NCBI GenBank assembly: GCA_964470695.1
Contig: CAYYDR010000002.1
Location: 136,401-200,400, forward strand
Length of the DNA: 64,000 bases
Source of the DNA: an uncultured Gammaproteobacteria bacterium
GTDB lineage: Bacteria > Patescibacteriota > Patescibacteriia > Patescibacteriales > UBA12465
Direction: 5' to 3'
Below, one piece after another: positions 1 to 64,000 of the stretch. The notes below the pieces were generated by a model, which had not been told where the DNA came from, searched no databases, and saw only the letters and a list, made by a program, of their open reading frames with translations. The position numbers and the translations under genes are program-made. Numbering within the stretch: position 1 is the first letter of the stretch; each line of letters begins with the position of its first letter.

Positions 1-282
1 AGTAAATTGAAAAATTCTTTGTTGCTCGGCAATAAGATTGAGGGGATGAAAATATTTGATCGTCCCGACCTTGACCTCATTAGGCTATCCGACCCCGATA
101 CTGATACCCTTTCTTTTATAGGCACAAAAGACATGGCCAAGAATATAAAGACGGAAATGAAAAAAACTTGAGTCATTAGGACGGCAACGGCGACTAAAGT
201 GTTAAAAGACAGTGATTTAGTAGACGTTGATGCTAATAAGGGAATAGTTAAAATATTAAAAAAACCATATGGAAGACTTTAG
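1..282 (+). pseudogene. Degenerate PEP-utilising-enzyme swivel-domain remnant, 5' end off-window, interrupted by in-frame TGA at 169-171
   Basis: Frame +1 reads ...SFIGTKDMAKNIKTEMKKT*VIRTATATKVLKDSDLVDVDANKGIVKILKKPYGRL*. The tail aligns with the C-terminus of the 1640..2653 product (REMNKPCIIATQCSTKMLKDGDRVEVDANKGIVRKLS). The stop falls where the paralog has Cys, and the phospho-His position is not conserved. Confidence 0.4.
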
Positions 283-1063
283 TCCAATCACAAAATTTTT
301 AATTCAGCTATCAGAAGAAGCCGATAAAATAATGCTCAAGTATTATTCTCCGGCGGGTGTTCATATTGAAGCTAAGGCTGATAAATCGCCAGTCACTGAA
401 GCCGACATGGAAATAAACCGAATGGTTATAGAAAAGGTAAAAAAAAATTATCCTGATTATGAAGTTTTAGCGGAGGAGATATCTACGGATATTAGTAAGT
501 CAAATCAGTTATTTGTGGTTGATCCTTTAGATGGAACGCAAATGTTTGCTATTGGCGCACCCATGTTTGGATTTTCGGCTGCCGTAGTTAAAGATGGCCG
601 CAGTGTCGCTGGCGTGTTAACAAATCCTTTAGCGAAAAGAACGCTGGTGGCGGAATATGGTAAAGGGGCATATTTAGTTCAAACAAATACCAGAATAAGA
701 GTTAGTGAAAAAGATACCTTAGACAAAGCAATCGTTAATTCTGGCTGGAAAGACAGCCGGGTTTCCGGACTACTTCATAAAAATGGCGCCCGGACACCGG
801 TAGTATATTCGGTCTGTGAAGCGGCATCGCTAGTAGCCATGGGTGGCTTTGATGGAGTTATATTCACTGGCCATTTCCCTCATGATGTTGCTGCCTTGAA
901 AATAGTTGTGGAAGAGGCGGGCGGAAAAGTTACTAATATTTTTGGGGACGAACAGCGATATGATCAGAATGTTCGCGGAGCCATAATATCTAATAGTAAA
1001 TTGTACAAACAGTTACTTGAAATAGTTAATGAGTCGGGGATATTAAGTGATTTTTCTATATGA
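269..1063 (+). CDS. Inositol monophosphatase / FBPase-family phosphatase
   Basis: 264-aa ORF. LFVVDPLDGTQMF matches the family metal-binding motif xVDPxDGTxxF. Size is typical. Confidence 0.85.
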   Translation: MEDFSPITKFLIQLSEEADKIMLKYYSPAGVHIEAKADKSPVTEADMEINRMVIEKVKKNYPDYEVLAEEISTDISKSNQLFVVDPLDGTQMFAIGAPMFGFSAAVVKDGRSVAGVLTNPLAKRTLVAEYGKGAYLVQTNTRIRVSEKDTLDKAIVNSGWKDSRVSGLLHKNGARTPVVYSVCEAASLVAMGGFDGVIFTGHFPHDVAALKIVVEEAGGKVTNIFGDEQRYDQNVRGAIISNSKLYKQLLEIVNESGILSDFSI

Positions 1064-1127
1064 ACATAAGAAAAGCCCAACAAGACGACTATAACGGATT
1101 AATGGATCTATATAATTTATAACATTA

Positions 1128-1643
1128 ATGAAAGATCGCGCAATTAACAAGACTAAATTTTTTATAGCCAGTTTAGCCTCAGCTTATTTTCTGTATTATG
1201 CTCTATCGTATACGGATTGGCATTTTATTGATAGCGCAAATTTATTTATTCATGAGGCAGGGCACTTTATTTTTATGCCGCTAGGCAGATTTATGGAGCT
1301 ACTGGGCGGATCTTTGGCTCAGGTCTTATTGCCGGCAGTCTTCGTAATTTATTTTTACGGCCAGCAGCAATATTTTTCCGCCTCGCTAGTATTATTTTGG
1401 GTGGGTCAAAATATTATTAATGTTTCGGTCTATGCTTCTGATGCAATATTTATGAGATTGCCGCTAATAGGAGGGCCCGATGTCTTACATGACTGGAATA
1501 ATATTTTACAAATGCTGGGAATACTAGAATATACAAAAATAATTGGGGTGGGTATTTATATTTTAGGTTTAATAGTGATTTTAAGCGCCATTTATTCTTC
1601 TTTTTATTATTCATTATCTAGAAACACTCCGCTATCGTTATGA
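1128..1643 (+). CDS. Hypothetical polytopic membrane protein
   Basis: 171-aa ORF with several hydrophobic segments. Its stop overlaps the next start (ATGA), suggesting operon coupling. No recognisable motif. Confidence 0.55.
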   Translation: MKDRAINKTKFFIASLASAYFLYYALSYTDWHFIDSANLFIHEAGHFIFMPLGRFMELLGGSLAQVLLPAVFVIYFYGQQQYFSASLVLFWVGQNIINVSVYASDAIFMRLPLIGGPDVLHDWNNILQMLGILEYTKIIGVGIYILGLIVILSAIYSSFYYSLSRNTPLSL

Positions 1644-2653
1644 AAAATAAAAATGTTTTTCAAAAAACATATACACGGGACACGACTCTGATTATTCAGC
1701 AGCTTTGGGTTAATGTTTATAACAATCTTGAGCAATTTGGGTTTAGAATTTCTTCATCGCCCGTTGTGGTTGATTATATTAATAATGGAATCATTGAAAT
1801 TTGGGAAAATATTTCTGAAATTAATAATGTTAAGAAAAAATTAATAAATTTTTGCCGCCGTCATCCCCGGAGGGCACTCGCTTTATTAAATAGTTATGAG
1901 AGAGAAATAAAAAAATTAGAAAAGGTCTGGCAGCGGGGCGGATTCAATACTAAAAAAGAGTTAAGAAAATTTATAGCTAAGATATCTGATTTAGTAGCGG
2001 GGGATTTATTTATTTGTTTTATTGGTGAAGAGGCGCGGTTAACGGGCCGAGTAAAAGATAAGGCCGCCAAATTGCGATCAGAGGACCATTTTTTTGTCAG
2101 CAATAACTCGGTTATTAAAAAATCTTTAATTAAGATTTTTCCTAAACTAAGAGCTTATGTTAATGTTTTTCGCTTAGAAGATATAGATAATCCCCCTGGT
2201 CTAAAAGACTGTCGCCAAAGATTCGCTAATTTTATTTGGGCTTCTGATGGTTATAATCGTATTCAGAGCTTGAAAGATTATTCTCATGGCCGTAAAATGG
2301 TATTTCAAGAAAATAGGGTTAAATTTACGAAACTAGGCCTAAGGGGACGGATAGCTAATAAGGGGGTAGCCGTTGGCCGGGCTAAAATTATATTTTCGGT
2401 TAGAGATCTAAAAAAAGTTAAATCAGGGGATATTATAGTTTCGCCGATGACTACGGCGGACATGATGCCGGCTATTAAGAGGGCAGCAGGGATTATTACT
2501 GATGAAGGGGGAATAATTTGCCATGCGGCTATAATCGCGCGGGAGATGAATAAGCCATGTATTATAGCGACCCAATGTTCTACTAAGATGTTAAAAGACG
2601 GTGACCGAGTGGAAGTAGACGCTAATAAAGGAATAGTTAGGAAATTATCATAA
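1640..2653 (+). CDS. PEP-utilising enzyme mobile (swivel) domain protein
   Basis: The C-terminal ~90 aa, GDIIVSPMTTADMMPAIKRAAGIITDEGGIICHAAIIAREMNKPCI, is the phosphohistidine swivel-domain signature (GGxxxHAAIxARE). The N-terminal ~230 aa is unassigned. Confidence 0.75.
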   Translation: MKNKNVFQKTYTRDTTLIIQQLWVNVYNNLEQFGFRISSSPVVVDYINNGIIEIWENISEINNVKKKLINFCRRHPRRALALLNSYEREIKKLEKVWQRGGFNTKKELRKFIAKISDLVAGDLFICFIGEEARLTGRVKDKAAKLRSEDHFFVSNNSVIKKSLIKIFPKLRAYVNVFRLEDIDNPPGLKDCRQRFANFIWASDGYNRIQSLKDYSHGRKMVFQENRVKFTKLGLRGRIANKGVAVGRAKIIFSVRDLKKVKSGDIIVSPMTTADMMPAIKRAAGIITDEGGIICHAAIIAREMNKPCIIATQCSTKMLKDGDRVEVDANKGIVRKLS

Positions 2654-2659
2654 AATTAT

Positions 2660-3130
2660 ATGCCGCATATCCATGACAAAATAGATTTTACCGTAGAAGT
2701 CTTTATTGTCTACAAAAATAAGGTATTGCTTCGGAAGCATGATAAATATAAAATCTGGCTGAGCGTCGGCGGACATATTGAGTTACATGAGGATCCTAAT
2801 GAGGCCGCGGTGAGGGAAGTCAAAGAAGAGGTCGGGCTTGATATTAATCTAGCTGGCAAAGTAATAAATTTTAAAGATTCGGATGGTTATAAAGAATTAA
2901 TACCGCCTAAATTTTTAAATCGGCACAGAATTAATGATGCGCATGAGCATGTTACGATGGTTTATTTTGCGCTTGCTAAGAACGATGAAGTTAATCCAGG
3001 TAAAAAAGAAACAAAAGATGATATTCGTTGGTTTACTTTGGAAGAACTGACTGATAAGAGCTATGGCATAGCAGAGAGCATTAAATATTGTGCTCAGCAG
3101 GCGTTAGAAGAGCTGGGAGAGGAGCTTTAG
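2660..3130 (+). CDS. Nudix hydrolase
   Basis: GGHIELHEDPNEAAVREVKEEVGL fits the Nudix box Gx5Ex7REUxEExGU exactly. Confidence 0.9.
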   Translation: MPHIHDKIDFTVEVFIVYKNKVLLRKHDKYKIWLSVGGHIELHEDPNEAAVREVKEEVGLDINLAGKVINFKDSDGYKELIPPKFLNRHRINDAHEHVTMVYFALAKNDEVNPGKKETKDDIRWFTLEELTDKSYGIAESIKYCAQQALEELGEEL

Positions 3131-3195
3131 CTTATTTATGCTATAATAAAAGCAATTGCTTTTATAAAGAGTCTTTTTTATCTTGGCTAATATAT

Positions 3196-5001
3196 ATGGT
3201 TAAACGTAAAAAAACAAAATTAATTTGGTTGGGCATCGGACTAATAATAGTGCTTATTATAGTTGTATCTTTAATTTTTAAGCCTAAGCCCCAGCCGGTT
3301 TATACTACAGTAGATTTAAAGCAGGGGACCTTAATCCAGACCGTAACTGAAGTTGGCACGGTTAAGGCCAGTAAAGAACTGGAGTTAAATTTCGCGGCGA
3401 CCGGACGAGTTAATAAGGTTTCAGCTAAAGTCGGCGATACGGTTAAGGCCGGCCAGGTTTTAATGGAGCTGGACCTCAGCCCTTTGTTATTAAGAGAAAA
3501 AGAGGCCTCATCTAGCCTAGAAGTCGCCCGGGCTAATTTAAATAAATTATTAGCTGGCGCTACTCCACAGGAGATAGCAATCGCGGAAGGCCAATTGAGC
3601 CAAGCTAAATCATCTTATCAGGCGGCGACCGAAGATTTACAGAAAGCACGCGAGTCCGCTGCCGAGAATATCAGCCAGGCGACCAAAAAATTAGCGGATT
3701 TAGAATCTAGCGATAGTATTAATATTACGCCCGCTGAGCAGGCCGTTTTGAGCGCCCAGGTTAATTTGGATAATATTAAAAGCAGTACCCAGCAGGCGAT
3801 TGAAAATAGCCGCTATAATGTTTTGGTAACGGCTGAGGCGCGCATTTCCACCGGAAATAACGCGATAGATTATGTTAACCGGCTTCTTAGTGATAATGAT
3901 TTAGATAATACTTTCAGTAATAAAAATACGACTTTTGAGACTAAGACCAAGGAAGCTTATAATGCGGCCCAGCTATTAAGAACAAAAGCTAATAGCGCTT
4001 TAGCGGCGGCTAAAATAGAATCAAACGAAGCTAATTTAAAATCTTTAGCTACGGCGACTCTGGATTATTTAGACAGCGTCTTTAAGGCAGTTAATAATTG
4101 CGCTAGCGCCTTAGAAAATACGACTACTTCTTCATCGCTATCTCAGACCACTCTTGATTCTTATAAAACTAATATTAATGCTAATTTAACCGCGGTTAAT
4201 ACTGGCATTAGCGCGGTTCAAGCGGCTGATTATAGTTTCCGTAACGCCGTTTTATCGGCCAGTAATAGTTTAGCTTCGGCTAACGATGCTTTAGCGGCAG
4301 CTAAAGTAGCTCTTAACGACGCAATTAAATCGGCCCGCAATCTTTTAAATTCCGCCAAGATAAATGGGGATAGCCAGATTACTCAGGCGCAAGCTAAGGC
4401 CGTTAGTGCTCAAGAGAGTTGGGGCTTAGCGCAGAAACAGCTCAATAAAATTAAGGCTAAAGCGCGTCAAGAAGATATTGATTTAGCCTCCGCTCAGGTC
4501 AGCCAGGCGAGCGCCAGTTTGGATTTAATTAAGAAACAGGAAGCGGATAGCCAGATTACCGCGCCGATAGACGGCCAAATCTCTAAAATTAATTATGAGG
4601 TCGGCGAACAAGTCGCTACTAAGGCCGCCTTGGCGATGCTAACTGATAATAACTTTGAAGTAGAAGTGGATATTTCTGAAACGGATATTTTTAAAGTCCA
4701 TTTAAATGATAAGGCCAGCCTTACTTTTGACGCCTTCGGCGAATCTAGAGCTTTTAACGGCCAGGTTTATTTTATTGAGCCAGCCTCTACCGTTATTCAG
4801 GATGTTATTTATTATAAAATTAAAATTAAGCTAACCGATGCCCTTGATAAATTAGCGGATATTAAGCCGGGTATGACGGCTAACGTAACTATTACGACTA
4901 ATAAGAAAGATAATGTCTGGCTAGCGCCGACGCGGGCGATTATTGATAAAAATGGGTCTGGTAAATTTATTCGTCTTTTATCAGACACTCAGCAAGTCTA
5001 G
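3196..5001 (+). CDS. HlyD/MacA-family periplasmic adaptor with a very long coiled-coil, ending at an in-frame TAG
   Basis: Likely start is MVKRKKTKLIWLGIG (TM anchor), not the 3088 start of the ORF track. It has a barrel-sandwich N-terminal part (VGTVKASKELELNFAATGRVNKVSAKVGDTVKAGQVLMELD), long Ala/Gln/Ser-rich helical repeats, and a lipoyl/beta-barrel C-terminal part (ITAPIDGQISKINYEVGE). It sits upstream of ABC ATPase and FtsX permease genes. Confidence 0.75.
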   Translation: MVKRKKTKLIWLGIGLIIVLIIVVSLIFKPKPQPVYTTVDLKQGTLIQTVTEVGTVKASKELELNFAATGRVNKVSAKVGDTVKAGQVLMELDLSPLLLREKEASSSLEVARANLNKLLAGATPQEIAIAEGQLSQAKSSYQAATEDLQKARESAAENISQATKKLADLESSDSINITPAEQAVLSAQVNLDNIKSSTQQAIENSRYNVLVTAEARISTGNNAIDYVNRLLSDNDLDNTFSNKNTTFETKTKEAYNAAQLLRTKANSALAAAKIESNEANLKSLATATLDYLDSVFKAVNNCASALENTTTSSSLSQTTLDSYKTNINANLTAVNTGISAVQAADYSFRNAVLSASNSLASANDALAAAKVALNDAIKSARNLLNSAKINGDSQITQAQAKAVSAQESWGLAQKQLNKIKAKARQEDIDLASAQVSQASASLDLIKKQEADSQITAPIDGQISKINYEVGEQVATKAALAMLTDNNFEVEVDISETDIFKVHLNDKASLTFDAFGESRAFNGQVYFIEPASTVIQDVIYYKIKIKLTDALDKLADIKPGMTANVTITTNKKDNVWLAPTRAIIDKNGSGKFIRLLSDTQQV

Positions 5002-5127
5002 GAAGTTCCGGTTAAAGTTGGCCTATCGGGCGACGAGGGTATGTCAGAAATTAGCGGCGATGGGCTAGTTGCCGGACAAAAGGTAATTACTTTTATTAAA
5101 GAGGCGGCTACGACTACAGCTAAATAA
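5002..5127 (+). other. In-frame continuation of the adaptor ORF after the TAG (42 codons)
   Basis: The same frame continues as EVPVKVGLSGDEGMSEISGDGLVAGQKVITFIKEAATTTAK*. This resembles the usual adaptor C-terminus (V.V..G..D...EI.SGL..G..V). Confidence 0.5.
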
Positions 5128-5134
5128 GTTTGGT

Positions 5135-5848
5135 ATGTTAATTGAAGTAAAAAATTTAGTTAAAGACTATCAGAGTGACGAAGTAGTTACCTCTGTTTTG
5201 CATGGGTTAGATTTTTCCATTGAAAAAGGGGAATTCGTTTCTATTATGGGTCCCTCGGGTTCGGGCAAATCAACTTTAATGCATATTCTCGGCCTGCTAG
5301 ACCGGCCATCTAGCGGACAATATTTACTGGATGGCAAGGACGTGACTAATTTAGATGATGCTGAGCTGGCACGGCTAAGAAATAAAAAAATTGGCTTTGT
5401 TTTTCAGTCCTTTAATCTTCTGCCTCGGACTACGGTTTTAGAGAACGTTAAGCTGCCTTTGATTTATTCGGATAATAAACATAATCCGGATAACCGAGCG
5501 CGCGCGGTACTAGAGAGCGTCGGACTAGGCCATCGTTTGGAATATTATACTAATCAGATTTCGGGCGGGGAGAAGCAGCGGGTCGCCATTGCGCGGGCCC
5601 TAGTTAATCATCCTTCGGTTATTTTTGCAGATGAGCCGACTGGTAATCTTGACTCTAAGTCGGGCGTCCAAATTATGGAAATACTACAGCGTTTAAACGA
5701 GGAAGGAAATACTATTATTCTCGTTACTCACGAGACTTTTACAGCCGAACATGCGGCGCGGATTATTAAAATCAGAGATGGCCATATCGTCAGCGATGAG
5801 CCGGTCAAACATCGCCGTTCCGCTTCGGATGGGGAATTTTTGAAATAA
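5135..5848 (+). CDS. ABC transporter ATP-binding protein (MacB/LolD/FtsE-like)
   Basis: Walker A GPSGSGKST, signature ISGGEKQRVAIARAL and Walker B VIFADEPTGNLD. It precedes FtsX-type permeases. Confidence 0.9.
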   Translation: MLIEVKNLVKDYQSDEVVTSVLHGLDFSIEKGEFVSIMGPSGSGKSTLMHILGLLDRPSSGQYLLDGKDVTNLDDAELARLRNKKIGFVFQSFNLLPRTTVLENVKLPLIYSDNKHNPDNRARAVLESVGLGHRLEYYTNQISGGEKQRVAIARALVNHPSVIFADEPTGNLDSKSGVQIMEILQRLNEEGNTIILVTHETFTAEHAARIIKIRDGHIVSDEPVKHRRSASDGEFLK

Positions 5849-5860
5849 GAAAATTAATTT

Positions 5861-7105
5861 ATGTTGCCGCTCAAGCAATCAATCCGTATTTCCTGGACTG
5901 CGCTTCTAGCTAATAAGGTTAGAAGTTTTTTAACTATGCTTGGTATTATCATTGGCGTCGGAGCGGTTGTTTTAATAATGTCACTGGGCTCGGGCGCGCA
6001 AAGTCTAATTCTTGATCAAGTAAAAAGCTTGGGCAGTAATTTAATTGGCATTATGCCGGGGCAATCAGAAGCGAACGGGCCGCCTGCCTCCGCTATGGGC
6101 ATCCAAATTACGACTTTGGTGCGTGATGATTTAGAGGCAATTAGAAAAAGAGTGCCGGACATTGTCGGCGCGACTGGTTATTCCCAAGGGTTAGCCACGG
6201 CGAGCTGGCTATCTAATAGTTATGAAGCGAATATTAATGGCTGTTCCATTGATTATCTTAAAGTAGAGGGCGGCGAAGTTGCTGCGGGACGGTTTTTTTC
6301 TAATGATGAGGACCAGGGACTGGCTAAGGTCGCGGTCTTAGGCGCGGGAATAAAAAAGGAATTATTCGGTGACTCGGATCCGCTAGGCCGGCAGATTCGG
6401 GTTAAGAAACAATCCTTTGAAGTTATCGGCGTAATGAAGGAAAGAGGCAAGGTTTTATTTGTTGATTATGATAACCAGATTTATATTCCCCTCAAAGCAG
6501 CCCAGAAATTAATTAACGGCGTTAATCATTTAAGCTATATTCGGGTAAAGGCGGCCGATGAAAAAGCTATTGATCAAGTTATTACCGACGTAAAAGCAGT
6601 GTTGCGCGATCAGCACGATATTAAAGACAGCTCTGGGCAAGAAGATGATTTTTCGGTGCGTAGCATGGCCCAGGCCCTAGATATGTTAACGGTTATTACT
6701 AATGCTTTAAAATTTTTCTTGATTGCGATGGCGGCGATTTCCTTGGTCGTTGGCGGGATTGGCATTATGAACATAATGCTTATTAGCGTTAATGAGCGAA
6801 CCAGAGAAATTGGTCTGCGCAAGGCCGTGGGCGCGACTAATGGCAATATTATCTGGCAATTTTTATTTGAATCGGTCATGTTAACGCTGCTGGGCGGCCT
6901 AGTTGGTATTATCTTAGGGTCAGCTACGGCTTTTATAGTCGCCTTGGTAATAAATAATTTAGGTTATAACTATAGTTTTATTATTACGCCATCTTCAATT
7001 GTCGCCGCTCTTATTGTTTCAGTTTTGATTGGTTTAATTTTCGGGATATACCCGGCGCGGCGCGCTAGCCGTTTGGAGCCGGTAGAAGCCTTAAGTTATG
7101 AATAA
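5861..7105 (+). CDS. ABC transporter permease, MacB/FtsX family (paralog 1)
   Basis: N-terminal TM, a large extracytoplasmic domain and a C-terminal FtsX-like 3-TM bundle (NERTREIGLRKAVGAT). Confidence 0.85.
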   Translation: MLPLKQSIRISWTALLANKVRSFLTMLGIIIGVGAVVLIMSLGSGAQSLILDQVKSLGSNLIGIMPGQSEANGPPASAMGIQITTLVRDDLEAIRKRVPDIVGATGYSQGLATASWLSNSYEANINGCSIDYLKVEGGEVAAGRFFSNDEDQGLAKVAVLGAGIKKELFGDSDPLGRQIRVKKQSFEVIGVMKERGKVLFVDYDNQIYIPLKAAQKLINGVNHLSYIRVKAADEKAIDQVITDVKAVLRDQHDIKDSSGQEDDFSVRSMAQALDMLTVITNALKFFLIAMAAISLVVGGIGIMNIMLISVNERTREIGLRKAVGATNGNIIWQFLFESVMLTLLGGLVGIILGSATAFIVALVINNLGYNYSFIITPSSIVAALIVSVLIGLIFGIYPARRASRLEPVEALSYE

Positions 7106-8357
7106 GATTATTTCTGCCCTAAAAATTTCTTTGCGGTCAATGCGTTCTAATAAGAGCCGCTCTTTTCTGACGGTTTTAGGAATTATGATTGGCATCGCGA
7201 GCGTCGTGATTGTTTATTCAGCTGGAGAAGGAATAAGAGGGCTTTTAGTCGGCCAGATAGAGGCCTTCGGCACTAATATTATTGAAACAGAAATAAAAAT
7301 TCCGACGGCCAAGAAAGGAACATCAGGAGATACGGAGAGCGCGATGGCCATGGCGGCGGGCGTTCAGGTAACGACGCTTAAAGATAAGGATTTAGAAGAC
7401 ATTAAAAAGATTCCAAATATTACGGAGGGCTACGCGGCGGTTATGGCGCAAGAAAAAGTTACTTATAATAACGAGTCGCGCAAGGCTAATCTGTTCGGAG
7501 TGAGCGGCAGCTTTTTAAGTATTGATAGCGCTAAGGTTGAGACGGGCACATTTTTTACTGAAGAAGATGATAATGCCTTAAGCCAGGTAGCGGTTTTGGG
7601 CAGTAAGATGAAGGAAAAGTTATTCGGCGACTCCGACGCCTTAGGGCGTTATATTTCTATCCGGCAGTCTAAATTTAAAGTAATTGGTGTCATGAAATCA
7701 AAAGGAGCGACTATGGGCATGGATTTTGATGATTATGTTTATGTGCCTATTAAGACTTTGCAAAAGAAAATCATGGGGATAGACTACGCGATGTATATGA
7801 TACATCAGTTTAAAGATCAGAGTTTGGTCTCCGATACGGCTGAGGAAATAAAGCGCGTCTTGCGCCTTAATCATGAAATTACTAATCCGGATAAAGATGA
7901 TTTTCGGGTCGTGACTATGGATGAAATGATGGGCACTCTGGATACGGTCACTGACGCTATGACTTGGCTACTCTTAGGCATCGTGGTTATTTCCCTAGTC
8001 GTAGGCGGGGTGGGAATTTTAAATATTATGTATGTTATTGTGAGCGAACGAACGGCAGAAATCGGTTTGCGTAAAGCAGTCGGGGCTAATTATCGCGATA
8101 TTATGACGCAATTTTTAGTAGAAGCAGTTTTAATTACGATGATTGGCGCGGCGTTAGGCATAATATTTGGGGTCTTAGTAGCCTGGCTTATCGCTTTAGG
8201 CGCTAGTGCGACAGGTTTTTCTTGGCCTTTCCGCGTGCCGCTGCGCGCTTTTGTCGTGTCTATTGTTTTTGCTTTTGTCTCGGGCATTTCTTTCGGCGTT
8301 TATCCGGCTCGGCGGGCGGCGAAAATGGATCCGATTGAGGCACTACGTAAGGAATAA
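7098..8357 (+). CDS. ABC transporter permease, MacB/FtsX family (paralog 2)
   Basis: Same architecture as 5861..7105 (SERTAEIGLRKAVGAN). Overlaps the previous stop by 8 nt. Confidence 0.85.
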   Translation: MNKIISALKISLRSMRSNKSRSFLTVLGIMIGIASVVIVYSAGEGIRGLLVGQIEAFGTNIIETEIKIPTAKKGTSGDTESAMAMAAGVQVTTLKDKDLEDIKKIPNITEGYAAVMAQEKVTYNNESRKANLFGVSGSFLSIDSAKVETGTFFTEEDDNALSQVAVLGSKMKEKLFGDSDALGRYISIRQSKFKVIGVMKSKGATMGMDFDDYVYVPIKTLQKKIMGIDYAMYMIHQFKDQSLVSDTAEEIKRVLRLNHEITNPDKDDFRVVTMDEMMGTLDTVTDAMTWLLLGIVVISLVVGGVGILNIMYVIVSERTAEIGLRKAVGANYRDIMTQFLVEAVLITMIGAALGIIFGVLVAWLIALGASATGFSWPFRVPLRAFVVSIVFAFVSGISFGVYPARRAAKMDPIEALRKE

Positions 8358-8393
8358 ATTATTATTCAGATATAATATTAAATAGCGGTAAAT

Positions 8394-9143
8394 ATGAAAT
8401 ATGAGAATAGAAAAAATAAATATGGTTTGGTAAATTATCTTAGCTTAGGGATAATAGTTTTAGGATTTTTTATTTGGCCGCAAATTAGTCTAGCTGCCGC
8501 TACTAGCAGCCAGACCGCCAAACAAAAAGTTAAGCCTAACATTCTTTTTACAGTCCCCTTTACTTCGCAGGCGCCATTGTTTCAGTGGAAGGATGATAGG
8601 CAGCAAGACGGCTGCGAGGAGGCGTCGGCCTTAATGGCCATGGTCTGGGTTAAAGGCGGAGAGGGCTATTCTAAGCAGGTCTGGCGGGACAAGATTGTCG
8701 GCTTATCGGATTGGGAAAAGAAAAAATACGGCGAGTATCGCGACGTCTCTTTAAAGGATATGGTTGATTGGATATTTAAGGATTATCTAAATTATCAGGG
8801 GGCAGCTATTAAGCCAGTTAAAAGCGCTAGCGATATTTTATTAGAGCTAGAAAAAGGAAATTTGGTTTTAACGCCTATGGATGGGCGAGCTTTAAAAAAT
8901 CCCAATTTCACTGGGGCTGGCCCGGAGCGGCACATGATACTAATTAAGGGTTATGATTATAAAACTAAGCAATTTATTACTAATGACCCGGGAACGCGCA
9001 AAGGGGAGGGGTATCGTTATGATGAGAAGGTTATTTTTAACGCTATTAGGCCTTATAAGACCGGTTATCATTTGCCTTTTGGCCCTCTAAAAAAAGAAAT
9101 GATAGTTGTCTCTAAGATTGTTGCCAGCGCGCCTAAGAAATAA
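8394..9143 (+). CDS. Secreted peptidase C39-like domain protein
   Basis: Signal/TM segment, then VPFTSQAPLFQWKDDRQQDGCEEASALMAMVW, which resembles the C39-like (BtrH-type) N-terminal Cys region. Recalled family pattern only. Confidence 0.5.
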   Translation: MKYENRKNKYGLVNYLSLGIIVLGFFIWPQISLAAATSSQTAKQKVKPNILFTVPFTSQAPLFQWKDDRQQDGCEEASALMAMVWVKGGEGYSKQVWRDKIVGLSDWEKKKYGEYRDVSLKDMVDWIFKDYLNYQGAAIKPVKSASDILLELEKGNLVLTPMDGRALKNPNFTGAGPERHMILIKGYDYKTKQFITNDPGTRKGEGYRYDEKVIFNAIRPYKTGYHLPFGPLKKEMIVVSKIVASAPKK

Positions 9144-9176
9144 AATATAATTAAATTAAAATAAATAAATTTTGAT

Positions 9177-9205
9177 AAAAAAAACAGGGGTAACCCTGTT
9201 TTTTG
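9177..9205. terminator. Bidirectional intrinsic terminator between convergent genes
   Basis: aaaaaaaaCAGGGgtaaCCCTGtttttt: a GC stem flanked by A-run and T-run. Confidence 0.6.
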
Positions 9206-9233
9206 TTTATGGTAGGGAGTATTTTAGTTTAGG

Positions 9234-9755
9234 TTATTCAATGCAGCAGTCAATTACTTTTTTAACTAGGGCACCTAGTCGTCCGGTCACGCCTTTCTTT
9301 TCGGTGTTAAGGGCATCATCATCAATTTTTTTTACTTCGCCTAAGTCAATTAATTTCATATTCAGCCCCCAGAAAATAGAGTAGAGATCGTAAGCTTTTT
9401 TAAACATATCTTGAGCCTCTTCTTTGTTTCCCTTACCTTGGGCCTTGGTACCAACTTCCATTAGACGATAGGAAGCGGCTAAAAGATGTTTGGAAATGCA
9501 CCAGACCTCGCCCTCATATTCCTTAATAATCTTTTTTAAGAGGTCTTTGCGCATGTCGCGTATTTCCGCCAGGAGATCATAGTATTTAGGGTTGCCAGTT
9601 TTGGAGCCGGTGAAGAAAAAATGTTCTTCAATGCTGACGAGATTCATGATAGCGATGCTTAAATCTTGATCAGAAGATAAATCAAGGACATTGTCCTTCT
9701 TCATCTTATCAACTTTTTCAATCATCTCGTTCAGGCTTAATATTTTATCGGACAT
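9234..9755 (-). CDS. Hypothetical cytoplasmic protein
   Basis: 173-aa ORF, helical and charged, with no recognisable motif. The antisense ORF 9172..9384 is discounted. Confidence 0.5.
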   Translation of the reverse strand: MSDKILSLNEMIEKVDKMKKDNVLDLSSDQDLSIAIMNLVSIEEHFFFTGSKTGNPKYYDLLAEIRDMRKDLLKKIIKEYEGEVWCISKHLLAASYRLMEVGTKAQGKGNKEEAQDMFKKAYDLYSIFWGLNMKLIDLGEVKKIDDDALNTEKKGVTGRLGALVKKVIDCCIE

Positions 9756-9769
9756 ATAGATTTTAATTA

Positions 9770-10282
9770 TTATCTAGTTAAAAAATAAAAAATAAAGCTC
9801 AAAACAGCTAGAGCACTGACCGGGAGAGCGACTTTTTCAAAAGGGAAATGGGCGCGGCCATTCTTAGCTTTCATTTTATCGTAGCTGATAGTAGCGATTA
9901 AGAAGCCTAGGCTGCCAAAAATAGTACCGAGGATTAATTTATCAACTCCCCAGAGGCGATTAGCCGGATGGCCAATTAAATCTTGGGACCAAAGGGGCCA
10001 AAAAGTCAGACCATAGTAAAGGATGACGACTAAAATATCACGCAGGTCTTTATTGCCGAATAAATAATTTTTTTTATTAAACCAGTTAATGGTCCAGATG
10101 ATGAGCGCAACCATCATCCCGCCTATCCAGACTCCGGCAATAGTATCATCTATGCCTAGATATTCACTTAAACCTAAACCAGCGCCGACGGCGATTACGC
10201 AGACTGGGCAGACCGCCTTAGCGGGCAGGGCGGTTAAGCCTAGAATGAGAGCGGGGGACAGAGAATATATTAATTTTTTCAT
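9770..10282 (-). CDS. Hypothetical membrane protein with CPVC motif at the first TM
   Basis: 170 aa. A signal-like N-terminus is followed by AVCPVCVIAVGAGLG and about 4 further hydrophobic segments. Confidence 0.5.
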   Translation of the reverse strand: MKKLIYSLSPALILGLTALPAKAVCPVCVIAVGAGLGLSEYLGIDDTIAGVWIGGMMVALIIWTINWFNKKNYLFGNKDLRDILVVILYYGLTFWPLWSQDLIGHPANRLWGVDKLILGTIFGSLGFLIATISYDKMKAKNGRAHFPFEKVALPVSALAVLSFIFYFLTR

Positions 10283-10319
10283 AAATTTTGTTAAGTGGGA
10301 AAGTTATTTAGCCTTAGAA

Positions 10320-10670
10320 CTATTTAGTCTTAAAGTAAGCAATTATATCTTGGTCGCCCATATAGCATTTGCTTCCGTCAAAGAAGAAGGGGACGCCTAG
10401 GCCCTGGCTTAAATCCAATCCGCATTGGCGGGCTTTGCGTTCCAGAAGCGTAGAATTAGCCTGGCTACTAGAGACTTCCTTTTTTTGGAAATCCAGTTTA
10501 GATTCTATCCCGTTATCCGCTATATATTGCTCTACTATTTTGCAATGTGGACACGAGGTACTATAAAAAAGAATCATTTTACTCTGGCTGTTCGCCAAAA
10601 TATAAGCGCCGCCAAAGATAATGACTAGCGATATGATAATTATAGGCCAATATTTTTTCAGGTTGGTCAT
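10320..10670 (-). CDS. Membrane-anchored glutaredoxin/thioredoxin-fold protein (CPHC)
   Basis: N-terminal TM (YWPIIIISLVIIFGGAYIL), then MILFYSTSCPHCKIVEQYI and GVPFFF (cis-Pro region), as in Grx/NrdH-like folds. Confidence 0.7.
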   Translation of the reverse strand: MTNLKKYWPIIIISLVIIFGGAYILANSQSKMILFYSTSCPHCKIVEQYIADNGIESKLDFQKKEVSSSQANSTLLERKARQCGLDLSQGLGVPFFFDGSKCYMGDQDIIAYFKTK

Positions 10671-10799
10671 AAATTTTTATTATAAATTAAAAGTACATAC
10701 ATAGTAACATTTTTAACCTTTTCAGTCTATTTTCTTGGGGTTTTTATTAGCCGAGTTTATAACAGAATTAGGGTTAGGAGTTAGACAGTAAATTGAGAT

Positions 10800-12545
10800 T
10801 TAAGAGCGAACTTTAATTTTAGCCAAAACTTCGGCAATAAACTTATCTTTAGCTATTTCTCTAGTTTCAATGGCGCCGCGATCTCGGACATTAAGGACGG
10901 GGGCGCTGGCTTCCTTGTCGCCGATTACTAGCATATAAGGGACTTTTTCGTTAACTGCTTTGCGGATTTTATTGCCCACGGTTTCATTGGCGTCGTCTAC
11001 TTCTACGCGTAGTCCGGCCGCCTGTAATTCTTCGGCCAGCTTACGGCAAGCGGCGACATGCGCTTCGGCTACTGACACGATTTTGATTTGGACTGGCGCT
11101 AGCCAGACTGGGAAAATGCCTGAGTAATGTTCAATAATGACACCCATAAATCTTTCTAAGGAGCCTAAGAGAGCGCGGTGAATAACCACGGGAGTTTTCT
11201 TACTGCCGTCGGAATCGGTATAGGTTAATTCAAAGCGCTGGGGCATTTGGAAGTCTAGCTGAACGGTCGCTAACTGCCACTGTCGGCCGATAGCATCTTT
11301 TACTTTAACATCTATTTTCGGGCCATAAAAAGCGCCGTCGCCCTCATTAATTTTATAATCTAACTGGGCATTTTTAAGAGCGGATTTCAAGTTATCTTCG
11401 GCAGCGTCCCAAGTCGCTTTTTCGCCCATAAATTTCTCTGGGCGAGTAGAAAGATGTATCTCATCTATTTTTAAGTCAAAAATTTTATAAATTGCCTTCA
11501 CTTTTTCTAGCAACGCGGAAATTTCGTCAATAATTTGATCGGATCGGCAGAAGATATGAGTATCATCCTGCGATAAACTGCGGACGCGGGTCAGGCCATG
11601 GAGAGTGCCGGATTTTTCGTTGCGATATAAAGTCGTAGTTTCTGCTAGGCGCAATGGCAAATCGCGATAGGAATGGATGTCGCGCTTAAAAACTAGCATA
11701 TGGGCTGGGCAGTTCATCGGTTTAATGCCTAGGTCGCAGTTATCTTCGGCGTGGTGGAGAATAAACATATCTTCCTGATAATGCCCCCAATGGCCGGAAG
11801 TTTTCCAAATTTCCGCGTTTAATAATTGGGGCGTGCGGACTTCTTGGTAGCCTTCGCCGTAAGAATATTCGCGAGCGACTTTGAGGAGCTCATTTAAAAT
11901 AATAAAGCCTTTCGGTAAAAAGAAGGGAATGCCGGGCGCGTATTCATGGAGCATGATTAAGTCTTGTTCTTTACCGATTTTACGATGGTCGCGTTTTTCG
12001 GCTTCGGCCATGATTTTTAAATATTCATCCAGTTCTTCTTTAGTATCAAAGGCGAGCCCATAAATTCTGGTGAGCATTTTGTTTTTTTCATCGCCGCGCC
12101 AATAAGCGCCGGCCAGCTTGAATAATTTATAGCTCCCCGGTTTTATCTGGTTAGTATTAGCAACATGAGGACCGCGGCAGAGGTCGGTAAATTTTCCTAC
12201 GGTGTAATAACTAACCGTTGTTTCGCCTTTGTCTTTTAAGTCGCTGATTAATTCGGCCTTGTAAATTTCGCCGTTCGCTTTTTCTTCTTTAATAGCGGTC
12301 GCAACATCTTTTTCGGCGCGCTCAAATTTCAGATTTTGCTTAGCGAGGTAGTTCATCTTTTTTTCAATGTTCTTTAAATCGGCGTCAGAAACCTTAGTTT
12401 CGTTAAAATCAATATCATAATAGAAGCCATTTTCAATGGCGGGGCCGATGGCTAACTTAGCTTCCGGCCAAAGCTCTTTTATAGCTGAGGCAAGAAGGTG
12501 CGACAAAGAATGGCGCTTTACTTCAATGTTTATTTCTTCTGGCAT
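10800..12545 (-). CDS. thrS: Threonyl-tRNA synthetase (lacks the N-terminal TGS domain)
   Basis: RHSLSHLLASAIKELWPEAKLAIGPAIENGFYYDIDF (editing domain), class II core (HRALLGSLERFMGVIIEHY) and a C-terminal anticodon-binding domain. 581 aa. Confidence 0.95.
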   Translation of the reverse strand: MPEEINIEVKRHSLSHLLASAIKELWPEAKLAIGPAIENGFYYDIDFNETKVSDADLKNIEKKMNYLAKQNLKFERAEKDVATAIKEEKANGEIYKAELISDLKDKGETTVSYYTVGKFTDLCRGPHVANTNQIKPGSYKLFKLAGAYWRGDEKNKMLTRIYGLAFDTKEELDEYLKIMAEAEKRDHRKIGKEQDLIMLHEYAPGIPFFLPKGFIILNELLKVAREYSYGEGYQEVRTPQLLNAEIWKTSGHWGHYQEDMFILHHAEDNCDLGIKPMNCPAHMLVFKRDIHSYRDLPLRLAETTTLYRNEKSGTLHGLTRVRSLSQDDTHIFCRSDQIIDEISALLEKVKAIYKIFDLKIDEIHLSTRPEKFMGEKATWDAAEDNLKSALKNAQLDYKINEGDGAFYGPKIDVKVKDAIGRQWQLATVQLDFQMPQRFELTYTDSDGSKKTPVVIHRALLGSLERFMGVIIEHYSGIFPVWLAPVQIKIVSVAEAHVAACRKLAEELQAAGLRVEVDDANETVGNKIRKAVNEKVPYMLVIGDKEASAPVLNVRDRGAIETREIAKDKFIAEVLAKIKVRS

Positions 12546-12555
12546 ATAGTTTGCT

Positions 12556-12669
12556 ATTGATTAGGATAATGTTTTTTCGCTTAGATGATTTCTGTGGTAA
12601 AAATTAATTAACATTAATTTTTACTCTACGAAATCATATGCGCTCTTAAACATTATCCTAATCAGTAAT
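12556..12669 (-). promoter_or_regulatory. Long imperfect hairpin (~115 nt) between the T-box terminator and the thrS start codon
   Basis: Arm pairs: attgattaggataatgttt (12556-12574) with aaacattatcctaatcagtaat (12648-12669); gatgatttc with gaaatcat; gtaaaaattaat with attaatttttac. The 3' arm on the mRNA ends about 11 nt before the AUG. Confidence 0.45.
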
Positions 12670-12697
12670 TGCTATTTAGATATTTAATTATTTAATT

Positions 12698-12880
12698 AAA
12701 AAAAGTCCCTTCCTCACAAAAACAGCTAAAGCTGTTTTTGCCAGGACGGGACTATTAGTCTCGCGGTTCCACCTAGCTTTTCCCATTTATCTAAAATGGG
12801 AACTCTTTAAGATTGTTTACGCCTTAGGGATTACTCAGGACGGGCCTGACCGCGCTTGGTAAACGCAGCAATCAGCGTAT
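12698..12880 (-). promoter_or_regulatory. T-box riboswitch leader of thrS, with antiterminator and terminator
   Basis: The minus strand reads AAAGCUAGGUGGAACCGCGAG (T-box consensus AANNNGGGUGGNACCGCG; plus coordinates ~12759-12778). Antiterminator: helix GCUAGG/CCUGGC, 7-nt bulge UGGAACC, second helix GCGAGAC/GUCCCGU, loop UAAUA. Competing terminator: AGUCCCGUCCUGGC...GUGAGGAAGGGACU plus a U7 run (12698-12755). Confidence 0.8.
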
Positions 12881-12884
12881 GTTT

Positions 12885-12913
12885 ATTATATATTAGCCTG
12901 AGGTTTTTGTAAA
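12885..12913 (-). promoter_or_regulatory. Sigma70-type promoter for the thrS T-box leader
   Basis: Minus strand: TTTACA-N17-TATAAT (plus-strand tgtaaa 12908-12913, attata 12885-12890). Confidence 0.55.
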
Positions 12914-12944
12914 TATGGAGGGTTTTTAATATTTTGAAATGATT

Positions 12945-13673
12945 TTACCCCTTAGCTAAAACTAAAGCGTAAACATTTTTTGCTCCCGCCTCTTTTAGGA
13001 CGCGGGCGGCCTCGTTTAGAGTCGCGCCAGTCGTGGCCACGTCGTCAATTAGAAGTATATTTTCTCCGGGCGGGTTTGATTCAGCCCAAACAAAATTATC
13101 TTTAATATTAAGGCGGCGTTCGTCTTGATTTAATTCAGCCTGCGGCGTCTTATGTTTTAATCTCTTTAATTCTAAGCAAAGGGGATAATTAAAAGCCGTA
13201 CAGAATGGCCGGGCTAGCAGCTCGGCCTGGTTAAACCCGCGCCACTTAATTCGTTTTTTGGAGAGGGGGATAGGGACAACAGAAAGTTGCGATAGAGTTT
13301 TAGTATTTATTATTTGTTCGGGGCTAGTTGAAGCGGAGTTAGCTGCAGAGGAATTAATTGAATCGGGGCTATAATTTATTAGAGCTAATTGGCCGCCCCA
13401 AAATAAAATTAACCAACGCGATAAGATGGCGCCGAGGCTAGAAAGAAAATTATATTTAAATTTTTTAATCAGTTTGGCCAGGAGGGGATTATCATAGTCG
13501 CCAGCAATAAAAGTTTTAGTTATAAAAGGTGTGGCTAGGAGGAAAGATTTATTCGGGTCGCTAAACTCTAAACCGCGAAAGCATTCCTCACAGAGCAAAA
13601 GCCCCGGCTTCTGACAGCCGAGGCATTCTAGGGGAAAAAATATATCTAAGAGAAACTTTTTTAATTTTTGCAT
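12945..13673 (-). CDS. comFC: ComF-family phosphoribosyltransferase-fold competence protein
   Basis: N-terminal Cys pairs (CLGC...CEEC) and a C-terminal PRTase motif, ILLIDDVATTGATLNEAARVLKEAGAKNVYALVLA. Confidence 0.8.
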   Translation of the reverse strand: MQKLKKFLLDIFFPLECLGCQKPGLLLCEECFRGLEFSDPNKSFLLATPFITKTFIAGDYDNPLLAKLIKKFKYNFLSSLGAILSRWLILFWGGQLALINYSPDSINSSAANSASTSPEQIINTKTLSQLSVVPIPLSKKRIKWRGFNQAELLARPFCTAFNYPLCLELKRLKHKTPQAELNQDERRLNIKDNFVWAESNPPGENILLIDDVATTGATLNEAARVLKEAGAKNVYALVLAKG

Positions 13674-13696
13674 GATGTCTGCGGTCGCTTAACTTT

Positions 13697-14941
13697 TTAT
13701 GGCAGATTGACTTTATAGATTTGGCCGGTCTTTTTATCAGTGAAGTATAAAGTTTTGGTATCGCTAGGGACTATTAGCTGGGAGATATTATAAGCGCCAT
13801 CGGGAACGGCTACTAGTTCTTTGGTTCCGGTCTGGATATTTATTTTATATAGACTATCTTTGGTTTTATCGGCTAATTCAGGGAATAGTCCTGCCCCCTT
13901 CTCTAAACTATCAGGTACAGCACAATAGACTTCCGTATTAGAGGCAAAAGTACATTTACTGGCCCAAGTATTTAAATCAATGCTTTTACGGTTTTGACTA
14001 ATACTATCGCCTGAGGCGTCTACTATCCAGAGTTTTGGGTTAAGATTGTTGTCGCTATTATAAACACTATAGAGCAGGCGGTCGCCAGTAGTTGACCACT
14101 GGGGCTGGAAGCCGCGGCCCTCTATGATAGTTGATTTAAAATTTTCGCCGTTTAAGCCGACAAAGAAAACTTCTTGGCGGTTAAAATCAACCCCCTTAGT
14201 ATACATCGCAACAATTTGGCCATTAGGCGACCAGGCTGGGTAAACGGTTTTATCGTTAGTGCCAATATTTTCTAAGTTTATGGCCTTAGAGCCGTCCTCG
14301 CTAGAGACTGTTAGCCAGCGGTTTTCCGGGTCCAGGCCCAAACTTTTAGAAATTAACTGGCCGCTAGAGGGTGAAAAAGAAAAATCCTGCCAGTGGGCCG
14401 GCAGAGTCACCTGGCTTTTACTAGCAAAATTATACATTATTTTTTTCCCATCAGGATATTCAATAACCGCCTTATCTTTATCAGGCGCCCAGACGACATT
14501 TTTAACATCATAAAATACTTTATCGCTTAAAAGAACGGTCTGGCCGTTTTTATCAATAGTGTAAAAGCGCCCGTCATCTTTATTATAGTATTGAACCCCG
14601 CCGTTTTTAGATAGAGTCGGGTCCAGGGTCGGATATTTGGTTAGGGTTTCTGTCTTAGTTAGGCCGCCTAGAGCAATATCGCTAGGTTTATTAGGATCGG
14701 GGGCGCCGTTAATATTCTGTCCGGATGGCAGGGCGCCTGGCCCGCTAATCTCGCCACCAGTTTCGCCGCCTGGCCCAGCTGTTGGCAAGCCGCTAGGAGT
14801 AGTAGTAGAAAGTCCTCCGGCGACTGGGACGGACACGGGCGGACTAAAAAAAGTTCGCCAAATAAGCCAGCCAATTAGAATAACGAGCGCCAAGAATCCA
14901 ATCATCAAAAAAATTTTTTTATAGCGGCTGAAAAATTCCAT
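13697..14941 (-). CDS. Membrane-anchored TolB/PD40-like beta-propeller protein
   Basis: N-terminal TM, a Pro/Gly-rich linker, then repeated PD40-like strands (VVWAPDKDKAVI, FSFSPSSGQLIS, PAWSPNGQIVAMY, PQWSTTGDRLLY). Confidence 0.6.
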   Translation of the reverse strand: MEFFSRYKKIFLMIGFLALVILIGWLIWRTFFSPPVSVPVAGGLSTTTPSGLPTAGPGGETGGEISGPGALPSGQNINGAPDPNKPSDIALGGLTKTETLTKYPTLDPTLSKNGGVQYYNKDDGRFYTIDKNGQTVLLSDKVFYDVKNVVWAPDKDKAVIEYPDGKKIMYNFASKSQVTLPAHWQDFSFSPSSGQLISKSLGLDPENRWLTVSSEDGSKAINLENIGTNDKTVYPAWSPNGQIVAMYTKGVDFNRQEVFFVGLNGENFKSTIIEGRGFQPQWSTTGDRLLYSVYNSDNNLNPKLWIVDASGDSISQNRKSIDLNTWASKCTFASNTEVYCAVPDSLEKGAGLFPELADKTKDSLYKINIQTGTKELVAVPDGAYNISQLIVPSDTKTLYFTDKKTGQIYKVNLP

Positions 14942-15036
14942 ATTATCTCTTGTTTATTGTTTCTAAATAATATATAATTATTATATACTAAGCAGGCGGA
15001 TAATTCAATTCGTTTTGGTAACTCTTTATAAAGTTT

Positions 15037-16089
15037 ATGAGCCTATTTTCTTTAGGCGGGGACAATCTTTTTTTGGGAATTGATATTGGAGATTCCTCCC
15101 TCAAGATGGTTGAACTCAAGAAAAAAAATCGTCAGATCTATCTTTCCAACTACGCTTTCAGCGAAAATGTCAGTGAAATAAATTTCATGAAGATGGATGA
15201 TATTGGTTATTTAGCCCGGGCGATTAATAAAGTTAAAACAGAGGCGGGTATAGTCGGCACGAAAGTGACGGCCTCCTTGCCGACTTTCTCGGTATTTTCA
15301 TCTATCATCACTATTAATAACGTTGATAAGAAAGGAATGGCGCTCGCGGTCAACGAAGAGGCTAAAAAAGTTATTCCTTTGCCGCTTGAGGAAATGACTC
15401 TGGATTGGAAAATAGTGCCGGATAAAGACGGCAAGACTCAGAATAAGGGTAGCCAGCAAGTTTTTTTAACCGGCAGCCCTAAAAAATTAGTGCGCAAATA
15501 CATTGAAATATTTAAGTCGGCTAAATTAGAATTAGCTAGTTTAGAAACTGAAACTTTTTCTCTGGTCCGCTCGCTAGTCGGCGATGATAAGTCTAATATC
15601 ATGATTGTGGAGATAGGCGCTAATAGTACGGATTTCTCCATTGTTAAAGAAAGTATTCCAGTTTTAAATCGCAGCTTAGCGGTTTGCAGTTCTACTATTA
15701 CTAAAGTTTTATCAGAAAAGTTAGGCTTAACCTATGCTCAGGCTGAACAATTTAAATTTGATCTCAGCGTTACTTTAAATAATGATAAGGGTGAGGGCCT
15801 GCCGCAGCTGATTGCTAAAACCCTGGAGCCGATAGTAACCGAAATGCAGTACATGTTAGATTTCTTCCGTTCCCAGAATGAGGCGGAGGTAGAGAAGGTG
15901 ATTTTATCCGGCGGCGGCGCTTTATTGTTAAATTTGACTGATTATTTTTCTAAGCGCCTGAATATGAAAGTTATTGTCGGCGATCCTTGGAACCGCATTC
16001 ATTATCCAGCGGAGTTGAAATCAGTTTTAAGTGAAGTTGGTCCGCGCCTCGCCGTAGCCATAGGTTTAGCTATGCGGGAGATAGAATAA
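15037..16089 (+). CDS. pilM: Type IV pilus assembly protein PilM (actin-like ATPase fold)
   Basis: LGIDIGDSSLKMVELKK N-terminus, a second phosphate motif (MIVEIGANSTDFSIV), and position at the head of the pilNO-pilBC operon. Confidence 0.85.
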   Translation: MSLFSLGGDNLFLGIDIGDSSLKMVELKKKNRQIYLSNYAFSENVSEINFMKMDDIGYLARAINKVKTEAGIVGTKVTASLPTFSVFSSIITINNVDKKGMALAVNEEAKKVIPLPLEEMTLDWKIVPDKDGKTQNKGSQQVFLTGSPKKLVRKYIEIFKSAKLELASLETETFSLVRSLVGDDKSNIMIVEIGANSTDFSIVKESIPVLNRSLAVCSSTITKVLSEKLGLTYAQAEQFKFDLSVTLNNDKGEGLPQLIAKTLEPIVTEMQYMLDFFRSQNEAEVEKVILSGGGALLLNLTDYFSKRLNMKVIVGDPWNRIHYPAELKSVLSEVGPRLAVAIGLAMREIE

Positions 16090-16095
16090 TATTTT

Positions 16096-16740
16096 ATGTT
16101 TTCGTTTAAAGATAAAAATAAGAATCAAGTTCCCGTGCCCGGCGCTCCTAGCCGAGCGTCTATGCAAAACCCCAAAATCCTTGAGGTTAATTTGATTAAG
16201 GATGAGGCGGCCGTTTCTTTTGATTGGAATAAGAATTTGCTTTTCGCGGCTCTAACTATGCTCCTAGCGGGTTTTTTGGTGGCGGAAATATATTTTGGCT
16301 TAGCTTGGTGGGAGGCTCAGGAAGCAGAGAAGGCTCAGCCGCTTATTAACAGTGCAGCTAAGTTAAATTTAGAAGCGAGTAAACTAAAAAATCAGACCGG
16401 CGCCGCTTTATTATTTAAAGAAAAATCCGTCGCTTTTTCGGAATTGCTAGGCGATCATGTTCATTGGACTAATTTTTTTACTTGGTTAGAGAAAAATACG
16501 CTCAGCTCAGTTAAGTACCAGTCTTTTGAAGGCGGTTTAGATGGTTCTTATAATATAGACGCAACGGCTAAAACTTACGCGGATATTTCTTGGCAGGTTA
16601 AGGCTTTTTTGAGCGACCCGCTCGTCAAAGACGTGAAGGTTCTGGGAGCGGAAAGTTCTAAAGATGGCGATAAGCTTAAAGCGAACGAAGTTAATTTCGG
16701 CGTGCTCTTGACTCTGAAGCCGGAAATTTTTAAGAAATAA
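16096..16740 (+). CDS. pilN: PilN-like pilus alignment protein
   Basis: Short cytoplasmic N-terminus with EVNLIKDE (INLLP-like PilM-binding motif), a single TM, and synteny after pilM. Confidence 0.55.
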   Translation: MFSFKDKNKNQVPVPGAPSRASMQNPKILEVNLIKDEAAVSFDWNKNLLFAALTMLLAGFLVAEIYFGLAWWEAQEAEKAQPLINSAAKLNLEASKLKNQTGAALLFKEKSVAFSELLGDHVHWTNFFTWLEKNTLSSVKYQSFEGGLDGSYNIDATAKTYADISWQVKAFLSDPLVKDVKVLGAESSKDGDKLKANEVNFGVLLTLKPEIFKK

Positions 16741-16741
16741 T

Positions 16742-17374
16742 ATGCCCCCCCGAAACCAAAAAAATCAGAATGCGCTTAATCTTTTTCTGAATAATTATTT
16801 CAGCGCTTTTGTGTCTTTGGCTCTAATCATTTTTTTGTTGGGCGCTTATTTCTTGTTAATTTTACCGAAGTACCAGGGGACTTTAGCTATGGTCCAAGCT
16901 AATATTGAGACTCAGCAGCTTATTTATCAAAATAGCGCCAAAAAGCTAGCTAATCTTAAAGCTTTGGCAGAGGTATATAAAAAAGTCAGCCCGACGGATT
17001 TACAAAAATTTAATAGCGTCTTGCCTGATGCTTATGTGAGAGAAAGATTATTCGGTGAACTAGAAGAACTCGCTGGGCAAGGGGGCTGGATGATTAACAA
17101 GATTGCGATTGCTCCGCCCGATGATCCGACAAAAGCGGCCGCGCCGGTTGACCCGACGGCTAATGTTCCTGGTTCTAATATTAAAGACAAGAAATTAGGG
17201 CGCATAAGTTTGGAGATATCTCTGACAGCGATTGATTACGCAGGGTTAAAAAGCTTCCTAAAGATAATTGAAACTAATTTGCGCTTGTTTGATGTCACAA
17301 GCGTTTCCTTCTCCCCGTCTGATAGCATGGCCAGCCTGGTTTTAACTACTTATTATTATCAGTCAACTCCTTAA
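16742..17374 (+). CDS. pilO: PilO-like pilus alignment protein
   Basis: Single N-terminal TM plus a coiled-coil-like segment. Assignment is by synteny only. Confidence 0.45.
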   Translation: MPPRNQKNQNALNLFLNNYFSAFVSLALIIFLLGAYFLLILPKYQGTLAMVQANIETQQLIYQNSAKKLANLKALAEVYKKVSPTDLQKFNSVLPDAYVRERLFGELEELAGQGGWMINKIAIAPPDDPTKAAAPVDPTANVPGSNIKDKKLGRISLEISLTAIDYAGLKSFLKIIETNLRLFDVTSVSFSPSDSMASLVLTTYYYQSTP

Positions 17375-17376
17375 TT

Positions 17377-17754
17377 ATGAGAAATACCTATCGCATTATC
17401 CTTTATATTTTCATTTTACTGCTCATAATCAGCGGGATAACTTTATTTATTTTACGTAATTCTTTGGTTGGTTTTTTGGAGGAAACTAATAGTTTAGCGT
17501 TGGCTGTCCCAACAACTAAGGTGGCCGCTGATAAAGATATTCTCAGCGTGGAGATGCTTAAGTCGCCGCGCTTTACCGCTTTAGCTAAGAATGTGGTTAA
17601 TTTTGATTTTGATAATATTTGCTGGCGCCCAGATTCTAAGATAGTTAAAGCCGCGCCAGACACCGAGACGGCGACCGGCACTCCAGAAACGGTAGAGGCT
17701 CCCCTCAACTGCGCTAAGGGAAATAATCTGCCCTTTGTTATTAAGAAGAAATAA
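17377..17754 (+). CDS. Small membrane-anchored protein in the pilus operon (function unknown)
   Basis: 125 aa with an N-terminal TM. It lies tightly between pilO-like and pilB. The antisense ORF 17403..17888 is discounted. Confidence 0.45.
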   Translation: MRNTYRIILYIFILLLIISGITLFILRNSLVGFLEETNSLALAVPTTKVAADKDILSVEMLKSPRFTALAKNVVNFDFDNICWRPDSKIVKAAPDTETATGTPETVEAPLNCAKGNNLPFVIKKK

Positions 17755-17790
17755 GATCGGGACAGTTTAACGCCGATACTCATATTTATT

Positions 17791-19548
17791 ATGGAAAGAC
17801 CGGAACAATTATTAAGCCTGCTGCAGAGTAAAAATATTATTGATGCGGCCAAGGCTGAAGAAATAAAGAAGATTATTTTGAAGAACAAGGAGAGCCTGAG
17901 TTCTTTTTTAATCGGCCAGAAAATAGTTGATGAAGAGAAATTAGCGGAGTTGTCGGCGGAGCTTTATAATCTCCCTTATTCTAATTTAATGAACGAGGAG
18001 GTCCCTGAAGCAACCCTGAATTTTTTACCAGAAGAAATCGCCAAGACTTATCAGATTATCTGTTTCGGCCGGGAAAATAAAATTTTGAAAGTCGGGATGA
18101 TAGAGCCGAATCTTAAAGCAATGGAGGCGATAAACTTTTTAGCGACTGATGAAAAGCTTCAGGTCCAATACTATTTAGTGTCGCGCAGCAGCTGGGCTAA
18201 AGTTTTTAAACAATATCAGAAAATTGAAGAAGAAATTTCCAGCGCTTTAGAGGTTAGAGCCAAGGAAGAAGGGGAGGAACTAGTCGCGGTTAAAACGGAA
18301 AATGAAGAAATTAATACAGAAGATATCAATAGCGCGCCGGTATCGCGTATCGTTTCAGTTATTATCCGTCACGCGGTTGAAGCGCGCGCTTCCGATATCC
18401 ATATTGAAACTTTCGGCAAGGACAGCCGCGTCCGCTATCGTATTGATGGTATTCTGCACACTTCTTTAACTCTGCCGAAGAGCATTCATAACTCTATTAT
18501 TGCCCGTATTAAAGTCATGGCTAAATTGAAGTTAGATGAAACCCGCGTCCCGCAAGATGGCCGTATCCGCCTCGTAGTTAATAATCGGGAAATTGATTTT
18601 CGTGTTTCTACTTTGCCGCTTGCCTCTAATGAAAAAGTCGTAATGAGAATTTTGGATGTGTCTAAGGGAGCTCCGAGCTTAGAGGGGCTGGGCTTCAATA
18701 AGCTTTCTCTGCGCCGTATCAGTAACGGTATGAAGAAGACGAGCGGAATTTTCTTAGTGACTGGGCCGACGGGAAGCGGTAAAACAACGACTTTGTACGC
18801 CATGCTTAATATTCTTAACCAAGAGGGGGTTAACATTTCTACTCTGGAAGATCCGATTGAATATGAAGTAAAAGGGATTAACCAGTCCCAGGTCAGGCCG
18901 AAAATCGGCTTCTCCTTCGCTAATGGTTTGCGTTCTCTTTTGCGCCAAGATCCTAATATTATCATGGTCGGAGAAATCCGCGACGAAGAAACTGCGGAAT
19001 TATCAATTAACGCTTCTTTAACCGGTCACTTGGTCTTATCTACTTTGCATACTAACGATGCTTTAGGCGCGGTTTTCCGTCTTTTAGATATGAAGATAGA
19101 GCGTTTTTTACTATCCTCTACCTTAAAGACAGTAGTAGCTCAGCGTCTGGCGCGTCGTCTCTGCGAGAATTGCAAGCAGGAAGCTAAGCTTAGCCCAGAA
19201 GCGGTTGATGATGTTATCGCGGAATTAAAGAAAGTCCCGCTCTCTATTGTCCAGGAAGAATTACCGGGATTTACTACGCCAGAAACAGTTCTAGATACCC
19301 ATAAAACCTATAAGGCCGTCGGCTGCCAGCGCTGTGAAAATACGGGCTACTCTAATCGCGTCGCCATTACCGAAGTAATTGAAATAAACGATCAGCTGCG
19401 CGATTTAATTGATAAGGGCGATAAGAATTTAAATATTGAAGTAGTTAAATCTTTAGAAGATTTTATTTCTATTAAGCAGGACGGTATTATGAAAGTCTTG
19501 CAAGGGCAGACAACGATGGAAGAAATTTTAAGAGTCATTGAGAGCTAA
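17791..19548 (+). CDS. pilB: Type IV pilus extension ATPase PilB/GspE family
   Basis: N-terminal GSPII_E_N-like domain, Walker A GPTGSGKTT, Asp box, Walker B, His box (LVLSTLHTNDA) and tetracysteine CENCK...CQRCENTGY. Confidence 0.9.
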   Translation: MERPEQLLSLLQSKNIIDAAKAEEIKKIILKNKESLSSFLIGQKIVDEEKLAELSAELYNLPYSNLMNEEVPEATLNFLPEEIAKTYQIICFGRENKILKVGMIEPNLKAMEAINFLATDEKLQVQYYLVSRSSWAKVFKQYQKIEEEISSALEVRAKEEGEELVAVKTENEEINTEDINSAPVSRIVSVIIRHAVEARASDIHIETFGKDSRVRYRIDGILHTSLTLPKSIHNSIIARIKVMAKLKLDETRVPQDGRIRLVVNNREIDFRVSTLPLASNEKVVMRILDVSKGAPSLEGLGFNKLSLRRISNGMKKTSGIFLVTGPTGSGKTTTLYAMLNILNQEGVNISTLEDPIEYEVKGINQSQVRPKIGFSFANGLRSLLRQDPNIIMVGEIRDEETAELSINASLTGHLVLSTLHTNDALGAVFRLLDMKIERFLLSSTLKTVVAQRLARRLCENCKQEAKLSPEAVDDVIAELKKVPLSIVQEELPGFTTPETVLDTHKTYKAVGCQRCENTGYSNRVAITEVIEINDQLRDLIDKGDKNLNIEVVKSLEDFISIKQDGIMKVLQGQTTMEEILRVIES

Positions 19549-19559
19549 TCATTAATTAT

Positions 19560-20765
19560 ATGGCCATCTTTCAATACACAGCGGAGAATTCTAACGGACA
19601 GACCAAAAAGGGCAAGGTCGTTGGCTTATCGGAGAGCGAGTCAATCCAGAAATTACGTAAAAAAGATTTGAACGTAATCAGTATTCGGGATGTTACCGAC
19701 GAGCCGCTCAGCCGTTTTTCACAACTCATCGCGCCGATTAAGAATAAGGACCTGGTTATTTTCGCCCGGCAATTTTCGGTTATGATTTCCGCTAATGTCC
19801 CGGTTGTAGAATCGCTCATGGTCTTAATTGACCAGACCAATAACTTATCTTTGAAAAATTTAATTGCCGGCATCGCTTTTGATGTGGACGGCGGTGCCTT
19901 CTTATCCGACGCCTTCGCTAAGCACCCGAAAATATTTTCCGAGTTTTTCGTTAACATTGTCCGGTCCGGTGAAACTTCCGGTAAATTAGATGAAGTACTT
20001 AATTATTTAGCGGATGAAATGGAAAAGAGTTATGATATGAATTCTAAAATAAGGGGAGCGATGATTTATCCGATTTTTATTATCGCCGCTTTATTTGGGG
20101 TCGGCATTGTTTTAATGGTTTATGTTATTCCTAATTTAACTGCGATACTAACCGAGACGGGAGCAGCTTTACCGTTATCAACGCGCTTAGTTATCGGGGC
20201 CTCGGATTTTTTAAGAAATTATAGCTTGTTGCTAATCATCGCTCTAGTCGCCGTTATTGTTTTAGCGCGGCTATATTTAAAAACTTATACCGGCCGCCGG
20301 CAGGCGGATTTATTCAAGATTAAAATGCCGATTTTCGGGCCGCTTTTTAAATATATTTATTTAATGCGTTTTTCCCGCTCGCTCGCCACTTTACTTAAGG
20401 GTGGCGTGACTATTACGCGCAGCTTGGAAATAGTCGCTGATGTAGTCGGCAATACTATTTATAAGGAATTAATTATAGAAACTTTAGAATCAATTAACGA
20501 CGGTAACCCGCTAGCCACTGTTTTTGAAGCTAGTGATTATGTGCCGAAAATGGTGCCGCAGATGATAGCGGTCGGAGAGAGAACTGGTAAGATTGATTCG
20601 GTCTTGGATAGAATTACTTCTTTCTATTCGCGGGAGAGCGGTAATATGCTTGATAATTTAAGCAAGCTGATGGAACCGCTTATTATGGTTATCATGGGTT
20701 TAGGCGTCGGTGTCATGGTCGCGGCGGTCTTATTACCGATGTATAATCTAGCCAGCCAATTCTAG
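19560..20765 (+). CDS. pilC: Type IV pilus platform protein PilC/GspF family
   Basis: Two GspF repeats with 3 TM segments (FARQFSVMISANVPVVESL; FSRSLATLLKGGVTITRSL). Follows pilB. Confidence 0.9.
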   Translation: MAIFQYTAENSNGQTKKGKVVGLSESESIQKLRKKDLNVISIRDVTDEPLSRFSQLIAPIKNKDLVIFARQFSVMISANVPVVESLMVLIDQTNNLSLKNLIAGIAFDVDGGAFLSDAFAKHPKIFSEFFVNIVRSGETSGKLDEVLNYLADEMEKSYDMNSKIRGAMIYPIFIIAALFGVGIVLMVYVIPNLTAILTETGAALPLSTRLVIGASDFLRNYSLLLIIALVAVIVLARLYLKTYTGRRQADLFKIKMPIFGPLFKYIYLMRFSRSLATLLKGGVTITRSLEIVADVVGNTIYKELIIETLESINDGNPLATVFEASDYVPKMVPQMIAVGERTGKIDSVLDRITSFYSRESGNMLDNLSKLMEPLIMVIMGLGVGVMVAAVLLPMYNLASQF

Positions 20766-20948
20766 TAGTTAGAGGTCGGAGAGGCGCGAATGTATTGTGC
20801 TTAAAAATAGTTAATGCTATAATTAATTATTATACGGACTAGAGTATAATTTTAACTTTCAATTAATTTAATTTATAATTTTAAATTCGCGCCGGCTGGC
20901 TTGCTTAAAAAGCGAGACAGGTAGCGCTGATTTGAGGGGAGGTGACTT

Positions 20949-21407
20949 ATGAAAAATAATAAGAAAGGTTTTACCTTAATTGAGTTGTTGGTAGTCATCG
21001 CCATTATCGGCTTGCTATCAACTCTCTCCATCCTAGCCTTAAACTCGGCTAGAGCGCGCGCCCGCGATGCTAAGCGTATTGCTGACGTTAAGCAGATTCA
21101 AACCGCTTTGGAAATGTTCTACAATGACACTGGCAATTATCCTATTGCCGCTTCCAGTACTTTGTTCACCAGCGGTGGTCAAATCGCTAGTGCTAACGGA
21201 GTTTATATGAGAGCCATACCGCTTCCACCTACCCCTAATGATGGTTCTTGCCCTCCGGCTGACGCTTATACCTATACATATACAGCGGGTAGCGGTGGCA
21301 CTGGTTCAGCCTCTACTTATGGTGTCGCTTATTGTCTTGGTGCTTCCATTAATTCTATCCCGGCCGGCTCCATTCAGACCGCTGGTCCGTCAGGAATGAA
21401 GCAGTAG
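20949..21407 (+). CDS. Type IV major pilin (copy 1)
   Basis: Class III signal MKNNKKG|FTLIELLVVIAIIGLLSTL. Strong SD (gaggggaggtga) 4 nt upstream. C-terminal Cys pair. Confidence 0.9.
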   Translation: MKNNKKGFTLIELLVVIAIIGLLSTLSILALNSARARARDAKRIADVKQIQTALEMFYNDTGNYPIAASSTLFTSGGQIASANGVYMRAIPLPPTPNDGSCPPADAYTYTYTAGSGGTGSASTYGVAYCLGASINSIPAGSIQTAGPSGMKQ

Positions 21408-21438
21408 AATTTGGTTTTGTAAAATAAGAGATTCTCAT

Positions 21439-21464
21439 AAAAGAACCCGTCAGGGTTCTTTTTG
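21439..21464 (+). terminator. Intrinsic terminator after pilin copy 1
   Basis: aaAAGAACCCgtcaGGGTTCTTttt. Confidence 0.7.
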
Positions 21465-21487
21465 GTTAGTAGAACACTTACTAGTTA

Positions 21488-21516
21488 TTGTGACCATTTT
21501 TAATTAGTGATATAAT
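21488..21516 (+). promoter_or_regulatory. Sigma70-type promoter of pilin copy 2
   Basis: TTGTGA-N17-TATAAT (21488-21493 and 21511-21516). Confidence 0.5.
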
Positions 21517-21547
21517 TTAAATATTAATTAGTTTGGTCAAAATTATT

Positions 21548-22027
21548 ATGCAGGAGATAAAAAATTATATTACTAAAACACCAAAAGGTTTTACCTTAAT
21601 TGAGTTGTTGGTAGTCATCGCCATTATCGGCTTGCTATCAACTCTCTCCATCCTAGCCTTAAACTCGGCTAGAGCGCGCGCCCGCGATGCTAAGCGTATT
21701 GCTGACGTTAAGCAGATTCAAACCGCTTTGGAAATGTTCTACAATGACACTGGTAATTATCCAGTCGCTGCTTCCAGTACCTTGTTCTCCGGCGGCGGGC
21801 AGATTGGCAGCGCTAATGGCGTTTATATGAAGGCGATTCCTAAACCGCCTACTCCTAACGATGGCGGTTGTCCTCCGGCTGACGCTTATACCTATACATA
21901 CACGGCGGGCGGCGGCGGCACCGGTTCAGCTGCTACCTATGGTATTGCTTACTGCATAGGTGCTTCCATTAATTCTATCCCGGCCGGCTCCATTCAGACC
22001 GCTGGACCATCAGGAATGAAGCAGTAG
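21548..22027 (+). CDS. Type IV major pilin (copy 2, longer leader, no obvious SD)
   Basis: MQEIKNYITKTPKG|FTLIELLVVIAIIGLLSTL. The ATG at 21548 is preferred over the TTG at 21533 given in the ORF track. Confidence 0.85.
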   Translation: MQEIKNYITKTPKGFTLIELLVVIAIIGLLSTLSILALNSARARARDAKRIADVKQIQTALEMFYNDTGNYPVAASSTLFSGGGQIGSANGVYMKAIPKPPTPNDGGCPPADAYTYTYTAGGGGTGSAATYGIAYCIGASINSIPAGSIQTAGPSGMKQ

Positions 22028-22058
22028 AATTTGGTTTTGTAAAATAAGAGATTCTCAT

Positions 22059-22084
22059 AAAAGAACCCGTCAAGGTTCTTTTTG
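22059..22084 (+). terminator. Intrinsic terminator after pilin copy 2
   Basis: aaAAGAACCCgtcaAGGTTCTTttt, a duplicate of the 21439 terminator with one change. Confidence 0.7.
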
Positions 22085-22152
22085 GTTAGTTTGGTTAAAA
22101 GTAGTTCCAGCTATCTTTTGTTGACTTAAGGTTTTTAGGCTATAATTTAGCT

Positions 22153-23175
22153 ATGCCATTATTTTATCAGACAGACAATCAGCAGCTGGATAAATTTATA
22201 AACCAGGCTTCTCAGGCCGCCGGGTCGGAGTTTGCTTGGCTCGGTTCGGAATATTTACAATCCTGGGCCTGGGGAGAAATTTTAAAAGCGGAGGGAGAAA
22301 CTATTATTAGAGTCGGCTGGCGGGCGGAAAATGAAAATAAAATTTTAGCCGCGGCTACGCTAGTCAAAAAATCTTTAGGGGCTGGATATTATTATTGGTA
22401 CGCGCCGCGCGGTCCGATTTTTAACATAGCTAATCAGGCGGAGGCGGAAAAAGCCAGGAGAGATTTTTTGGGGGCGATAAAAGGGATTGACCCTAAAGCT
22501 TTATTTTTAAGGATTGAACCGAATTTTGAATTAGATAAAAACAAGGATCTTAAAAAAGATTTAAGCGTTAAACCTAGTTTAGCCCTGCAGCCTAAACAGA
22601 CATTAGTTTTAGATTTGAAAAAGAGCGCTGAGGAACTCTTAGTGGAAATGCATCAGAAGACTAGATATAATATCCGTCTAGCAGAGAAAAGGGGAGTAAT
22701 TATAAGAGAGGGGTGGGTAGCGGATAACGCGGAATTTTGGCGGCTCATGAGTTTAACTAGTGAGCGGGACGGCTTCCGTTTGCACGGAGCCGAGCATTAT
22801 AAAAATCTTTTAGGAGCTGATTCTAGATTTATTAAACTATTTCTGGCGAGCTATGAGGGGCGCAATATTGCGGCCGGCTTATTCTGTTTTTGGGGCGGCC
22901 GGGCGACTTATTTGCACGGCGCTTCAGATAATGAAGCGCGTAATTTAATGGCCCCGTATTTATTGCAATGGGAAGTTATTAAGCGCGCTAAAGAGGCGGG
23001 CCAGATGGCCTATGATTTTTATGGTATTGATGAGAAAAAATGGCCGGGCGTAACGCGATTTAAGCGGGGTTTTGGCGGCCGGGTTATTAATTATCCGGGG
23101 ACTTATGATATTATTTTTCAGCCAGCGGCTTATAAAATTTATAGCTGGCTGAGGAAATTAAGGAGACTAGTATGA
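22153..23175 (+). CDS. FemAB-family peptidoglycan interpeptide-bridge aminoacyltransferase
   Basis: 340 aa. LHGASDNEARNLMAPYLLQWEVIKRAKEAGQMAYDFYGI is typical of FemX/MurM-type enzymes. Confidence 0.8.
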   Translation: MPLFYQTDNQQLDKFINQASQAAGSEFAWLGSEYLQSWAWGEILKAEGETIIRVGWRAENENKILAAATLVKKSLGAGYYYWYAPRGPIFNIANQAEAEKARRDFLGAIKGIDPKALFLRIEPNFELDKNKDLKKDLSVKPSLALQPKQTLVLDLKKSAEELLVEMHQKTRYNIRLAEKRGVIIREGWVADNAEFWRLMSLTSERDGFRLHGAEHYKNLLGADSRFIKLFLASYEGRNIAAGLFCFWGGRATYLHGASDNEARNLMAPYLLQWEVIKRAKEAGQMAYDFYGIDEKKWPGVTRFKRGFGGRVINYPGTYDIIFQPAAYKIYSWLRKLRRLV

Positions 23176-23179
23176 AACA

Positions 23180-23250
23180 AAAAATCCCCCGATTAGGGAG
23201 ATTTTTATGATTCCGTTGCAGTTCTTTTATTTGGACCCAAACCTGACTTT
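23180..23250 (-). ncRNA. Putative short RNA unit, copy A (minus-strand promoter to bidirectional terminator)
   Basis: Minus strand: TTGACC-N16-TATAAT (plus 23276-23281 and 23254-23259), then ~65 nt ending in hairpin aaaaaUCUCCCUaaucGGGGGAUuuuuu (23180-23206). The same hairpin terminates the plus-strand FemAB gene. Confidence 0.3.
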
Positions 23251-23282
23251 ATTATTATAGCATAATAAGTATTTAGGTCAAT

Positions 23283-23355
23283 TGTGGACCCGTGGGGAGT
23301 TGAACCCCAGGAACCTAAATGTCAGGTCTAGGTCCGGAACCGCTCCCGGACCCAC
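23283..23355 (-). ncRNA. Non-canonical tRNA-like element, copy A
   Basis: Minus strand: GGGUCCG...UGGGG-UUCAACU-CCCCA-CGGGUCC-A. It has a 7-bp acceptor-like stem, a canonical-looking T arm and a GG-containing D-like hairpin. It is only ~69 nt, has no U33/purine-37 anticodon loop, and CCA is not encoded. Confidence 0.35.
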
Positions 23356-23424
23356 GCCGTAAATCATGGTAGCATGGCGAGCCTGAAATAAATTTAAATT
23401 TTTTCTAAAGGAATATTTTATTTT

Positions 23425-23931
23425 ATGATAGAAATAAATAATCAAACAAAACAAAAAATTAATTCAAAAATTATTGTCCAACTGGCAGAGTATTTTTTGC
23501 GAGTTTATAAAAAAAGTGCTTGGTCGGTATCGCTAGCTTTAGTCGGGCTGACCCGGATTAAGCAGTTAAATCGTGATTATCGAGGCATTAATAAGGCGAC
23601 AGATGTTTTATCTTTTGTGAATGAGTCAGATTCAAACGCGGCCGGCTTAAATGCGCCGGGCGAGACCATTAAGCAGAAGTACTTAGGCGAAATAGTGATT
23701 AATTTAGCGGAAACGGTTAAGACTAATAAATATAAGGTGATGTTAGGCGAAATAGGCTTGGATTTTAAAAAATATGGGCAAAAGCCTAAGGCGGGAAGAC
23801 GCGATAATTATATTTTTTATTTTCTTTTAATTCATGGTCTGCTGCATTTAGTCGGCTATGACGACGCGACGGAAAAGGGGCGTCTTGAGATGATGCAATT
23901 AGGGAAGAAGTTTTTAGCGAAATACTTGTAG
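23425..23931 (+). CDS. ybeY: rRNA maturation endoribonuclease YbeY
   Basis: C-terminal Zn motif HGLLHLVGYDD (HxxxHxxGxxH family). 168 aa. Confidence 0.85.
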   Translation: MIEINNQTKQKINSKIIVQLAEYFLRVYKKSAWSVSLALVGLTRIKQLNRDYRGINKATDVLSFVNESDSNAAGLNAPGETIKQKYLGEIVINLAETVKTNKYKVMLGEIGLDFKKYGQKPKAGRRDNYIFYFLLIHGLLHLVGYDDATEKGRLEMMQLGKKFLAKYL

Positions 23932-23940
23932 AGCAAAAAT

Positions 23941-24018
23941 AAAAAATCCCCTTCAGGGGATTTTCTTGAGTCTCGGAATAAACGCCCGTGTGAGCCCAGT
24001 CTTGACAGTATTATTATA
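23941..24018 (-). ncRNA. Putative short RNA unit, copy C (terminator-proximal module without a tRNA-like partner)
   Basis: Plus strand: aaaaaaUCCCCttcaGGGGAttttc (terminator for ybeY), then ...cttgacagtattattatagca. The minus strand has TATAAT at 24013-24018 but only a weak -35. Confidence 0.25.
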
Positions 24019-24086
24019 GCAAAAAATATTTTTTTTGGAAAAGTTTAACCAGGATTTTTTTTAAAAAAAGTGTTATAATATATTTA

Positions 24087-24497
24087 ATGAGAAAGTTAAA
24101 AAATACACAAATTAATCAGCCGAGTTTAATGTCAAAAAAGGGGAGTGCTTTAATTTTGACTATGTTCATCATGGCCGGCATGATTATTGTCGCTTTCAGC
24201 GGCGCCTATGTAGTTTTTTTAGGAATTAAGAGCGGTGGCATTCAGGCGCAATCTACTAAGGCTTATTATGCGGCGGAGTCTGGCGCGGAAAGGTTGCTTT
24301 GGGAGCTGCGCCAGAATGGCCATGAATATAGTGATGTTTCTGAGGAGGAAGTTATATTCAGCGGGCAGCTACCGTCTAGCACGGGTAGCCAAGCTAAGTA
24401 TAATGTTTATTTTTATTCTTTTCCGCCCTTAGTTTTTCGGTCCATCGGCGAATATCAGGCGTCTAGACGCAGCGTAGAAATACGCATTGGCGAATAG
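24087..24497 (+). CDS. PilX-like minor pilin / pilus assembly protein (PilX N-terminal domain)
   Basis: KKGSALILTMFIMAGMIIVAFSG...STKAYYAAESGAERLLWEL resembles the PilX_N pattern (GSALxxxL hydrophobic helix ... AxyxAEAGxE). Confidence 0.6.
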   Translation: MRKLKNTQINQPSLMSKKGSALILTMFIMAGMIIVAFSGAYVVFLGIKSGGIQAQSTKAYYAAESGAERLLWELRQNGHEYSDVSEEEVIFSGQLPSSTGSQAKYNVYFYSFPPLVFRSIGEYQASRRSVEIRIGE

Positions 24498-24532
24498 GTT
24501 TTATTCTCCGCTACTATCAGCCGATTTCCCCC

Positions 24533-24561
24533 TTGGCAGTTAGGGGGAGAAATGGTATAAT
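24533..24561 (+). promoter_or_regulatory. Promoter of giant gene 1 (TTGGCA-N17-TATAAT with TGn extended -10)
   Basis: cTTGGCAgttagggggagaaaTGgTATAATttt. A near-identical arrangement lies upstream of giant gene 2 (48477..48505). Confidence 0.6.
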
Positions 24562-24594
24562 TTTAATATATTGTTAGCCTGTTATAATATTTTG

Positions 24595-27500
24595 ATGTCT
24601 TTATTTTCCGGACGGAAATTAAGAATTATTTCTTCCACTTTTTTATTAAGTGTGGCTTTTTTATTTTGGCTATTTGTGCCGTCAGTTCAGGCTTTCCACG
24701 CTACTTCTTCCTACAACAAACCAACCAACGGAACTTTGACTTCGTCTAACTGGAATGATTTGTTTAGCGACTTCGTAAATACTTGGTTGCCGACAACCAT
24801 GAATGGTCCGCTTGGCATTGGGACGACTATCCCGCCCTCATCCGGTTTATTAGTTAATGGCCCAGTTAATGCTTTAAATATTTATTCTACTAGCAATGTC
24901 GGAATTGGGAAAACTAATCCCGGTTCAGCTTTAGATTTAATCGGCAGTATTAATTCCTCGGGAACAGTTAATGGCACGGGCCTCTGTATTGCTAATGATT
25001 GTAAAGTTTCTTGGCCAGCCGTCGGCGCGGCTTCTTCGGGCTGGACCCAGAGCGGACTAACCTTATATAAGACGGATGTAAATGGCAATGTCGGTATTGG
25101 TACGCCAACCCCGACTCAGAAGTTAACCGTGACCGGAATTATTGAATCTACTAGCGGCGGTTTTAAATTTCCGGACGGAACAGTCCAGATTACGGCAGGG
25201 GGCGGCGGAGCTAGCCAGTGGGTTTCCGCTTCGTCTACATCTATATATTATAATGGCGGTCGTGTCGGCATAGGGACAACTAATCCAGCCTCTACCTTAG
25301 ATGTCGGCGGTACGGGCATAACCTTAGGCGGCGTGACTAGAACGACTTGGCCAGGCGGCGCCGGTTCGGGCTTCGGTACTGACGCGGGCACTTACGCTTA
25401 TTACATGGGCGGCAATGTCGGTTTCGGCGTCACTAATCCGACTTCAAGATTGCAAATTTATACTTCCGCTGCTTACGACGGCATTTCAATTGACGGCAAT
25501 AATAGCCCAGCTTTTAAATTAATGAACTCAGGCGTGGCTAAGGGCTATATTGCTTTGCCATCCTCGGCTAATGTTTTTTCCAGTGATGCGGCCGCTAATG
25601 ATTTGGTTATTAGAACAGAAAATGTTTCGCAAAGAATTTTATTTAATGTAAATGGCGGTGGTGCCTCCATGATGGCTTTGAATAATGGGAATGTGGGGAT
25701 AGGGACGACTAATCCTTTGGGCAAATTACAGGTTGAATCAGTGGGCGGGGCTAATACGGGTATTAGATTAAATTTAACGAGTGGAGGCAGTTATGCTCCG
25801 ATTGATTTTTATACCCCGACGGGATTAGCTGGCCAGTTTTTAGCGACGGGCGCCACATTTACTAACGGCGGCTTTAAAGGAGACGAATTAATTTTAGCAA
25901 GCGAACTACCGGCCGGAGGGCTGCACCTTGGAGCAATAGGAGCGTCTGGTTATATTAAATTTACAGCCGGAGGCTTAGCTGAAGTTAATGAAAGAATGAG
26001 AATAAATTCGGCCGGAAATATCGGTATTGCCAAGACAAATCCAGGCACAACTTTAGACATCGTTGGCAGTCTGAGCGCCTCAGGAACTGTTAATGGTACT
26101 GGTCTTTGTATCGCTGGTGATTGTAAGGTTTCTTGGCCGACTATAGTGGCGGCGGGAGGAGGGAATCTCTGGAGTGGCACAACTACGGGCGCGATTTGGA
26201 GCGCTAATAGTGGGAATGTGGGCATCGGGACGACGGCGCCTGAAAATAGTGCGAAGCTAGATGTGAGAGGAAGAATATCAGTAAAAGAAGCCTCAAATGG
26301 AGAATTACAATTTGGGACAACCGCAAATTATGCATTCTTAGAAGCATGGGATGGATCTGCAGACAGAGATCCGAAACTACCTATTCTGTTAAACCCTTGG
26401 GGTGGCAACGTTGGAATAGGGACGACAGCGCCAACAAGTAAATTGCATGTAAAAGGAGATAATGCTTACTTATTAGTAGACAGTGCGGATTATAATAACT
26501 TTTATATTGGTCCAAGAGGATCTAGCGGTGTAGGCTTAGATAAGGCTTATCTGGAACTGAAAGACACGGGAGTAACAAAAATAGCGCTTGATTCTAATGG
26601 CAATACTTATTTCAACGGTGGTAATATTGGGATTGGAACAACAACTCCAATAAGCAAACTGAGCATTCAAGATGCTATTCGTACGGAATTATTAATTGAT
26701 GGCAATACTGGCGGAAGCGCTGATAGTTATGCTTCAGCCTTGGTTTTAAGAAGTAATACGGATTATAGAGGCCGAGGCGTCCTTATGAGTGTTAGAGATG
26801 CTACTGCTGAGTGGTATGCCGGCGTGCCTTATGAAGGAGGGAGCTATCAGATTGCTTATGATCCAACCGCTGGTCAGGGAGAATATAAGGCTAATGCTAA
26901 GTTATATATTAATACAGCTGGTAATGTTGGTATTTCTAAAACTGTTCCCGCGACCACTTTAGATATAGTCGGAGGAGTTAGTTCTACAGGCACAGTTAAC
27001 GGCACTGGTCTCTGTATCTCGGGTGACTGTAAGGTTTCTTGGGCAGCGGTCGGCGCGGCTTCTTCCGGATGGACTCAAAATGGCAATGAAGTTTATAAAA
27101 CAAATACAGCGGGGAATGTGGGGATAGGGACAACGAATCCACAAAGGAAATTACATATTTCCGGTGGAGCCGTATCGCTTGATAACTTTAAGCAATTAGG
27201 GTTAGCAAATTCTTCCGGAACTTTGGATTATTGGCAAATTTTCAGTAACCAGGGCAGCGCTAATGCGTATGGTCCGGCCGATGCATTTGTGATTTATGGT
27301 AATGGTGCTAGCCGTATGGTAGTGGATACTTCCGGCAACGTCGGCGTTGGGACAACAACACCTAGTGCTAAATTGGAAGTATATAATGCTGTTAACCGAA
27401 AAATAAAAATTGATCCGGGTAAAGCTTTGGATGTTGACGGCGAACCGCAGTTAACAATTAGGGAATTTGTCCCTGGCATTAAATTTGAGGATGCTAGTGG

Positions 27501-30500
27501 AGGGAGCACATCATGGCTAACTTTTGCTAATAGTAATAATTTTTATATTGGACAGTATACAGGGGCAGTTATTAGCAGTTCTAATACCTTTACTATAAAT
27601 AATTCCGGTAACGTCGGAGTTGGCACGACAAGCCCGGAGACAAAATTACATATTGCCGGAAATTCGGGGACATATACTAGCACGGGAGCGTCCGGCTCTG
27701 TGTTGTATGCTCAGACGACTGGGGCCAATACATACCCCATGAATGCTTACTTCAATGCCGCGGGTACTACTGATAATACTGTTCGTCATCGTTTTGCTAA
27801 TAATGGAGTGAATAAATGGCAAGTAAACTATAGCAACGATATTAATTGGTATTATGATACGCCTGGGACTGGGAGTTGGTCTCCTTCAGTTACATTTCAG
27901 CAGGGCGGAAATGTTGGTATTAATAAAAGTAGCCCAGCGACCACTTTAGATATAGTCGGAGGGGTTAGTTCTACAGGCACAGTTAACGGCACTGGTCTCT
28001 GTATCTCGGGTGACTGTAAAGTTTCTTGGGCAGCGGTTGGTGCGGCTTCTTCGGGCTGGACGCAGAATGGAAATGAAGTTTATAAAACAAATACAGCTGG
28101 GAATGTGGGGATTGGGACGACGGCACCTACATCTCGTTTAAGCATCCAAAATAGTGCAGCGTCTGATAACATACTTAGTAATTATGCAATTACCAATGGC
28201 AACAACGCTGCCACTTTTAGGACAAGTGATACTGGGCCAATATTTGGCATACATGCTCAAAATAATGGGGATATATATATAAAAGACACGGGTGACAATA
28301 TTTTATTTTATGGAAAGAATGGCGGCAACGTTGGAATTGGAACGACGAATCCTTTGGCATTACTTCATGTCAGCAAGAGTGTTGCTGGCGGTGACACATC
28401 TTTAATGATTCATAATACTGCTGCTACAACTAACAACAGTTCCGCCACATTAAATTTAGGCGTATGGTCTGGTTCGACACTAGCTAATCCTAGTGCACAA
28501 ATTCGTGCAATCAATGTTAATCAAAGTTATGGTTCAACAGATCTAACATTTGGGACACAAGCGAATGATGGATATTTATATGAGAGAATGAGAATAAATT
28601 ATGCCGGCAACGTCGGGATCGGGACAACAAATCCTGTTTATCTTTTGGATGTTAATGGCGCTGGTAGATTCGCTAGCGTGCTAACGGTGGGAGACTCTGC
28701 TCCAACTGTTTTGCAATCAAGTAGAGGTGCTACTGACGGGAGTCAGATATCTTTAGCTTCTAATTATAGCCCAACTGTAGGCGCTATGTATTCAAGTGCC
28801 GCCGCTTTCTTATCTAGTAATGCCAGACAGACGACCGGCGGGGTAGATGCTTGGGGCAAGGGGTCAGCTACATATTCGTCTAATTTAATTTCTTTAGGTA
28901 TCTCTACTGCTAATAATGGGACTGCTTTCCAAGTTAAAAATTCGCCAGCCAATACTGTTGGCGGGGCATATAGTAGTTTTTTCCCAAACACCTTGTTTGC
29001 TATTTTAGAAGGCGGAAATGTTGGCGTTGCTAAAGCTAACCCCGGAGCTACTTTAGATGTCACTGGCGGTATAAATGCCTCTGGCACAATTAATGGTACT
29101 GGCCTTTGTATAGGCGGTGATTGCAAAGTTTCTTGGGCGGCGGTCGGTGCGGCATCTTCCGGTTGGACTCAAAACGGAAATGAAGTTTATAAAACAAATA
29201 CAGCGGGAAATGTGGGCATTGGTACTACTAACCCAGGAACAAATAAATTACATATTTATAATGGAGCGTCTGGCTCAACGGCTTATGAGGCGGGGGGATT
29301 AGTAGTTGAAGATTCTAATAGATCTTCTATTTCCTTGCTTGCTCCTAATGCTAGCGATTCTTATTTATTTTTTGGCGACGCGAGTGCTGCCAATGCCGGT
29401 TATGTTGGACATTATGGGGCTACTATGAGTCCAGCTAATTTGATGGTTTATTATAGTGCTGGTAATCATGCTTTTACAGGCGGCAATGTCGGAGTTGGGA
29501 CAACTACTCCGACAGTAAAATTACATGTTCAGGGCAACACTGATACTATAGCGCGATTTGAAAATAGCGTTGCTAATAGTAATCCAGGGATTGAGCTCAA
29601 GAATGATGCGGAAACTTGGACTATGATGAACGCCGGAGCGCGCGCGGATAATTTTGAAATATATGATGTTGGTAGCGGTGCTACGCGTTTAGCTATCAAG
29701 CAGGATGGTAATGTCGGGATTGGGACGACGAATCCGACAGTATTTTCCAGTTTATTTCCCGCTCGTTTAGCCGTAGTCGCTTCAGGAGCGGCTGACACTA
29801 TTATTGCTAAAACAGATTCAGCTCAAACTAATGCGGCGGCCGGCGTCTTTCATCAATCTTCCCTTACTCCTGGATTTGATGCTTTCCGAATACAATCAGT
29901 CGCTACTTCCAGCACGATGGCGGTGTTAAATGTTTTATCCGGCGTTGACGATTCTAGTGGCGTGGGCGGGAGCAGCTTATTATTTGTTAGAGGAGATGGT
30001 AATATCGGCGTGTCCAAGGTTAATCCTGGGACAAAATTAGATGTGGTTGGCGGCATAAATGCCTCTGGAACGGTCAATGGCACCGGTCTTTGTATAGGCG
30101 GGGACTGTAAAGTTTCTTGGCCAGCGGTTGGCGCAGCCTCTTCTGGCTGGACTCAAAACGGTACGACGGTTTATAAAACTGATACGAATGGAAATATAGG
30201 AATAGGAATAACCGCCCCAACGGCAAAACTGCAAATTGGGACACAGGCGTATGGAACGGCGCCAGATGGTCAGCAATTCCAGGTCGGATTAGATAATTAT
30301 TCTGGAGCAGGGCCTGCGGCTGGAATAAGTGGCTATCCTATTATTGCTAACAAAGATCTCTACGCTTCGTCTATATTAGATGTAGTGGGTGGCTGGGAAC
30401 AGGCAAGTGCTAATCATCCGCTGTTAAGAGTGTCTGCTTACAATACTATAAATAGCACTCCGTCCTTTGTTGTTTTAAATAGCGGTAATGTCGGTATTGG

Positions 30501-32739
30501 GACGACGGCATTAAGTAATAAATTGACAGTAGGAGTTGCTGATAGTTCAATTACGCAGGCTAGCGGCGGAGCTGTCTTAAATATATTTAATAGTGATAGC
30601 ACTGTTAATAATTATGCCAGTATAGCCTTTGGTCAATCAGGGGCTGGTTCAAATAGTTTCTCCAGAATCGGGGTTCAGTACAGAGACCGAACAGGAAGTT
30701 CAGAGGATCAGGATATTTTCTTTAGCACTATAGGAGCGGGAAGCTATAGCGAGAAAATGAGAATTATATCTACGGGTAACGTCGGCATTGGAATAACAAA
30801 TCCAAACTCCCGCTTGCATAGTTATAATTTTACGGCCGATGGCACAACGGGCCGGACAAACATTATTGATGTTCTAACCTTGGAAACAGCTAATACTGCT
30901 AATGCTCCGTATCGTGGATTTGGGCAGGGCATAGAGTTTAGGGGGCGGACATATTCAAATAGCGCGGTCAGGACTTTAGGAAGGATAGCAACTGTTTTAA
31001 CTGATGATTCAATAACAAATACCGGCACCGCTTTAGTGTTCCAAAATGTGGCTGACTCAGCGACAGTAACAGCGCCTATTGAAAGAATGAGAATTGATTA
31101 TAATGGTAATATAGGTATTTCTAAAACTAACCCCGGCACAACTTTAGATGTAGTCGGCAGTATTAATGCCTCCGGCACGGTTAATGGCACGGGTCTTTGT
31201 ATCGGTGGGGACTGTAAAGTATCTTGGCCAGCGGTTGGATCAGCTTCTTCGGGATGGAATAGAACCGCTCCTTATATATATCCGGCGACTTTAACAGATA
31301 ATGTGGGGATTGGGACGACAAATCCTGGCACTTTGTTTGAAGTAAAAACTGGCGCAACGAGAAAAATTCAAATCGCTAATGGCAACGGAATTAATGCGGT
31401 CACGGGAGATTATGTAGGAGGTCTATTTATAGATAATTCTAATATATTAAATCTTCAATCTTATTTGGTTGGCACAGGGGGGCAATCTTTAGCACTTAAC
31501 GCTTTGGGCGGCAACGTCGGAGTTGGCACAACAAGCCCAATATATAAATTTGATGTTTTAGGTCCGGCCGGAGATGTAGCGCGTTTTACAAATGGGACAG
31601 AATCTCTAAGGGCATATTTAGGTAGTAGTTATAAAATTTTTCAAACAAATGCCAATGACCAGTTTGGATATGTAGGCAATCAATTCTATGTTACTGCGAA
31701 TGGCGGCACGGAAGCGGTTAGAGTAAATTTATCTGGAAATGTCGGAATTGGAACGACGGCGCCAGAAACTAAACTTGATGTTTATGGTGGGACAGATGCA
31801 AGCGCTACTATACAAGCGAGATATAATAGAACGAGTGTCGGAAACATTAGAACAATATTTAAAGCATTCCACCCAACATCAGGCAATTCCAGTGCAATTA
31901 TTGGTGCTGACTCAGGGAGCACTGATGTCCAGTTTGTGACTGGTGGAAGTACTCCGACCCAGTCTAAGATGACAATACTATCTGGCGGTAACGTCGGCAT
32001 TGCTAAAACTAACCCTGGCACAACTCTAGACGTAGTTGGCAGTATTAATGCCTCGGGAACAGTTAATGGCACCGGTCTTTGTATAGGCGGGGATTGTAAA
32101 GTTTCTTGGCCAGCAGTCGGCGCGGCTTCCTCAGGCTGGACTCAGAACGGCTCAGTGGTTTATAAGACTGACACGGCCGGTAATGTCGGTATTGGCACGA
32201 CAAATCCGACCGCGGCGAAATTAACTATCAGTGGCGATTTAAGCGCGACGGGCGCAACTTTAAGCGGCGCGTTAGTTATGAATGGCGGCGGCACTAAGCA
32301 AAATATTACCGGTGTTAATAAGCTAACGGTTGATGTTATTGACCCGTTATACTATATTAATGGTGTGAACTATTCTTCTTATGCAGCCTCTATGATCGGC
32401 GGCGTTAAGGAAGAATATGTTGGCAAAATAAAATTAGATAAGAAAAATAGGACAGTCCAGGAATTTGAAGCAACAATTGATTTTGCTGGCGCGGCTGAGG
32501 GCAGCGAATTATGGCTCTGGCGCAAGGTTGTTAATTTCAATAAGGATAATGTAGAAGTCTTAATAACGCCTTATGGTCGTTTCGCCCGCACCTATTATTT
32601 CTTAGACGGCGAGAAGATTATTTTCCGCTCTGATTTACCAGTAGAAATTTCCTATCGTTTAATTGGTAAGCGTTTTGACTGGCGCAAGTGGCCGACTCGC
32701 GCGTTAGATCAAGCAGAAAGGGGTATGGATGTGGAATAA
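24595..32739 (+). CDS. Giant secreted modular fibre/adhesin-like protein (2714 aa) with tail-fibre-like GNVGIGTTxP repeats and 8 Cys-x4-Cys junctions
   Basis: Continuous ORF. ATG at 24595 is preferred over TTG at 24571. Sec-type signal (…LFVPSVQA|FH). The first Cys codon of each junction is at 24985, 26107, 27013, 28000, 29107, 30091, 31198 and 32080. Unique C-terminal ~170 aa. Confidence 0.9.
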   Translation: MSLFSGRKLRIISSTFLLSVAFLFWLFVPSVQAFHATSSYNKPTNGTLTSSNWNDLFSDFVNTWLPTTMNGPLGIGTTIPPSSGLLVNGPVNALNIYSTSNVGIGKTNPGSALDLIGSINSSGTVNGTGLCIANDCKVSWPAVGAASSGWTQSGLTLYKTDVNGNVGIGTPTPTQKLTVTGIIESTSGGFKFPDGTVQITAGGGGASQWVSASSTSIYYNGGRVGIGTTNPASTLDVGGTGITLGGVTRTTWPGGAGSGFGTDAGTYAYYMGGNVGFGVTNPTSRLQIYTSAAYDGISIDGNNSPAFKLMNSGVAKGYIALPSSANVFSSDAAANDLVIRTENVSQRILFNVNGGGASMMALNNGNVGIGTTNPLGKLQVESVGGANTGIRLNLTSGGSYAPIDFYTPTGLAGQFLATGATFTNGGFKGDELILASELPAGGLHLGAIGASGYIKFTAGGLAEVNERMRINSAGNIGIAKTNPGTTLDIVGSLSASGTVNGTGLCIAGDCKVSWPTIVAAGGGNLWSGTTTGAIWSANSGNVGIGTTAPENSAKLDVRGRISVKEASNGELQFGTTANYAFLEAWDGSADRDPKLPILLNPWGGNVGIGTTAPTSKLHVKGDNAYLLVDSADYNNFYIGPRGSSGVGLDKAYLELKDTGVTKIALDSNGNTYFNGGNIGIGTTTPISKLSIQDAIRTELLIDGNTGGSADSYASALVLRSNTDYRGRGVLMSVRDATAEWYAGVPYEGGSYQIAYDPTAGQGEYKANAKLYINTAGNVGISKTVPATTLDIVGGVSSTGTVNGTGLCISGDCKVSWAAVGAASSGWTQNGNEVYKTNTAGNVGIGTTNPQRKLHISGGAVSLDNFKQLGLANSSGTLDYWQIFSNQGSANAYGPADAFVIYGNGASRMVVDTSGNVGVGTTTPSAKLEVYNAVNRKIKIDPGKALDVDGEPQLTIREFVPGIKFEDASGGSTSWLTFANSNNFYIGQYTGAVISSSNTFTINNSGNVGVGTTSPETKLHIAGNSGTYTSTGASGSVLYAQTTGANTYPMNAYFNAAGTTDNTVRHRFANNGVNKWQVNYSNDINWYYDTPGTGSWSPSVTFQQGGNVGINKSSPATTLDIVGGVSSTGTVNGTGLCISGDCKVSWAAVGAASSGWTQNGNEVYKTNTAGNVGIGTTAPTSRLSIQNSAASDNILSNYAITNGNNAATFRTSDTGPIFGIHAQNNGDIYIKDTGDNILFYGKNGGNVGIGTTNPLALLHVSKSVAGGDTSLMIHNTAATTNNSSATLNLGVWSGSTLANPSAQIRAINVNQSYGSTDLTFGTQANDGYLYERMRINYAGNVGIGTTNPVYLLDVNGAGRFASVLTVGDSAPTVLQSSRGATDGSQISLASNYSPTVGAMYSSAAAFLSSNARQTTGGVDAWGKGSATYSSNLISLGISTANNGTAFQVKNSPANTVGGAYSSFFPNTLFAILEGGNVGVAKANPGATLDVTGGINASGTINGTGLCIGGDCKVSWAAVGAASSGWTQNGNEVYKTNTAGNVGIGTTNPGTNKLHIYNGASGSTAYEAGGLVVEDSNRSSISLLAPNASDSYLFFGDASAANAGYVGHYGATMSPANLMVYYSAGNHAFTGGNVGVGTTTPTVKLHVQGNTDTIARFENSVANSNPGIELKNDAETWTMMNAGARADNFEIYDVGSGATRLAIKQDGNVGIGTTNPTVFSSLFPARLAVVASGAADTIIAKTDSAQTNAAAGVFHQSSLTPGFDAFRIQSVATSSTMAVLNVLSGVDDSSGVGGSSLLFVRGDGNIGVSKVNPGTKLDVVGGINASGTVNGTGLCIGGDCKVSWPAVGAASSGWTQNGTTVYKTDTNGNIGIGITAPTAKLQIGTQAYGTAPDGQQFQVGLDNYSGAGPAAGISGYPIIANKDLYASSILDVVGGWEQASANHPLLRVSAYNTINSTPSFVVLNSGNVGIGTTALSNKLTVGVADSSITQASGGAVLNIFNSDSTVNNYASIAFGQSGAGSNSFSRIGVQYRDRTGSSEDQDIFFSTIGAGSYSEKMRIISTGNVGIGITNPNSRLHSYNFTADGTTGRTNIIDVLTLETANTANAPYRGFGQGIEFRGRTYSNSAVRTLGRIATVLTDDSITNTGTALVFQNVADSATVTAPIERMRIDYNGNIGISKTNPGTTLDVVGSINASGTVNGTGLCIGGDCKVSWPAVGSASSGWNRTAPYIYPATLTDNVGIGTTNPGTLFEVKTGATRKIQIANGNGINAVTGDYVGGLFIDNSNILNLQSYLVGTGGQSLALNALGGNVGVGTTSPIYKFDVLGPAGDVARFTNGTESLRAYLGSSYKIFQTNANDQFGYVGNQFYVTANGGTEAVRVNLSGNVGIGTTAPETKLDVYGGTDASATIQARYNRTSVGNIRTIFKAFHPTSGNSSAIIGADSGSTDVQFVTGGSTPTQSKMTILSGGNVGIAKTNPGTTLDVVGSINASGTVNGTGLCIGGDCKVSWPAVGAASSGWTQNGSVVYKTDTAGNVGIGTTNPTAAKLTISGDLSATGATLSGALVMNGGGTKQNITGVNKLTVDVIDPLYYINGVNYSSYAASMIGGVKEEYVGKIKLDKKNRTVQEFEATIDFAGAAEGSELWLWRKVVNFNKDNVEVLITPYGRFARTYYFLDGEKIIFRSDLPVEISYRLIGKRFDWRKWPTRALDQAERGMDVE

Positions 32740-32821
32740 GAAAAATAGACGCGGGGTAGGTTAAAAAATAAAATAACTAAAAACTAAAAAATTAATAAAT
32801 TTACATAATAATAAAAAATTT

Positions 32822-33499
32822 ATGGACACCAAGAACAAAAAAATGTGGATACTCCTGGGAGTAGTGGTCGTCATTGTGATTATTATCATAGTGGCTGTTA
32901 CACAAAACCAGAAGACCACTAGCGAACCAGGCGCCGCTCAGACGACTGGTGAAAATGGCCAGTCTCCAGCCGCGGGTGCTGATGACACGCAGGCTCCTAT
33001 TGACCTGACCAAAAATGGCCCGACTGATTCAACCGCTCCAGTCAATGCGACTGGCACCGTTGATATGCGTGGGGCTAAGGCGGAAATTCCGGGCGCCAGC
33101 TTAGTTACAACCGATAAAAAGGTTGTGACCGCAGATGGCAAAATCGCTCAGAACGACGCTATTCCAAATACCCCGCAAGCGCCTAAGCCGGTTTTAGTAG
33201 ACAAGGCGCAGTTAACCAAGCAGGTTATTAAGTTAGAAGTAGGCGGCGGAAAGATTACGCCAAATACTTTTACTGTTCCGACTGGCGCTCCGGTTTCTTT
33301 AGCGGTTAGCTCCAGTGATAGTCAGGTACACGTCTTTATTTTCACTAACTCTGCGGTCGGCGCCATTGCTATGGGCGTTGGTCCAGGCGAGACTAAGGCA
33401 ATTACCTTTAACGCTCCAGCCGCTGGTGAATACGTCTTCCGCTGTGACGTTCCTGGACACTCCGCTTCTGGCGAAGTTGGTAAGATGATTGTTAAGTAA
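32822..33499 (+). CDS. Membrane-anchored cupredoxin-like protein with a plausible type-1 Cu ligand set
   Basis: N-terminal TM, a low-complexity linker, then a ~100-aa beta domain ending YVFRCDVPGHSASGEVGKMIVK (Cx2PGH...M pattern), with an upstream His in SQVHVFIF. Confidence 0.65.
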   Translation: MDTKNKKMWILLGVVVVIVIIIIVAVTQNQKTTSEPGAAQTTGENGQSPAAGADDTQAPIDLTKNGPTDSTAPVNATGTVDMRGAKAEIPGASLVTTDKKVVTADGKIAQNDAIPNTPQAPKPVLVDKAQLTKQVIKLEVGGGKITPNTFTVPTGAPVSLAVSSSDSQVHVFIFTNSAVGAIAMGVGPGETKAITFNAPAAGEYVFRCDVPGHSASGEVGKMIVK

Positions 33500-33529
33500 G
33501 CATCTTTTCCAGTTTGTTAAAATACAAGA

Positions 33530-33557
33530 AAACACCCGCTTCCAGCGGGTGTTTTTG
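33530..33557 (+). terminator. Intrinsic terminator
   Basis: aaACACCCGCTtccAGCGGGTGTtttt. Confidence 0.7.
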
Positions 33558-33584
33558 TCTTTTAGAATATGTTATAATAATTTT

Positions 33585-35015
33585 ATGGATATTCAAAAGA
33601 TGCCCAGATTGAAGAGTAAGGAAGTACGGGAAAAGATTATCTTCAGAGTGGAAGCGCGCGTGTTTCTGCTAATCTTTTTTTTAGTGGTTTTTTTTGTCGG
33701 CCAGTATTTTTTAAGGCAGGGAATAATCGGCAGTAATCCCGCCGCCTATAATGTCGCCCTATCTGAAGGAGAAAAAGCTGATTCTAATAGCAGTAGCGAA
33801 GAATATAGTAGTGAAGAGATAGGCATGCCCGGCTCGGCATCTATTAGTAAGAAAGATTTTTATTTAGGTTCTTTCGGTTATAGTTTCTCTAATATTGATG
33901 AGACTAAGACTAACCTTTATTTTGATAAGACCGCGACCGCTATTTTTTTCCCACCTGATTATGAGTGGCGGGACGCTATAGCCGAGGCTAGCGATAAGGA
34001 AGATTTTAAGGCGATAAAATTTAATGACTTTAAGGGCCCTTATAATGATGAAAGATGCCTGAATGATAATTGTTTGGAGCAGAGAGGGAATAAATTATAT
34101 TACAACGGCCGTGTTTTAGCCCATCCTTCTAGCGTGCGAAATTTAGATATTGAAGCTCTATCCATTGGCGCCTTGCAGAACCGCTGGTTAGTCGGATATA
34201 CGATTAAGAAAAAAGATGGCTATGAAGCGCAGGCTTTTTATTTTAAAGGGGGAAAATTTACTAAGATACTTTTTCCAGAGCCGCTTAGCTCGCCTTATTT
34301 CGGCTTATTTGGTTTTGGCGGCATAGAAGATGATTTTTTGATTATTTATGGCGCTTATCAGGGGACGGCTTATCGCGTCAGGGGAGAAAGAGTAATTAAA
34401 TTAGATAAGCTTTTTGGTCTTAGAGTTATGGATAAGGGCTTTAAGCCAGAAGTTATTAGGGCGGTACGTGATAGTGATGTTAGCTGGTATATATATAGTC
34501 AGAGCCTTAACCATCCCCAGCTTATTAAACTCTGGCAGAACGGCGGCGAGGAAATTGTTGGTGAACAAACCTTCCCTGATCTTTTTTTCGGCCATAAATC
34601 GGCGGGCTTTAGGCTTAGGGCAGTTTTTCCAGATAGGGTAGTCTTAGGGGCTGAGCTAACTGATAGTAAAGACAATAAATCATTCAAGACCTTTACTGAT
34701 AAGGGCTTTAAAAATACTAGCGAAGGGAATTTAGTTACCCGGCCTATCAGCCATGATGGCGGTAAGTCGGAAATTATTATTAAAAAAATTGCCCGAGCCC
34801 GTTTAGAGATAAATGAGGCGGACCGTTCATTGGTTAAATTTTTATTTTCTAGCAACGGAGTTGACTGGCGTAATATCCCGCTTGGCGAGAATTCTGATTT
34901 TACAACGTCAAAAATCAAATCATACTTTTTGGGTCTGATTTTTCCGCCCAGCCAGGATAGGTTTTATTCGCCTTTTGTAAGCGGAATTTCATTTGATTAT
35001 TATTGCCAGAAGTGA
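33585..35015 (+). CDS. Hypothetical membrane-anchored extracytoplasmic protein
   Basis: ATG at 33585 (MDIQKMPRLK) lies downstream of the terminator and a TATAAT at 33573. The ORF-track start at 33489 would read through the terminator. One TM, no recognised domain. Confidence 0.5.
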   Translation: MDIQKMPRLKSKEVREKIIFRVEARVFLLIFFLVVFFVGQYFLRQGIIGSNPAAYNVALSEGEKADSNSSSEEYSSEEIGMPGSASISKKDFYLGSFGYSFSNIDETKTNLYFDKTATAIFFPPDYEWRDAIAEASDKEDFKAIKFNDFKGPYNDERCLNDNCLEQRGNKLYYNGRVLAHPSSVRNLDIEALSIGALQNRWLVGYTIKKKDGYEAQAFYFKGGKFTKILFPEPLSSPYFGLFGFGGIEDDFLIIYGAYQGTAYRVRGERVIKLDKLFGLRVMDKGFKPEVIRAVRDSDVSWYIYSQSLNHPQLIKLWQNGGEEIVGEQTFPDLFFGHKSAGFRLRAVFPDRVVLGAELTDSKDNKSFKTFTDKGFKNTSEGNLVTRPISHDGGKSEIIIKKIARARLEINEADRSLVKFLFSSNGVDWRNIPLGENSDFTTSKIKSYFLGLIFPPSQDRFYSPFVSGISFDYYCQK

Positions 35016-35083
35016 TATCATTATTATAACAATTTGCTAATAAATTTAATTATTAATTAATCTAAAAACTTAATTAAAAACGT

Positions 35084-35566
35084 ATGGACAAAAAAAATTA
35101 TATCTGGCTGGTCGTCGGCGTTGTCGTCGTCGTAGCAGTCATATATCTCTTAGTTTCTAGCTCCTCTACCGGCAATATGACCGATAAGGCCAAATCCGGT
35201 AATCCTAGCGGCGCCGCTCCGGCTTTAAACAATAACGGTACTCCAGCTGTTCCAGGCGGAGACAATACCCCAATTTCTGTTCAAGATACTACTCCTCCTA
35301 AAGAAAATATTATTGCTGTTGAGGGTGACAGCTTCAGTCCTAAGAGCCTTGAGGTAACTAGTGGCACTAAGGTCTTTATGACTTTATCGGCTCGCGACGC
35401 TAAGAAGCACACCATGGCTTTTGAAGATGAAGATTTATCTTTTATCACCGTCTCCTTTAATAAAGAAGAGGGCGATAAATCAATTACCTTTGTCGCGCCT
35501 AAAGCGGGGACCTATTCCTTCTACGTTGATAGCAAGAGCAATAAGGGAACCATGATTGTAAAATAG
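35084..35566 (+). CDS. Membrane-anchored cupredoxin-like paralog lacking the Cys/His Cu ligands
   Basis: Same layout and the same C-terminal ending (TYSFYVDSKSNKGTMIVK versus EYVFRCDVPGHSASGEVGKMIVK). The Cys and His positions are replaced. Confidence 0.45.
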   Translation: MDKKNYIWLVVGVVVVVAVIYLLVSSSSTGNMTDKAKSGNPSGAAPALNNNGTPAVPGGDNTPISVQDTTPPKENIIAVEGDSFSPKSLEVTSGTKVFMTLSARDAKKHTMAFEDEDLSFITVSFNKEEGDKSITFVAPKAGTYSFYVDSKSNKGTMIVK

Positions 35567-35578
35567 CTAACAGAGATA

Positions 35579-35617
35579 GTAAGGCTCATTTATACAATGG
35601 GCCTTACCACTTTTTCA
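35579..35617 (+). terminator. Probable intrinsic terminator
   Basis: GTAAGGC-15 nt loop-GCCTTAC, followed by cacttttt. Confidence 0.4.
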
Positions 35618-35637
35618 ACTATTTTTAATAATCATTT

Positions 35638-38600
35638 ATGATTTTACAAAAAATCATACCCCGCAAGACTTTGATGCTTGCCTGGGTCGTTGGCCTTTTT
35701 ACGGTCGGTTTTTTTATTTTCCAGACCAATCAGATTGCTGAAGCTGTTAACACTTGCGGTTTCAATAGTCTCAAGACGGGCGCGTTCAGCGTTAGCTCCA
35801 ATTGTACTATCAGTTCGCAATTCGGTTCCGGCTTTGAAGGAGTTGATAGCGGCGATTTGACTATAGCCTCAGGAAGACAGATTGTCATTGGCTCGGGATC
35901 GGCCTTAGTCTTAAGTCCGAGCAGCCAGCTTATAATTACCAAGCCCAGCCATCCGTCCGGAGCCATAGTATTTACGGATAGCTCCAGTCAAATTGTTAAA
36001 GGGAGCTTATGCGCCCAGGATGCGGATGCGGACGGTTACGCCGATAAGACTCCTTACTCAGGCCAGGCTGAACCGGTTTTTTTCTACGCTACCGGCAATT
36101 GTCCGACTACCCCAGTTAATTATGTTAAGAAAGGGCTTTTGACTTCTTTAACTCAACTGGATTGTAATAGCGCTTCTGGCGCCACTCAGAAAATAGATTG
36201 CGTTAAGACCCGCGTTAATGGTGAGTGGTCTAACGTTGGGACTTGCGGACAATATACTCCTGGCATCCAGGTAAGAACCAGAACTTGGACGGCGACTGTA
36301 AATACCCAACCAGATTGCGGCGGTACGGCCTGCGGATCTTTATCAGGCACGGAGGATGATTATACTTTAATTTGCGGCACCTGTATTCCAGGCGCAACCC
36401 AGACTAATTATTGCGGCGAAGGAGCCTGTGCTAGCTCACAACTAGTAACTTGCCGAGCCGATGGAACCTGGCCGACCGATTGTACCTCGGGAACCGCTGA
36501 AAATGATGCCTCTTTCTGTTCCCGTTTAGGTAAAAACTGCGGCTCTTTTACGGGCGTGGATAATTGTTTAGCGGCTAGAACGGCTAATTGCGGCTCTTGT
36601 ACTTTACCTCAGACCTGCGGCGGCAGCGGCACGGCTAATGTCTGCAGCTGTTTAGATACTACTTGGACTCCGGCCACTAACGCTATTTGTACTCCAGCGA
36701 CGGGCGGTCCAGCGACTTTTACTCAGACTAGCAACTGCGGTACACAGCGACAGGAAGTTGGGACTCAGGTCTGCTGTTTAACTGGTTATCGCGATTATGA
36801 TAAGGATGGCTATGGTACGGGCGCTTCGGGCTGCTATGTCCCAACCATTACTTATAATATAGTGGCTAATGCTAATGATTGTAATGATAGTGATTCTAAT
36901 ATTTATCCAGGACGCACGGTTACGACTTTCTGCGGCGTGGGCAGCTGCGGCGGCAGCGGGACGGACACCTGCGACGCGACTGGAGGAACTTATACGCATA
37001 CAGTCCCTTGTACGACTAGCGCAGCCGCTTGTTGCGAAGCGAATGGCAGCTATAAGTTAGCCGACACCGGCGTTAATACCTGTCAGAAATGTACTGGTTC
37101 TTCGGCAACGCCAGTTAATCAAACTTCTTCCGAAGACTTATTAAATAATTGTACGAGTGGCGCAGCCGGTAGTGCGACAGCTTGTAAATCAAATAACTGT
37201 TCCGGTACTGGCGACTCTTGCGGTTTTGTTGGAGCAGGAACTTCTTGTCGCGCTTCGGCCGGCGTCTGCGATTCAGCGGAAACTTGTACTGGTTCGGGAT
37301 TTTCTTGTCCGATAGATTCTTTCTTATCAAATTCTACTATTTGTAATACCGGTACTTTTAATACGCCAGCGAGCGGTTTCTGCCAGAGAGTTGCAACTGA
37401 TACTAAATGCAGCGGCAGCGCGGCAGCCTGTAATGGTTCAACTGTTAATAGATATGATAACGCGCCAACAGCCGGTAATGTTTGGAATGGAACAGCCTGG
37501 GCGACGGCTTCAGCCTCGGTTAATTGCGGCTTGAGCGGTTATCTATGCAGTACCCAGCAGATTTATCAAAATTTTTACGGCTGTAATACGAGCGGTACTT
37601 GCGATAATGTTACATCTAGAGGAACTACTAATGGCGCTAATTGCAGCGGCGGTGAAAATGCCCGTTGTGCGGTTGGGTCTGGTTCCTGTTTTAATGGCTG
37701 TTCTAATAGTATTGATGATGATGGCGATGGATATATTGACGCGACTGATCCGGATTGCGGTGCGGTCTGCACCTCTGGCGATTGTTGTAATTTAGCCACC
37801 GGACAATATAAGACAGCCGGTACAGTAATTGGTACTTGTAAGAAATGTACTGGATCTTCTAATACTTCAGTCTTCCAGACTTCTTCGGAAGATTTAGGCG
37901 GTAATTGTATGACTGGCGCGGCCGGTAGCGCCACCGCCTGTCAATCTAATAATTGTTCAGGAACAACTGATTCTTGTGGTTTTGTCGGAGCAGGAACTTC
38001 TTGCCGCGCTTCGGCCGGCGTCTGCGATTCAGCGGAAACTTGTACTGGTTCGGGATTTTCTTGTCCGATAGATTCTTTCTTATCAAATTCTACTATTTGT
38101 AATACCGGTACTTTTAATACGCCAGCGAGCGGTTTCTGCCAGAGAGTCGCAACTGATACTAAATGCAGCGGCAGCGCGGCAGCCTGTAATGGGGCGACAG
38201 CTGATAGATATGATAATGGCTCGGTCGGGCAGGTTTGGAATGGAACGGCCTGGGCAACAGCTTCAGCCTCGGTTAATTGCGGTTTCAGCGGTTACTTATG
38301 CAGCGGCCAGCAGGTTTATAGAAACTATTTTGGTTGTACGGGGGCGGGCGCTTGTAGCGCAACGGTAGCTGGAACAAGCAACGGCGCTTTATGTACGGGA
38401 GTAGAAAGTAATCGTTGCGTGGCCGGCAGTAGTTCTTGTCAAAATAACTGCGGCAATGGTTTAGACGACGATAGCGATGGCTTTACTGATGCTTTAGATA
38501 CAGACTGCGGTGCGGTCTGCACCTCTGGCGATTGTTGTAATTTAGCCACCGGACAATATAAGACAGCCGGTACAGTAATTGGTACTTGTAAGAAATGTAC

Positions 38601-41600
38601 TGGATCTTCTAATACTTCAGTCTTCCAGACTTCTTCGGAAGATTTAGGCGGTAATTGTATGACTGGCGCGGCCGGTAGCGCCACCGCCTGTCAATCTAAT
38701 AATTGTTCAGGAACAACTGATTCTTGTGGTTTTGTCGGAGCAGGAACTTCTTGCCGCGCTTCGGCCGGTGTCTGCGATTCAGCGGAAACTTGTACGGGCT
38801 CAGCCTTTACTTGTCCGATAGATTCTTTCTTATCAAATTCTACTATTTGTGATACGGGTGCTTTTAATAATCCAGCGAGCGGCTCCTGCCAGAGAACAGC
38901 AGTTGATACTAAATGCAGCGGCAGCGCGGCAGCCTGTAATGGTGCTACGGCTAACCGCTATGATAACGGCTCAGCTAACCAGGTTTGGAGCGGCACTTCC
39001 TGGGTAGCCTCCTCAGTTTCTACTAATTGTAATTTAAGCGGTTACTTATGTAGCGGCCAGCAGATTTATAGAAGTTACTATGGTTGCGATGGCAGCGGCT
39101 CTTGCAGTGGGACAGCGGCGGGTACTAGTAATGGGACTTTATGCAGCGGAGAAGGCACCACTAATAAATGCATCGCCGGGAATGCTACTTGCCAGACTAA
39201 TTGTGCTGATGGTTTAGATAATGATGGCGATGGCTATACGGATACTCAGGATGCCGGTTGCGGCGGGTCAGAACAATGTACATCAGGCGATTGTTGTAAT
39301 ACTACTACCGGAGCTTTTAAGGCGATTAATACAGTAATTGGTACTTGCAAGAAATGCACTGGTTCTTCGGCCACTTCTGTAAATCAGACATCATCTGAAG
39401 ATTTAGGTAATAATTGCTCATCGGTCAACGGAGCTTGCCAGCTAGGTAATTGCTCAGGTTCTGGCGATTACTGCGGTTATGTCGGAGCGGGAACAACCTG
39501 TCGCGCCTCAGCCGGGGTTTGTGATGCTGCAGAGACTTGTACTGGTTCTGGTTACTCCTGTCCTATAGACTCTAAATACTCTACTTCTTATGTCTGCTCC
39601 TCTGGCTCATTTAATAGTCCGGCCTCTGGTTCCTGCCAGAGAACAGCGACTGACCAATATTGTAATGGGACTGCCGATACTTGTACCGGTACTACGGGAA
39701 CTCGTTATGACAACGGATCTACTAACCAGGTTTGGAACGGCAGCGCTTGGGCCGCCGCTTCGGCGTCAGTTAATTGTAATATGAGCGGCTACTTATGTAG
39801 CGGCCAGCAGATATATAGAAATTATTATGGCTGTAATGGCAGCGGCTCCTGCAGCGGGACAGCGGCCGGGACGAGCAATGGATCTTTATGTAGCGGGGAA
39901 GGAACAGCTAACAAATGTGTCGCTGGTAATAGCACCTGTCAATCTAATTGTACTGACAGTTTAGATAATGACGGCGACGGTTATACTGATGCTTTAGATA
40001 CAGATTGCGGAGCGGTTTGTACTTGGGGTGATTGCTGTAATACCGCCACTGGTCAGTATAAAGCGGCTAATACGGTAATAGGCACTTGTATGAAATGTAC
40101 AGGTTCTTCTAATACTTCAGTTGCCCAGACTTCCAGTCAAGACTTAGGCGGTAATTGTTCAACTGGTGCGGCCGGTAGCGCTACTTCCTGCCAATCAAAT
40201 AACTGCTCAGGCTCGGGCGATTCTTGCGGCGCTTTAGCCTCGGGAACGACCTGTCGCGCTTTAGGTGGTCCATGCGACGTTACCCCAGAGACTTGTAATG
40301 GCTCGTCATATTCTTGCCCGGCGGATAGTTTTCAGAATACCAGTTATGTCTGTAGCACAGGATCTTGTTCAGCTCCTGCCTCTGGAGCTTGTTCTAGCAC
40401 AGCGACTGACCAATATTGTAGCGGTTCATCGCCCCTATGTAATGGGGCGTCAGTGCCTCGGAATTGTAATGCTCCTTCCGGCCAAGTCGGTAACGGGAGC
40501 ACCTGGGTAGCGGCCTCGGCGTCAGTTAATTGTAATATGAGCGGCTACTTATGTAGCGGCCAGCAGATATATAGAAATTATTATGGCTGTAATGGCAGCG
40601 GCTCCTGCAGCGGGACAGCGGCAGGGACAAGTAATGGATCTTTATGTAGTGGGGGGGAGAATAGTCGTTGTGTCGCTGGACAGTCTTCTTGCCAGAGCTT
40701 TTGTTCTGGTGGAGCAGATGAAGACGGTGATGGATATATTGATGGCCAAGATACTAATTGTGGAGGCTATGGACAGTGTACATCAGGTGATTGCTGTAAT
40801 ACCGCTACTGGTGCTTATAAGCCAGCCGGTTGTTTGTCTGGTTGTCTAAAATGTACTGGGAATTCAACCACTTCCGTTGTTCAGGGAGCAGGAGAAGATT
40901 TATGTAATTATTGTCCAGAGTCTCCAGCCGGGCCGTGTGAGGCCACTACCTGTGACGGGACTTATAATTTCTGCGGCGCTTTGTCTAATAGCACGACCTG
41001 TCGCGCTTCAGCGGGAGTTTGCGATCCAGCAGAAAAATGCACCGGCGGTTCAGGGAGTCATGATTGCCCGGTTGATTCTTACTACGGTAACACAGTAGTA
41101 TGTTCTACTGGTTCCTTCAATTCCCCCGCCGCTGGTTCTTGCCAGAGAACAGCGACTGATCAAAAATGTTCTGGTAGCTCCGCGGCTTGTAACGGCGCGA
41201 CGGTTAATCGCTATGAGAACGCGCCTGTAGCTTCCCTAGTTTGGAATGGTAGTGCCTGGAATAATGTTACATCATCAAACTATTGCGGCACTAGTGCCTG
41301 GGCTTGCAGCGGCAAACAGAATTATTATAGTTTTTACGGATGTAATACGAGCGGCTCCTGCAATACTTCTTCATCGGCCGGGACAGTGAATGGAACTCTA
41401 TGCGATGCTTGCCAGAATTGTACCACGCCTAATAGCTGCACAACCATTCAATATACCGGTTATAGGGATTATGATAAGGATAGCTATGGCACTCCAGGCT
41501 ATGGGACATACTATTGCAGTTCTGGTTATGATGTGGTGGCTAACGGCAATGACTGTAATGATAGTAACGCTTTAGTAACCACCCCGACCTTTACGGATGA

Positions 41601-41868
41601 CTTTACTTTCTGTCGTTGTCAGAATCTATGTGGTGGAACACAATGGACACAGTATGATTTTAGTTGCACACCGACACAGACCAAAGTTACTACTTGTAGT
41701 TATGGCTGCCCTAGTGGTTATATCACTAATTGCTGGGTGCCTAGATTACAAGGAGCTACCTTTTCTGGCGCTTGTTCAGGGGGGAGTTGTGTTATGGGGG
41801 CAACTGAGAATTTAGGAGATTGTAGTACTAATTATTGTTGGGGAACCTCTGGTTGGATGGAACCATAA
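35638..41868 (+). CDS. Giant cysteine-rich secreted protein (2076 aa) with six ~250-aa disintegrin-like / DxDxDG tandem modules
   Basis: Continuous ORF with an N-terminal TM/signal. It contains repeated GDCCNxATGxYKxAGTVIGTCKKC, SCRASAGVCDxAExCxGxxxxCPxDS and LDxDGDGYxDxxDxDCG, and is flanked by GYRDYDKDGYG...NDCNDSxxxxxPG motifs. Confidence 0.9.
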   Translation: MILQKIIPRKTLMLAWVVGLFTVGFFIFQTNQIAEAVNTCGFNSLKTGAFSVSSNCTISSQFGSGFEGVDSGDLTIASGRQIVIGSGSALVLSPSSQLIITKPSHPSGAIVFTDSSSQIVKGSLCAQDADADGYADKTPYSGQAEPVFFYATGNCPTTPVNYVKKGLLTSLTQLDCNSASGATQKIDCVKTRVNGEWSNVGTCGQYTPGIQVRTRTWTATVNTQPDCGGTACGSLSGTEDDYTLICGTCIPGATQTNYCGEGACASSQLVTCRADGTWPTDCTSGTAENDASFCSRLGKNCGSFTGVDNCLAARTANCGSCTLPQTCGGSGTANVCSCLDTTWTPATNAICTPATGGPATFTQTSNCGTQRQEVGTQVCCLTGYRDYDKDGYGTGASGCYVPTITYNIVANANDCNDSDSNIYPGRTVTTFCGVGSCGGSGTDTCDATGGTYTHTVPCTTSAAACCEANGSYKLADTGVNTCQKCTGSSATPVNQTSSEDLLNNCTSGAAGSATACKSNNCSGTGDSCGFVGAGTSCRASAGVCDSAETCTGSGFSCPIDSFLSNSTICNTGTFNTPASGFCQRVATDTKCSGSAAACNGSTVNRYDNAPTAGNVWNGTAWATASASVNCGLSGYLCSTQQIYQNFYGCNTSGTCDNVTSRGTTNGANCSGGENARCAVGSGSCFNGCSNSIDDDGDGYIDATDPDCGAVCTSGDCCNLATGQYKTAGTVIGTCKKCTGSSNTSVFQTSSEDLGGNCMTGAAGSATACQSNNCSGTTDSCGFVGAGTSCRASAGVCDSAETCTGSGFSCPIDSFLSNSTICNTGTFNTPASGFCQRVATDTKCSGSAAACNGATADRYDNGSVGQVWNGTAWATASASVNCGFSGYLCSGQQVYRNYFGCTGAGACSATVAGTSNGALCTGVESNRCVAGSSSCQNNCGNGLDDDSDGFTDALDTDCGAVCTSGDCCNLATGQYKTAGTVIGTCKKCTGSSNTSVFQTSSEDLGGNCMTGAAGSATACQSNNCSGTTDSCGFVGAGTSCRASAGVCDSAETCTGSAFTCPIDSFLSNSTICDTGAFNNPASGSCQRTAVDTKCSGSAAACNGATANRYDNGSANQVWSGTSWVASSVSTNCNLSGYLCSGQQIYRSYYGCDGSGSCSGTAAGTSNGTLCSGEGTTNKCIAGNATCQTNCADGLDNDGDGYTDTQDAGCGGSEQCTSGDCCNTTTGAFKAINTVIGTCKKCTGSSATSVNQTSSEDLGNNCSSVNGACQLGNCSGSGDYCGYVGAGTTCRASAGVCDAAETCTGSGYSCPIDSKYSTSYVCSSGSFNSPASGSCQRTATDQYCNGTADTCTGTTGTRYDNGSTNQVWNGSAWAAASASVNCNMSGYLCSGQQIYRNYYGCNGSGSCSGTAAGTSNGSLCSGEGTANKCVAGNSTCQSNCTDSLDNDGDGYTDALDTDCGAVCTWGDCCNTATGQYKAANTVIGTCMKCTGSSNTSVAQTSSQDLGGNCSTGAAGSATSCQSNNCSGSGDSCGALASGTTCRALGGPCDVTPETCNGSSYSCPADSFQNTSYVCSTGSCSAPASGACSSTATDQYCSGSSPLCNGASVPRNCNAPSGQVGNGSTWVAASASVNCNMSGYLCSGQQIYRNYYGCNGSGSCSGTAAGTSNGSLCSGGENSRCVAGQSSCQSFCSGGADEDGDGYIDGQDTNCGGYGQCTSGDCCNTATGAYKPAGCLSGCLKCTGNSTTSVVQGAGEDLCNYCPESPAGPCEATTCDGTYNFCGALSNSTTCRASAGVCDPAEKCTGGSGSHDCPVDSYYGNTVVCSTGSFNSPAAGSCQRTATDQKCSGSSAACNGATVNRYENAPVASLVWNGSAWNNVTSSNYCGTSAWACSGKQNYYSFYGCNTSGSCNTSSSAGTVNGTLCDACQNCTTPNSCTTIQYTGYRDYDKDSYGTPGYGTYYCSSGYDVVANGNDCNDSNALVTTPTFTDDFTFCRCQNLCGGTQWTQYDFSCTPTQTKVTTCSYGCPSGYITNCWVPRLQGATFSGACSGGSCVMGATENLGDCSTNYCWGTSGWMEP
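37030..41460 (+). repeat. Six in-frame tandem repeats, period 741-759 bp, inside the Cys-rich gene
   Basis: The CC dipeptide codons of each module start at 37030, 37783, 38533, 39292, 40033 and 40792. 37756-38018 matches 38506-38768 with no mismatch seen. Confidence 0.9.
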
Positions 41869-41900
41869 AAATAGCTAATATTAAATTAAAATTAATCATA

Positions 41901-41928
41901 AAAAACCACCTTGAATAGGTGGTTTTTT
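41901..41928 (+). terminator. Intrinsic terminator after the Cys-rich gene
   Basis: aaaAACCACCTtgaatAGGTGGTTtttt. Confidence 0.7.
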
Positions 41929-41967
41929 ACTTATTTTTTACGCTATTGACAAATATTGGGAAATATA

Positions 41968-41996
41968 TTGACAAAATGGTAAATATATAGTATAAT
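41968..41996 (+). promoter_or_regulatory. Perfect-consensus sigma70 promoter upstream of the peptidase gene
   Basis: TTGACA-N17-TATAAT (41968-41973 and 41991-41996). A second TTGACA lies 22 nt upstream. Confidence 0.6.
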
Positions 41997-42112
41997 ATAA
42001 GCACATAATATTCAAGTCTGTAAATTAGAGGACAGAGTATCCGCCCTTTAAAAATTGAAGAAAAAAAAGAAATTAATGAATAAAAATAAAATAATCCTTG
42101 AAGGAGGACAAA

Positions 42113-44080
42113 ATGAAAAGATTAGTATTTATCTTGTTGTTTATCTTCACTCTTGCCCCTATAGTACTAGGGCAAAGTCGTCCGTCTTCAGTTGATCACT
42201 CAGCTAAGTTTGGACCAGCCATAACTCAGTATGGTAATGGCTGCCAAGTTTTTTCTCTAGCTTATTTAAAGTCCTATATTTGGAATGATAAGCTAGGCAG
42301 AAATCCGATGTTGCCGGAGAATCAATTTTCCGGATACGCCCTATGGAATCAAACAATTAATACCCTTCAGCACTATGCAATCGCCGAAAATGCATTTGAA
42401 ATGATGCTAAACCAAGGCGCTGTGACAGCTGATAAATTCTCTCAGCCAGATCATATGGAAACGTTACCTAGCTTAGAGGCTAGGGAAAACGGATTAAAAT
42501 ATCGTTCGGCGGAGTTATTAAGATTGTTTTCCAATGACTACATTGGTAGAGTTAATGTTTTCTTAGAGCAACTACAAGATTCTCTTAAAGATGGAAAATG
42601 TTTTATTCTTGGTTTTCCTATATTTAACTATATCAATAGTCTCTATAACAAAACTGATGCAATGTACAGTTGCCAGCAGGGAATATCGTCCGACAGCTTA
42701 TTAGCTAGTCATGCCGCTGTTGTAGTCGGCTATGATAATAATAAGAGAGCTTTTAAGTTATTGAATTCCTGGGGTTCTAATTTTGGAGATAATGGCTATT
42801 TTTTCCTTTCATATGACTGGTTTACGAATGCCAGTTGGTGGAATTTTAGTTGTTATTTTCTGAAAGAAGATTTTAATCATAATCCAGACTTAAGTTTGAA
42901 TTTGCTGGTCAGCAATATGGTAACTGGTGAAGATATTATTGGTAGAAAAAATATCTTTGTAGATACGGTTTACAGTTATTGGGGGATGCGGTTTGATTAT
43001 CAATTTCTAGATTATTTTAATTATAATAGATTAATTAAAATTAAAAAAATTAATAATCAGGCAGTCCCGTCTAGCAAATTAGGCGATAATACTACTGTTA
43101 ATAAGAATAATGTTGTTTTCCTGCCTAATCATAATCACGATGGTAATCGTCAATTATTGGTTGATTTGAATCAGTATGTAAAAGCTAGCGATTTTAAGTC
43201 CCTGGAAATTCTTATCCAGGATCCGGTTTCCGCTACTTATACTGGCGATAATGGGAATATCCTCTATTCCTACATCCGCGAAGCTAAGGCAAATGTGGTT
43301 GAATCGTATGTAAAGTTCCTCGGCACCAATAAGCGCATCGTGGGTAAGGTAACTAGCTTGCCCGATACTACTATCATTGCCCTGGACTTTGATTCATATC
43401 CTGTCGGTTTTCATCAGAATCCTCCGATAGACCCTGTTCATGTCGCTAAATGCGTATCGGTAATTAAACGTCATTTGGTCACCTTCCGCATTGAAGACAT
43501 CAGCGTTTATAATGCTCCTCCAGTATATACCAATATACCAAAGGATACATTGAAAGCAGAGGCTGGAAGCGTAATAGAGTATAAATTTGAAGCCGCCGAT
43601 CCTGACGGTGATCAATTAAGATATTCTTTAGCGCAGCCAGAAGTTGGCGCTACCATTGATTCGGCTACTGGCTTGTTCAAATTTCATTCTGATCAACCAG
43701 TCAAGAAACAGCTAAAAGTTGTTGTAACTGATGGTTACAATAATGTCATTAGTGAGTTTGCCGTTGAAATGTTCACAACAGTTGGCGTTGAAGATGAAAT
43801 TGGCTTACCTAAAGAATATTCTCTAGGCCAAAATTATCCTAACCCATTTAACCCCGCTACGGTAATTAACTTCTCCTTACCGAGAAGCGGATTTGTTACA
43901 TTAAAAGTTTATAACCTCCTAGGTCAGGAAGTTGCAGTTCTGATTAACGGGGAATTAAACGCTGGCGTGCACAACACTAAGTTTGACGCCGGTCAGTTAA
44001 GATTAGCTAGTGGTATATATATCTACTCGTTACATACGAGAGAATACACTGCTACCAAAAAAATGGTACTTACGAAATAG
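42113..44080 (+). CDS. Papain-like (C1) cysteine peptidase with a cadherin/Ig-like domain and a T9SS-type C-terminal sorting domain
   Basis: ATG at 42113 is preceded by the SD aaggagga. Signal peptide MKRLVFILLFIFTLAPIVLG. Catalytic regions QYGNGCQVFSLAYL and HAAVVVGYD...LLNSWGSNFGDNGYFFLSYDW. Also YKFEAADPDGDQLRYSL. The C-terminus, QNYPNPFNPATVINFSLP...LKVYNLLGQEVAVL...ASGIYIYSL...KKMVLTK, fits the Por/T9SS CTD pattern. Confidence 0.8.
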   Translation: MKRLVFILLFIFTLAPIVLGQSRPSSVDHSAKFGPAITQYGNGCQVFSLAYLKSYIWNDKLGRNPMLPENQFSGYALWNQTINTLQHYAIAENAFEMMLNQGAVTADKFSQPDHMETLPSLEARENGLKYRSAELLRLFSNDYIGRVNVFLEQLQDSLKDGKCFILGFPIFNYINSLYNKTDAMYSCQQGISSDSLLASHAAVVVGYDNNKRAFKLLNSWGSNFGDNGYFFLSYDWFTNASWWNFSCYFLKEDFNHNPDLSLNLLVSNMVTGEDIIGRKNIFVDTVYSYWGMRFDYQFLDYFNYNRLIKIKKINNQAVPSSKLGDNTTVNKNNVVFLPNHNHDGNRQLLVDLNQYVKASDFKSLEILIQDPVSATYTGDNGNILYSYIREAKANVVESYVKFLGTNKRIVGKVTSLPDTTIIALDFDSYPVGFHQNPPIDPVHVAKCVSVIKRHLVTFRIEDISVYNAPPVYTNIPKDTLKAEAGSVIEYKFEAADPDGDQLRYSLAQPEVGATIDSATGLFKFHSDQPVKKQLKVVVTDGYNNVISEFAVEMFTTVGVEDEIGLPKEYSLGQNYPNPFNPATVINFSLPRSGFVTLKVYNLLGQEVAVLINGELNAGVHNTKFDAGQLRLASGIYIYSLHTREYTATKKMVLTK

Positions 44081-44117
44081 GCTCACTACTCCCATTTTGT
44101 AATGTAGCTCCCTAAGA

Positions 44118-44150
44118 CAACCCCGTTTGTTCACACGACGGGGTTTTTTA
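44118..44150 (+). terminator. Intrinsic terminator after the peptidase gene
   Basis: cAACCCCGTttgttcacacgACGGGGTTtttta. Confidence 0.7.
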
Positions 44151-44252
44151 TTTGGGAAAATGTATTTTCATTCTCAAATTTGCCCGGATATGCTATTATA
44201 TTAATATCTAAATTTAGTTAATTTTTTAAAAAGAAACTAAGCTTTTTATTTT

Positions 44253-44735
44253 ATGGACAAGAAAATATTAGGCAAATATTTATTAGCTGGCTTGATTCTG
44301 CTGCTTATCGGCTATGGCTTAGGACTAGTTTATGTAAATTCTGGCCTAAGCGCTAAGAGCAAAAATTCGCAAAATTTAACTACCAATGTCCCCGGTTTTG
44401 ATAAAGAGGGGAAGGTAATTGTTTATCCGACCGTTAATATAATTTCCGCTCTTATTCGGGAGAATCGGGTTGGCCAAAATTTAATTATTGTGGAAATTGC
44501 CAGCTCTACGCCGAACTTAGCTGGGACACCGCTCGTCCGCTGGGTAACGGTTAATTCGGAAACGGTCTTAAATAAAGCAGTCCAAAAAACTAGTGGAGTA
44601 GAACTGGAAAAAATTAAACAGGTTGATTTAAAATCCGGCGATAAAATTACTGTTGATGCCAGTCCGAGCAATATTCGTACGGCTAAGGAATTCGTGGCTA
44701 CTTCCATTACCCTAGATTTGGCGGCTTTAAAGTAA
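44253..44735 (+). CDS. Small membrane-anchored protein, first gene of the pseudopilin operon
   Basis: 160 aa with an N-terminal TM (YLLAGLILLLIGYGLGLVYV). 13 nt before the next gene. The antisense ORF 44423..44788 is discounted. Confidence 0.5.
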   Translation: MDKKILGKYLLAGLILLLIGYGLGLVYVNSGLSAKSKNSQNLTTNVPGFDKEGKVIVYPTVNIISALIRENRVGQNLIIVEIASSTPNLAGTPLVRWVTVNSETVLNKAVQKTSGVELEKIKQVDLKSGDKITVDASPSNIRTAKEFVATSITLDLAALK

Positions 44736-44748
44736 GTATTAAAATCAA

Positions 44749-54500: not shown

Positions 54501-57500
54501 GCTTATCCTTGCAGCCGTTTGGGGGCAACGTCGGGATTGGAACTACAACACCAGCCTATAAATTAGATGTGGTCGGTAGTATTAATTCGGGAGCTTTAGG
54601 AACTAATGGGTCAATTTATCTTAATAGTGCCGGTGATGGATTAGGTGGAGCTAGCCTTACTTATAGTAATACAAACAATACCCTGACTATTGGGCAGAAT
54701 AGAGGTTTGGCTTCTAGATTTTTAATGAGTAGTACGGCTGGGATTGAATTTCAGACTGAAGATAGTACTTCGCCTTACAACAAAGTTACTAGGATGATTG
54801 TTAGACATGGGGATGCTGGTAATGTCGGGATCGGAACAACTCTTCCAGATCAGACTCTACACGTTGCAAGTGCTGGAACAAGAGAGGGTTATTCAGCTTC
54901 TGCAGTTTTCAGCGATACAGCCGACAAAACAAAGGGTGTATTTGTTGGTTTTAATTCCACCTCAGATTATGGGCTTATTGCCGCTTCGGACCTGGGCACA
55001 TCTTGGAAGAATGTTATTATTCAACCGGTCGGAGGAAATGTCGGTATCGGAATAACAAATCCAACAGCACGTCTTGAAATAAAAGGAGTTGGCGGAACAA
55101 CCGGGAAGACATTCCGTCTAACCGATAACCCTGGCAATGAAATTTTTTCTGTTCAAGATGGAGGCGCAGTTGCTGTTAATTATGGTCCGTTTAGTGTCGG
55201 CACTAGCATGTTGTATGTTAATTATGCTTCTACTAACGTTGGTATTTCCAAGACTAACCCCGCCACAACTTTAGATATCGTTGGCAGTCTTAGCTCTACC
55301 GGAACTTTAAACGGAACTGGTCTTTGTATCTCTGGCGACTGTAAAGTTTCTTGGGCCGCGATTGGTTCGGCCAGTGCTGGTTGGAATAGAACGGCGCCTT
55401 ATGTTTATCCAGCGACTTTAACTGATAACGTCGGTATCGGAATAACTAATCCACAAGCGCCTTTAAATACTTATGCGGCGCCGACCGCGGGATTTGTAGA
55501 GCAGATTAGAGTAGGTGGGACAAGCAATTACCCTTCTTTGACTATGGGTACGTATGGTTCATATGGCGGTTATATTGCGACTTATGGCAATGAAATGTAT
55601 TTATATGCGGGTAATTGGCGAACGGTAGGTAATACAGCGACCGAAGACCATCGCATTTATTTCCATACTAGTAAAGCGGGTTCTACTAACTGGAGCACAC
55701 CTAAGATGACTTTGAATCAGGATGGTAATTTGGGGATTGGGACGACGGCACCAACAAAAACATTACACGTCGTTGGAGATGTGAGAGGTGGAACTTATTA
55801 CAATACAAATTCTGGAGATGGTTGGTTGTTAAACCAAGACTCAGGAACAAACAGAGGTTTGTATTATTACAACACTGCTGGAACTTGGGATTTCTTTGAA
55901 GGAGGAAGTTCAAAAGTAACAATCAGCAACACTGGTAATTTACAAATAGATGGAAAACTTTCAGTAGATGGATCTTCAAATAGTTACATCATGGGAAACG
56001 TCGGAATTGGTACAACCGCGCCTAAAACAATTTTACATACTGGTAAATTTACTGGCGGTTCTGGCGGCATTGATGAAGTTATGAGAGTAACGGGAGATTA
56101 TACGGCGTTAGGCAGTGGAGCATTATTAAGATTTACTAATCAACATGATTCTGGCACTAATCCAAACGCTGGAGAATATAATTTGGGTGGCATCGCCGGT
56201 GTGGATGATACTAATAGCTGGGGAGCTTCTTTAGCGTTTTATACGGCACCGTCAACAGCTAATGGTGGCAACTTAACCGAAAGAATGAGAATTAAATCCG
56301 ATGGCAACGTCGGCATTGCCAAAACTAATCCTGGTACGGTATTGGATGTTGTTGGCGGTGTTAACTCTACCGGTACTTTAAATGGCACTGGCCTTTGTAT
56401 CTCGGGTGACTGTAAAGTTTCTTGGGCAGCGGTCGGCGCGGCTTCTTCGGGCTGGAGCCAGAATGGTAATGAAGTATATAAGACAAATACAGCGGGGAAT
56501 GTGGGGATTGGGACGACTGCACCAACTCAGAAATTACATGTTGGTGGTAGTGGTGTGAATATTCAAATCGGCGATACTGGTGGTGGCGCATTATATTTCA
56601 ATAATACAAGCAATAATATTTCTTATAATGCAAATCAATTCCAATTCAATACTACTCAACCAGCTGGATTCACATTCAATGGAGGCAACGTCGGCATCGG
56701 AACAACCGCGCCAGCTTATAAATTAGATATACAGGGCTCAGCTTGGAATAATATCGCGCGCATTTATTCAACTGGAAGTTCCAGTGGCTTAGAGTTTTAT
56801 GATACTAACGGAACAAGACGGGGTGTCGCCTATAGTGATTCTAGCGGTTTCGGTTTGTTAAATAGTGCTACTAGTTGGGCGGTCAGAATACCTTATGGAA
56901 CTGGTAATGTTGCTATAGAGAACGGTAATTTAGGGGTCGGCGTTTCAAACCCGACGCAGAAGCTAGATGTTGTCGGAAATATAGAGCTTGGTGCCGCGGT
57001 TGGCACGACAAGATATATAGTAACAGATGAAACTAATACCGGAACCGGGAAAATTACTATGCAGGCTGGCGCTGGTTCAGCGGCTTTTGGCGGCGGTATT
57101 AATTTATATGCTCAGACACATGCTACTAACCCCGGCTGGGTGCAGGTTGGTATTGGTTCTGGGGCGGGAAGTGGAGCGACAGAGGGAAGATTCTCTGTTA
57201 ATAATCAGGGTCTCGGAGGGGGGACTGATATTTTCACGGTTCTAAGATCTGGTAACGTTGGTATTGCTAAAACTAATCCGGGAACGGTATTGGATGTTGT
57301 CGGCGGCGTAAATGCGTCGGGTACTCTTAACGGCACTGGTCTTTGTATCTCGGGTGACTGTAAAGTTTCTTGGGCAGCGGTCGGCGCGGCTTCTTCAGGT
57401 TGGACTCAGAATGGTAATGAAGTTTATAAGACGAGTACAAGCGGAAACGTCGGTATTGGTGTAACTAATCCGGCTAATACTTTGCAAGTTGGCTCTGTCG

Positions 57501-60500
57501 GAGCGACTGGCTATGGCGGAAATGAGTTTGTAGTAGGGGATGGAACTAATGTATTTGCTCTTGATGTCTCAGCTGGCCGAACTAATTTTTATACAAACGG
57601 TAACTATACTTTTGTTCCATCCGGCGGCAACGGAAACGTCGGTATTGGTATTACTAATCCTTCCGCCACTTTACATGTTAATGGCCCGACTAGAGCGAAT
57701 AATAGGATTGATTATTATTCCGCGACTACTCCTGGCACTACATTAGCCGGGCAAATCGGTTCTAATGATGATATTGGTTTAACCGGCGGCGGGACAGCTA
57801 ATTCTTTGGCGGTGAAAGTTCAAGGCACTTTTGCTTTGTCTACAAATAATAGTGCTACGCCGAGTTTGCTGGTTAATACATCTAATAACGTCGGAATTGG
57901 GACCACTAATCCCATCGCTAAGTTAGATGTCTCCGGATATGTTAAGAGTAAAACCGGTTATTTAGATAAGAACATGTTAGATACGACTGTCTGGAACATT
58001 GCTACTGGTAGTATAGGAGGCTTTGGCGCCAATGGTTCTGCGGCTGAGAATGAAAGAGCCTGGGATGCTGATCCATTTGGAAGACCGGCCACGATTTGGC
58101 GTTCAGTTAATGATGCTGCTAGCGATGGGGATGGTGGTTGGGATTATGGAAATATTCCAGTTGATCCTAATAAGGCTTATCGTTCATCAGTCTGGATTAA
58201 GAAAGATAATACGGGCAGTGGCTCAGTTTATTTGGGCTGTAGTGGTAGTAATACTTTAAATTTAAATGGTACAGCTAACACCAACCCCTATTTCTTCTCC
58301 TTCGGCTCAAGCAATTTAATTTCCGGTCGCTGGTATTTATTGGTTGGATATATTCATGCTAATAACGATGCTAGTACTGGCAGTTATTCAGCCGTTTATG
58401 ACGGCGTGACTGGGAAGAAGGTATTAACCGGCACCGATTTCAAGAATTCTACTGGCAACACACAAGTTCATAGAACATATAATTACTATGATGTTAATGT
58501 CGGTTCAGTTCAGACTTTCTGGGGCCCGAGATTTGAAGAGATTGATGGTAATGAGCCAACTATTGAGGCTTTGTTAGGCAGCTATCAAGCGTCAACTAGA
58601 GACGGGGTTGCTTATTTCGGCGGCAATGTTGGTATTGCCAAAACTAATCCGGGAACTAATTTTGATGTAGTCGGCGGTATAAGCGCTAGCGGTACAGTTA
58701 ACGGCACCGGTCTTTGTATAGGCGGCGATTGTAAAGCTTCTTGGGCGGCGATTGGTTCGGCCAGCGCTGGTTGGAATAGAACGGCCCCTTACATTTACCC
58801 AGCAACTTTGACGGATAATGTGGGTATCGGGGTGACAAATCCGAGTGCTAAATTAGAAATAGCTTCTGGCTCTACTTATGCTATCAATATAACCGGAGCC
58901 GGCTTAAATCAGGGCGCTCCAGCTGGTAATTACGATCATATAATAACCCCTCGAGTGAGAATTGGTTACATGAATGGAACTAACATCGGCACCATTGCCT
59001 CTAATGCGGCTGACTCTGGATTATCTTTTATTACTCATTCCGCCGGGACTGGTTGGGTTGAAAATTTAAGAATACAACCTAATGGTAATGTTGGTATTGG
59101 AATAACTGCTCCGGTTGCTAAGTTGCACCTTGAAACTAGCGGGGGAATTACTTTGCCGGCTTTAGATGGATCTATTAGGGCTATAGTTGAGGATGCAACT
59201 CAGGCTTCTATATTAGTTGCAGCCGCTAATAACAGCAATATTTTATTCGGTGATGCCGGGTCTTCTGTTATTGGCAGAATAACTTATGATCATACAAATG
59301 ACTCTATGCAGTTATGGGGAGCAGGCGCGGAAAGATTAAGAATAGATTCGGCTGGTAAGATTGGGATAGGGACAACGGCGCCAGTAGCAAGACTAGACGC
59401 CAGATACACGTCTTATAACATGGCAAACTATCCGTTGTTTGTAGGTAACACTGCTTATTCATATGCTCATGTTAATTATGATACGGCCGTGATTCAACAG
59501 GATGATGTTACTACTTTAAGAATGGTTGAATATAATAATGGTGGGACTAATCAAGAGTTAGGCTTTGAAGTCGGTGATGGCTACAGTAACATTACTAGCT
59601 CTGTCCCATTACGTTTCTACGGCGGAGCGAATCCAGGAGCGACTATTTATAGCGGCGCGGCTGGTACTTTAGCTATGGCTATAAATGTTGGCAACGTCGG
59701 TATTGGAAAGACAAACCCAGGGACTACTTTAGATGTTGTTGGCGGAGTTAATTCATCGGGCACTGTAAATGGTACGGGGTTATGTATTAGCGGTGATTGT
59801 AAAGTTTCTTGGGCGGCAATTGGTGCGGCTGGCTCTGGTTGGAGTCAGAATGGCACGACTTTATATAAGACTGATACGGCCGGGAATGTTGGAATAGGGA
59901 CGACGGCGCCAGGGGAGAAACTAGATGTTCGGGGAAATATTTTGTCTAAGGCAGCCGCTAGCGGTAATACTTGGGGGGTGTATTTGAGATCACATGCAGA
60001 CTCTTTAGTAGGAAAATTTGAGATTGCTGGGTCAGAAACTAGCCACAACGGAACTTTAGGACTGGTTTCAAATAATAGTTTGGATATTGTGACTGGGAAT
60101 GTATCTAGAATACATATTAATGAAACTAGTCCTGGCAATGGCAACGTCGGTATCGGCGTAGCTAATCCTCAGGCCTTATTGCATGTTGCTGGAGAAATGG
60201 TTGTTAATTCTGGCAATTGGTACACTGGTCGTAATGCGGGCGGCACTAATCAGCCTTTAGTTAGAAGTAGAGGGGCAGGATATCAACAGACCAGTTATCC
60301 TGGAATTCAGCTTGGCCAGACTGGAGATCATATTGCGATGTTTATTGATCCGGTTTCAGTTGTTGGCGGGTCGTTTAATGGAAATTTAAATGAAATATTT
60401 TTGCCTAATAATGTTAGATTCTTGCAGGCCGACAGTGCGGGGACTAATTGGCTATATAGTGGGGGAGGTACTTTAGTTTTAGATAATGGCAATGTCGGTG

Positions 60501-62113
60501 TGGCTAAGAGTAACCCAGCTACTAATCTAGATGTTGTCGGTGGAATAAATTCAACTGGCACAGTTAATGGCACCGGTCTTTGTATCTCTGGTGACTGCAA
60601 AGCTTCTTGGGCAGCGGTTGGTTCAGCGAGCGCCGGTTGGAATAGAACCGCTCCTTATGTTTACCCAGCGACTTTAACGGATAATGTGGGAATCGGAGTG
60701 ACAAATCCAGGCAACAGGCTTGATGTTTATAATGATTCCGCGACTTATAATCCAACTAGTTACAATGTTGCTGGAATGACTTTAAGAACCGCAGCTGCCG
60801 CCGGAGATTTTTCAGGCATAAGATTTACGGCAGCTGGAGCGAGAGAATCATTCTTCGGCGTCGTCGAAGGGGCGGCGTCCAATAAAAGTAATTTTGTTTT
60901 TCAGGGTTATGACGGAACCTCTCTCTCCTATAAAGAGTTTATGCGTATAAATGATACCGGCAACGTCGGGATTGGAACAACGAACCCATTGGCTAAGTTA
61001 AATTTAGTTGGAGAGACAGCCTTTACTTATCCGACTATGGGGACAGGGGCCGGTGTTATTCATCTTAATGCCCCGACCGTTAATGATAATACTGCGGCTA
61101 TAACTTTTGGTGGAGTAGGCACTACAAATTTAGGACAAGCTGGTATATATGTTCAGAGTTCAGGCTCCTATGGGACTAGAATGCATTTTGGAACCACTGG
61201 GTCATATGCGACAGGGGCATCTGCTAGAATGACAATTGATTGGACCGGCAACGTCGGTATCGCTAAAACTAACCCCGGAGCTACTTTAGATATTGTCGGC
61301 GGTCTTAACGCCTCTGGTACAGTTAATGGCACGGGGCTTTGTATCGGCGGTGATTGCAAAACTTCTTGGAGCGCTTTGGGAGCCGCTTCTTCCGGCTGGA
61401 CGCAGAATGGTAATGAGGTTTATAAGACTAATACAGCGGGAAATGTGGGGATAGGGACGACAAATCCGACAGCAAAATTAAATGTAGAAGGCATGGCTAG
61501 AATTACAAATGGTCATTTAGATGTTAATACAGATAATTATGGAGTATATTTTGGTAATGGTGATGCCTTAATAAGGGAGCAAGCTTATAATTTGAAATTT
61601 GAAAATTATAACGGTTCGGCCATGATTGAAAATATGCGTATAACCGGTACTGGCAACGTCGGTATCAGCATCACTAACCCTTCTCAAAAATTAGAAGTAA
61701 GTGGCAATATTAAGAAAAATAGCAAAGTCTGGGGCTCTAAATCCGTCCAGGTTACTACTTCTTGGACAACAGTCTTAACTTTATCTTTACCAACTAGCCA
61801 TACTAGTGCTAATGTCAGTCTTAATTATGGCGGTTCTGATTGGTGTGGGCATAGTGCCGCTCCTAATTATCAGGCTAAATATATAGTTCGTAACGGTGCA
61901 GGTGGCTATGGTGATCCAGGTTCTATTATTTCCGAGTTTAATGATATGGGTACCCAGAATGATTACTTCCAGAGTCAAATAGTTAATGCTGGTAGCGGCG
62001 TCTTTAATATTCAAATCAAGATTAATGACGGCGGCGATGGTTTCCCATGCGGCTCTGCTCCAGCCCTGCCGTTAGAGTATGATGTTGATGGTAATTACGC
62101 GAGTGTAAGCTAG
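48554..62113 (+). CDS. Giant secreted modular fibre/adhesin-like protein (4519 aa), paralog of 24595..32739, with 12 Cys-x4-Cys junctions
   Basis: Continuous 13.56-kb ORF. The N-terminus is paralogous to giant 1 (MSLFPSRK..., ...EEWNNLFRDFVNTWLPVSLNGPVGIATP). Junction Cys codons are at 50210, 51242, 52211, 53162, 54209, 55325, 56396, 57344, 58715, 59783, 60581 and 61340. Confidence 0.9.
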   Translation: MSLFPSRKSKFYLAVLVLSGGFLFSLSAVKPAQALYSTSTYQKLYSEVLTAEEWNNLFRDFVNTWLPVSLNGPVGIATPAPVAGLSVNGPILATGNVGIGSTNPTAKLDVIPSSGNYALLAGSYKIGNVALPLIASDAATKGYVDSLLGAGSLPTATIGQTMRYDGASWISNSLLYNNGTNIGIGITNPSAKLEIAPASGNYALLAGSYKIGNVALPTVDADAATKGYVDSFVNSSIATATGSIAVLWGGTTGGNVWSLNSGNVGVGTATPGSKLSIYNNGPDFNIPVQIQPSANTKESALGFIPAGAVSGANTTWTIGRAYNANRFSIRTWDGTTDAERLVMNSSGNIGIGTTGPGRLFDVNGMSRFRDSLYFGAADDKGLISWGGSPEGLVVRGSTAKALYLGSNNTNQVTIDTAGNVGVGTTNPVIQLDVSSGSNFKQLALRNTYGSQVMWAGSVADTVGSFIANNAYYTSSYWFKPNYSAASGINFRSDGGTEFFNDTGLTSGTDYLPTKRMTILSNGNIGVAKASPSATLDVTGSISSSGTVNGTGLCISGDCKVSWPSIVSAGGGNLWSGTTTSAIWNGNGTNNVGIGTTAPTKKLEIQGGTATSGANNFALKLKGTYGGTDWTGILFGATHSDSYNKGGIIFRATDGSNLRGQLQFLLNDVADSATGVTANTDAKMVVDYGGNVGIGTTAPGSKFQIQGGALQINNASSNGGAVIKLLGSNTNKNWMISNQQNFAGLEITPSTAAGGSTFTTPVLLINDSGNVGIGTTTPVAKLDVVGAIRSSDSSIWTLNLGTNTVGGNIAGQIKATYSPSYGYTGKLSFNVLTNGVGTDYGPTEEMYLEVLGADTKVGKLVILPFGGNVGIGKTNPSTVLDVVGGISSTGTVNGTGLCISGDCKVSWAAVGSASAGWNRTAPYIYPATLTDNVGIGITNPAADLVIQNTGANNTQLWLQNTGTGITEIGFDAANGDFAGSDYMSLGQTDALDGYIKMFANAGRFHIDTGSAERLTILQNGNVGIGTAGPDTSLNVFGTVGSGVLSPQEDLLHVGGNELGGIGGYAGIRIGGTSDSRYYNYIRSVKTTSYGNYWNSDLAFGVTRTGTANTFDEVLRVTSGSNVGVGTTAPSATLHVQNGGGGQVFRVTNAAGSFGFGVDTLGGYAQASGGGGGMWFYNSAGSGYIGVNGAGNIGIAKTNPTTTLDIVGSLSSTGTLNGTGLCISGDCKVSWAAVGSASAGWNRTAPYVYPATLTDNVGIGITNPTRKLEISGGASYPLEVYSSQRYLIGLRNTADTGGGWWFGDEATGDFFLHENGVGDRVTVQNATGNVGVGTTNPNFKLTVSGVTGSSQYYADSTNVETVSGTYTPTKMVYAFNEGRGLGYNAADDRIFFAMNEGIPMVIDNGGTVGIGTTTPTYGKLQISGGNIVVNRPLNKVDNANVSELPAFEINNAFAAGQAGYVRVYYPTYNNLLFGADYDGNIGGAQPNIQFGRVSTPYLTIVNNGASLGNVGIAKTNPGAALDIVGSLSSTGTLNGTGLCISGDCKVSWAAIGAASSGWSQNGNEVYKTATAGNVGIGTTAPASKLSVYDSGSAQSAFEVSDTSNYRLLINTGGNDGLDFYNGASLRFNADAGGLNMWSGYALTGINDYLVLKDHSSRSYGIDIQTYDGASYTSKLRVMNSGNVGMGITAPTAPLHIVDTGGATTTPNTALILDYESDTTSMAGGGTAIEFRGKSSGGNLANYQQARIRSVSYDSNNSHGIAFDYKPNAATALTEAMRINNGGLVGIGLTNPGYTLDVNGTLNVAGANPIRMNGWWFANYDSTTGGANGTFKFGPSQDIDANFVNGGASRLYIDASTGNVGIAKTNPGATLDVVGSINSTGTVNGTGLCIGGDCKASWAAVGAGSSGWSQNVNEVYKTNTAGNVGVGTTAPGAKLNLIGPNAAPNIGNESLRIEGTGTSDWLNFGVDGTNRVGWIRAVRNGTGENSLSLQPFGGNVGIGTTTPAYKLDVVGSINSGALGTNGSIYLNSAGDGLGGASLTYSNTNNTLTIGQNRGLASRFLMSSTAGIEFQTEDSTSPYNKVTRMIVRHGDAGNVGIGTTLPDQTLHVASAGTREGYSASAVFSDTADKTKGVFVGFNSTSDYGLIAASDLGTSWKNVIIQPVGGNVGIGITNPTARLEIKGVGGTTGKTFRLTDNPGNEIFSVQDGGAVAVNYGPFSVGTSMLYVNYASTNVGISKTNPATTLDIVGSLSSTGTLNGTGLCISGDCKVSWAAIGSASAGWNRTAPYVYPATLTDNVGIGITNPQAPLNTYAAPTAGFVEQIRVGGTSNYPSLTMGTYGSYGGYIATYGNEMYLYAGNWRTVGNTATEDHRIYFHTSKAGSTNWSTPKMTLNQDGNLGIGTTAPTKTLHVVGDVRGGTYYNTNSGDGWLLNQDSGTNRGLYYYNTAGTWDFFEGGSSKVTISNTGNLQIDGKLSVDGSSNSYIMGNVGIGTTAPKTILHTGKFTGGSGGIDEVMRVTGDYTALGSGALLRFTNQHDSGTNPNAGEYNLGGIAGVDDTNSWGASLAFYTAPSTANGGNLTERMRIKSDGNVGIAKTNPGTVLDVVGGVNSTGTLNGTGLCISGDCKVSWAAVGAASSGWSQNGNEVYKTNTAGNVGIGTTAPTQKLHVGGSGVNIQIGDTGGGALYFNNTSNNISYNANQFQFNTTQPAGFTFNGGNVGIGTTAPAYKLDIQGSAWNNIARIYSTGSSSGLEFYDTNGTRRGVAYSDSSGFGLLNSATSWAVRIPYGTGNVAIENGNLGVGVSNPTQKLDVVGNIELGAAVGTTRYIVTDETNTGTGKITMQAGAGSAAFGGGINLYAQTHATNPGWVQVGIGSGAGSGATEGRFSVNNQGLGGGTDIFTVLRSGNVGIAKTNPGTVLDVVGGVNASGTLNGTGLCISGDCKVSWAAVGAASSGWTQNGNEVYKTSTSGNVGIGVTNPANTLQVGSVGATGYGGNEFVVGDGTNVFALDVSAGRTNFYTNGNYTFVPSGGNGNVGIGITNPSATLHVNGPTRANNRIDYYSATTPGTTLAGQIGSNDDIGLTGGGTANSLAVKVQGTFALSTNNSATPSLLVNTSNNVGIGTTNPIAKLDVSGYVKSKTGYLDKNMLDTTVWNIATGSIGGFGANGSAAENERAWDADPFGRPATIWRSVNDAASDGDGGWDYGNIPVDPNKAYRSSVWIKKDNTGSGSVYLGCSGSNTLNLNGTANTNPYFFSFGSSNLISGRWYLLVGYIHANNDASTGSYSAVYDGVTGKKVLTGTDFKNSTGNTQVHRTYNYYDVNVGSVQTFWGPRFEEIDGNEPTIEALLGSYQASTRDGVAYFGGNVGIAKTNPGTNFDVVGGISASGTVNGTGLCIGGDCKASWAAIGSASAGWNRTAPYIYPATLTDNVGIGVTNPSAKLEIASGSTYAINITGAGLNQGAPAGNYDHIITPRVRIGYMNGTNIGTIASNAADSGLSFITHSAGTGWVENLRIQPNGNVGIGITAPVAKLHLETSGGITLPALDGSIRAIVEDATQASILVAAANNSNILFGDAGSSVIGRITYDHTNDSMQLWGAGAERLRIDSAGKIGIGTTAPVARLDARYTSYNMANYPLFVGNTAYSYAHVNYDTAVIQQDDVTTLRMVEYNNGGTNQELGFEVGDGYSNITSSVPLRFYGGANPGATIYSGAAGTLAMAINVGNVGIGKTNPGTTLDVVGGVNSSGTVNGTGLCISGDCKVSWAAIGAAGSGWSQNGTTLYKTDTAGNVGIGTTAPGEKLDVRGNILSKAAASGNTWGVYLRSHADSLVGKFEIAGSETSHNGTLGLVSNNSLDIVTGNVSRIHINETSPGNGNVGIGVANPQALLHVAGEMVVNSGNWYTGRNAGGTNQPLVRSRGAGYQQTSYPGIQLGQTGDHIAMFIDPVSVVGGSFNGNLNEIFLPNNVRFLQADSAGTNWLYSGGGTLVLDNGNVGVAKSNPATNLDVVGGINSTGTVNGTGLCISGDCKASWAAVGSASAGWNRTAPYVYPATLTDNVGIGVTNPGNRLDVYNDSATYNPTSYNVAGMTLRTAAAAGDFSGIRFTAAGARESFFGVVEGAASNKSNFVFQGYDGTSLSYKEFMRINDTGNVGIGTTNPLAKLNLVGETAFTYPTMGTGAGVIHLNAPTVNDNTAAITFGGVGTTNLGQAGIYVQSSGSYGTRMHFGTTGSYATGASARMTIDWTGNVGIAKTNPGATLDIVGGLNASGTVNGTGLCIGGDCKTSWSALGAASSGWTQNGNEVYKTNTAGNVGIGTTNPTAKLNVEGMARITNGHLDVNTDNYGVYFGNGDALIREQAYNLKFENYNGSAMIENMRITGTGNVGISITNPSQKLEVSGNIKKNSKVWGSKSVQVTTSWTTVLTLSLPTSHTSANVSLNYGGSDWCGHSAAPNYQAKYIVRNGAGGYGDPGSIISEFNDMGTQNDYFQSQIVNAGSGVFNIQIKINDGGDGFPCGSAPALPLEYDVDGNYASVS

Positions 62114-62118
62114 TTTTT

Positions 62119-63483
62119 ATGTCAGATAAATATTCCAATCCTATTTTAATTGCGATGATCTCTTTAGTGGTCTTATTTTTCGGTATTTTTTTGGCAGACG
62201 CGGCAACGACTAATATTTGGTGGGGCAATATCGGTATTGGGAAAATTCCAGTTTCTAATTTAGATGTTATCGGTGGGACTAGTTTTACGGGCGTAATTAA
62301 CAGTACTTCTCTCTGTATTGCCGGTGATTGTAAAACAAGTTGGTCACAAGTTTCGGGTGGCGGCATACCAACTGGCACTAGCGGTCAGACTTTAAGAAGC
62401 AACGGAACTGCTTGGGTTGCTAGCTCTTTGCTATATAACAATGGCACTAATATCGGAATTAACACGACTAACCCCCAGGCTATTTTAGATATTTTTGCGA
62501 CCTCTACCTCTTCTTCTGTCCCAGCCCCGCCGACTTCCCAGACTTATAATAATAGTTCTGTCGGCTATACCGGAACGCAATATACCTGGACCGTTCCGAC
62601 CACGGCGACTTATACGATTGATGCTTATGGAGCCGAGGGCGGTCGGTCAACTGGTTCTAGCAATATGGGCGGTAAAGGGGCGCGCATGAAAGGTGACTTT
62701 ACTTTAAACGCCGGAGAAGTTATTAAAATTTTAGTTGGCCAAAAGGGGAGCGATTATAGCAATGATGGTTGTGGCGGTGGCGGAACATATGTTGTTAAGC
62801 AAAGCGGTAATGTGCCTATTTTAGTAGCGGGCGGCGGCGGCGGAGCTTCAACTAACGCTACTTACGGAGCCGGCATGGACGGAGTTACTTCAACTACTGG
62901 TTCTTATGATAGGGCAAATTCCTGCACTCCTGGTAGTAGTGGAAATGGCGGGCAAGCTTGTGGTAATTCGGCTTCTGGAGCGGGATTTTCTGGTAATGGT
63001 CAGGGAGGATCTCATGGCAATCACATGCCTTACTCTTATCTTAATGGCGGTAACGGCGGCATGGGCGCTTATTATGGCTCTTATTATGGCGGTTATGGCG
63101 GCGGCGGTGCGACTCATGGCGGCGGCTGGGGCGGCGGCGGTGGTGGTGGATATTCGGGCGGCGCGGGAGCGAGTTCTTCGGATCGCGGTGCGGGTGGTGG
63201 TGGTTCTTATAATATTGGGACTAATCAGACTAATTCGGCTGGTTATAATTCCGGGCAGGGCAAGGTTATTATTTATACGCCTGGAGTCGGCACTATTTTA
63301 ATAACAACCCATGGCCAAGCGGCTATTTTTAATGGTTATGTAAATTTAAATGGCGCTTTGAAAGTCGGTGATCCGGGCGCGGATTGTACTTCTCAACTTG
63401 AAGGCATGATTAAATATTCTAGTTCTACTAAGAGTTTTCTGGGTTGTGATGGCGTGGGTTGGCAAAATTTTATCGCCCAGTAG
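62119..63483 (+). CDS. Membrane-anchored protein: fibre junction motif fused to a glycine-rich domain (ALK/LTK-type GRD-like)
   Basis: N-terminal TM, then WWGNIGIGKIPVSNLDVIGGTSFTGVINSTSLCIAGDCKTSW, then YTWTVPTTATYTIDAYGAEGGRS...GGKGARMKGDFTLNAGEVIKILVGQKGS...GGGGTYVV...PILVAGGGGGAS and poly-Gly tracts. The start is 5 nt after the giant 2 stop. Confidence 0.8.
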   Translation: MSDKYSNPILIAMISLVVLFFGIFLADAATTNIWWGNIGIGKIPVSNLDVIGGTSFTGVINSTSLCIAGDCKTSWSQVSGGGIPTGTSGQTLRSNGTAWVASSLLYNNGTNIGINTTNPQAILDIFATSTSSSVPAPPTSQTYNNSSVGYTGTQYTWTVPTTATYTIDAYGAEGGRSTGSSNMGGKGARMKGDFTLNAGEVIKILVGQKGSDYSNDGCGGGGTYVVKQSGNVPILVAGGGGGASTNATYGAGMDGVTSTTGSYDRANSCTPGSSGNGGQACGNSASGAGFSGNGQGGSHGNHMPYSYLNGGNGGMGAYYGSYYGGYGGGGATHGGGWGGGGGGGYSGGAGASSSDRGAGGGGSYNIGTNQTNSAGYNSGQGKVIIYTPGVGTILITTHGQAAIFNGYVNLNGALKVGDPGADCTSQLEGMIKYSSSTKSFLGCDGVGWQNFIAQ

Positions 63484-63524
63484 TTTTATTTATCGCCCAG
63501 TGGTTTTAAATACCCAAATTACAT

Positions 63525-64000: not shown

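Follow-up and report, generated by a model that had tools for sequence, protein, structure and literature searches.

A tRNA-like element occurs twice on the minus strand of the window, by which the whole analyzed stretch of 64,000 nt is meant, and raises the question of what kind of RNA it encodes and what this RNA does. The element had been noticed in a sequence-only reading, and both copies are present at the places and on the strand reported there. That reading took the element for a complete unit of about 70 nt. Alignment of 400 nt around both window copies revealed instead a conserved unit of ~250-280 nt, which includes a second RNA gene. The tRNA-like RNA and the second RNA are herein referred to as RNA-A and RNA-B, respectively. 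On the minus strand, the module has the order extended -10, RNA-A, promoter of the form TTGAC-16-TGnTAnAAT, RNA-B, and intrinsic terminator. The two window modules are ~77% identical to each other in the 400-nt alignment, flanks included. RNA-B is an antisense partner of RNA-A and tells more about the locus than any other feature. What computation established is the anatomy of the module, its conservation and covariation, the cognate specificity of the pairing, and the promoter asymmetry.

RNA-A and the tRNA-like domain of tmRNA

The RNA-A genes of the window and their upstream elements are the following.

23285..23353, minus strand: RNA-A copy 1, a 69-nt tRNA-like RNA (covariance model R1, 74.6 bits; ARAGORN negative)
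48254..48322, minus strand: RNA-A copy 2, 69 nt, with the architecture of copy 1 (covariance model R1, 83.6 bits)
23354..23400, minus strand: putative promoter and short 5' leader of RNA-A copy 1, read from the sequence
23374..23366, minus strand: putative extended -10 of RNA-A copy 1, TGcTACCAT, 12 nt before G1, with a poor -35
48335..48343, minus strand: putative extended -10 of RNA-A copy 2, TGcTATATT, 12 nt before G1

The fold drawn by hand in the sequence-only reading (a 7-bp acceptor stem, a D-like hairpin with GG, and a 5-bp T arm) holds in both copies. G1 corresponds to positions 23353 (copy 1) and 48322 (copy 2), and the discriminator A to positions 23285 and 48254. The acceptor stem is formed by pairs 1-7/62-68, with the strands GGGUCCG/CGGGUCC in copy 1 and GGGCCCG/CGGGUCC in copy 2. 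A small, GG-containing D-like hairpin lies 3' of the acceptor 5' strand, and the T arm has 5 bp and a 7-nt loop, UUCAACU in copy 1 and CUCAAUC in copy 2. The position of the anticodon arm is occupied by a central hairpin (GGAxx...GGUUCC) with a loop of 13-15 nt. The UGACAUUU sequence, previously described as a conserved loop, is a part of this larger loop and is conserved within the clade only. Among the compensatory changes reported between the copies, a true double change is seen once, in the T stem, whose first pair is U-A in one copy and C-G in the other; the remaining changes are one-sided and go through G·U. The 3' end was correctly read as not encoding CCA, the genomic sequence of both window copies being ACA. 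No conserved ORF runs across the two window copies of RNA-A, whose ATG-initiated frames differ.

The end of the acceptor stem consists of G1-C72, G2-C71, G3·U70, and the discriminator A73, which together form the alanine identity set common to tRNA-Ala and tmRNA. For the alanine minihelix and the tRNA-Ala acceptor, G3·U70 is enough for recognition by AlaRS.

A metagenome scan with a pattern for the 3' half of RNA-A yielded 24 loci. Four non-members were dropped, namely two sequences resembling tRNA-Ser, what appeared to be the 3' end of a tmRNA, and one 5'-truncated copy; once these and the duplicates had been removed, 18 distinct RNA-A genes were left. Within these loci, the covariance model R1, trained on 17 of the 18, found six further copies of greater divergence. 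In total, 24 distinct RNA-A/RNA-B pairs were found on contigs of Patescibacteria. Of these, 22 are metagenome copies beyond the window, in line with the earlier suggestion of a conserved, non-canonical tRNA-like small RNA. This sample is biased: GGUUCC, the T arm, and UCCA-3' were preset in the scan pattern, whose matches then served to train R1. Contigs with named proteins are assigned to the Patescibacteria group, Parcubacteria, and Terrybacteria, and the length of RNA-A across the family is 67-72 nt. No matches to the 3' pattern were found in the viral contigs scanned. Within the window, a 31-nt degenerate pattern for the 3' half matches only the two RNA-A sites, with no matches in 100 shuffles. 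The covariance model, a check that the sequence-only reading had proposed and that was built here from the homologs, also recovers only the two copies with the scores given above, with filters off too, and everything else scores at most 11 bits.

A pattern for the central hairpin, TCCGGA-N6-10-TGACATTT-N0-2-GGTTCC, gave 8 matches on genome contigs from unrelated phyla. These matches were rejected as chance ones because none of them matches R1. The central loop of RNA-A is too variable to serve as a search probe.

The structure of RNA-A is under selection. In 17 aligned copies, the acceptor stem is 99% paired, with double changes at four of the seven pairs, and G1, G2, and G3 are invariant, though absent from the search pattern; A2 occurs in one pair of copies found later. 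The covariation score of the acceptor stem is 0.277 versus 0.114 in shuffles, none of the 500 shuffles being as high, and all slid registers score far lower.

Detectors of known RNAs gave no ordinary tRNA in the window: ARAGORN reported 0 tRNA genes, 0 tmRNA genes, and no tag, and no Rfam family reached its gathering score on the window RNA-A. Among the homologs, ARAGORN miscalls L016 as a 68-nt "tRNA-Asp" and L028/L037 as a 78-nt "tRNA-Thr." Compared with a canonical tRNA, RNA-A has the acceptor stem (99% paired) and the T arm (100% paired, though largely fixed by the search pattern). It has no 7-nt anticodon loop, and the central loop found in its place differs among lineages.

At permissive thresholds, RNA-A copy 1 matches the tmRNA family RF00023 with 34.5 bits (E=4e-12; gathering score 47). 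The alignment extends from model position 1 to 374 but skips 306 positions inside, leaving only the tRNA-like domain (TLD) of tmRNA aligned with RNA-A. Six RNA-A members align end-to-end with RF00023 in the same manner, with 304-316 positions deleted inside and scores of 25.8-46.5 bits, the best of them lying just under the gathering score. RF00023 is the top match for RNA-A in its clan, where the tmRNA model outscores the tRNA model, and RF04321, the two-piece permuted tmRNA, reached just 15.5 bits (E=0.77). The characteristic elements of the TLD (G3·U70, A73, D-loop analogue, and T arm) are all found in RNA-A. All 24 copies have G3·U70, a conservation biased, like that of A73, by the scan pattern, which fixed U70, C71, C72, and A73. 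RNA-A lacks the internal mRNA-like region, resume codon, and tag ORF of tmRNA, RNA-B shows neither a consistent ORF nor a consistent stop codon, and both acceptor strands are located within one 69-nt RNA-A, as is not the case in permuted two-piece tmRNA. The conserved UUCGAC...GGAC nucleotides at the base of tmRNA helix 2 are absent in RNA-A, the Rfam alignments having gaps there, so binding of SmpB is uncertain.

In L029, L034, and L035, a canonical tmRNA of 366 nt with the tag VKNLFNTPVPAFALA is located ~5 kb from the module, and its acceptor and T-arm sequences are unlike those of RNA-A. RNA-A is not the cell's own tmRNA; the canonical one coexists with it on the contig. As judged from its sequence, RNA-A is best read as a paralog of the tmRNA TLD from which the whole mRNA-like and pseudoknot part is missing. 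The earlier identification as a tRNA-like RNA stands, but it missed the similarity to the TLD, the alanine set G3·U70/A73, and RNA-B.

The antisense partner RNA-B

A near-consensus promoter and RNA-B are located about 40-60 nt downstream of RNA-A. In the window, they are represented by the following features.

23254..23281, minus strand: promoter of RNA-B copy 1, TTGACC-16-TGcTATAAT, 11/12 consensus matches (promoter scan)
48203..48230, minus strand: promoter of RNA-B copy 2, TTGACT-16-TGcTACAAT, 10/12 consensus matches (promoter scan)
23179..23247, minus strand: RNA-B copy 1, ~69 nt (inverted repeat I1, cofold, terminator scan)
48127..48197, minus strand: RNA-B copy 2, ~71 nt (inverted repeat I1, cofold, terminator scan)
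23206..23180, minus strand: intrinsic terminator of RNA-B copy 1, which also faces the femAB end (terminator scan)
48152..48127, minus strand: intrinsic terminator of RNA-B copy 2 (terminator scan)
23247..23233, minus strand: 5' segment of RNA-B copy 1, GUCAGGUUUGGGUCC, pairing with RNA-A nt 19-33
23224..23218, minus strand: GAACUGC of RNA-B copy 1, pairing with RNA-A nt 11-17 (GCGGUUC), with an A-rich linker next to it
48197..48179, minus strand: 5' segment of RNA-B copy 2, AAAUGUCAAGUUCGGUUCC, pairing with RNA-A nt 20-38

In most copies, the length of RNA-B is ~57-75 nt. Beyond the antisense segment, it contains a short A-rich linker and the terminator, with no other recognizable part. All 24 distinct RNA-A copies have an adjacent cognate RNA-B that can form with them an uninterrupted helix of 13-19 bp, compared with 7.9±1.3 bp for shuffled sequences and 6-9 bp for unrelated non-cognate pairs. 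The window helices, of 15 bp for copy 1 and 19 bp for copy 2, show compensatory differences from each other. RNA-B is located 37-95 nt downstream of RNA-A in 23 of the 24 modules and upstream in L036. The complementarity extends over ~30 nt in most pairs, involving the first ~30 nt of RNA-B and nt ~8-39 of RNA-A, and covers the D-loop analogue as well as the 5' strand and the loop of the central hairpin. In the D-loop analogue, GGAACCGC of RNA-B pairs with GCGGUUCC of RNA-A. A bimolecular pseudoknot between GGAACC of RNA-B and GGUUCC of RNA-A was also considered and was dropped because GGAACCGC is antisense to the GCGGUUCC D-region.

The loops of RNA-A are unrelated across lineages (for example, CUGGCCUAUCAUCCAA, ACCCGGAUUGUCACC, and GGAUCGCGGGUUGCCACC), with the match in RNA-B always kept. 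In symmetric scoring, mismatches are of the G·U type 30 times and of the A·C type 12 times (p=0.008), and this excess argues for selection of the pairing at the RNA level on the module strand. The RNAcofold ddG for cognate pairs is -20.7 kcal/mol on average (range -14.5 to -26.7); non-cognate pairs average -7.1 kcal/mol when co-resident and -5.4±6.6 kcal/mol overall. For the window, the cognate values are -20.2 (copy 1) and -18.5 (copy 2) kcal/mol, and those for cross-pairing between the copies are -8.4 and -8.1 kcal/mol. RNA-A and RNA-B are encoded by adjacent genes and pair specifically, as is characteristic of type I and type VIII toxin-antitoxin pairs. Pair counting on a concatenated A-core/B-core alignment was abandoned, as MAFFT put gaps on one side only; the case for pairing therefore relies on the comparison of cognate with non-cognate pairs and on the shuffle tests.

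No other site resembling the target segment of RNA-A was found in the 64-kb window at up to 3 mismatches. Canonical tmRNA was rejected as a target of RNA-B, the best helix with the co-resident tmRNA being 8 bp, which is the chance level.

Promoters of RNA-B were found in all 24 modules and match the consensus at 10.7/12 positions on average; the distance from their end to the first paired base downstream is 4-11 nt, in most cases 5-7 nt. The promoters of RNA-A are weaker in the same 24 modules, with a mean of 7.8/12 matches and just 3.1/6 in the -35 element. In 23 of the modules, no terminator separates RNA-A from RNA-B, so the primary transcript of RNA-A probably contains RNA-B in cis and the pairing may serve processing instead of regulation in trans. 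In L036, where RNA-B precedes RNA-A, each gene has its own promoter and terminator, which indicates that the two RNAs can act in trans.

Genomic context and possible functions

In the window, module copy 1 occupies 249 nt between femAB and ybeY and is antisense to femAB. The protein encoded by this gene has a FemAB-family Pfam match (E=9.5e-50), and its homologs are named Patescibacteria or Falkowbacteria. The module gives femAB its facing terminator and ybeY its ribosome-binding site region. In the relatives L002-L005, femAB abuts or overlaps ybeY and the element is absent; ATGA is present at each end of the 249-nt insert, versus a single overlapping ATGA in L002. The synteny search via FemAB homologs yielded this empty site and no module homologs. 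As judged from ORF lengths and translations, the module appears to be placed between femAB and ybeY in L021, L026, and L032 too. Five loci have the module between gatC and gatA, and a ligA|gatC|gatA cluster carries it on either side of gatC.

Other modules adjoin genes for aroC, M16 peptidases, ribonucleotide reductase, PNPase, and pilins, or giant ORFs; the link to giant-gene clusters, suggested from the window, is not a general one. The modules are nearly always antisense to both neighbors, and in L016 the opposite strand carries an ORF of at least 1735 aa that runs without interruption across a module. Neither transposases nor integrases were found among the examined flanking ORFs, by translations or Pfam matches, and no terminal inverted repeats were found around the module. 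Multiple orthogonal copies were found in the window (two), within 3 kb of L023 (three), and on both sides of gatC in L020. The two window copies had been described as bracketing 25 kb. This interval was rejected as a duplicated or bracketed unit: it contains no repeated unit, and the ORFs of equal length (508 and 160 aa) are unrelated.

To the reading of RNA-A as an alanine-accepting, template-less tmRNA paralog and of RNA-B as its dedicated antisense masker, we give an even chance of being correct. RNA-A would mature like a tRNA, through RNase P cleavage at U-1/G1, 3' trimming, and CCA addition, and would then be charged with alanine by AlaRS. Alanylation is the part of this scheme that we infer strongly. 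As a mimic of the TLD, RNA-A could engage SmpB, EF-Tu, and stalled ribosomes while offering no template. RNA-B, presumably a strongly transcribed minimal antisense RNA, would nucleate at the exposed loop of RNA-A and unfold the central hairpin and the D-loop analogue, i.e., the tRNA-like core, by which RNA-A would be inactivated or the A·B duplex opened to RNase III. RNA-B may thus be a cognate-specific masker of RNA-A, an antidote or an off-switch, and the module a sense/antisense control pair made of RNA only, comparable to antitoxin sRNAs encoded in trans. Engagement of SmpB or the ribosome, the direction of regulation, and any toxicity are what we infer from this scheme, and the A·B duplex could be the active rather than the inactive form. 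It is possible, with a probability well short of even, that the module is an RNA-only system of the toxin/antitoxin type, in which free RNA-A traps SmpB, EF-Tu, or stalled ribosomes, short-lived RNA-B unfolds it, and several orthogonal pairs are present per genome. The conserved syntenic sites in diverged genomes are as compatible with a beneficial role as with addiction.

An unlikely alternative considers the A·B complex as a bipartite mini-tmRNA, i.e., an active rescue RNA in which RNA-B gives a helix-2-like strand and a short template or tag. RNA-A is indeed TLD-like, RNA-B often has GCA, GCC, or GCG right after GGAACC, like the resume codon of tmRNA, short in-frame stops occur in some clade members (for window copy 1, GCA ACG GAA UCA UAA), and natural two-piece tmRNAs are joined by base pairing (PMC3590771). 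However, the putative frames stop after 4, 8, or >18 codons in close relatives, RNA-B of window copy 2 and of L022 has no stop before the terminator, and RNA-B of L014 has none in any frame; because of these inconsistent stops and of L014, the tag-ORF reading of RNA-B was rejected. Moreover, the GGAACCGC motif is itself within the segment antisense to GCGGUUCC of RNA-A, pairing would use up the D-loop analogue that the TLD fold needs, and the 366-nt canonical tmRNA is encoded ~5 kb away in L029, L034, and L035. The roles may also be reversed, RNA-B being an effector sRNA with targets elsewhere and RNA-A its tRNA-like sponge, decoy, or stabilizer. The stronger promoter on the RNA-B side would suit such an arrangement, and sponges for sRNAs derived from tRNA are known, but we find it improbable: the 64-kb window holds no second target-like site at up to 3 mismatches, the 8-bp pairing with canonical tmRNA is at chance level, the pairing segment changes from lineage to lineage with no constraint other than its match to RNA-A, and a mere sponge would not need the conserved alanine set and T arm of RNA-A.

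The neighborhood of window copy 1 brings to mind a dedicated carrier that would deliver alanine, outside the ribosome, to transferases dependent on aminoacyl-tRNA, such as the FemAB/FemX peptidoglycan bridge enzymes, on the model of the non-proteinogenic tRNA-Gly of staphylococci. FemX-type enzymes draw on Ala-tRNA, RNA-A bears the alanine identity set, and the FemAB-family gene that adjoins window copy 1 appears to have counterparts beside the modules of L021, L026, and L032. This role is nevertheless very unlikely, as femAB and ybeY abut or overlap in closer-sampled relatives and the element is missing there, the module is antisense to femAB, most modules stand beside unrelated genes (gatC/gatA, aroC, ribonucleotide reductase, PNPase, pilins), and both RNA-B and the multiple orthogonal copies are left unexplained. 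The patchy presence at syntenic sites, the several copies per locus, the ATGA at both ends of the insert versus one in L002, the L016 module inside a long ORF of the other strand, and the prevailing antisense orientation would all be compatible with a selfish or mobile promoter-terminator DNA cassette, or with a decayed tRNA, tmRNA fragment, or attachment site, in which the RNA fold is incidental. We consider this quite unlikely. Although the window copies are only ~77% identical, compensation has preserved their acceptor pairing, their G3·U70, and the complementarity of RNA-A and RNA-B; the bias of G·U over A·C reflects selection on the RNA of one strand; and neither terminal inverted repeats nor a transposase or integrase among the examined flanking ORFs were found. 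RNA function and mobility are, however, not mutually exclusive. A decayed tRNA used as a recombination site, one of the identities offered by the sequence-only reading, does not fit because the acceptor covaries with G1-G3 invariant, each copy has its own promoter, and the examined ORFs include no integrase. Finally, ARAGORN calls for L016 (68 nt) and L028/L037 (78 nt) could speak for an ordinary tRNA, or for one with an odd anticodon loop that detectors miss. Such an identity is hardly credible, given that ARAGORN is silent on both window copies and most homologs, that the lineage-variable central loop of 13-15 nt is matched base for base by RNA-B, and that the tmRNA model beats the tRNA model in the Rfam clan.

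If RNA-A is indeed a template-less tmRNA paralog masked by RNA-B, a major uncultured bacterial radiation has multi-copy paralogs of this kind beside a normal tmRNA, each controlled by a co-evolving antisense RNA. Ribosome rescue or alanine-charged RNA would then be subject to a new level of control, or else the modules would represent a new kind of addiction system made of RNA alone; in addition, the tRNA-like domain of tmRNA would be re-usable as a free-standing part. Standard annotation misses RNA-A genes or miscalls them as odd tRNAs, and the modules put a promoter and a terminator into operons such as femAB|ybeY and ligA|gatC|gatA. The naturally orthogonal RNA-A/RNA-B pairs are also a ready set of specific RNA-RNA interaction parts.

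Comparison with known systems

In the literature searched, the coverage of which is incomplete, no TLD-only tmRNA paralog with an antisense partner is described in bacteria, and neither the work on tRNA introns of Patescibacteria nor the 2025 update of the tmRNA database describes the module. RNA-A resembles the TLD of RF00023 in the acceptor with G3·U70 and A73, the GG-containing D-loop analogue, the GGGGUUCRAnUCCCC T arm, and the position of a helix between the D analogue and the T arm; the 5' sequence of RNA-A in L014, GGGGGUGAUUUGG, is comparable to the tmRNA consensus GGGGguGAucuGG. Unlike tmRNA, RNA-A is ~69 rather than ~360 nt long, lacks pseudoknots, resume codon, and tag ORF, is multi-copy, coexists with a canonical tmRNA, and has a dedicated antisense partner.

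A tmRNA that has lost its mRNA-like domain is known from jakobid mitochondria (Jacob et al., 2004, as cited in PMC3590771). According to PMC3590771, this tmRNA has G·U at acceptor position 3, an A discriminator, and CCA added post-transcriptionally, the form of Jakoba libera is contiguous and not permuted, and for jakobid tmRNAs without an mRNA-like region, entry into stalled ribosomes without a template has been proposed. RNA-A likewise has no mRNA-like domain and keeps the alanine identity, a resemblance that is one of kind and not of shown common descent, the two lines being independent: the jakobid tmRNA is alphaproteobacterial in origin, and RNA-A comes from Patescibacteria. Unlike RNA-A, the jakobid tmRNA belongs to an organelle, where it is present in a single copy and as the sole tmRNA of the compartment, and it is usually permuted and in two pieces; no antisense partner RNA is described for it.

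The two-piece tmRNAs of Alphaproteobacteria and some cyanobacteria (RF04321) also consist of two RNAs paired via the strand after the D-loop analogue. In these tmRNAs, however, which come from circularly permuted genes, the acceptor stem is split between the pieces and the tag ORF is on one of them, whereas RNA-A holds both acceptor strands in unpermuted order and RNA-B has no consistent ORF. RNA-A has in common with the alanine minihelix and tRNA-Ala the alanine set, the 7-bp acceptor stem that carries it, and the stacking of this stem on a T arm; unlike tRNA-Ala, it has no anticodon arm, and its charging is predicted from the sequence.

Antisense antitoxin sRNAs encoded in trans are known from the type I systems istR/tisB, ohsC/shoB, and orzO/zorO, and pairs consisting of two RNAs are known as "type VIII." The module resembles istR/tisB-type and "type VIII" pairs in having adjacent, non-overlapping genes with complementarity over ~18-30 nt, a strong antisense promoter and a weaker target promoter, several diverged, cognate-specific copies per genome, and a patchy distribution. 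The target of RNA-B differs from that of type I antitoxins, being a tRNA-like RNA and not an mRNA for a toxic peptide. The module brings together an RNA resembling the TLD of tmRNA and a control pair of the antisense type.

Orientation and insertion of the modules

The module, formed by the ~69-nt tmRNA-TLD-like RNA-A and the adjacent ~70-nt antisense RNA-B, is antisense to both flanking genes in roughly 22 of the 24 cases. The terminator of RNA-B is bidirectional and faces the 3' end of the upstream gene.

Modules were also found on both sides of gatC. The metagenome contig L020 (9521-10270) has the order ligA, module, gatC, module, gatA, with the two modules belonging to two different subfamilies. 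The observation extends to contigs L025, L022, and L023, the last having three modules within 3 kb. All of these modules are antisense to the genes.

Copy 1 of the window, a 249-nt module, lies between femAB and ybeY and has ATGA at each end (23172-23175 and 23425-23428). In L002, a relative without a module at this site, a single ATGA overlaps the femAB stop and the ybeY start. The paired ATGA may be a 4-bp target duplication; alternatively, it may reflect selection keeping both femAB and ybeY intact.

Variant modules and a module within a giant reading frame

Three modules from the metagenome scan differ in structure or location:
L015, 4190-4400: RNA-A present only as its 3' half, immediately after the promoter; RNA-B atypical
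L036, 2940-3120, minus strand: variant module, RNA-B upstream of RNA-A
L016, about 4300-4560, minus strand: RNA-A/RNA-B module with promoters and terminator, all within an opposite-strand ORF

The partial RNA-A of L015 starts right after the promoter with GUCAAACUAGGUUCC, continuing into the T arm and the 3' strand of the acceptor; this locus represents either a variant form or a copy that has degenerated. The RNA-A of L036 has an encoded CCA and its own terminator, and the module adjoins a PNPase gene. The frame opposite the L016 module is open over positions 1-5205 (at least 1735 aa, no stops in 5205 nt). This module appears to be an in-frame stretch tolerated by a surface-protein-like giant gene.

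Giant ORFs and neighboring genes of the window

The window contains three giant ORFs:
24571-32739: giant ORF 1, 2722 aa
35638-41868: giant ORF 2, 2076 aa
48554-62113: giant ORF 3, 4519 aa

A Pfam scan of the first two gave no match for the 2722-aa ORF and only a sub-threshold Disintegrin match for the 2076-aa one. The giant ORFs are adjoined by pilin-like N_methyl genes and genes for cupredoxin-domain proteins. A 660-aa protein (42098-44080) has weak matches to papain-like C1 peptidases and a Por_Secre_tail domain (type IX secretion sorting); the host genome is apparently of Patescibacteria.

RNA-A homologues called as tRNAs

In L017 (contig JAEEGK010000673.1, 2358-2448), ARAGORN called a 'tRNA-???' of 91 nt whose anticodon has four bases (cccg); this sequence does not belong to the RNA-A family. 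Two RNA-A homologues, the second of them in both L028 and L037, were called as tRNAs by ARAGORN:
L016, 4472-4539: 'tRNA-Asp(gtc)', 68 nt
L028, 814-891: 'tRNA-Thr(tgt)', 78 nt
L037, 504-581: 'tRNA-Thr(tgt)', 78 nt

Therefore, members of the RNA-A family are likely mis-annotated as tRNAs in public records.

Follow-up and report, generated by a model that had tools for sequence, protein, structure and literature searches.

Protein-level conservation and probable sporadic recombination at the Cys-loop junctions of two giant fibre-type genes

Introduction

In the stretch of DNA analysed here, 64,000 nucleotides in length (the window), two giant open reading frames (ORFs) carry many copies of a short junction alternating with long variable bodies, and the junctions resemble one another at the DNA level. 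The locus therefore raises the question of whether this resemblance marks the junctions as sites of ongoing recombination that shuffle modules, as the initial annotation proposed, or whether it is imposed by the protein. That annotation was confirmed in part as to its observations and supported in part as to its interpretation. The explanation that we regard as probable is that the connector is kept by the need of the protein, with sporadic recombination between junctions over evolutionary time and with no dedicated high-frequency switch.

Results

Giant 1 is arranged in the order of a signal/transmembrane N-terminus, eight junctions between seven variable bodies, and a C-terminal domain, and its paralogue giant 2 ends in a different C-terminal domain (Table 1). 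The 2,714-aa giant 1 is the recorded product of a 313-kb NCBI contig and giant 2 is identical to P0121; both giants are recorded from a single contig only. Type IV pilus genes adjoin both genes, and each ORF has its own near-consensus promoter-like site (TTGGCA-17-TGnTATAAT), the two sites being paralogous to each other (family D20). No Pfam or NCBIfam match was detected for giant 1. A body segment matched the Bdellovibrio MAT fibre Bd2133 in phmmer analysis (PDB 8ond, E=2.4e-8; also 8ojn and 8oml), as found for fibres of the beta-helical, GNxGIG-repeat type, and several of the 1,679 homologues bear the name "tail fiber domain-containing protein". The S74 chaperone domain is absent here, and the AlphaFold monomer model was poor (pLDDT 65). 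The giants probably form surface fibres in a Patescibacteria (CPR) bacterium and are probably trimeric; the one MAT fibre match suggests, at the sequence level, a trimeric adhesive fibre.

Table 1. Giant genes, promoter-like sites and junction copies in the window
Feature	Position	Strand	Remarks
Giant 1 promoter-like site	24533..24561	+	TTGGCA, 17-nt spacer, TG-extended TATAAT (11/12)
Giant 1	24595..32739	+	2,714 aa from ATG 24595; ORF open from TTG 24571
Giant 1 junction 1	24892..25113	+	Type A
Giant 1 junction 2	26014..26241	+	Type C, longer by 2 codons
Giant 1 junction 3	26920..27141	+	Type A; includes 26950-27135; nearest partner is copy 4
Giant 1 junction 4	27907..28128	+	Type A; includes 27937-28122
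Giant 1 junction 5	29014..29235	+	Type A; 29-nt exact tract (codons 55-64) common with copies 3 and 4
Giant 1 junction 6	29998..30219	+	Type A
Giant 1 junction 7	31105..31326	+	Type B, WNRTAPYIYPATLTDN variant; independent Logan contig ends inside, at 31290
Giant 1 junction 8	31987..32208	+	Type A; C-terminal domain follows directly
Giant 2 promoter-like site	48477..48505	+	Hexamers and spacing same as giant 1
Giant 2	48554..62113	+	4,519 aa; 12 junctions; giant 1 paralogue
Giant 2 junction 1	50117..50344	+	Type C
Giant 2 junction 2	51149..51370	+	Type B
Giant 2 junction 3	52118..52339	+	Type B
Giant 2 junction 4	53069..53290	+	Type A
Giant 2 junction 5	54116..54337	+	Type A
Giant 2 junction 6	55232..55453	+	Type B
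Giant 2 junction 7	56303..56524	+	Type A; shared core; exact over 56 nt with copy 8 and 38 nt with 27907
Giant 2 junction 8	57251..57472	+	Type A; has shared core
Giant 2 junction 9	58622..58843	+	Type B
Giant 2 junction 10	59690..59911	+	Type A
Giant 2 junction 11	60488..60709	+	Type B
Giant 2 junction 12	61247..61468	+	Type A
Junction-like N-terminal domain, glycine-rich-domain protein (ORF 62119-63483)	62224..62355	+	Looser copy, one codon shorter than giants'
Junction-like N-terminal domain, ORF from 63522 (leaves window end)	63621..63752	+	Looser copy; 76% identical to 62224 copy

The junction encodes a connector of about 74 codons (GNVGIAKTNPGTTLDVVG..GTVNGTGLCIxGDCKVSW..GNVGIGTT). It contains a Cys-x4-Cys loop and two Trp that never vary, and fibre motifs of the GNVGIGTT type frame it. 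These 222-nt connectors separate long, fast-diverging, beta-helix-like bodies of 180-380 aa (0.5-1.1 kb) that are arranged in series. Where six copies had been counted earlier, there are actually 20 in-frame copies in the giants (eight in giant 1 and 12 in giant 2) and two junction-like N-terminal domains in the downstream glycine-rich-domain (GRD) genes, the first of which (ORF 62119-63483) shows a weak ALK_LTK_GRD match under the Pfam cut-off. All 21 junction motif matches lie on the + strand, i.e. they are direct repeats with no inverted ones. Near-identical connector peptides occur in proteins of other genomes (e.g. P0004, L001-L007), and the position of giant 1 junction 8 is kept in the orthologues L032 and L033; the junction profile had no PDB relative, and no copy was found among 2.9 million viral contigs.

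The pair judged by eye to be about 93% identical (26950-27135 and 27937-28122) is indeed identical at 174 of 186 positions (93.5%). High identity begins at about 26947 and ends at about 27132, and the flanking 15-nt windows fall to 2-5/15, the random level. The 62 residues covered are all identical (dN = 0), so all DNA differences are synonymous; the 12 differences are third-position changes of all kinds. The roughly 800 bp in between, described as unrelated, cannot be aligned as DNA, but at the protein level it is distantly homologous to the other bodies (25-35% identity). A diversity-generating retroelement target was considered for the locus and rejected (no reverse transcriptase domain in the window; differences in the best pair of all kinds, not adenine-specific).

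A 41-nt core is present at four places with no more than 3 mismatches (27010, 27997, 56393 and 57341), compared to 0 expected. The proposed recurrence of the core across genes stands for 56393 and 57341, all four copies having 1-2 mismatches over the 62 bases specified in the initial annotation, but not for the sites at about 29104 and 30088. These depart from it at 11 and 9 of the 62 positions (82-85% identity), with a Ser to Gly change among the differences, and are no closer to the core than many other copies.

Synonymous sites had been described as shared among junctions. This is strongly so for a few pairs, but pS averages 0.63 over all 190 junction pairs (0.76 when codons are redrawn at random), with a mean nucleotide identity of 74%, a pN of 0.13 and a pN/pS of about 0.2; short conserved motifs thus alternate with hypervariable segments, the bodies being 25-35% identical in amino acids. 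The strong synonymous excess is confined to two adjacent pairs and to the core common to four copies across both genes. Relative to the codon-usage expectation, codon sharing is 1.34x in junctions (CI 1.17-1.55; 1.35x without the five closest copies), 1.07x in the control, the conserved GNVGIG motifs of the bodies, and 1.04x in module bodies (133 aligned body pairs), so that the predicted excess of junctions over bodies was borne out. The connector is conserved mainly at the protein level, and the synonymous excess in the junctions is modest. In related genomes, the alignable parts are the junctions and the gene ends only. Junction pS is 0.62 within the window and 0.70-0.72 to genomes of similar GC content, with equal pN. 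Part of the excess in codon sharing is also seen between genomes (0.70-0.72 vs 0.76 random), and may to that extent stem from codons retained by position since long ago, not from conversion.

Is the protein, then, a sufficient explanation? The junctions could be old duplicates with retained or preferred codons, the 93% pair being the youngest duplicate, with no conversion or crossover in this genome. The near-saturated pS, the low pN/pS, an excess that is diffuse, survives removal of the close copies and in part extends between genomes, and a mosaic test that is weak at third positions are all in its favor. We nevertheless regard it as unlikely: a young duplicate should bring its body along, and the bodies flanking 26920 and 27907 give no DNA alignment and have reached synonymous saturation; in many cases the uniform codon is a non-preferred one (Leu CTY in 19/20 junction copies vs 13% usage, Ile ATC in 11/20 vs 11%, Ser TCT in 19/20 vs 26%); the GNVGIG control motifs lack the excess; and real junction crossovers are found in relatives (see below). 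A nucleic-acid-level element in the Cys-loop core (structured mRNA, a site of translational pausing, a recognition sequence or the like) would fit the peak of synonymous sharing at codons 31-51 (1.4-2.0x) and the near-invariance of TGT AAA GTT TCT TGG across the 20 copies. It is very improbable, in that the 222-nt RNAalifold consensus of 18 copies reached only -9.4 kcal/mol and showed negligible covariation, and neither an inverted repeat nor a cognate enzyme was found. The codon columns that are most uniform in the window (TGT AAA GTT TCT) are free to vary elsewhere, so that no nucleotide constraint holds across all genomes; the other codons at the same columns in L002, L005 and L006 largely refute such an element.

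Within the window, six of 66 type-A pairs gave p<0.01 in the mosaic test, compared to 0.7 expected; the pair 56303/57251 was globally significant (p=0.02-0.03), and some mosaic tracts lie between giants 1 and 2. When the test was run on third codon positions alone the signal was weak (global p mostly >0.05). The two most similar junction pairs are both physically adjacent, and they drive an adjacency effect that is borderline (p=0.055); pS within a gene equals pS between genes. The longest in-register exact match has a median of 15 nt, reaches at least 25 nt in 15 of 190 pairs, and is 56 nt at most. The sole patch in the window with at least 88% identity is 216 nt long. No recent duplication or swap was detected among the 22 bodies in the window, no recent recombination event was seen within it, and Pfam scans of its 38 ORFs of at least 150 aa detected no recombinase, invertase or reverse transcriptase.

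Relatives show what the window does not. In the metagenome-assembled genome L005, two modules are, as assembled, perfectly duplicated over 1,680 bp (2400-4060 = 4080-5740 at 100%). Its middle junction J2 is identical to J1 from alignment column 244 onward and to J3 as far as column 257, so the crossover lies within the 14 nt that all of them share; J2 in this relative is a clean chimera of J3 (5') and J1 (3') with its breakpoint in the conserved motif. In L092, patches limited to the junctions are 88-96% identical among four copies with unalignable bodies, and in L006 a 182-nt patch is 89.6% identical between copies 4.9 kb apart. Module number varies among giant 1 orthologues with syntenic flanks: the protein has 798 aa with two junctions in L033, 2,714 aa in the window, and 3,188 aa in L093, whose interior is 30-35% identical to giant 1 and whose pilB/pilC DNA is 73% identical.

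Could the copies have been homogenised, or the modules mis-ordered, by metagenome assembly? The source is a metagenome-assembled contig and an independent k=31 assembly ends inside a junction. Such an artefact is scarcely credible, however: the longest exact match between junctions (56 nt) is below the usual assembly k-mers and read lengths, the bodies are unique, the Logan contig L031 matches 31290-37278 with 100% identity, and the copies differ in frame and synonymously, as real paralogues do.

Discussion

The strongest version of the proposal holds that the junctions are built-in, actively used substrates through which modules are often deleted, duplicated or swapped within and between the giants and the GRD genes, i.e. 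a specificity switch like pilin or tail-fibre cassettes. The duplication in L005 is without divergence over 1.66 kb, therefore at least one event was very recent; the junction-limited identity in L092, the mosaic tracts common to both giants, and the hypervariability of bodies between related genomes point in the same direction. The role of junctions as module-shuffling sites is seen in relatives, as a crossover site and as variable module number, but not in the window. Exchange termed ongoing is not observed in this genome, where pS is still 0.29 in the best pair and close to saturation in most others, and no body was recently duplicated or is common to both genes. These observations weigh on the explanation preferred here as well. 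Against frequent switching there are also the mean junction identity and short exact matches given above, the equality of pS within and between genes, the promoters at both giants with no silent cassettes, and the lack of a recombinase, invertase or reverse transcriptase in the ORFs scanned. The copies are all direct, so reciprocal exchange between giants 1 and 2 would delete about 16 kb of genes. The junction copies of the GRD genes are just 67-75% identical to those of the giants at the DNA level. We consider an active switch improbable.

According to our preferred explanation, the junctions resemble one another in DNA mainly because purifying selection acts strongly on the protein and because they descend from a common ancestor, to which sporadic homologous exchange between junction copies may have added a thin layer. 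Short-tract gene conversion would homogenise the junctions only, and occasional unequal crossing-over in the junctions would duplicate or delete whole modules, by general recombination between short identical stretches on an evolutionary timescale. Orthologous giants would then differ in module number and content because of such sporadic junction exchange, and the same process may have shaped the junction pairs of this window.

Among the known systems, the pilE/pilS and shufflon/invertase switches are alike in abstract logic only, with conserved segments bracketing variable ones. Unlike in pilE/pilS, there are no silent promoterless cassettes, 20 of 20 copies being in frame in two intact ORFs, and the junctions are not near-identical segments, their identity being far below that of pilE/pilS; unlike in the shufflon, there are no inverted crossover sites and no recombinase was found in the 38 window ORFs scanned. 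The pilin and shufflon analogy thus fails on genes with their own promoters, in-frame modules in expressed ORFs, and direct repeats. The giants are thus probably not a pilin-like programmed switch, and unequal crossover or gene conversion of a sporadic kind is the more likely process.

In the mosaic tail-fibre genes of phages, for example T-even gp37/gp38, the hypervariable segments are bordered by short conserved "His boxes" and glycine-rich motifs that act as recombination points, and recombination between conserved motifs reportedly swaps adhesin specificity. The giants share with these tail fibres a fibre-type protein, small conserved motifs alternating with variable segments, exchange points within conserved motifs (here in the relative L005), and a mosaicism by general recombination on an evolutionary scale. 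They differ in being cellular (Patescibacteria) rather than phage genes, in a conserved unit that is a 74-residue Cys-loop domain present up to 12-14 times per giant ORF, and in variable segments that are serial rather than located at the tip.

The mosaic adhesive trimer (MAT) fibres of Bdellovibrio bacteriovorus are chimeric proteins whose N-termini are conserved and whose C-terminal parts have been exchanged (PMC10769870). The giants have GNxGIG-type repeats in common with them and match the beta-helix region of Bd2133; MAT proteins, in contrast, are about 1,000 aa in length with one variable tip (PMC10769870) and have no described Cys-loop junction.

Periscope proteins are surface proteins whose repeat number shifts when similar DNA repeats recombine within the gene (PMC8201768), and the 3- to 4-fold variation in length of giant 1 orthologues is comparable, repeat number differing among relatives in both. 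Periscope repeats, however, are whole tandem domains of very high DNA identity. Long near-identical tandem repeats are not found in the window and appear transiently in L005 (100% duplicate); in the giants only the connector is similar (74% mean), and the bodies all differ. Module gain or loss would therefore change content and not length alone, and junction crossovers that change module number over evolutionary time would in this way alter the content of the fibre.

Junction copies in the two giant genes

The signal-peptide N-termini of giant 1 and giant 2, the two large surface-fibre genes of the window, are paralogous, and both genes share a promoter-like site with a near-consensus extended -10 element (TTGGCA-17-TGnTATAAT), whose position favours ATG 24595 over TTG 24571 as the start of giant 1. 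The variable modules (bodies) of both proteins are separated by a Cys-loop connector (junction) of approximately 74 codons, which was found in 20 in-frame, in-register copies (8 in giant 1 and 12 in giant 2) with the consensus GNVGIAKTNPGTTLDVVGxxxxxGTVNGTGLCIxGDCKVSW...GNVGIGTT; its C-terminal half occurs in three variants, A (n = 12), B (n = 6), and C (n = 2). When both strands were scanned for the junction motif, all 21 copies that it detected were located on the plus strand; the g5 copy lies inside a plus-strand ORF.

Segments 26950-27135 and 27937-28122 of giant 1, described in the initial annotation as about 93% identical, agree at 174 of 186 positions (93.5%), and the identity falls to random level within 15-30 nt beyond either edge. 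Because the 62 encoded residues are identical, all nucleotide differences between the two are synonymous. The 41-nt core of the initial annotation is present in four places with at most 3 mismatches (0 expected); the copies at 29104 and 30088, previously taken for the same core, match no better than many other junction copies, and the initial observation therefore holds in part. The ~800 bp between the paired segments had been called unrelated; the bodies are in fact 25-35% identical as protein, with fully saturated synonymous sites.

Features of the giant genes, their junction cores and flanking sites
Feature	Position	Strand	Remarks
Giant 1 ORF, 2,714-2,722 aa	24571/24595-32739	+	Contains segments 26950-27135 and 27937-28122
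Giant 2 ORF, 4,519 aa	48554-62113	+	
Giant 1 promoter-like site	24533-24561		TTGGCA, 17 nt, TG-TATAAT
Giant 2 promoter-like site	48477-48505		TTGGCA, 17 nt, TG-TATAAT
Core copies	27010, 27997, 56393, 57341		1-2 mismatches of 62 specified bases
Core copy	29104		11 mismatches of 62 specified bases
Core copy	30088		9 mismatches of 62 specified bases
Looser junction-like domain, next gene after giant 2	starts 62224	+	
Looser junction-like domain, second gene after giant 2	starts 63621	+	

Synonymous conservation of junctions and bodies

Over the first 44 codons, the 190 junction pairs have a mean nucleotide identity of 74%, pN of 0.13, and pS of 0.63, whereas a pS of 0.76 +/- 0.01 is expected at random, when the codons of each copy are redrawn from module-body codon usage. 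Only two pairs stand out over 74 codons, i.e., the copies starting at 26920 and 27907 (pS 0.29) and at 56303 and 57251 (pS 0.49). The members of each pair are physically adjacent; the effect of adjacency on junction pS is borderline (p = 0.055). Codon sharing, the observed/expected ratio for identical residues with the expectation taken from codon usage, is 1.34 among junctions (bootstrap CI 1.17-1.55), 1.35 without the five closest copies, and 1.4-2.0 in the junction core (codons 31-51); the conserved GNVGIG motifs within bodies give 1.07 and the 133 aligned body pairs 1.04. Junctions and bodies are thus not equal in synonymous divergence, in agreement with the initial annotation, but the excess is small, and nucleotide conservation beyond the need of the protein is mostly absent and slightly present.

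Translational selection is unlikely to be the cause of the codon uniformity, because many of the uniform codons are not those preferred (Leu CTY in 19 of 20 copies, Ile ATC in 11 of 20, and Ser TCT in 19 of 20). A universal nucleotide constraint on TGT AAA GTT TCT TGG was rejected, as other genomes use different codons at those columns, and so was RNA structure in the junction (RNAalifold -9.4 kcal/mol, no covariation). Junction pS is 0.62 within the window and 0.70-0.72 in comparisons with genomes of similar GC, pN being equal; the excess is therefore partly genome-specific, the signature of weak concerted evolution. Concerted evolution at the level of the whole gene was rejected, since pS within genes (0.59 and 0.63) shows no drop below that between genes (0.63).

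For mosaic run lengths we relied on a GENECONV-like test with the flanks removed, as unalignable flanks inflate significance. Pairs with p<0.01 numbered 6 of 66 (0.7 expected) and 10 of 153 (1.5 expected), and 56303/57251 was the sole pair to pass global correction (p = 0.02-0.03); third positions alone gave a weak signal.

Recombination at junctions in related genomes

One case comes from L005, a locus in the Patescibacteria MAG SO_2017_LW4_128 (JBAZJV010000001.1), in which 2400-4060 is 100% identical to 4080-5740. A three-way alignment shows the middle junction J2 to be identical to J3 from upstream to column 257 and to J1 from column 244 onward, which marks J2 as the product of a reciprocal-type unequal crossover between two junctions inside a 14-nt shared stretch; the event produced an in-frame duplication of two modules (1,680 bp). 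As the 14-nt overlap is shorter than any assembler's k-mer, the chimera should be present in the reads. L005 and the syntenic locus L006 have little in common outside junctions and gene ends. In another relative (L092), a giant of 3,523 aa with a divergent junction contains four copies with ~210-nt patches at 88-96% identity, between which the bodies are unalignable, and a comparable patch of 182 nt is found in L006. This junction-only pattern, the same as that of 26920/27907, fits gene conversion.

Orthologues of giant 1 with syntenic flanks vary in length from 798 to 3,188 aa. The shortest (L033) has 2 junctions and one body, and its history is ambiguous because the 5' part of this body is like body 1 and its 3' part like body 7; we do not claim it as a simple junction-to-junction deletion product, and only the different module number stands. 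In the longest (L093) the interior is 30-35% identical to giant 1, while the neighbouring pilB/pilC DNA is 73% identical to the window.

The L093 locus (GCA_027356705.1, DAHVXM010000001.1:447571-477137) is syntenic with the window but rearranged: in the window the pilin-like cluster comes before giant 2, and in L093 it sits immediately upstream of the only giant 1 orthologue, after which no second giant was found over 10 kb. In L004 (MAG SKS1.bin72), a 136-nt body piece at 12614-12749 is 98.5% identical to 15106-15241 in the next gene, and may be a body segment recently shared between neighbouring fibre genes and cut by the contig end.

State of the junctions in the window

The initial annotation had proposed ongoing exchange and a specificity switch. 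This proposal is partly supported. The mechanism is plausible and documented in relatives; "ongoing" exchange and a "specificity switch" are not supported for the window. None of its module bodies is recently duplicated or shared, the closest junction pair is already ~0.3 diverged at synonymous sites, and exact in-register matches between junctions are short (median 15 nt; at least 25 nt in 15 of 190 pairs). Neither silent cassettes, inverted copies, a recombinase nor an RT was found in the window, and a DGR, shufflon or site-specific recombination was rejected on the absence of RT/recombinase and inverted copies. Junction copies of the glycine-rich-domain (GRD) genes after giant 2 are 67-75% identical to those of the giants, and reciprocal exchange between giant 1 and giant 2 would remove the ~16 kb between them. 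The junction copies in the window have diverged too far, and are too old, to qualify as an active switch.

An assembly artefact is unlikely, because shared exact runs reach at most 56 nt and an independently assembled Logan contig (SRR13723396) is 100% identical to the window over 31290-37278. That run probably holds the same population; the breaks of its contig fall exactly within junction copy 7 and within the repeats of a third giant ORF. Exact look-ups placed both giants on a single NCBI contig; no same-species variants were among the matches, the one Logan contig being identical to the window, and a metagenome scan with the C-terminal domain matched mostly short contigs.

The third giant ORF (35638-41868, plus strand, 2,076 aa; its L093 counterpart only 1,301 aa) is made up of Cys-rich tandem repeats ~750 nt in length and has a weak Disintegrin-like match under the Pfam cut-off. 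Its 140-nt stretch 37768-37907 is 100% identical to 38518-38657, and homogenisation here is more recent than any among the fibre junctions.

Protein family and genomic context

Pfam and NCBIfam gave zero matches in giant 1 or giant 2 and contain no relatives of the connector. One segment of a body matches Bd2133 (8ond, E=2.4e-8), a MAT fibre of Bdellovibrio, in its beta-helix part; PMC10769870 describes MAT fibres as chimeric trimeric adhesins. By sequence, the giants neighbour the GNVGIGTT "tail fiber domain-containing" proteins, which are widespread. In a profile search of the PDB the junction had no solved relative, the sole match being a chance antibody, and an AlphaFold2 monomer of a junction-body-junction unit reached a pLDDT of only 65. 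Among 1.84 billion cluster representatives the junction-core profile matched 351 at E<=1e-3 and 62 at E<=1e-10, including giants with up to 14 copies. By these searches, the connector is an undescribed and rare domain.

In genomes, the Cys-loop motif was seen only in Patescibacteria or unclassified bacterial MAGs, and the close relatives recovered are of the same kinds. A phage origin was rejected, the Cys-loop motif being present in 0 of 51 related viral contigs recovered from IMG/VR; the window itself is from a cellular genome and encodes PilM/PilB/PilC, pilins, ThrRS, YbeY, and FemAB.

ORFs 62119-63483 and 63522-64000 both open with a TM/signal segment followed by a junction-like Cys-loop domain, so that the connector domain also serves short proteins as their N-terminal module, the protein P0003 being another example. 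In the former, the sequence downstream is very rich in glycine and gives an ALK_LTK_GRD match that stays below threshold. Two tandem pilin-like genes with the N_methyl motif (20949-21407 and 21533-22027) directly 3' of pilC share 90% identity over 507 nt (20964-21470 versus 21584-22090), and are a recent tandem duplicate or a converted pair. A 660-aa protein (42098-44080, plus strand) combines a match to papain-like peptidases with a Por_Secre_tail (T9SS sorting) domain at the C terminus, unexpected for a Patescibacteria genome; L093 has an equivalent gene.

Proposed role of the junction and known parallels

We read the junction as a conserved connector with a structural role in a modular fibre protein, whose similarity in DNA results mostly from protein constraint. 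Sporadic gene conversion and unequal crossing-over at junctions probably form a thin overlay, by which the number and content of modules are altered over evolutionary time. As a route to modular change, general recombination at connectors is plausible and ordinary. We consider it rather doubtful that the connector has two roles, as structural node of the fibre and as homology box whose copies stay alike enough for general recombination to bring gain, loss and exchange of modules, with populations continually varying fibre length and binding content on ecological timescales, as hinted by the zero-divergence duplication in L005; if true, episymbiotic CPR bacteria would diversify their host attachment by a modular system arranged in series. 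Most Patescibacteria (CPR) are episymbionts whose genomes are tiny, yet here ~22 kb is devoted to two fibre genes adjoining a type IV pilus locus; the function and diversification of these giants bear on host recognition.

General recombination at conserved motifs has long been known for mosaic phage tail fibres, and junction recombination would follow the same logic in an uncharacterised giant Patescibacteria protein family. Repeat-variable surface proteins also follow this logic (PMC8201768).
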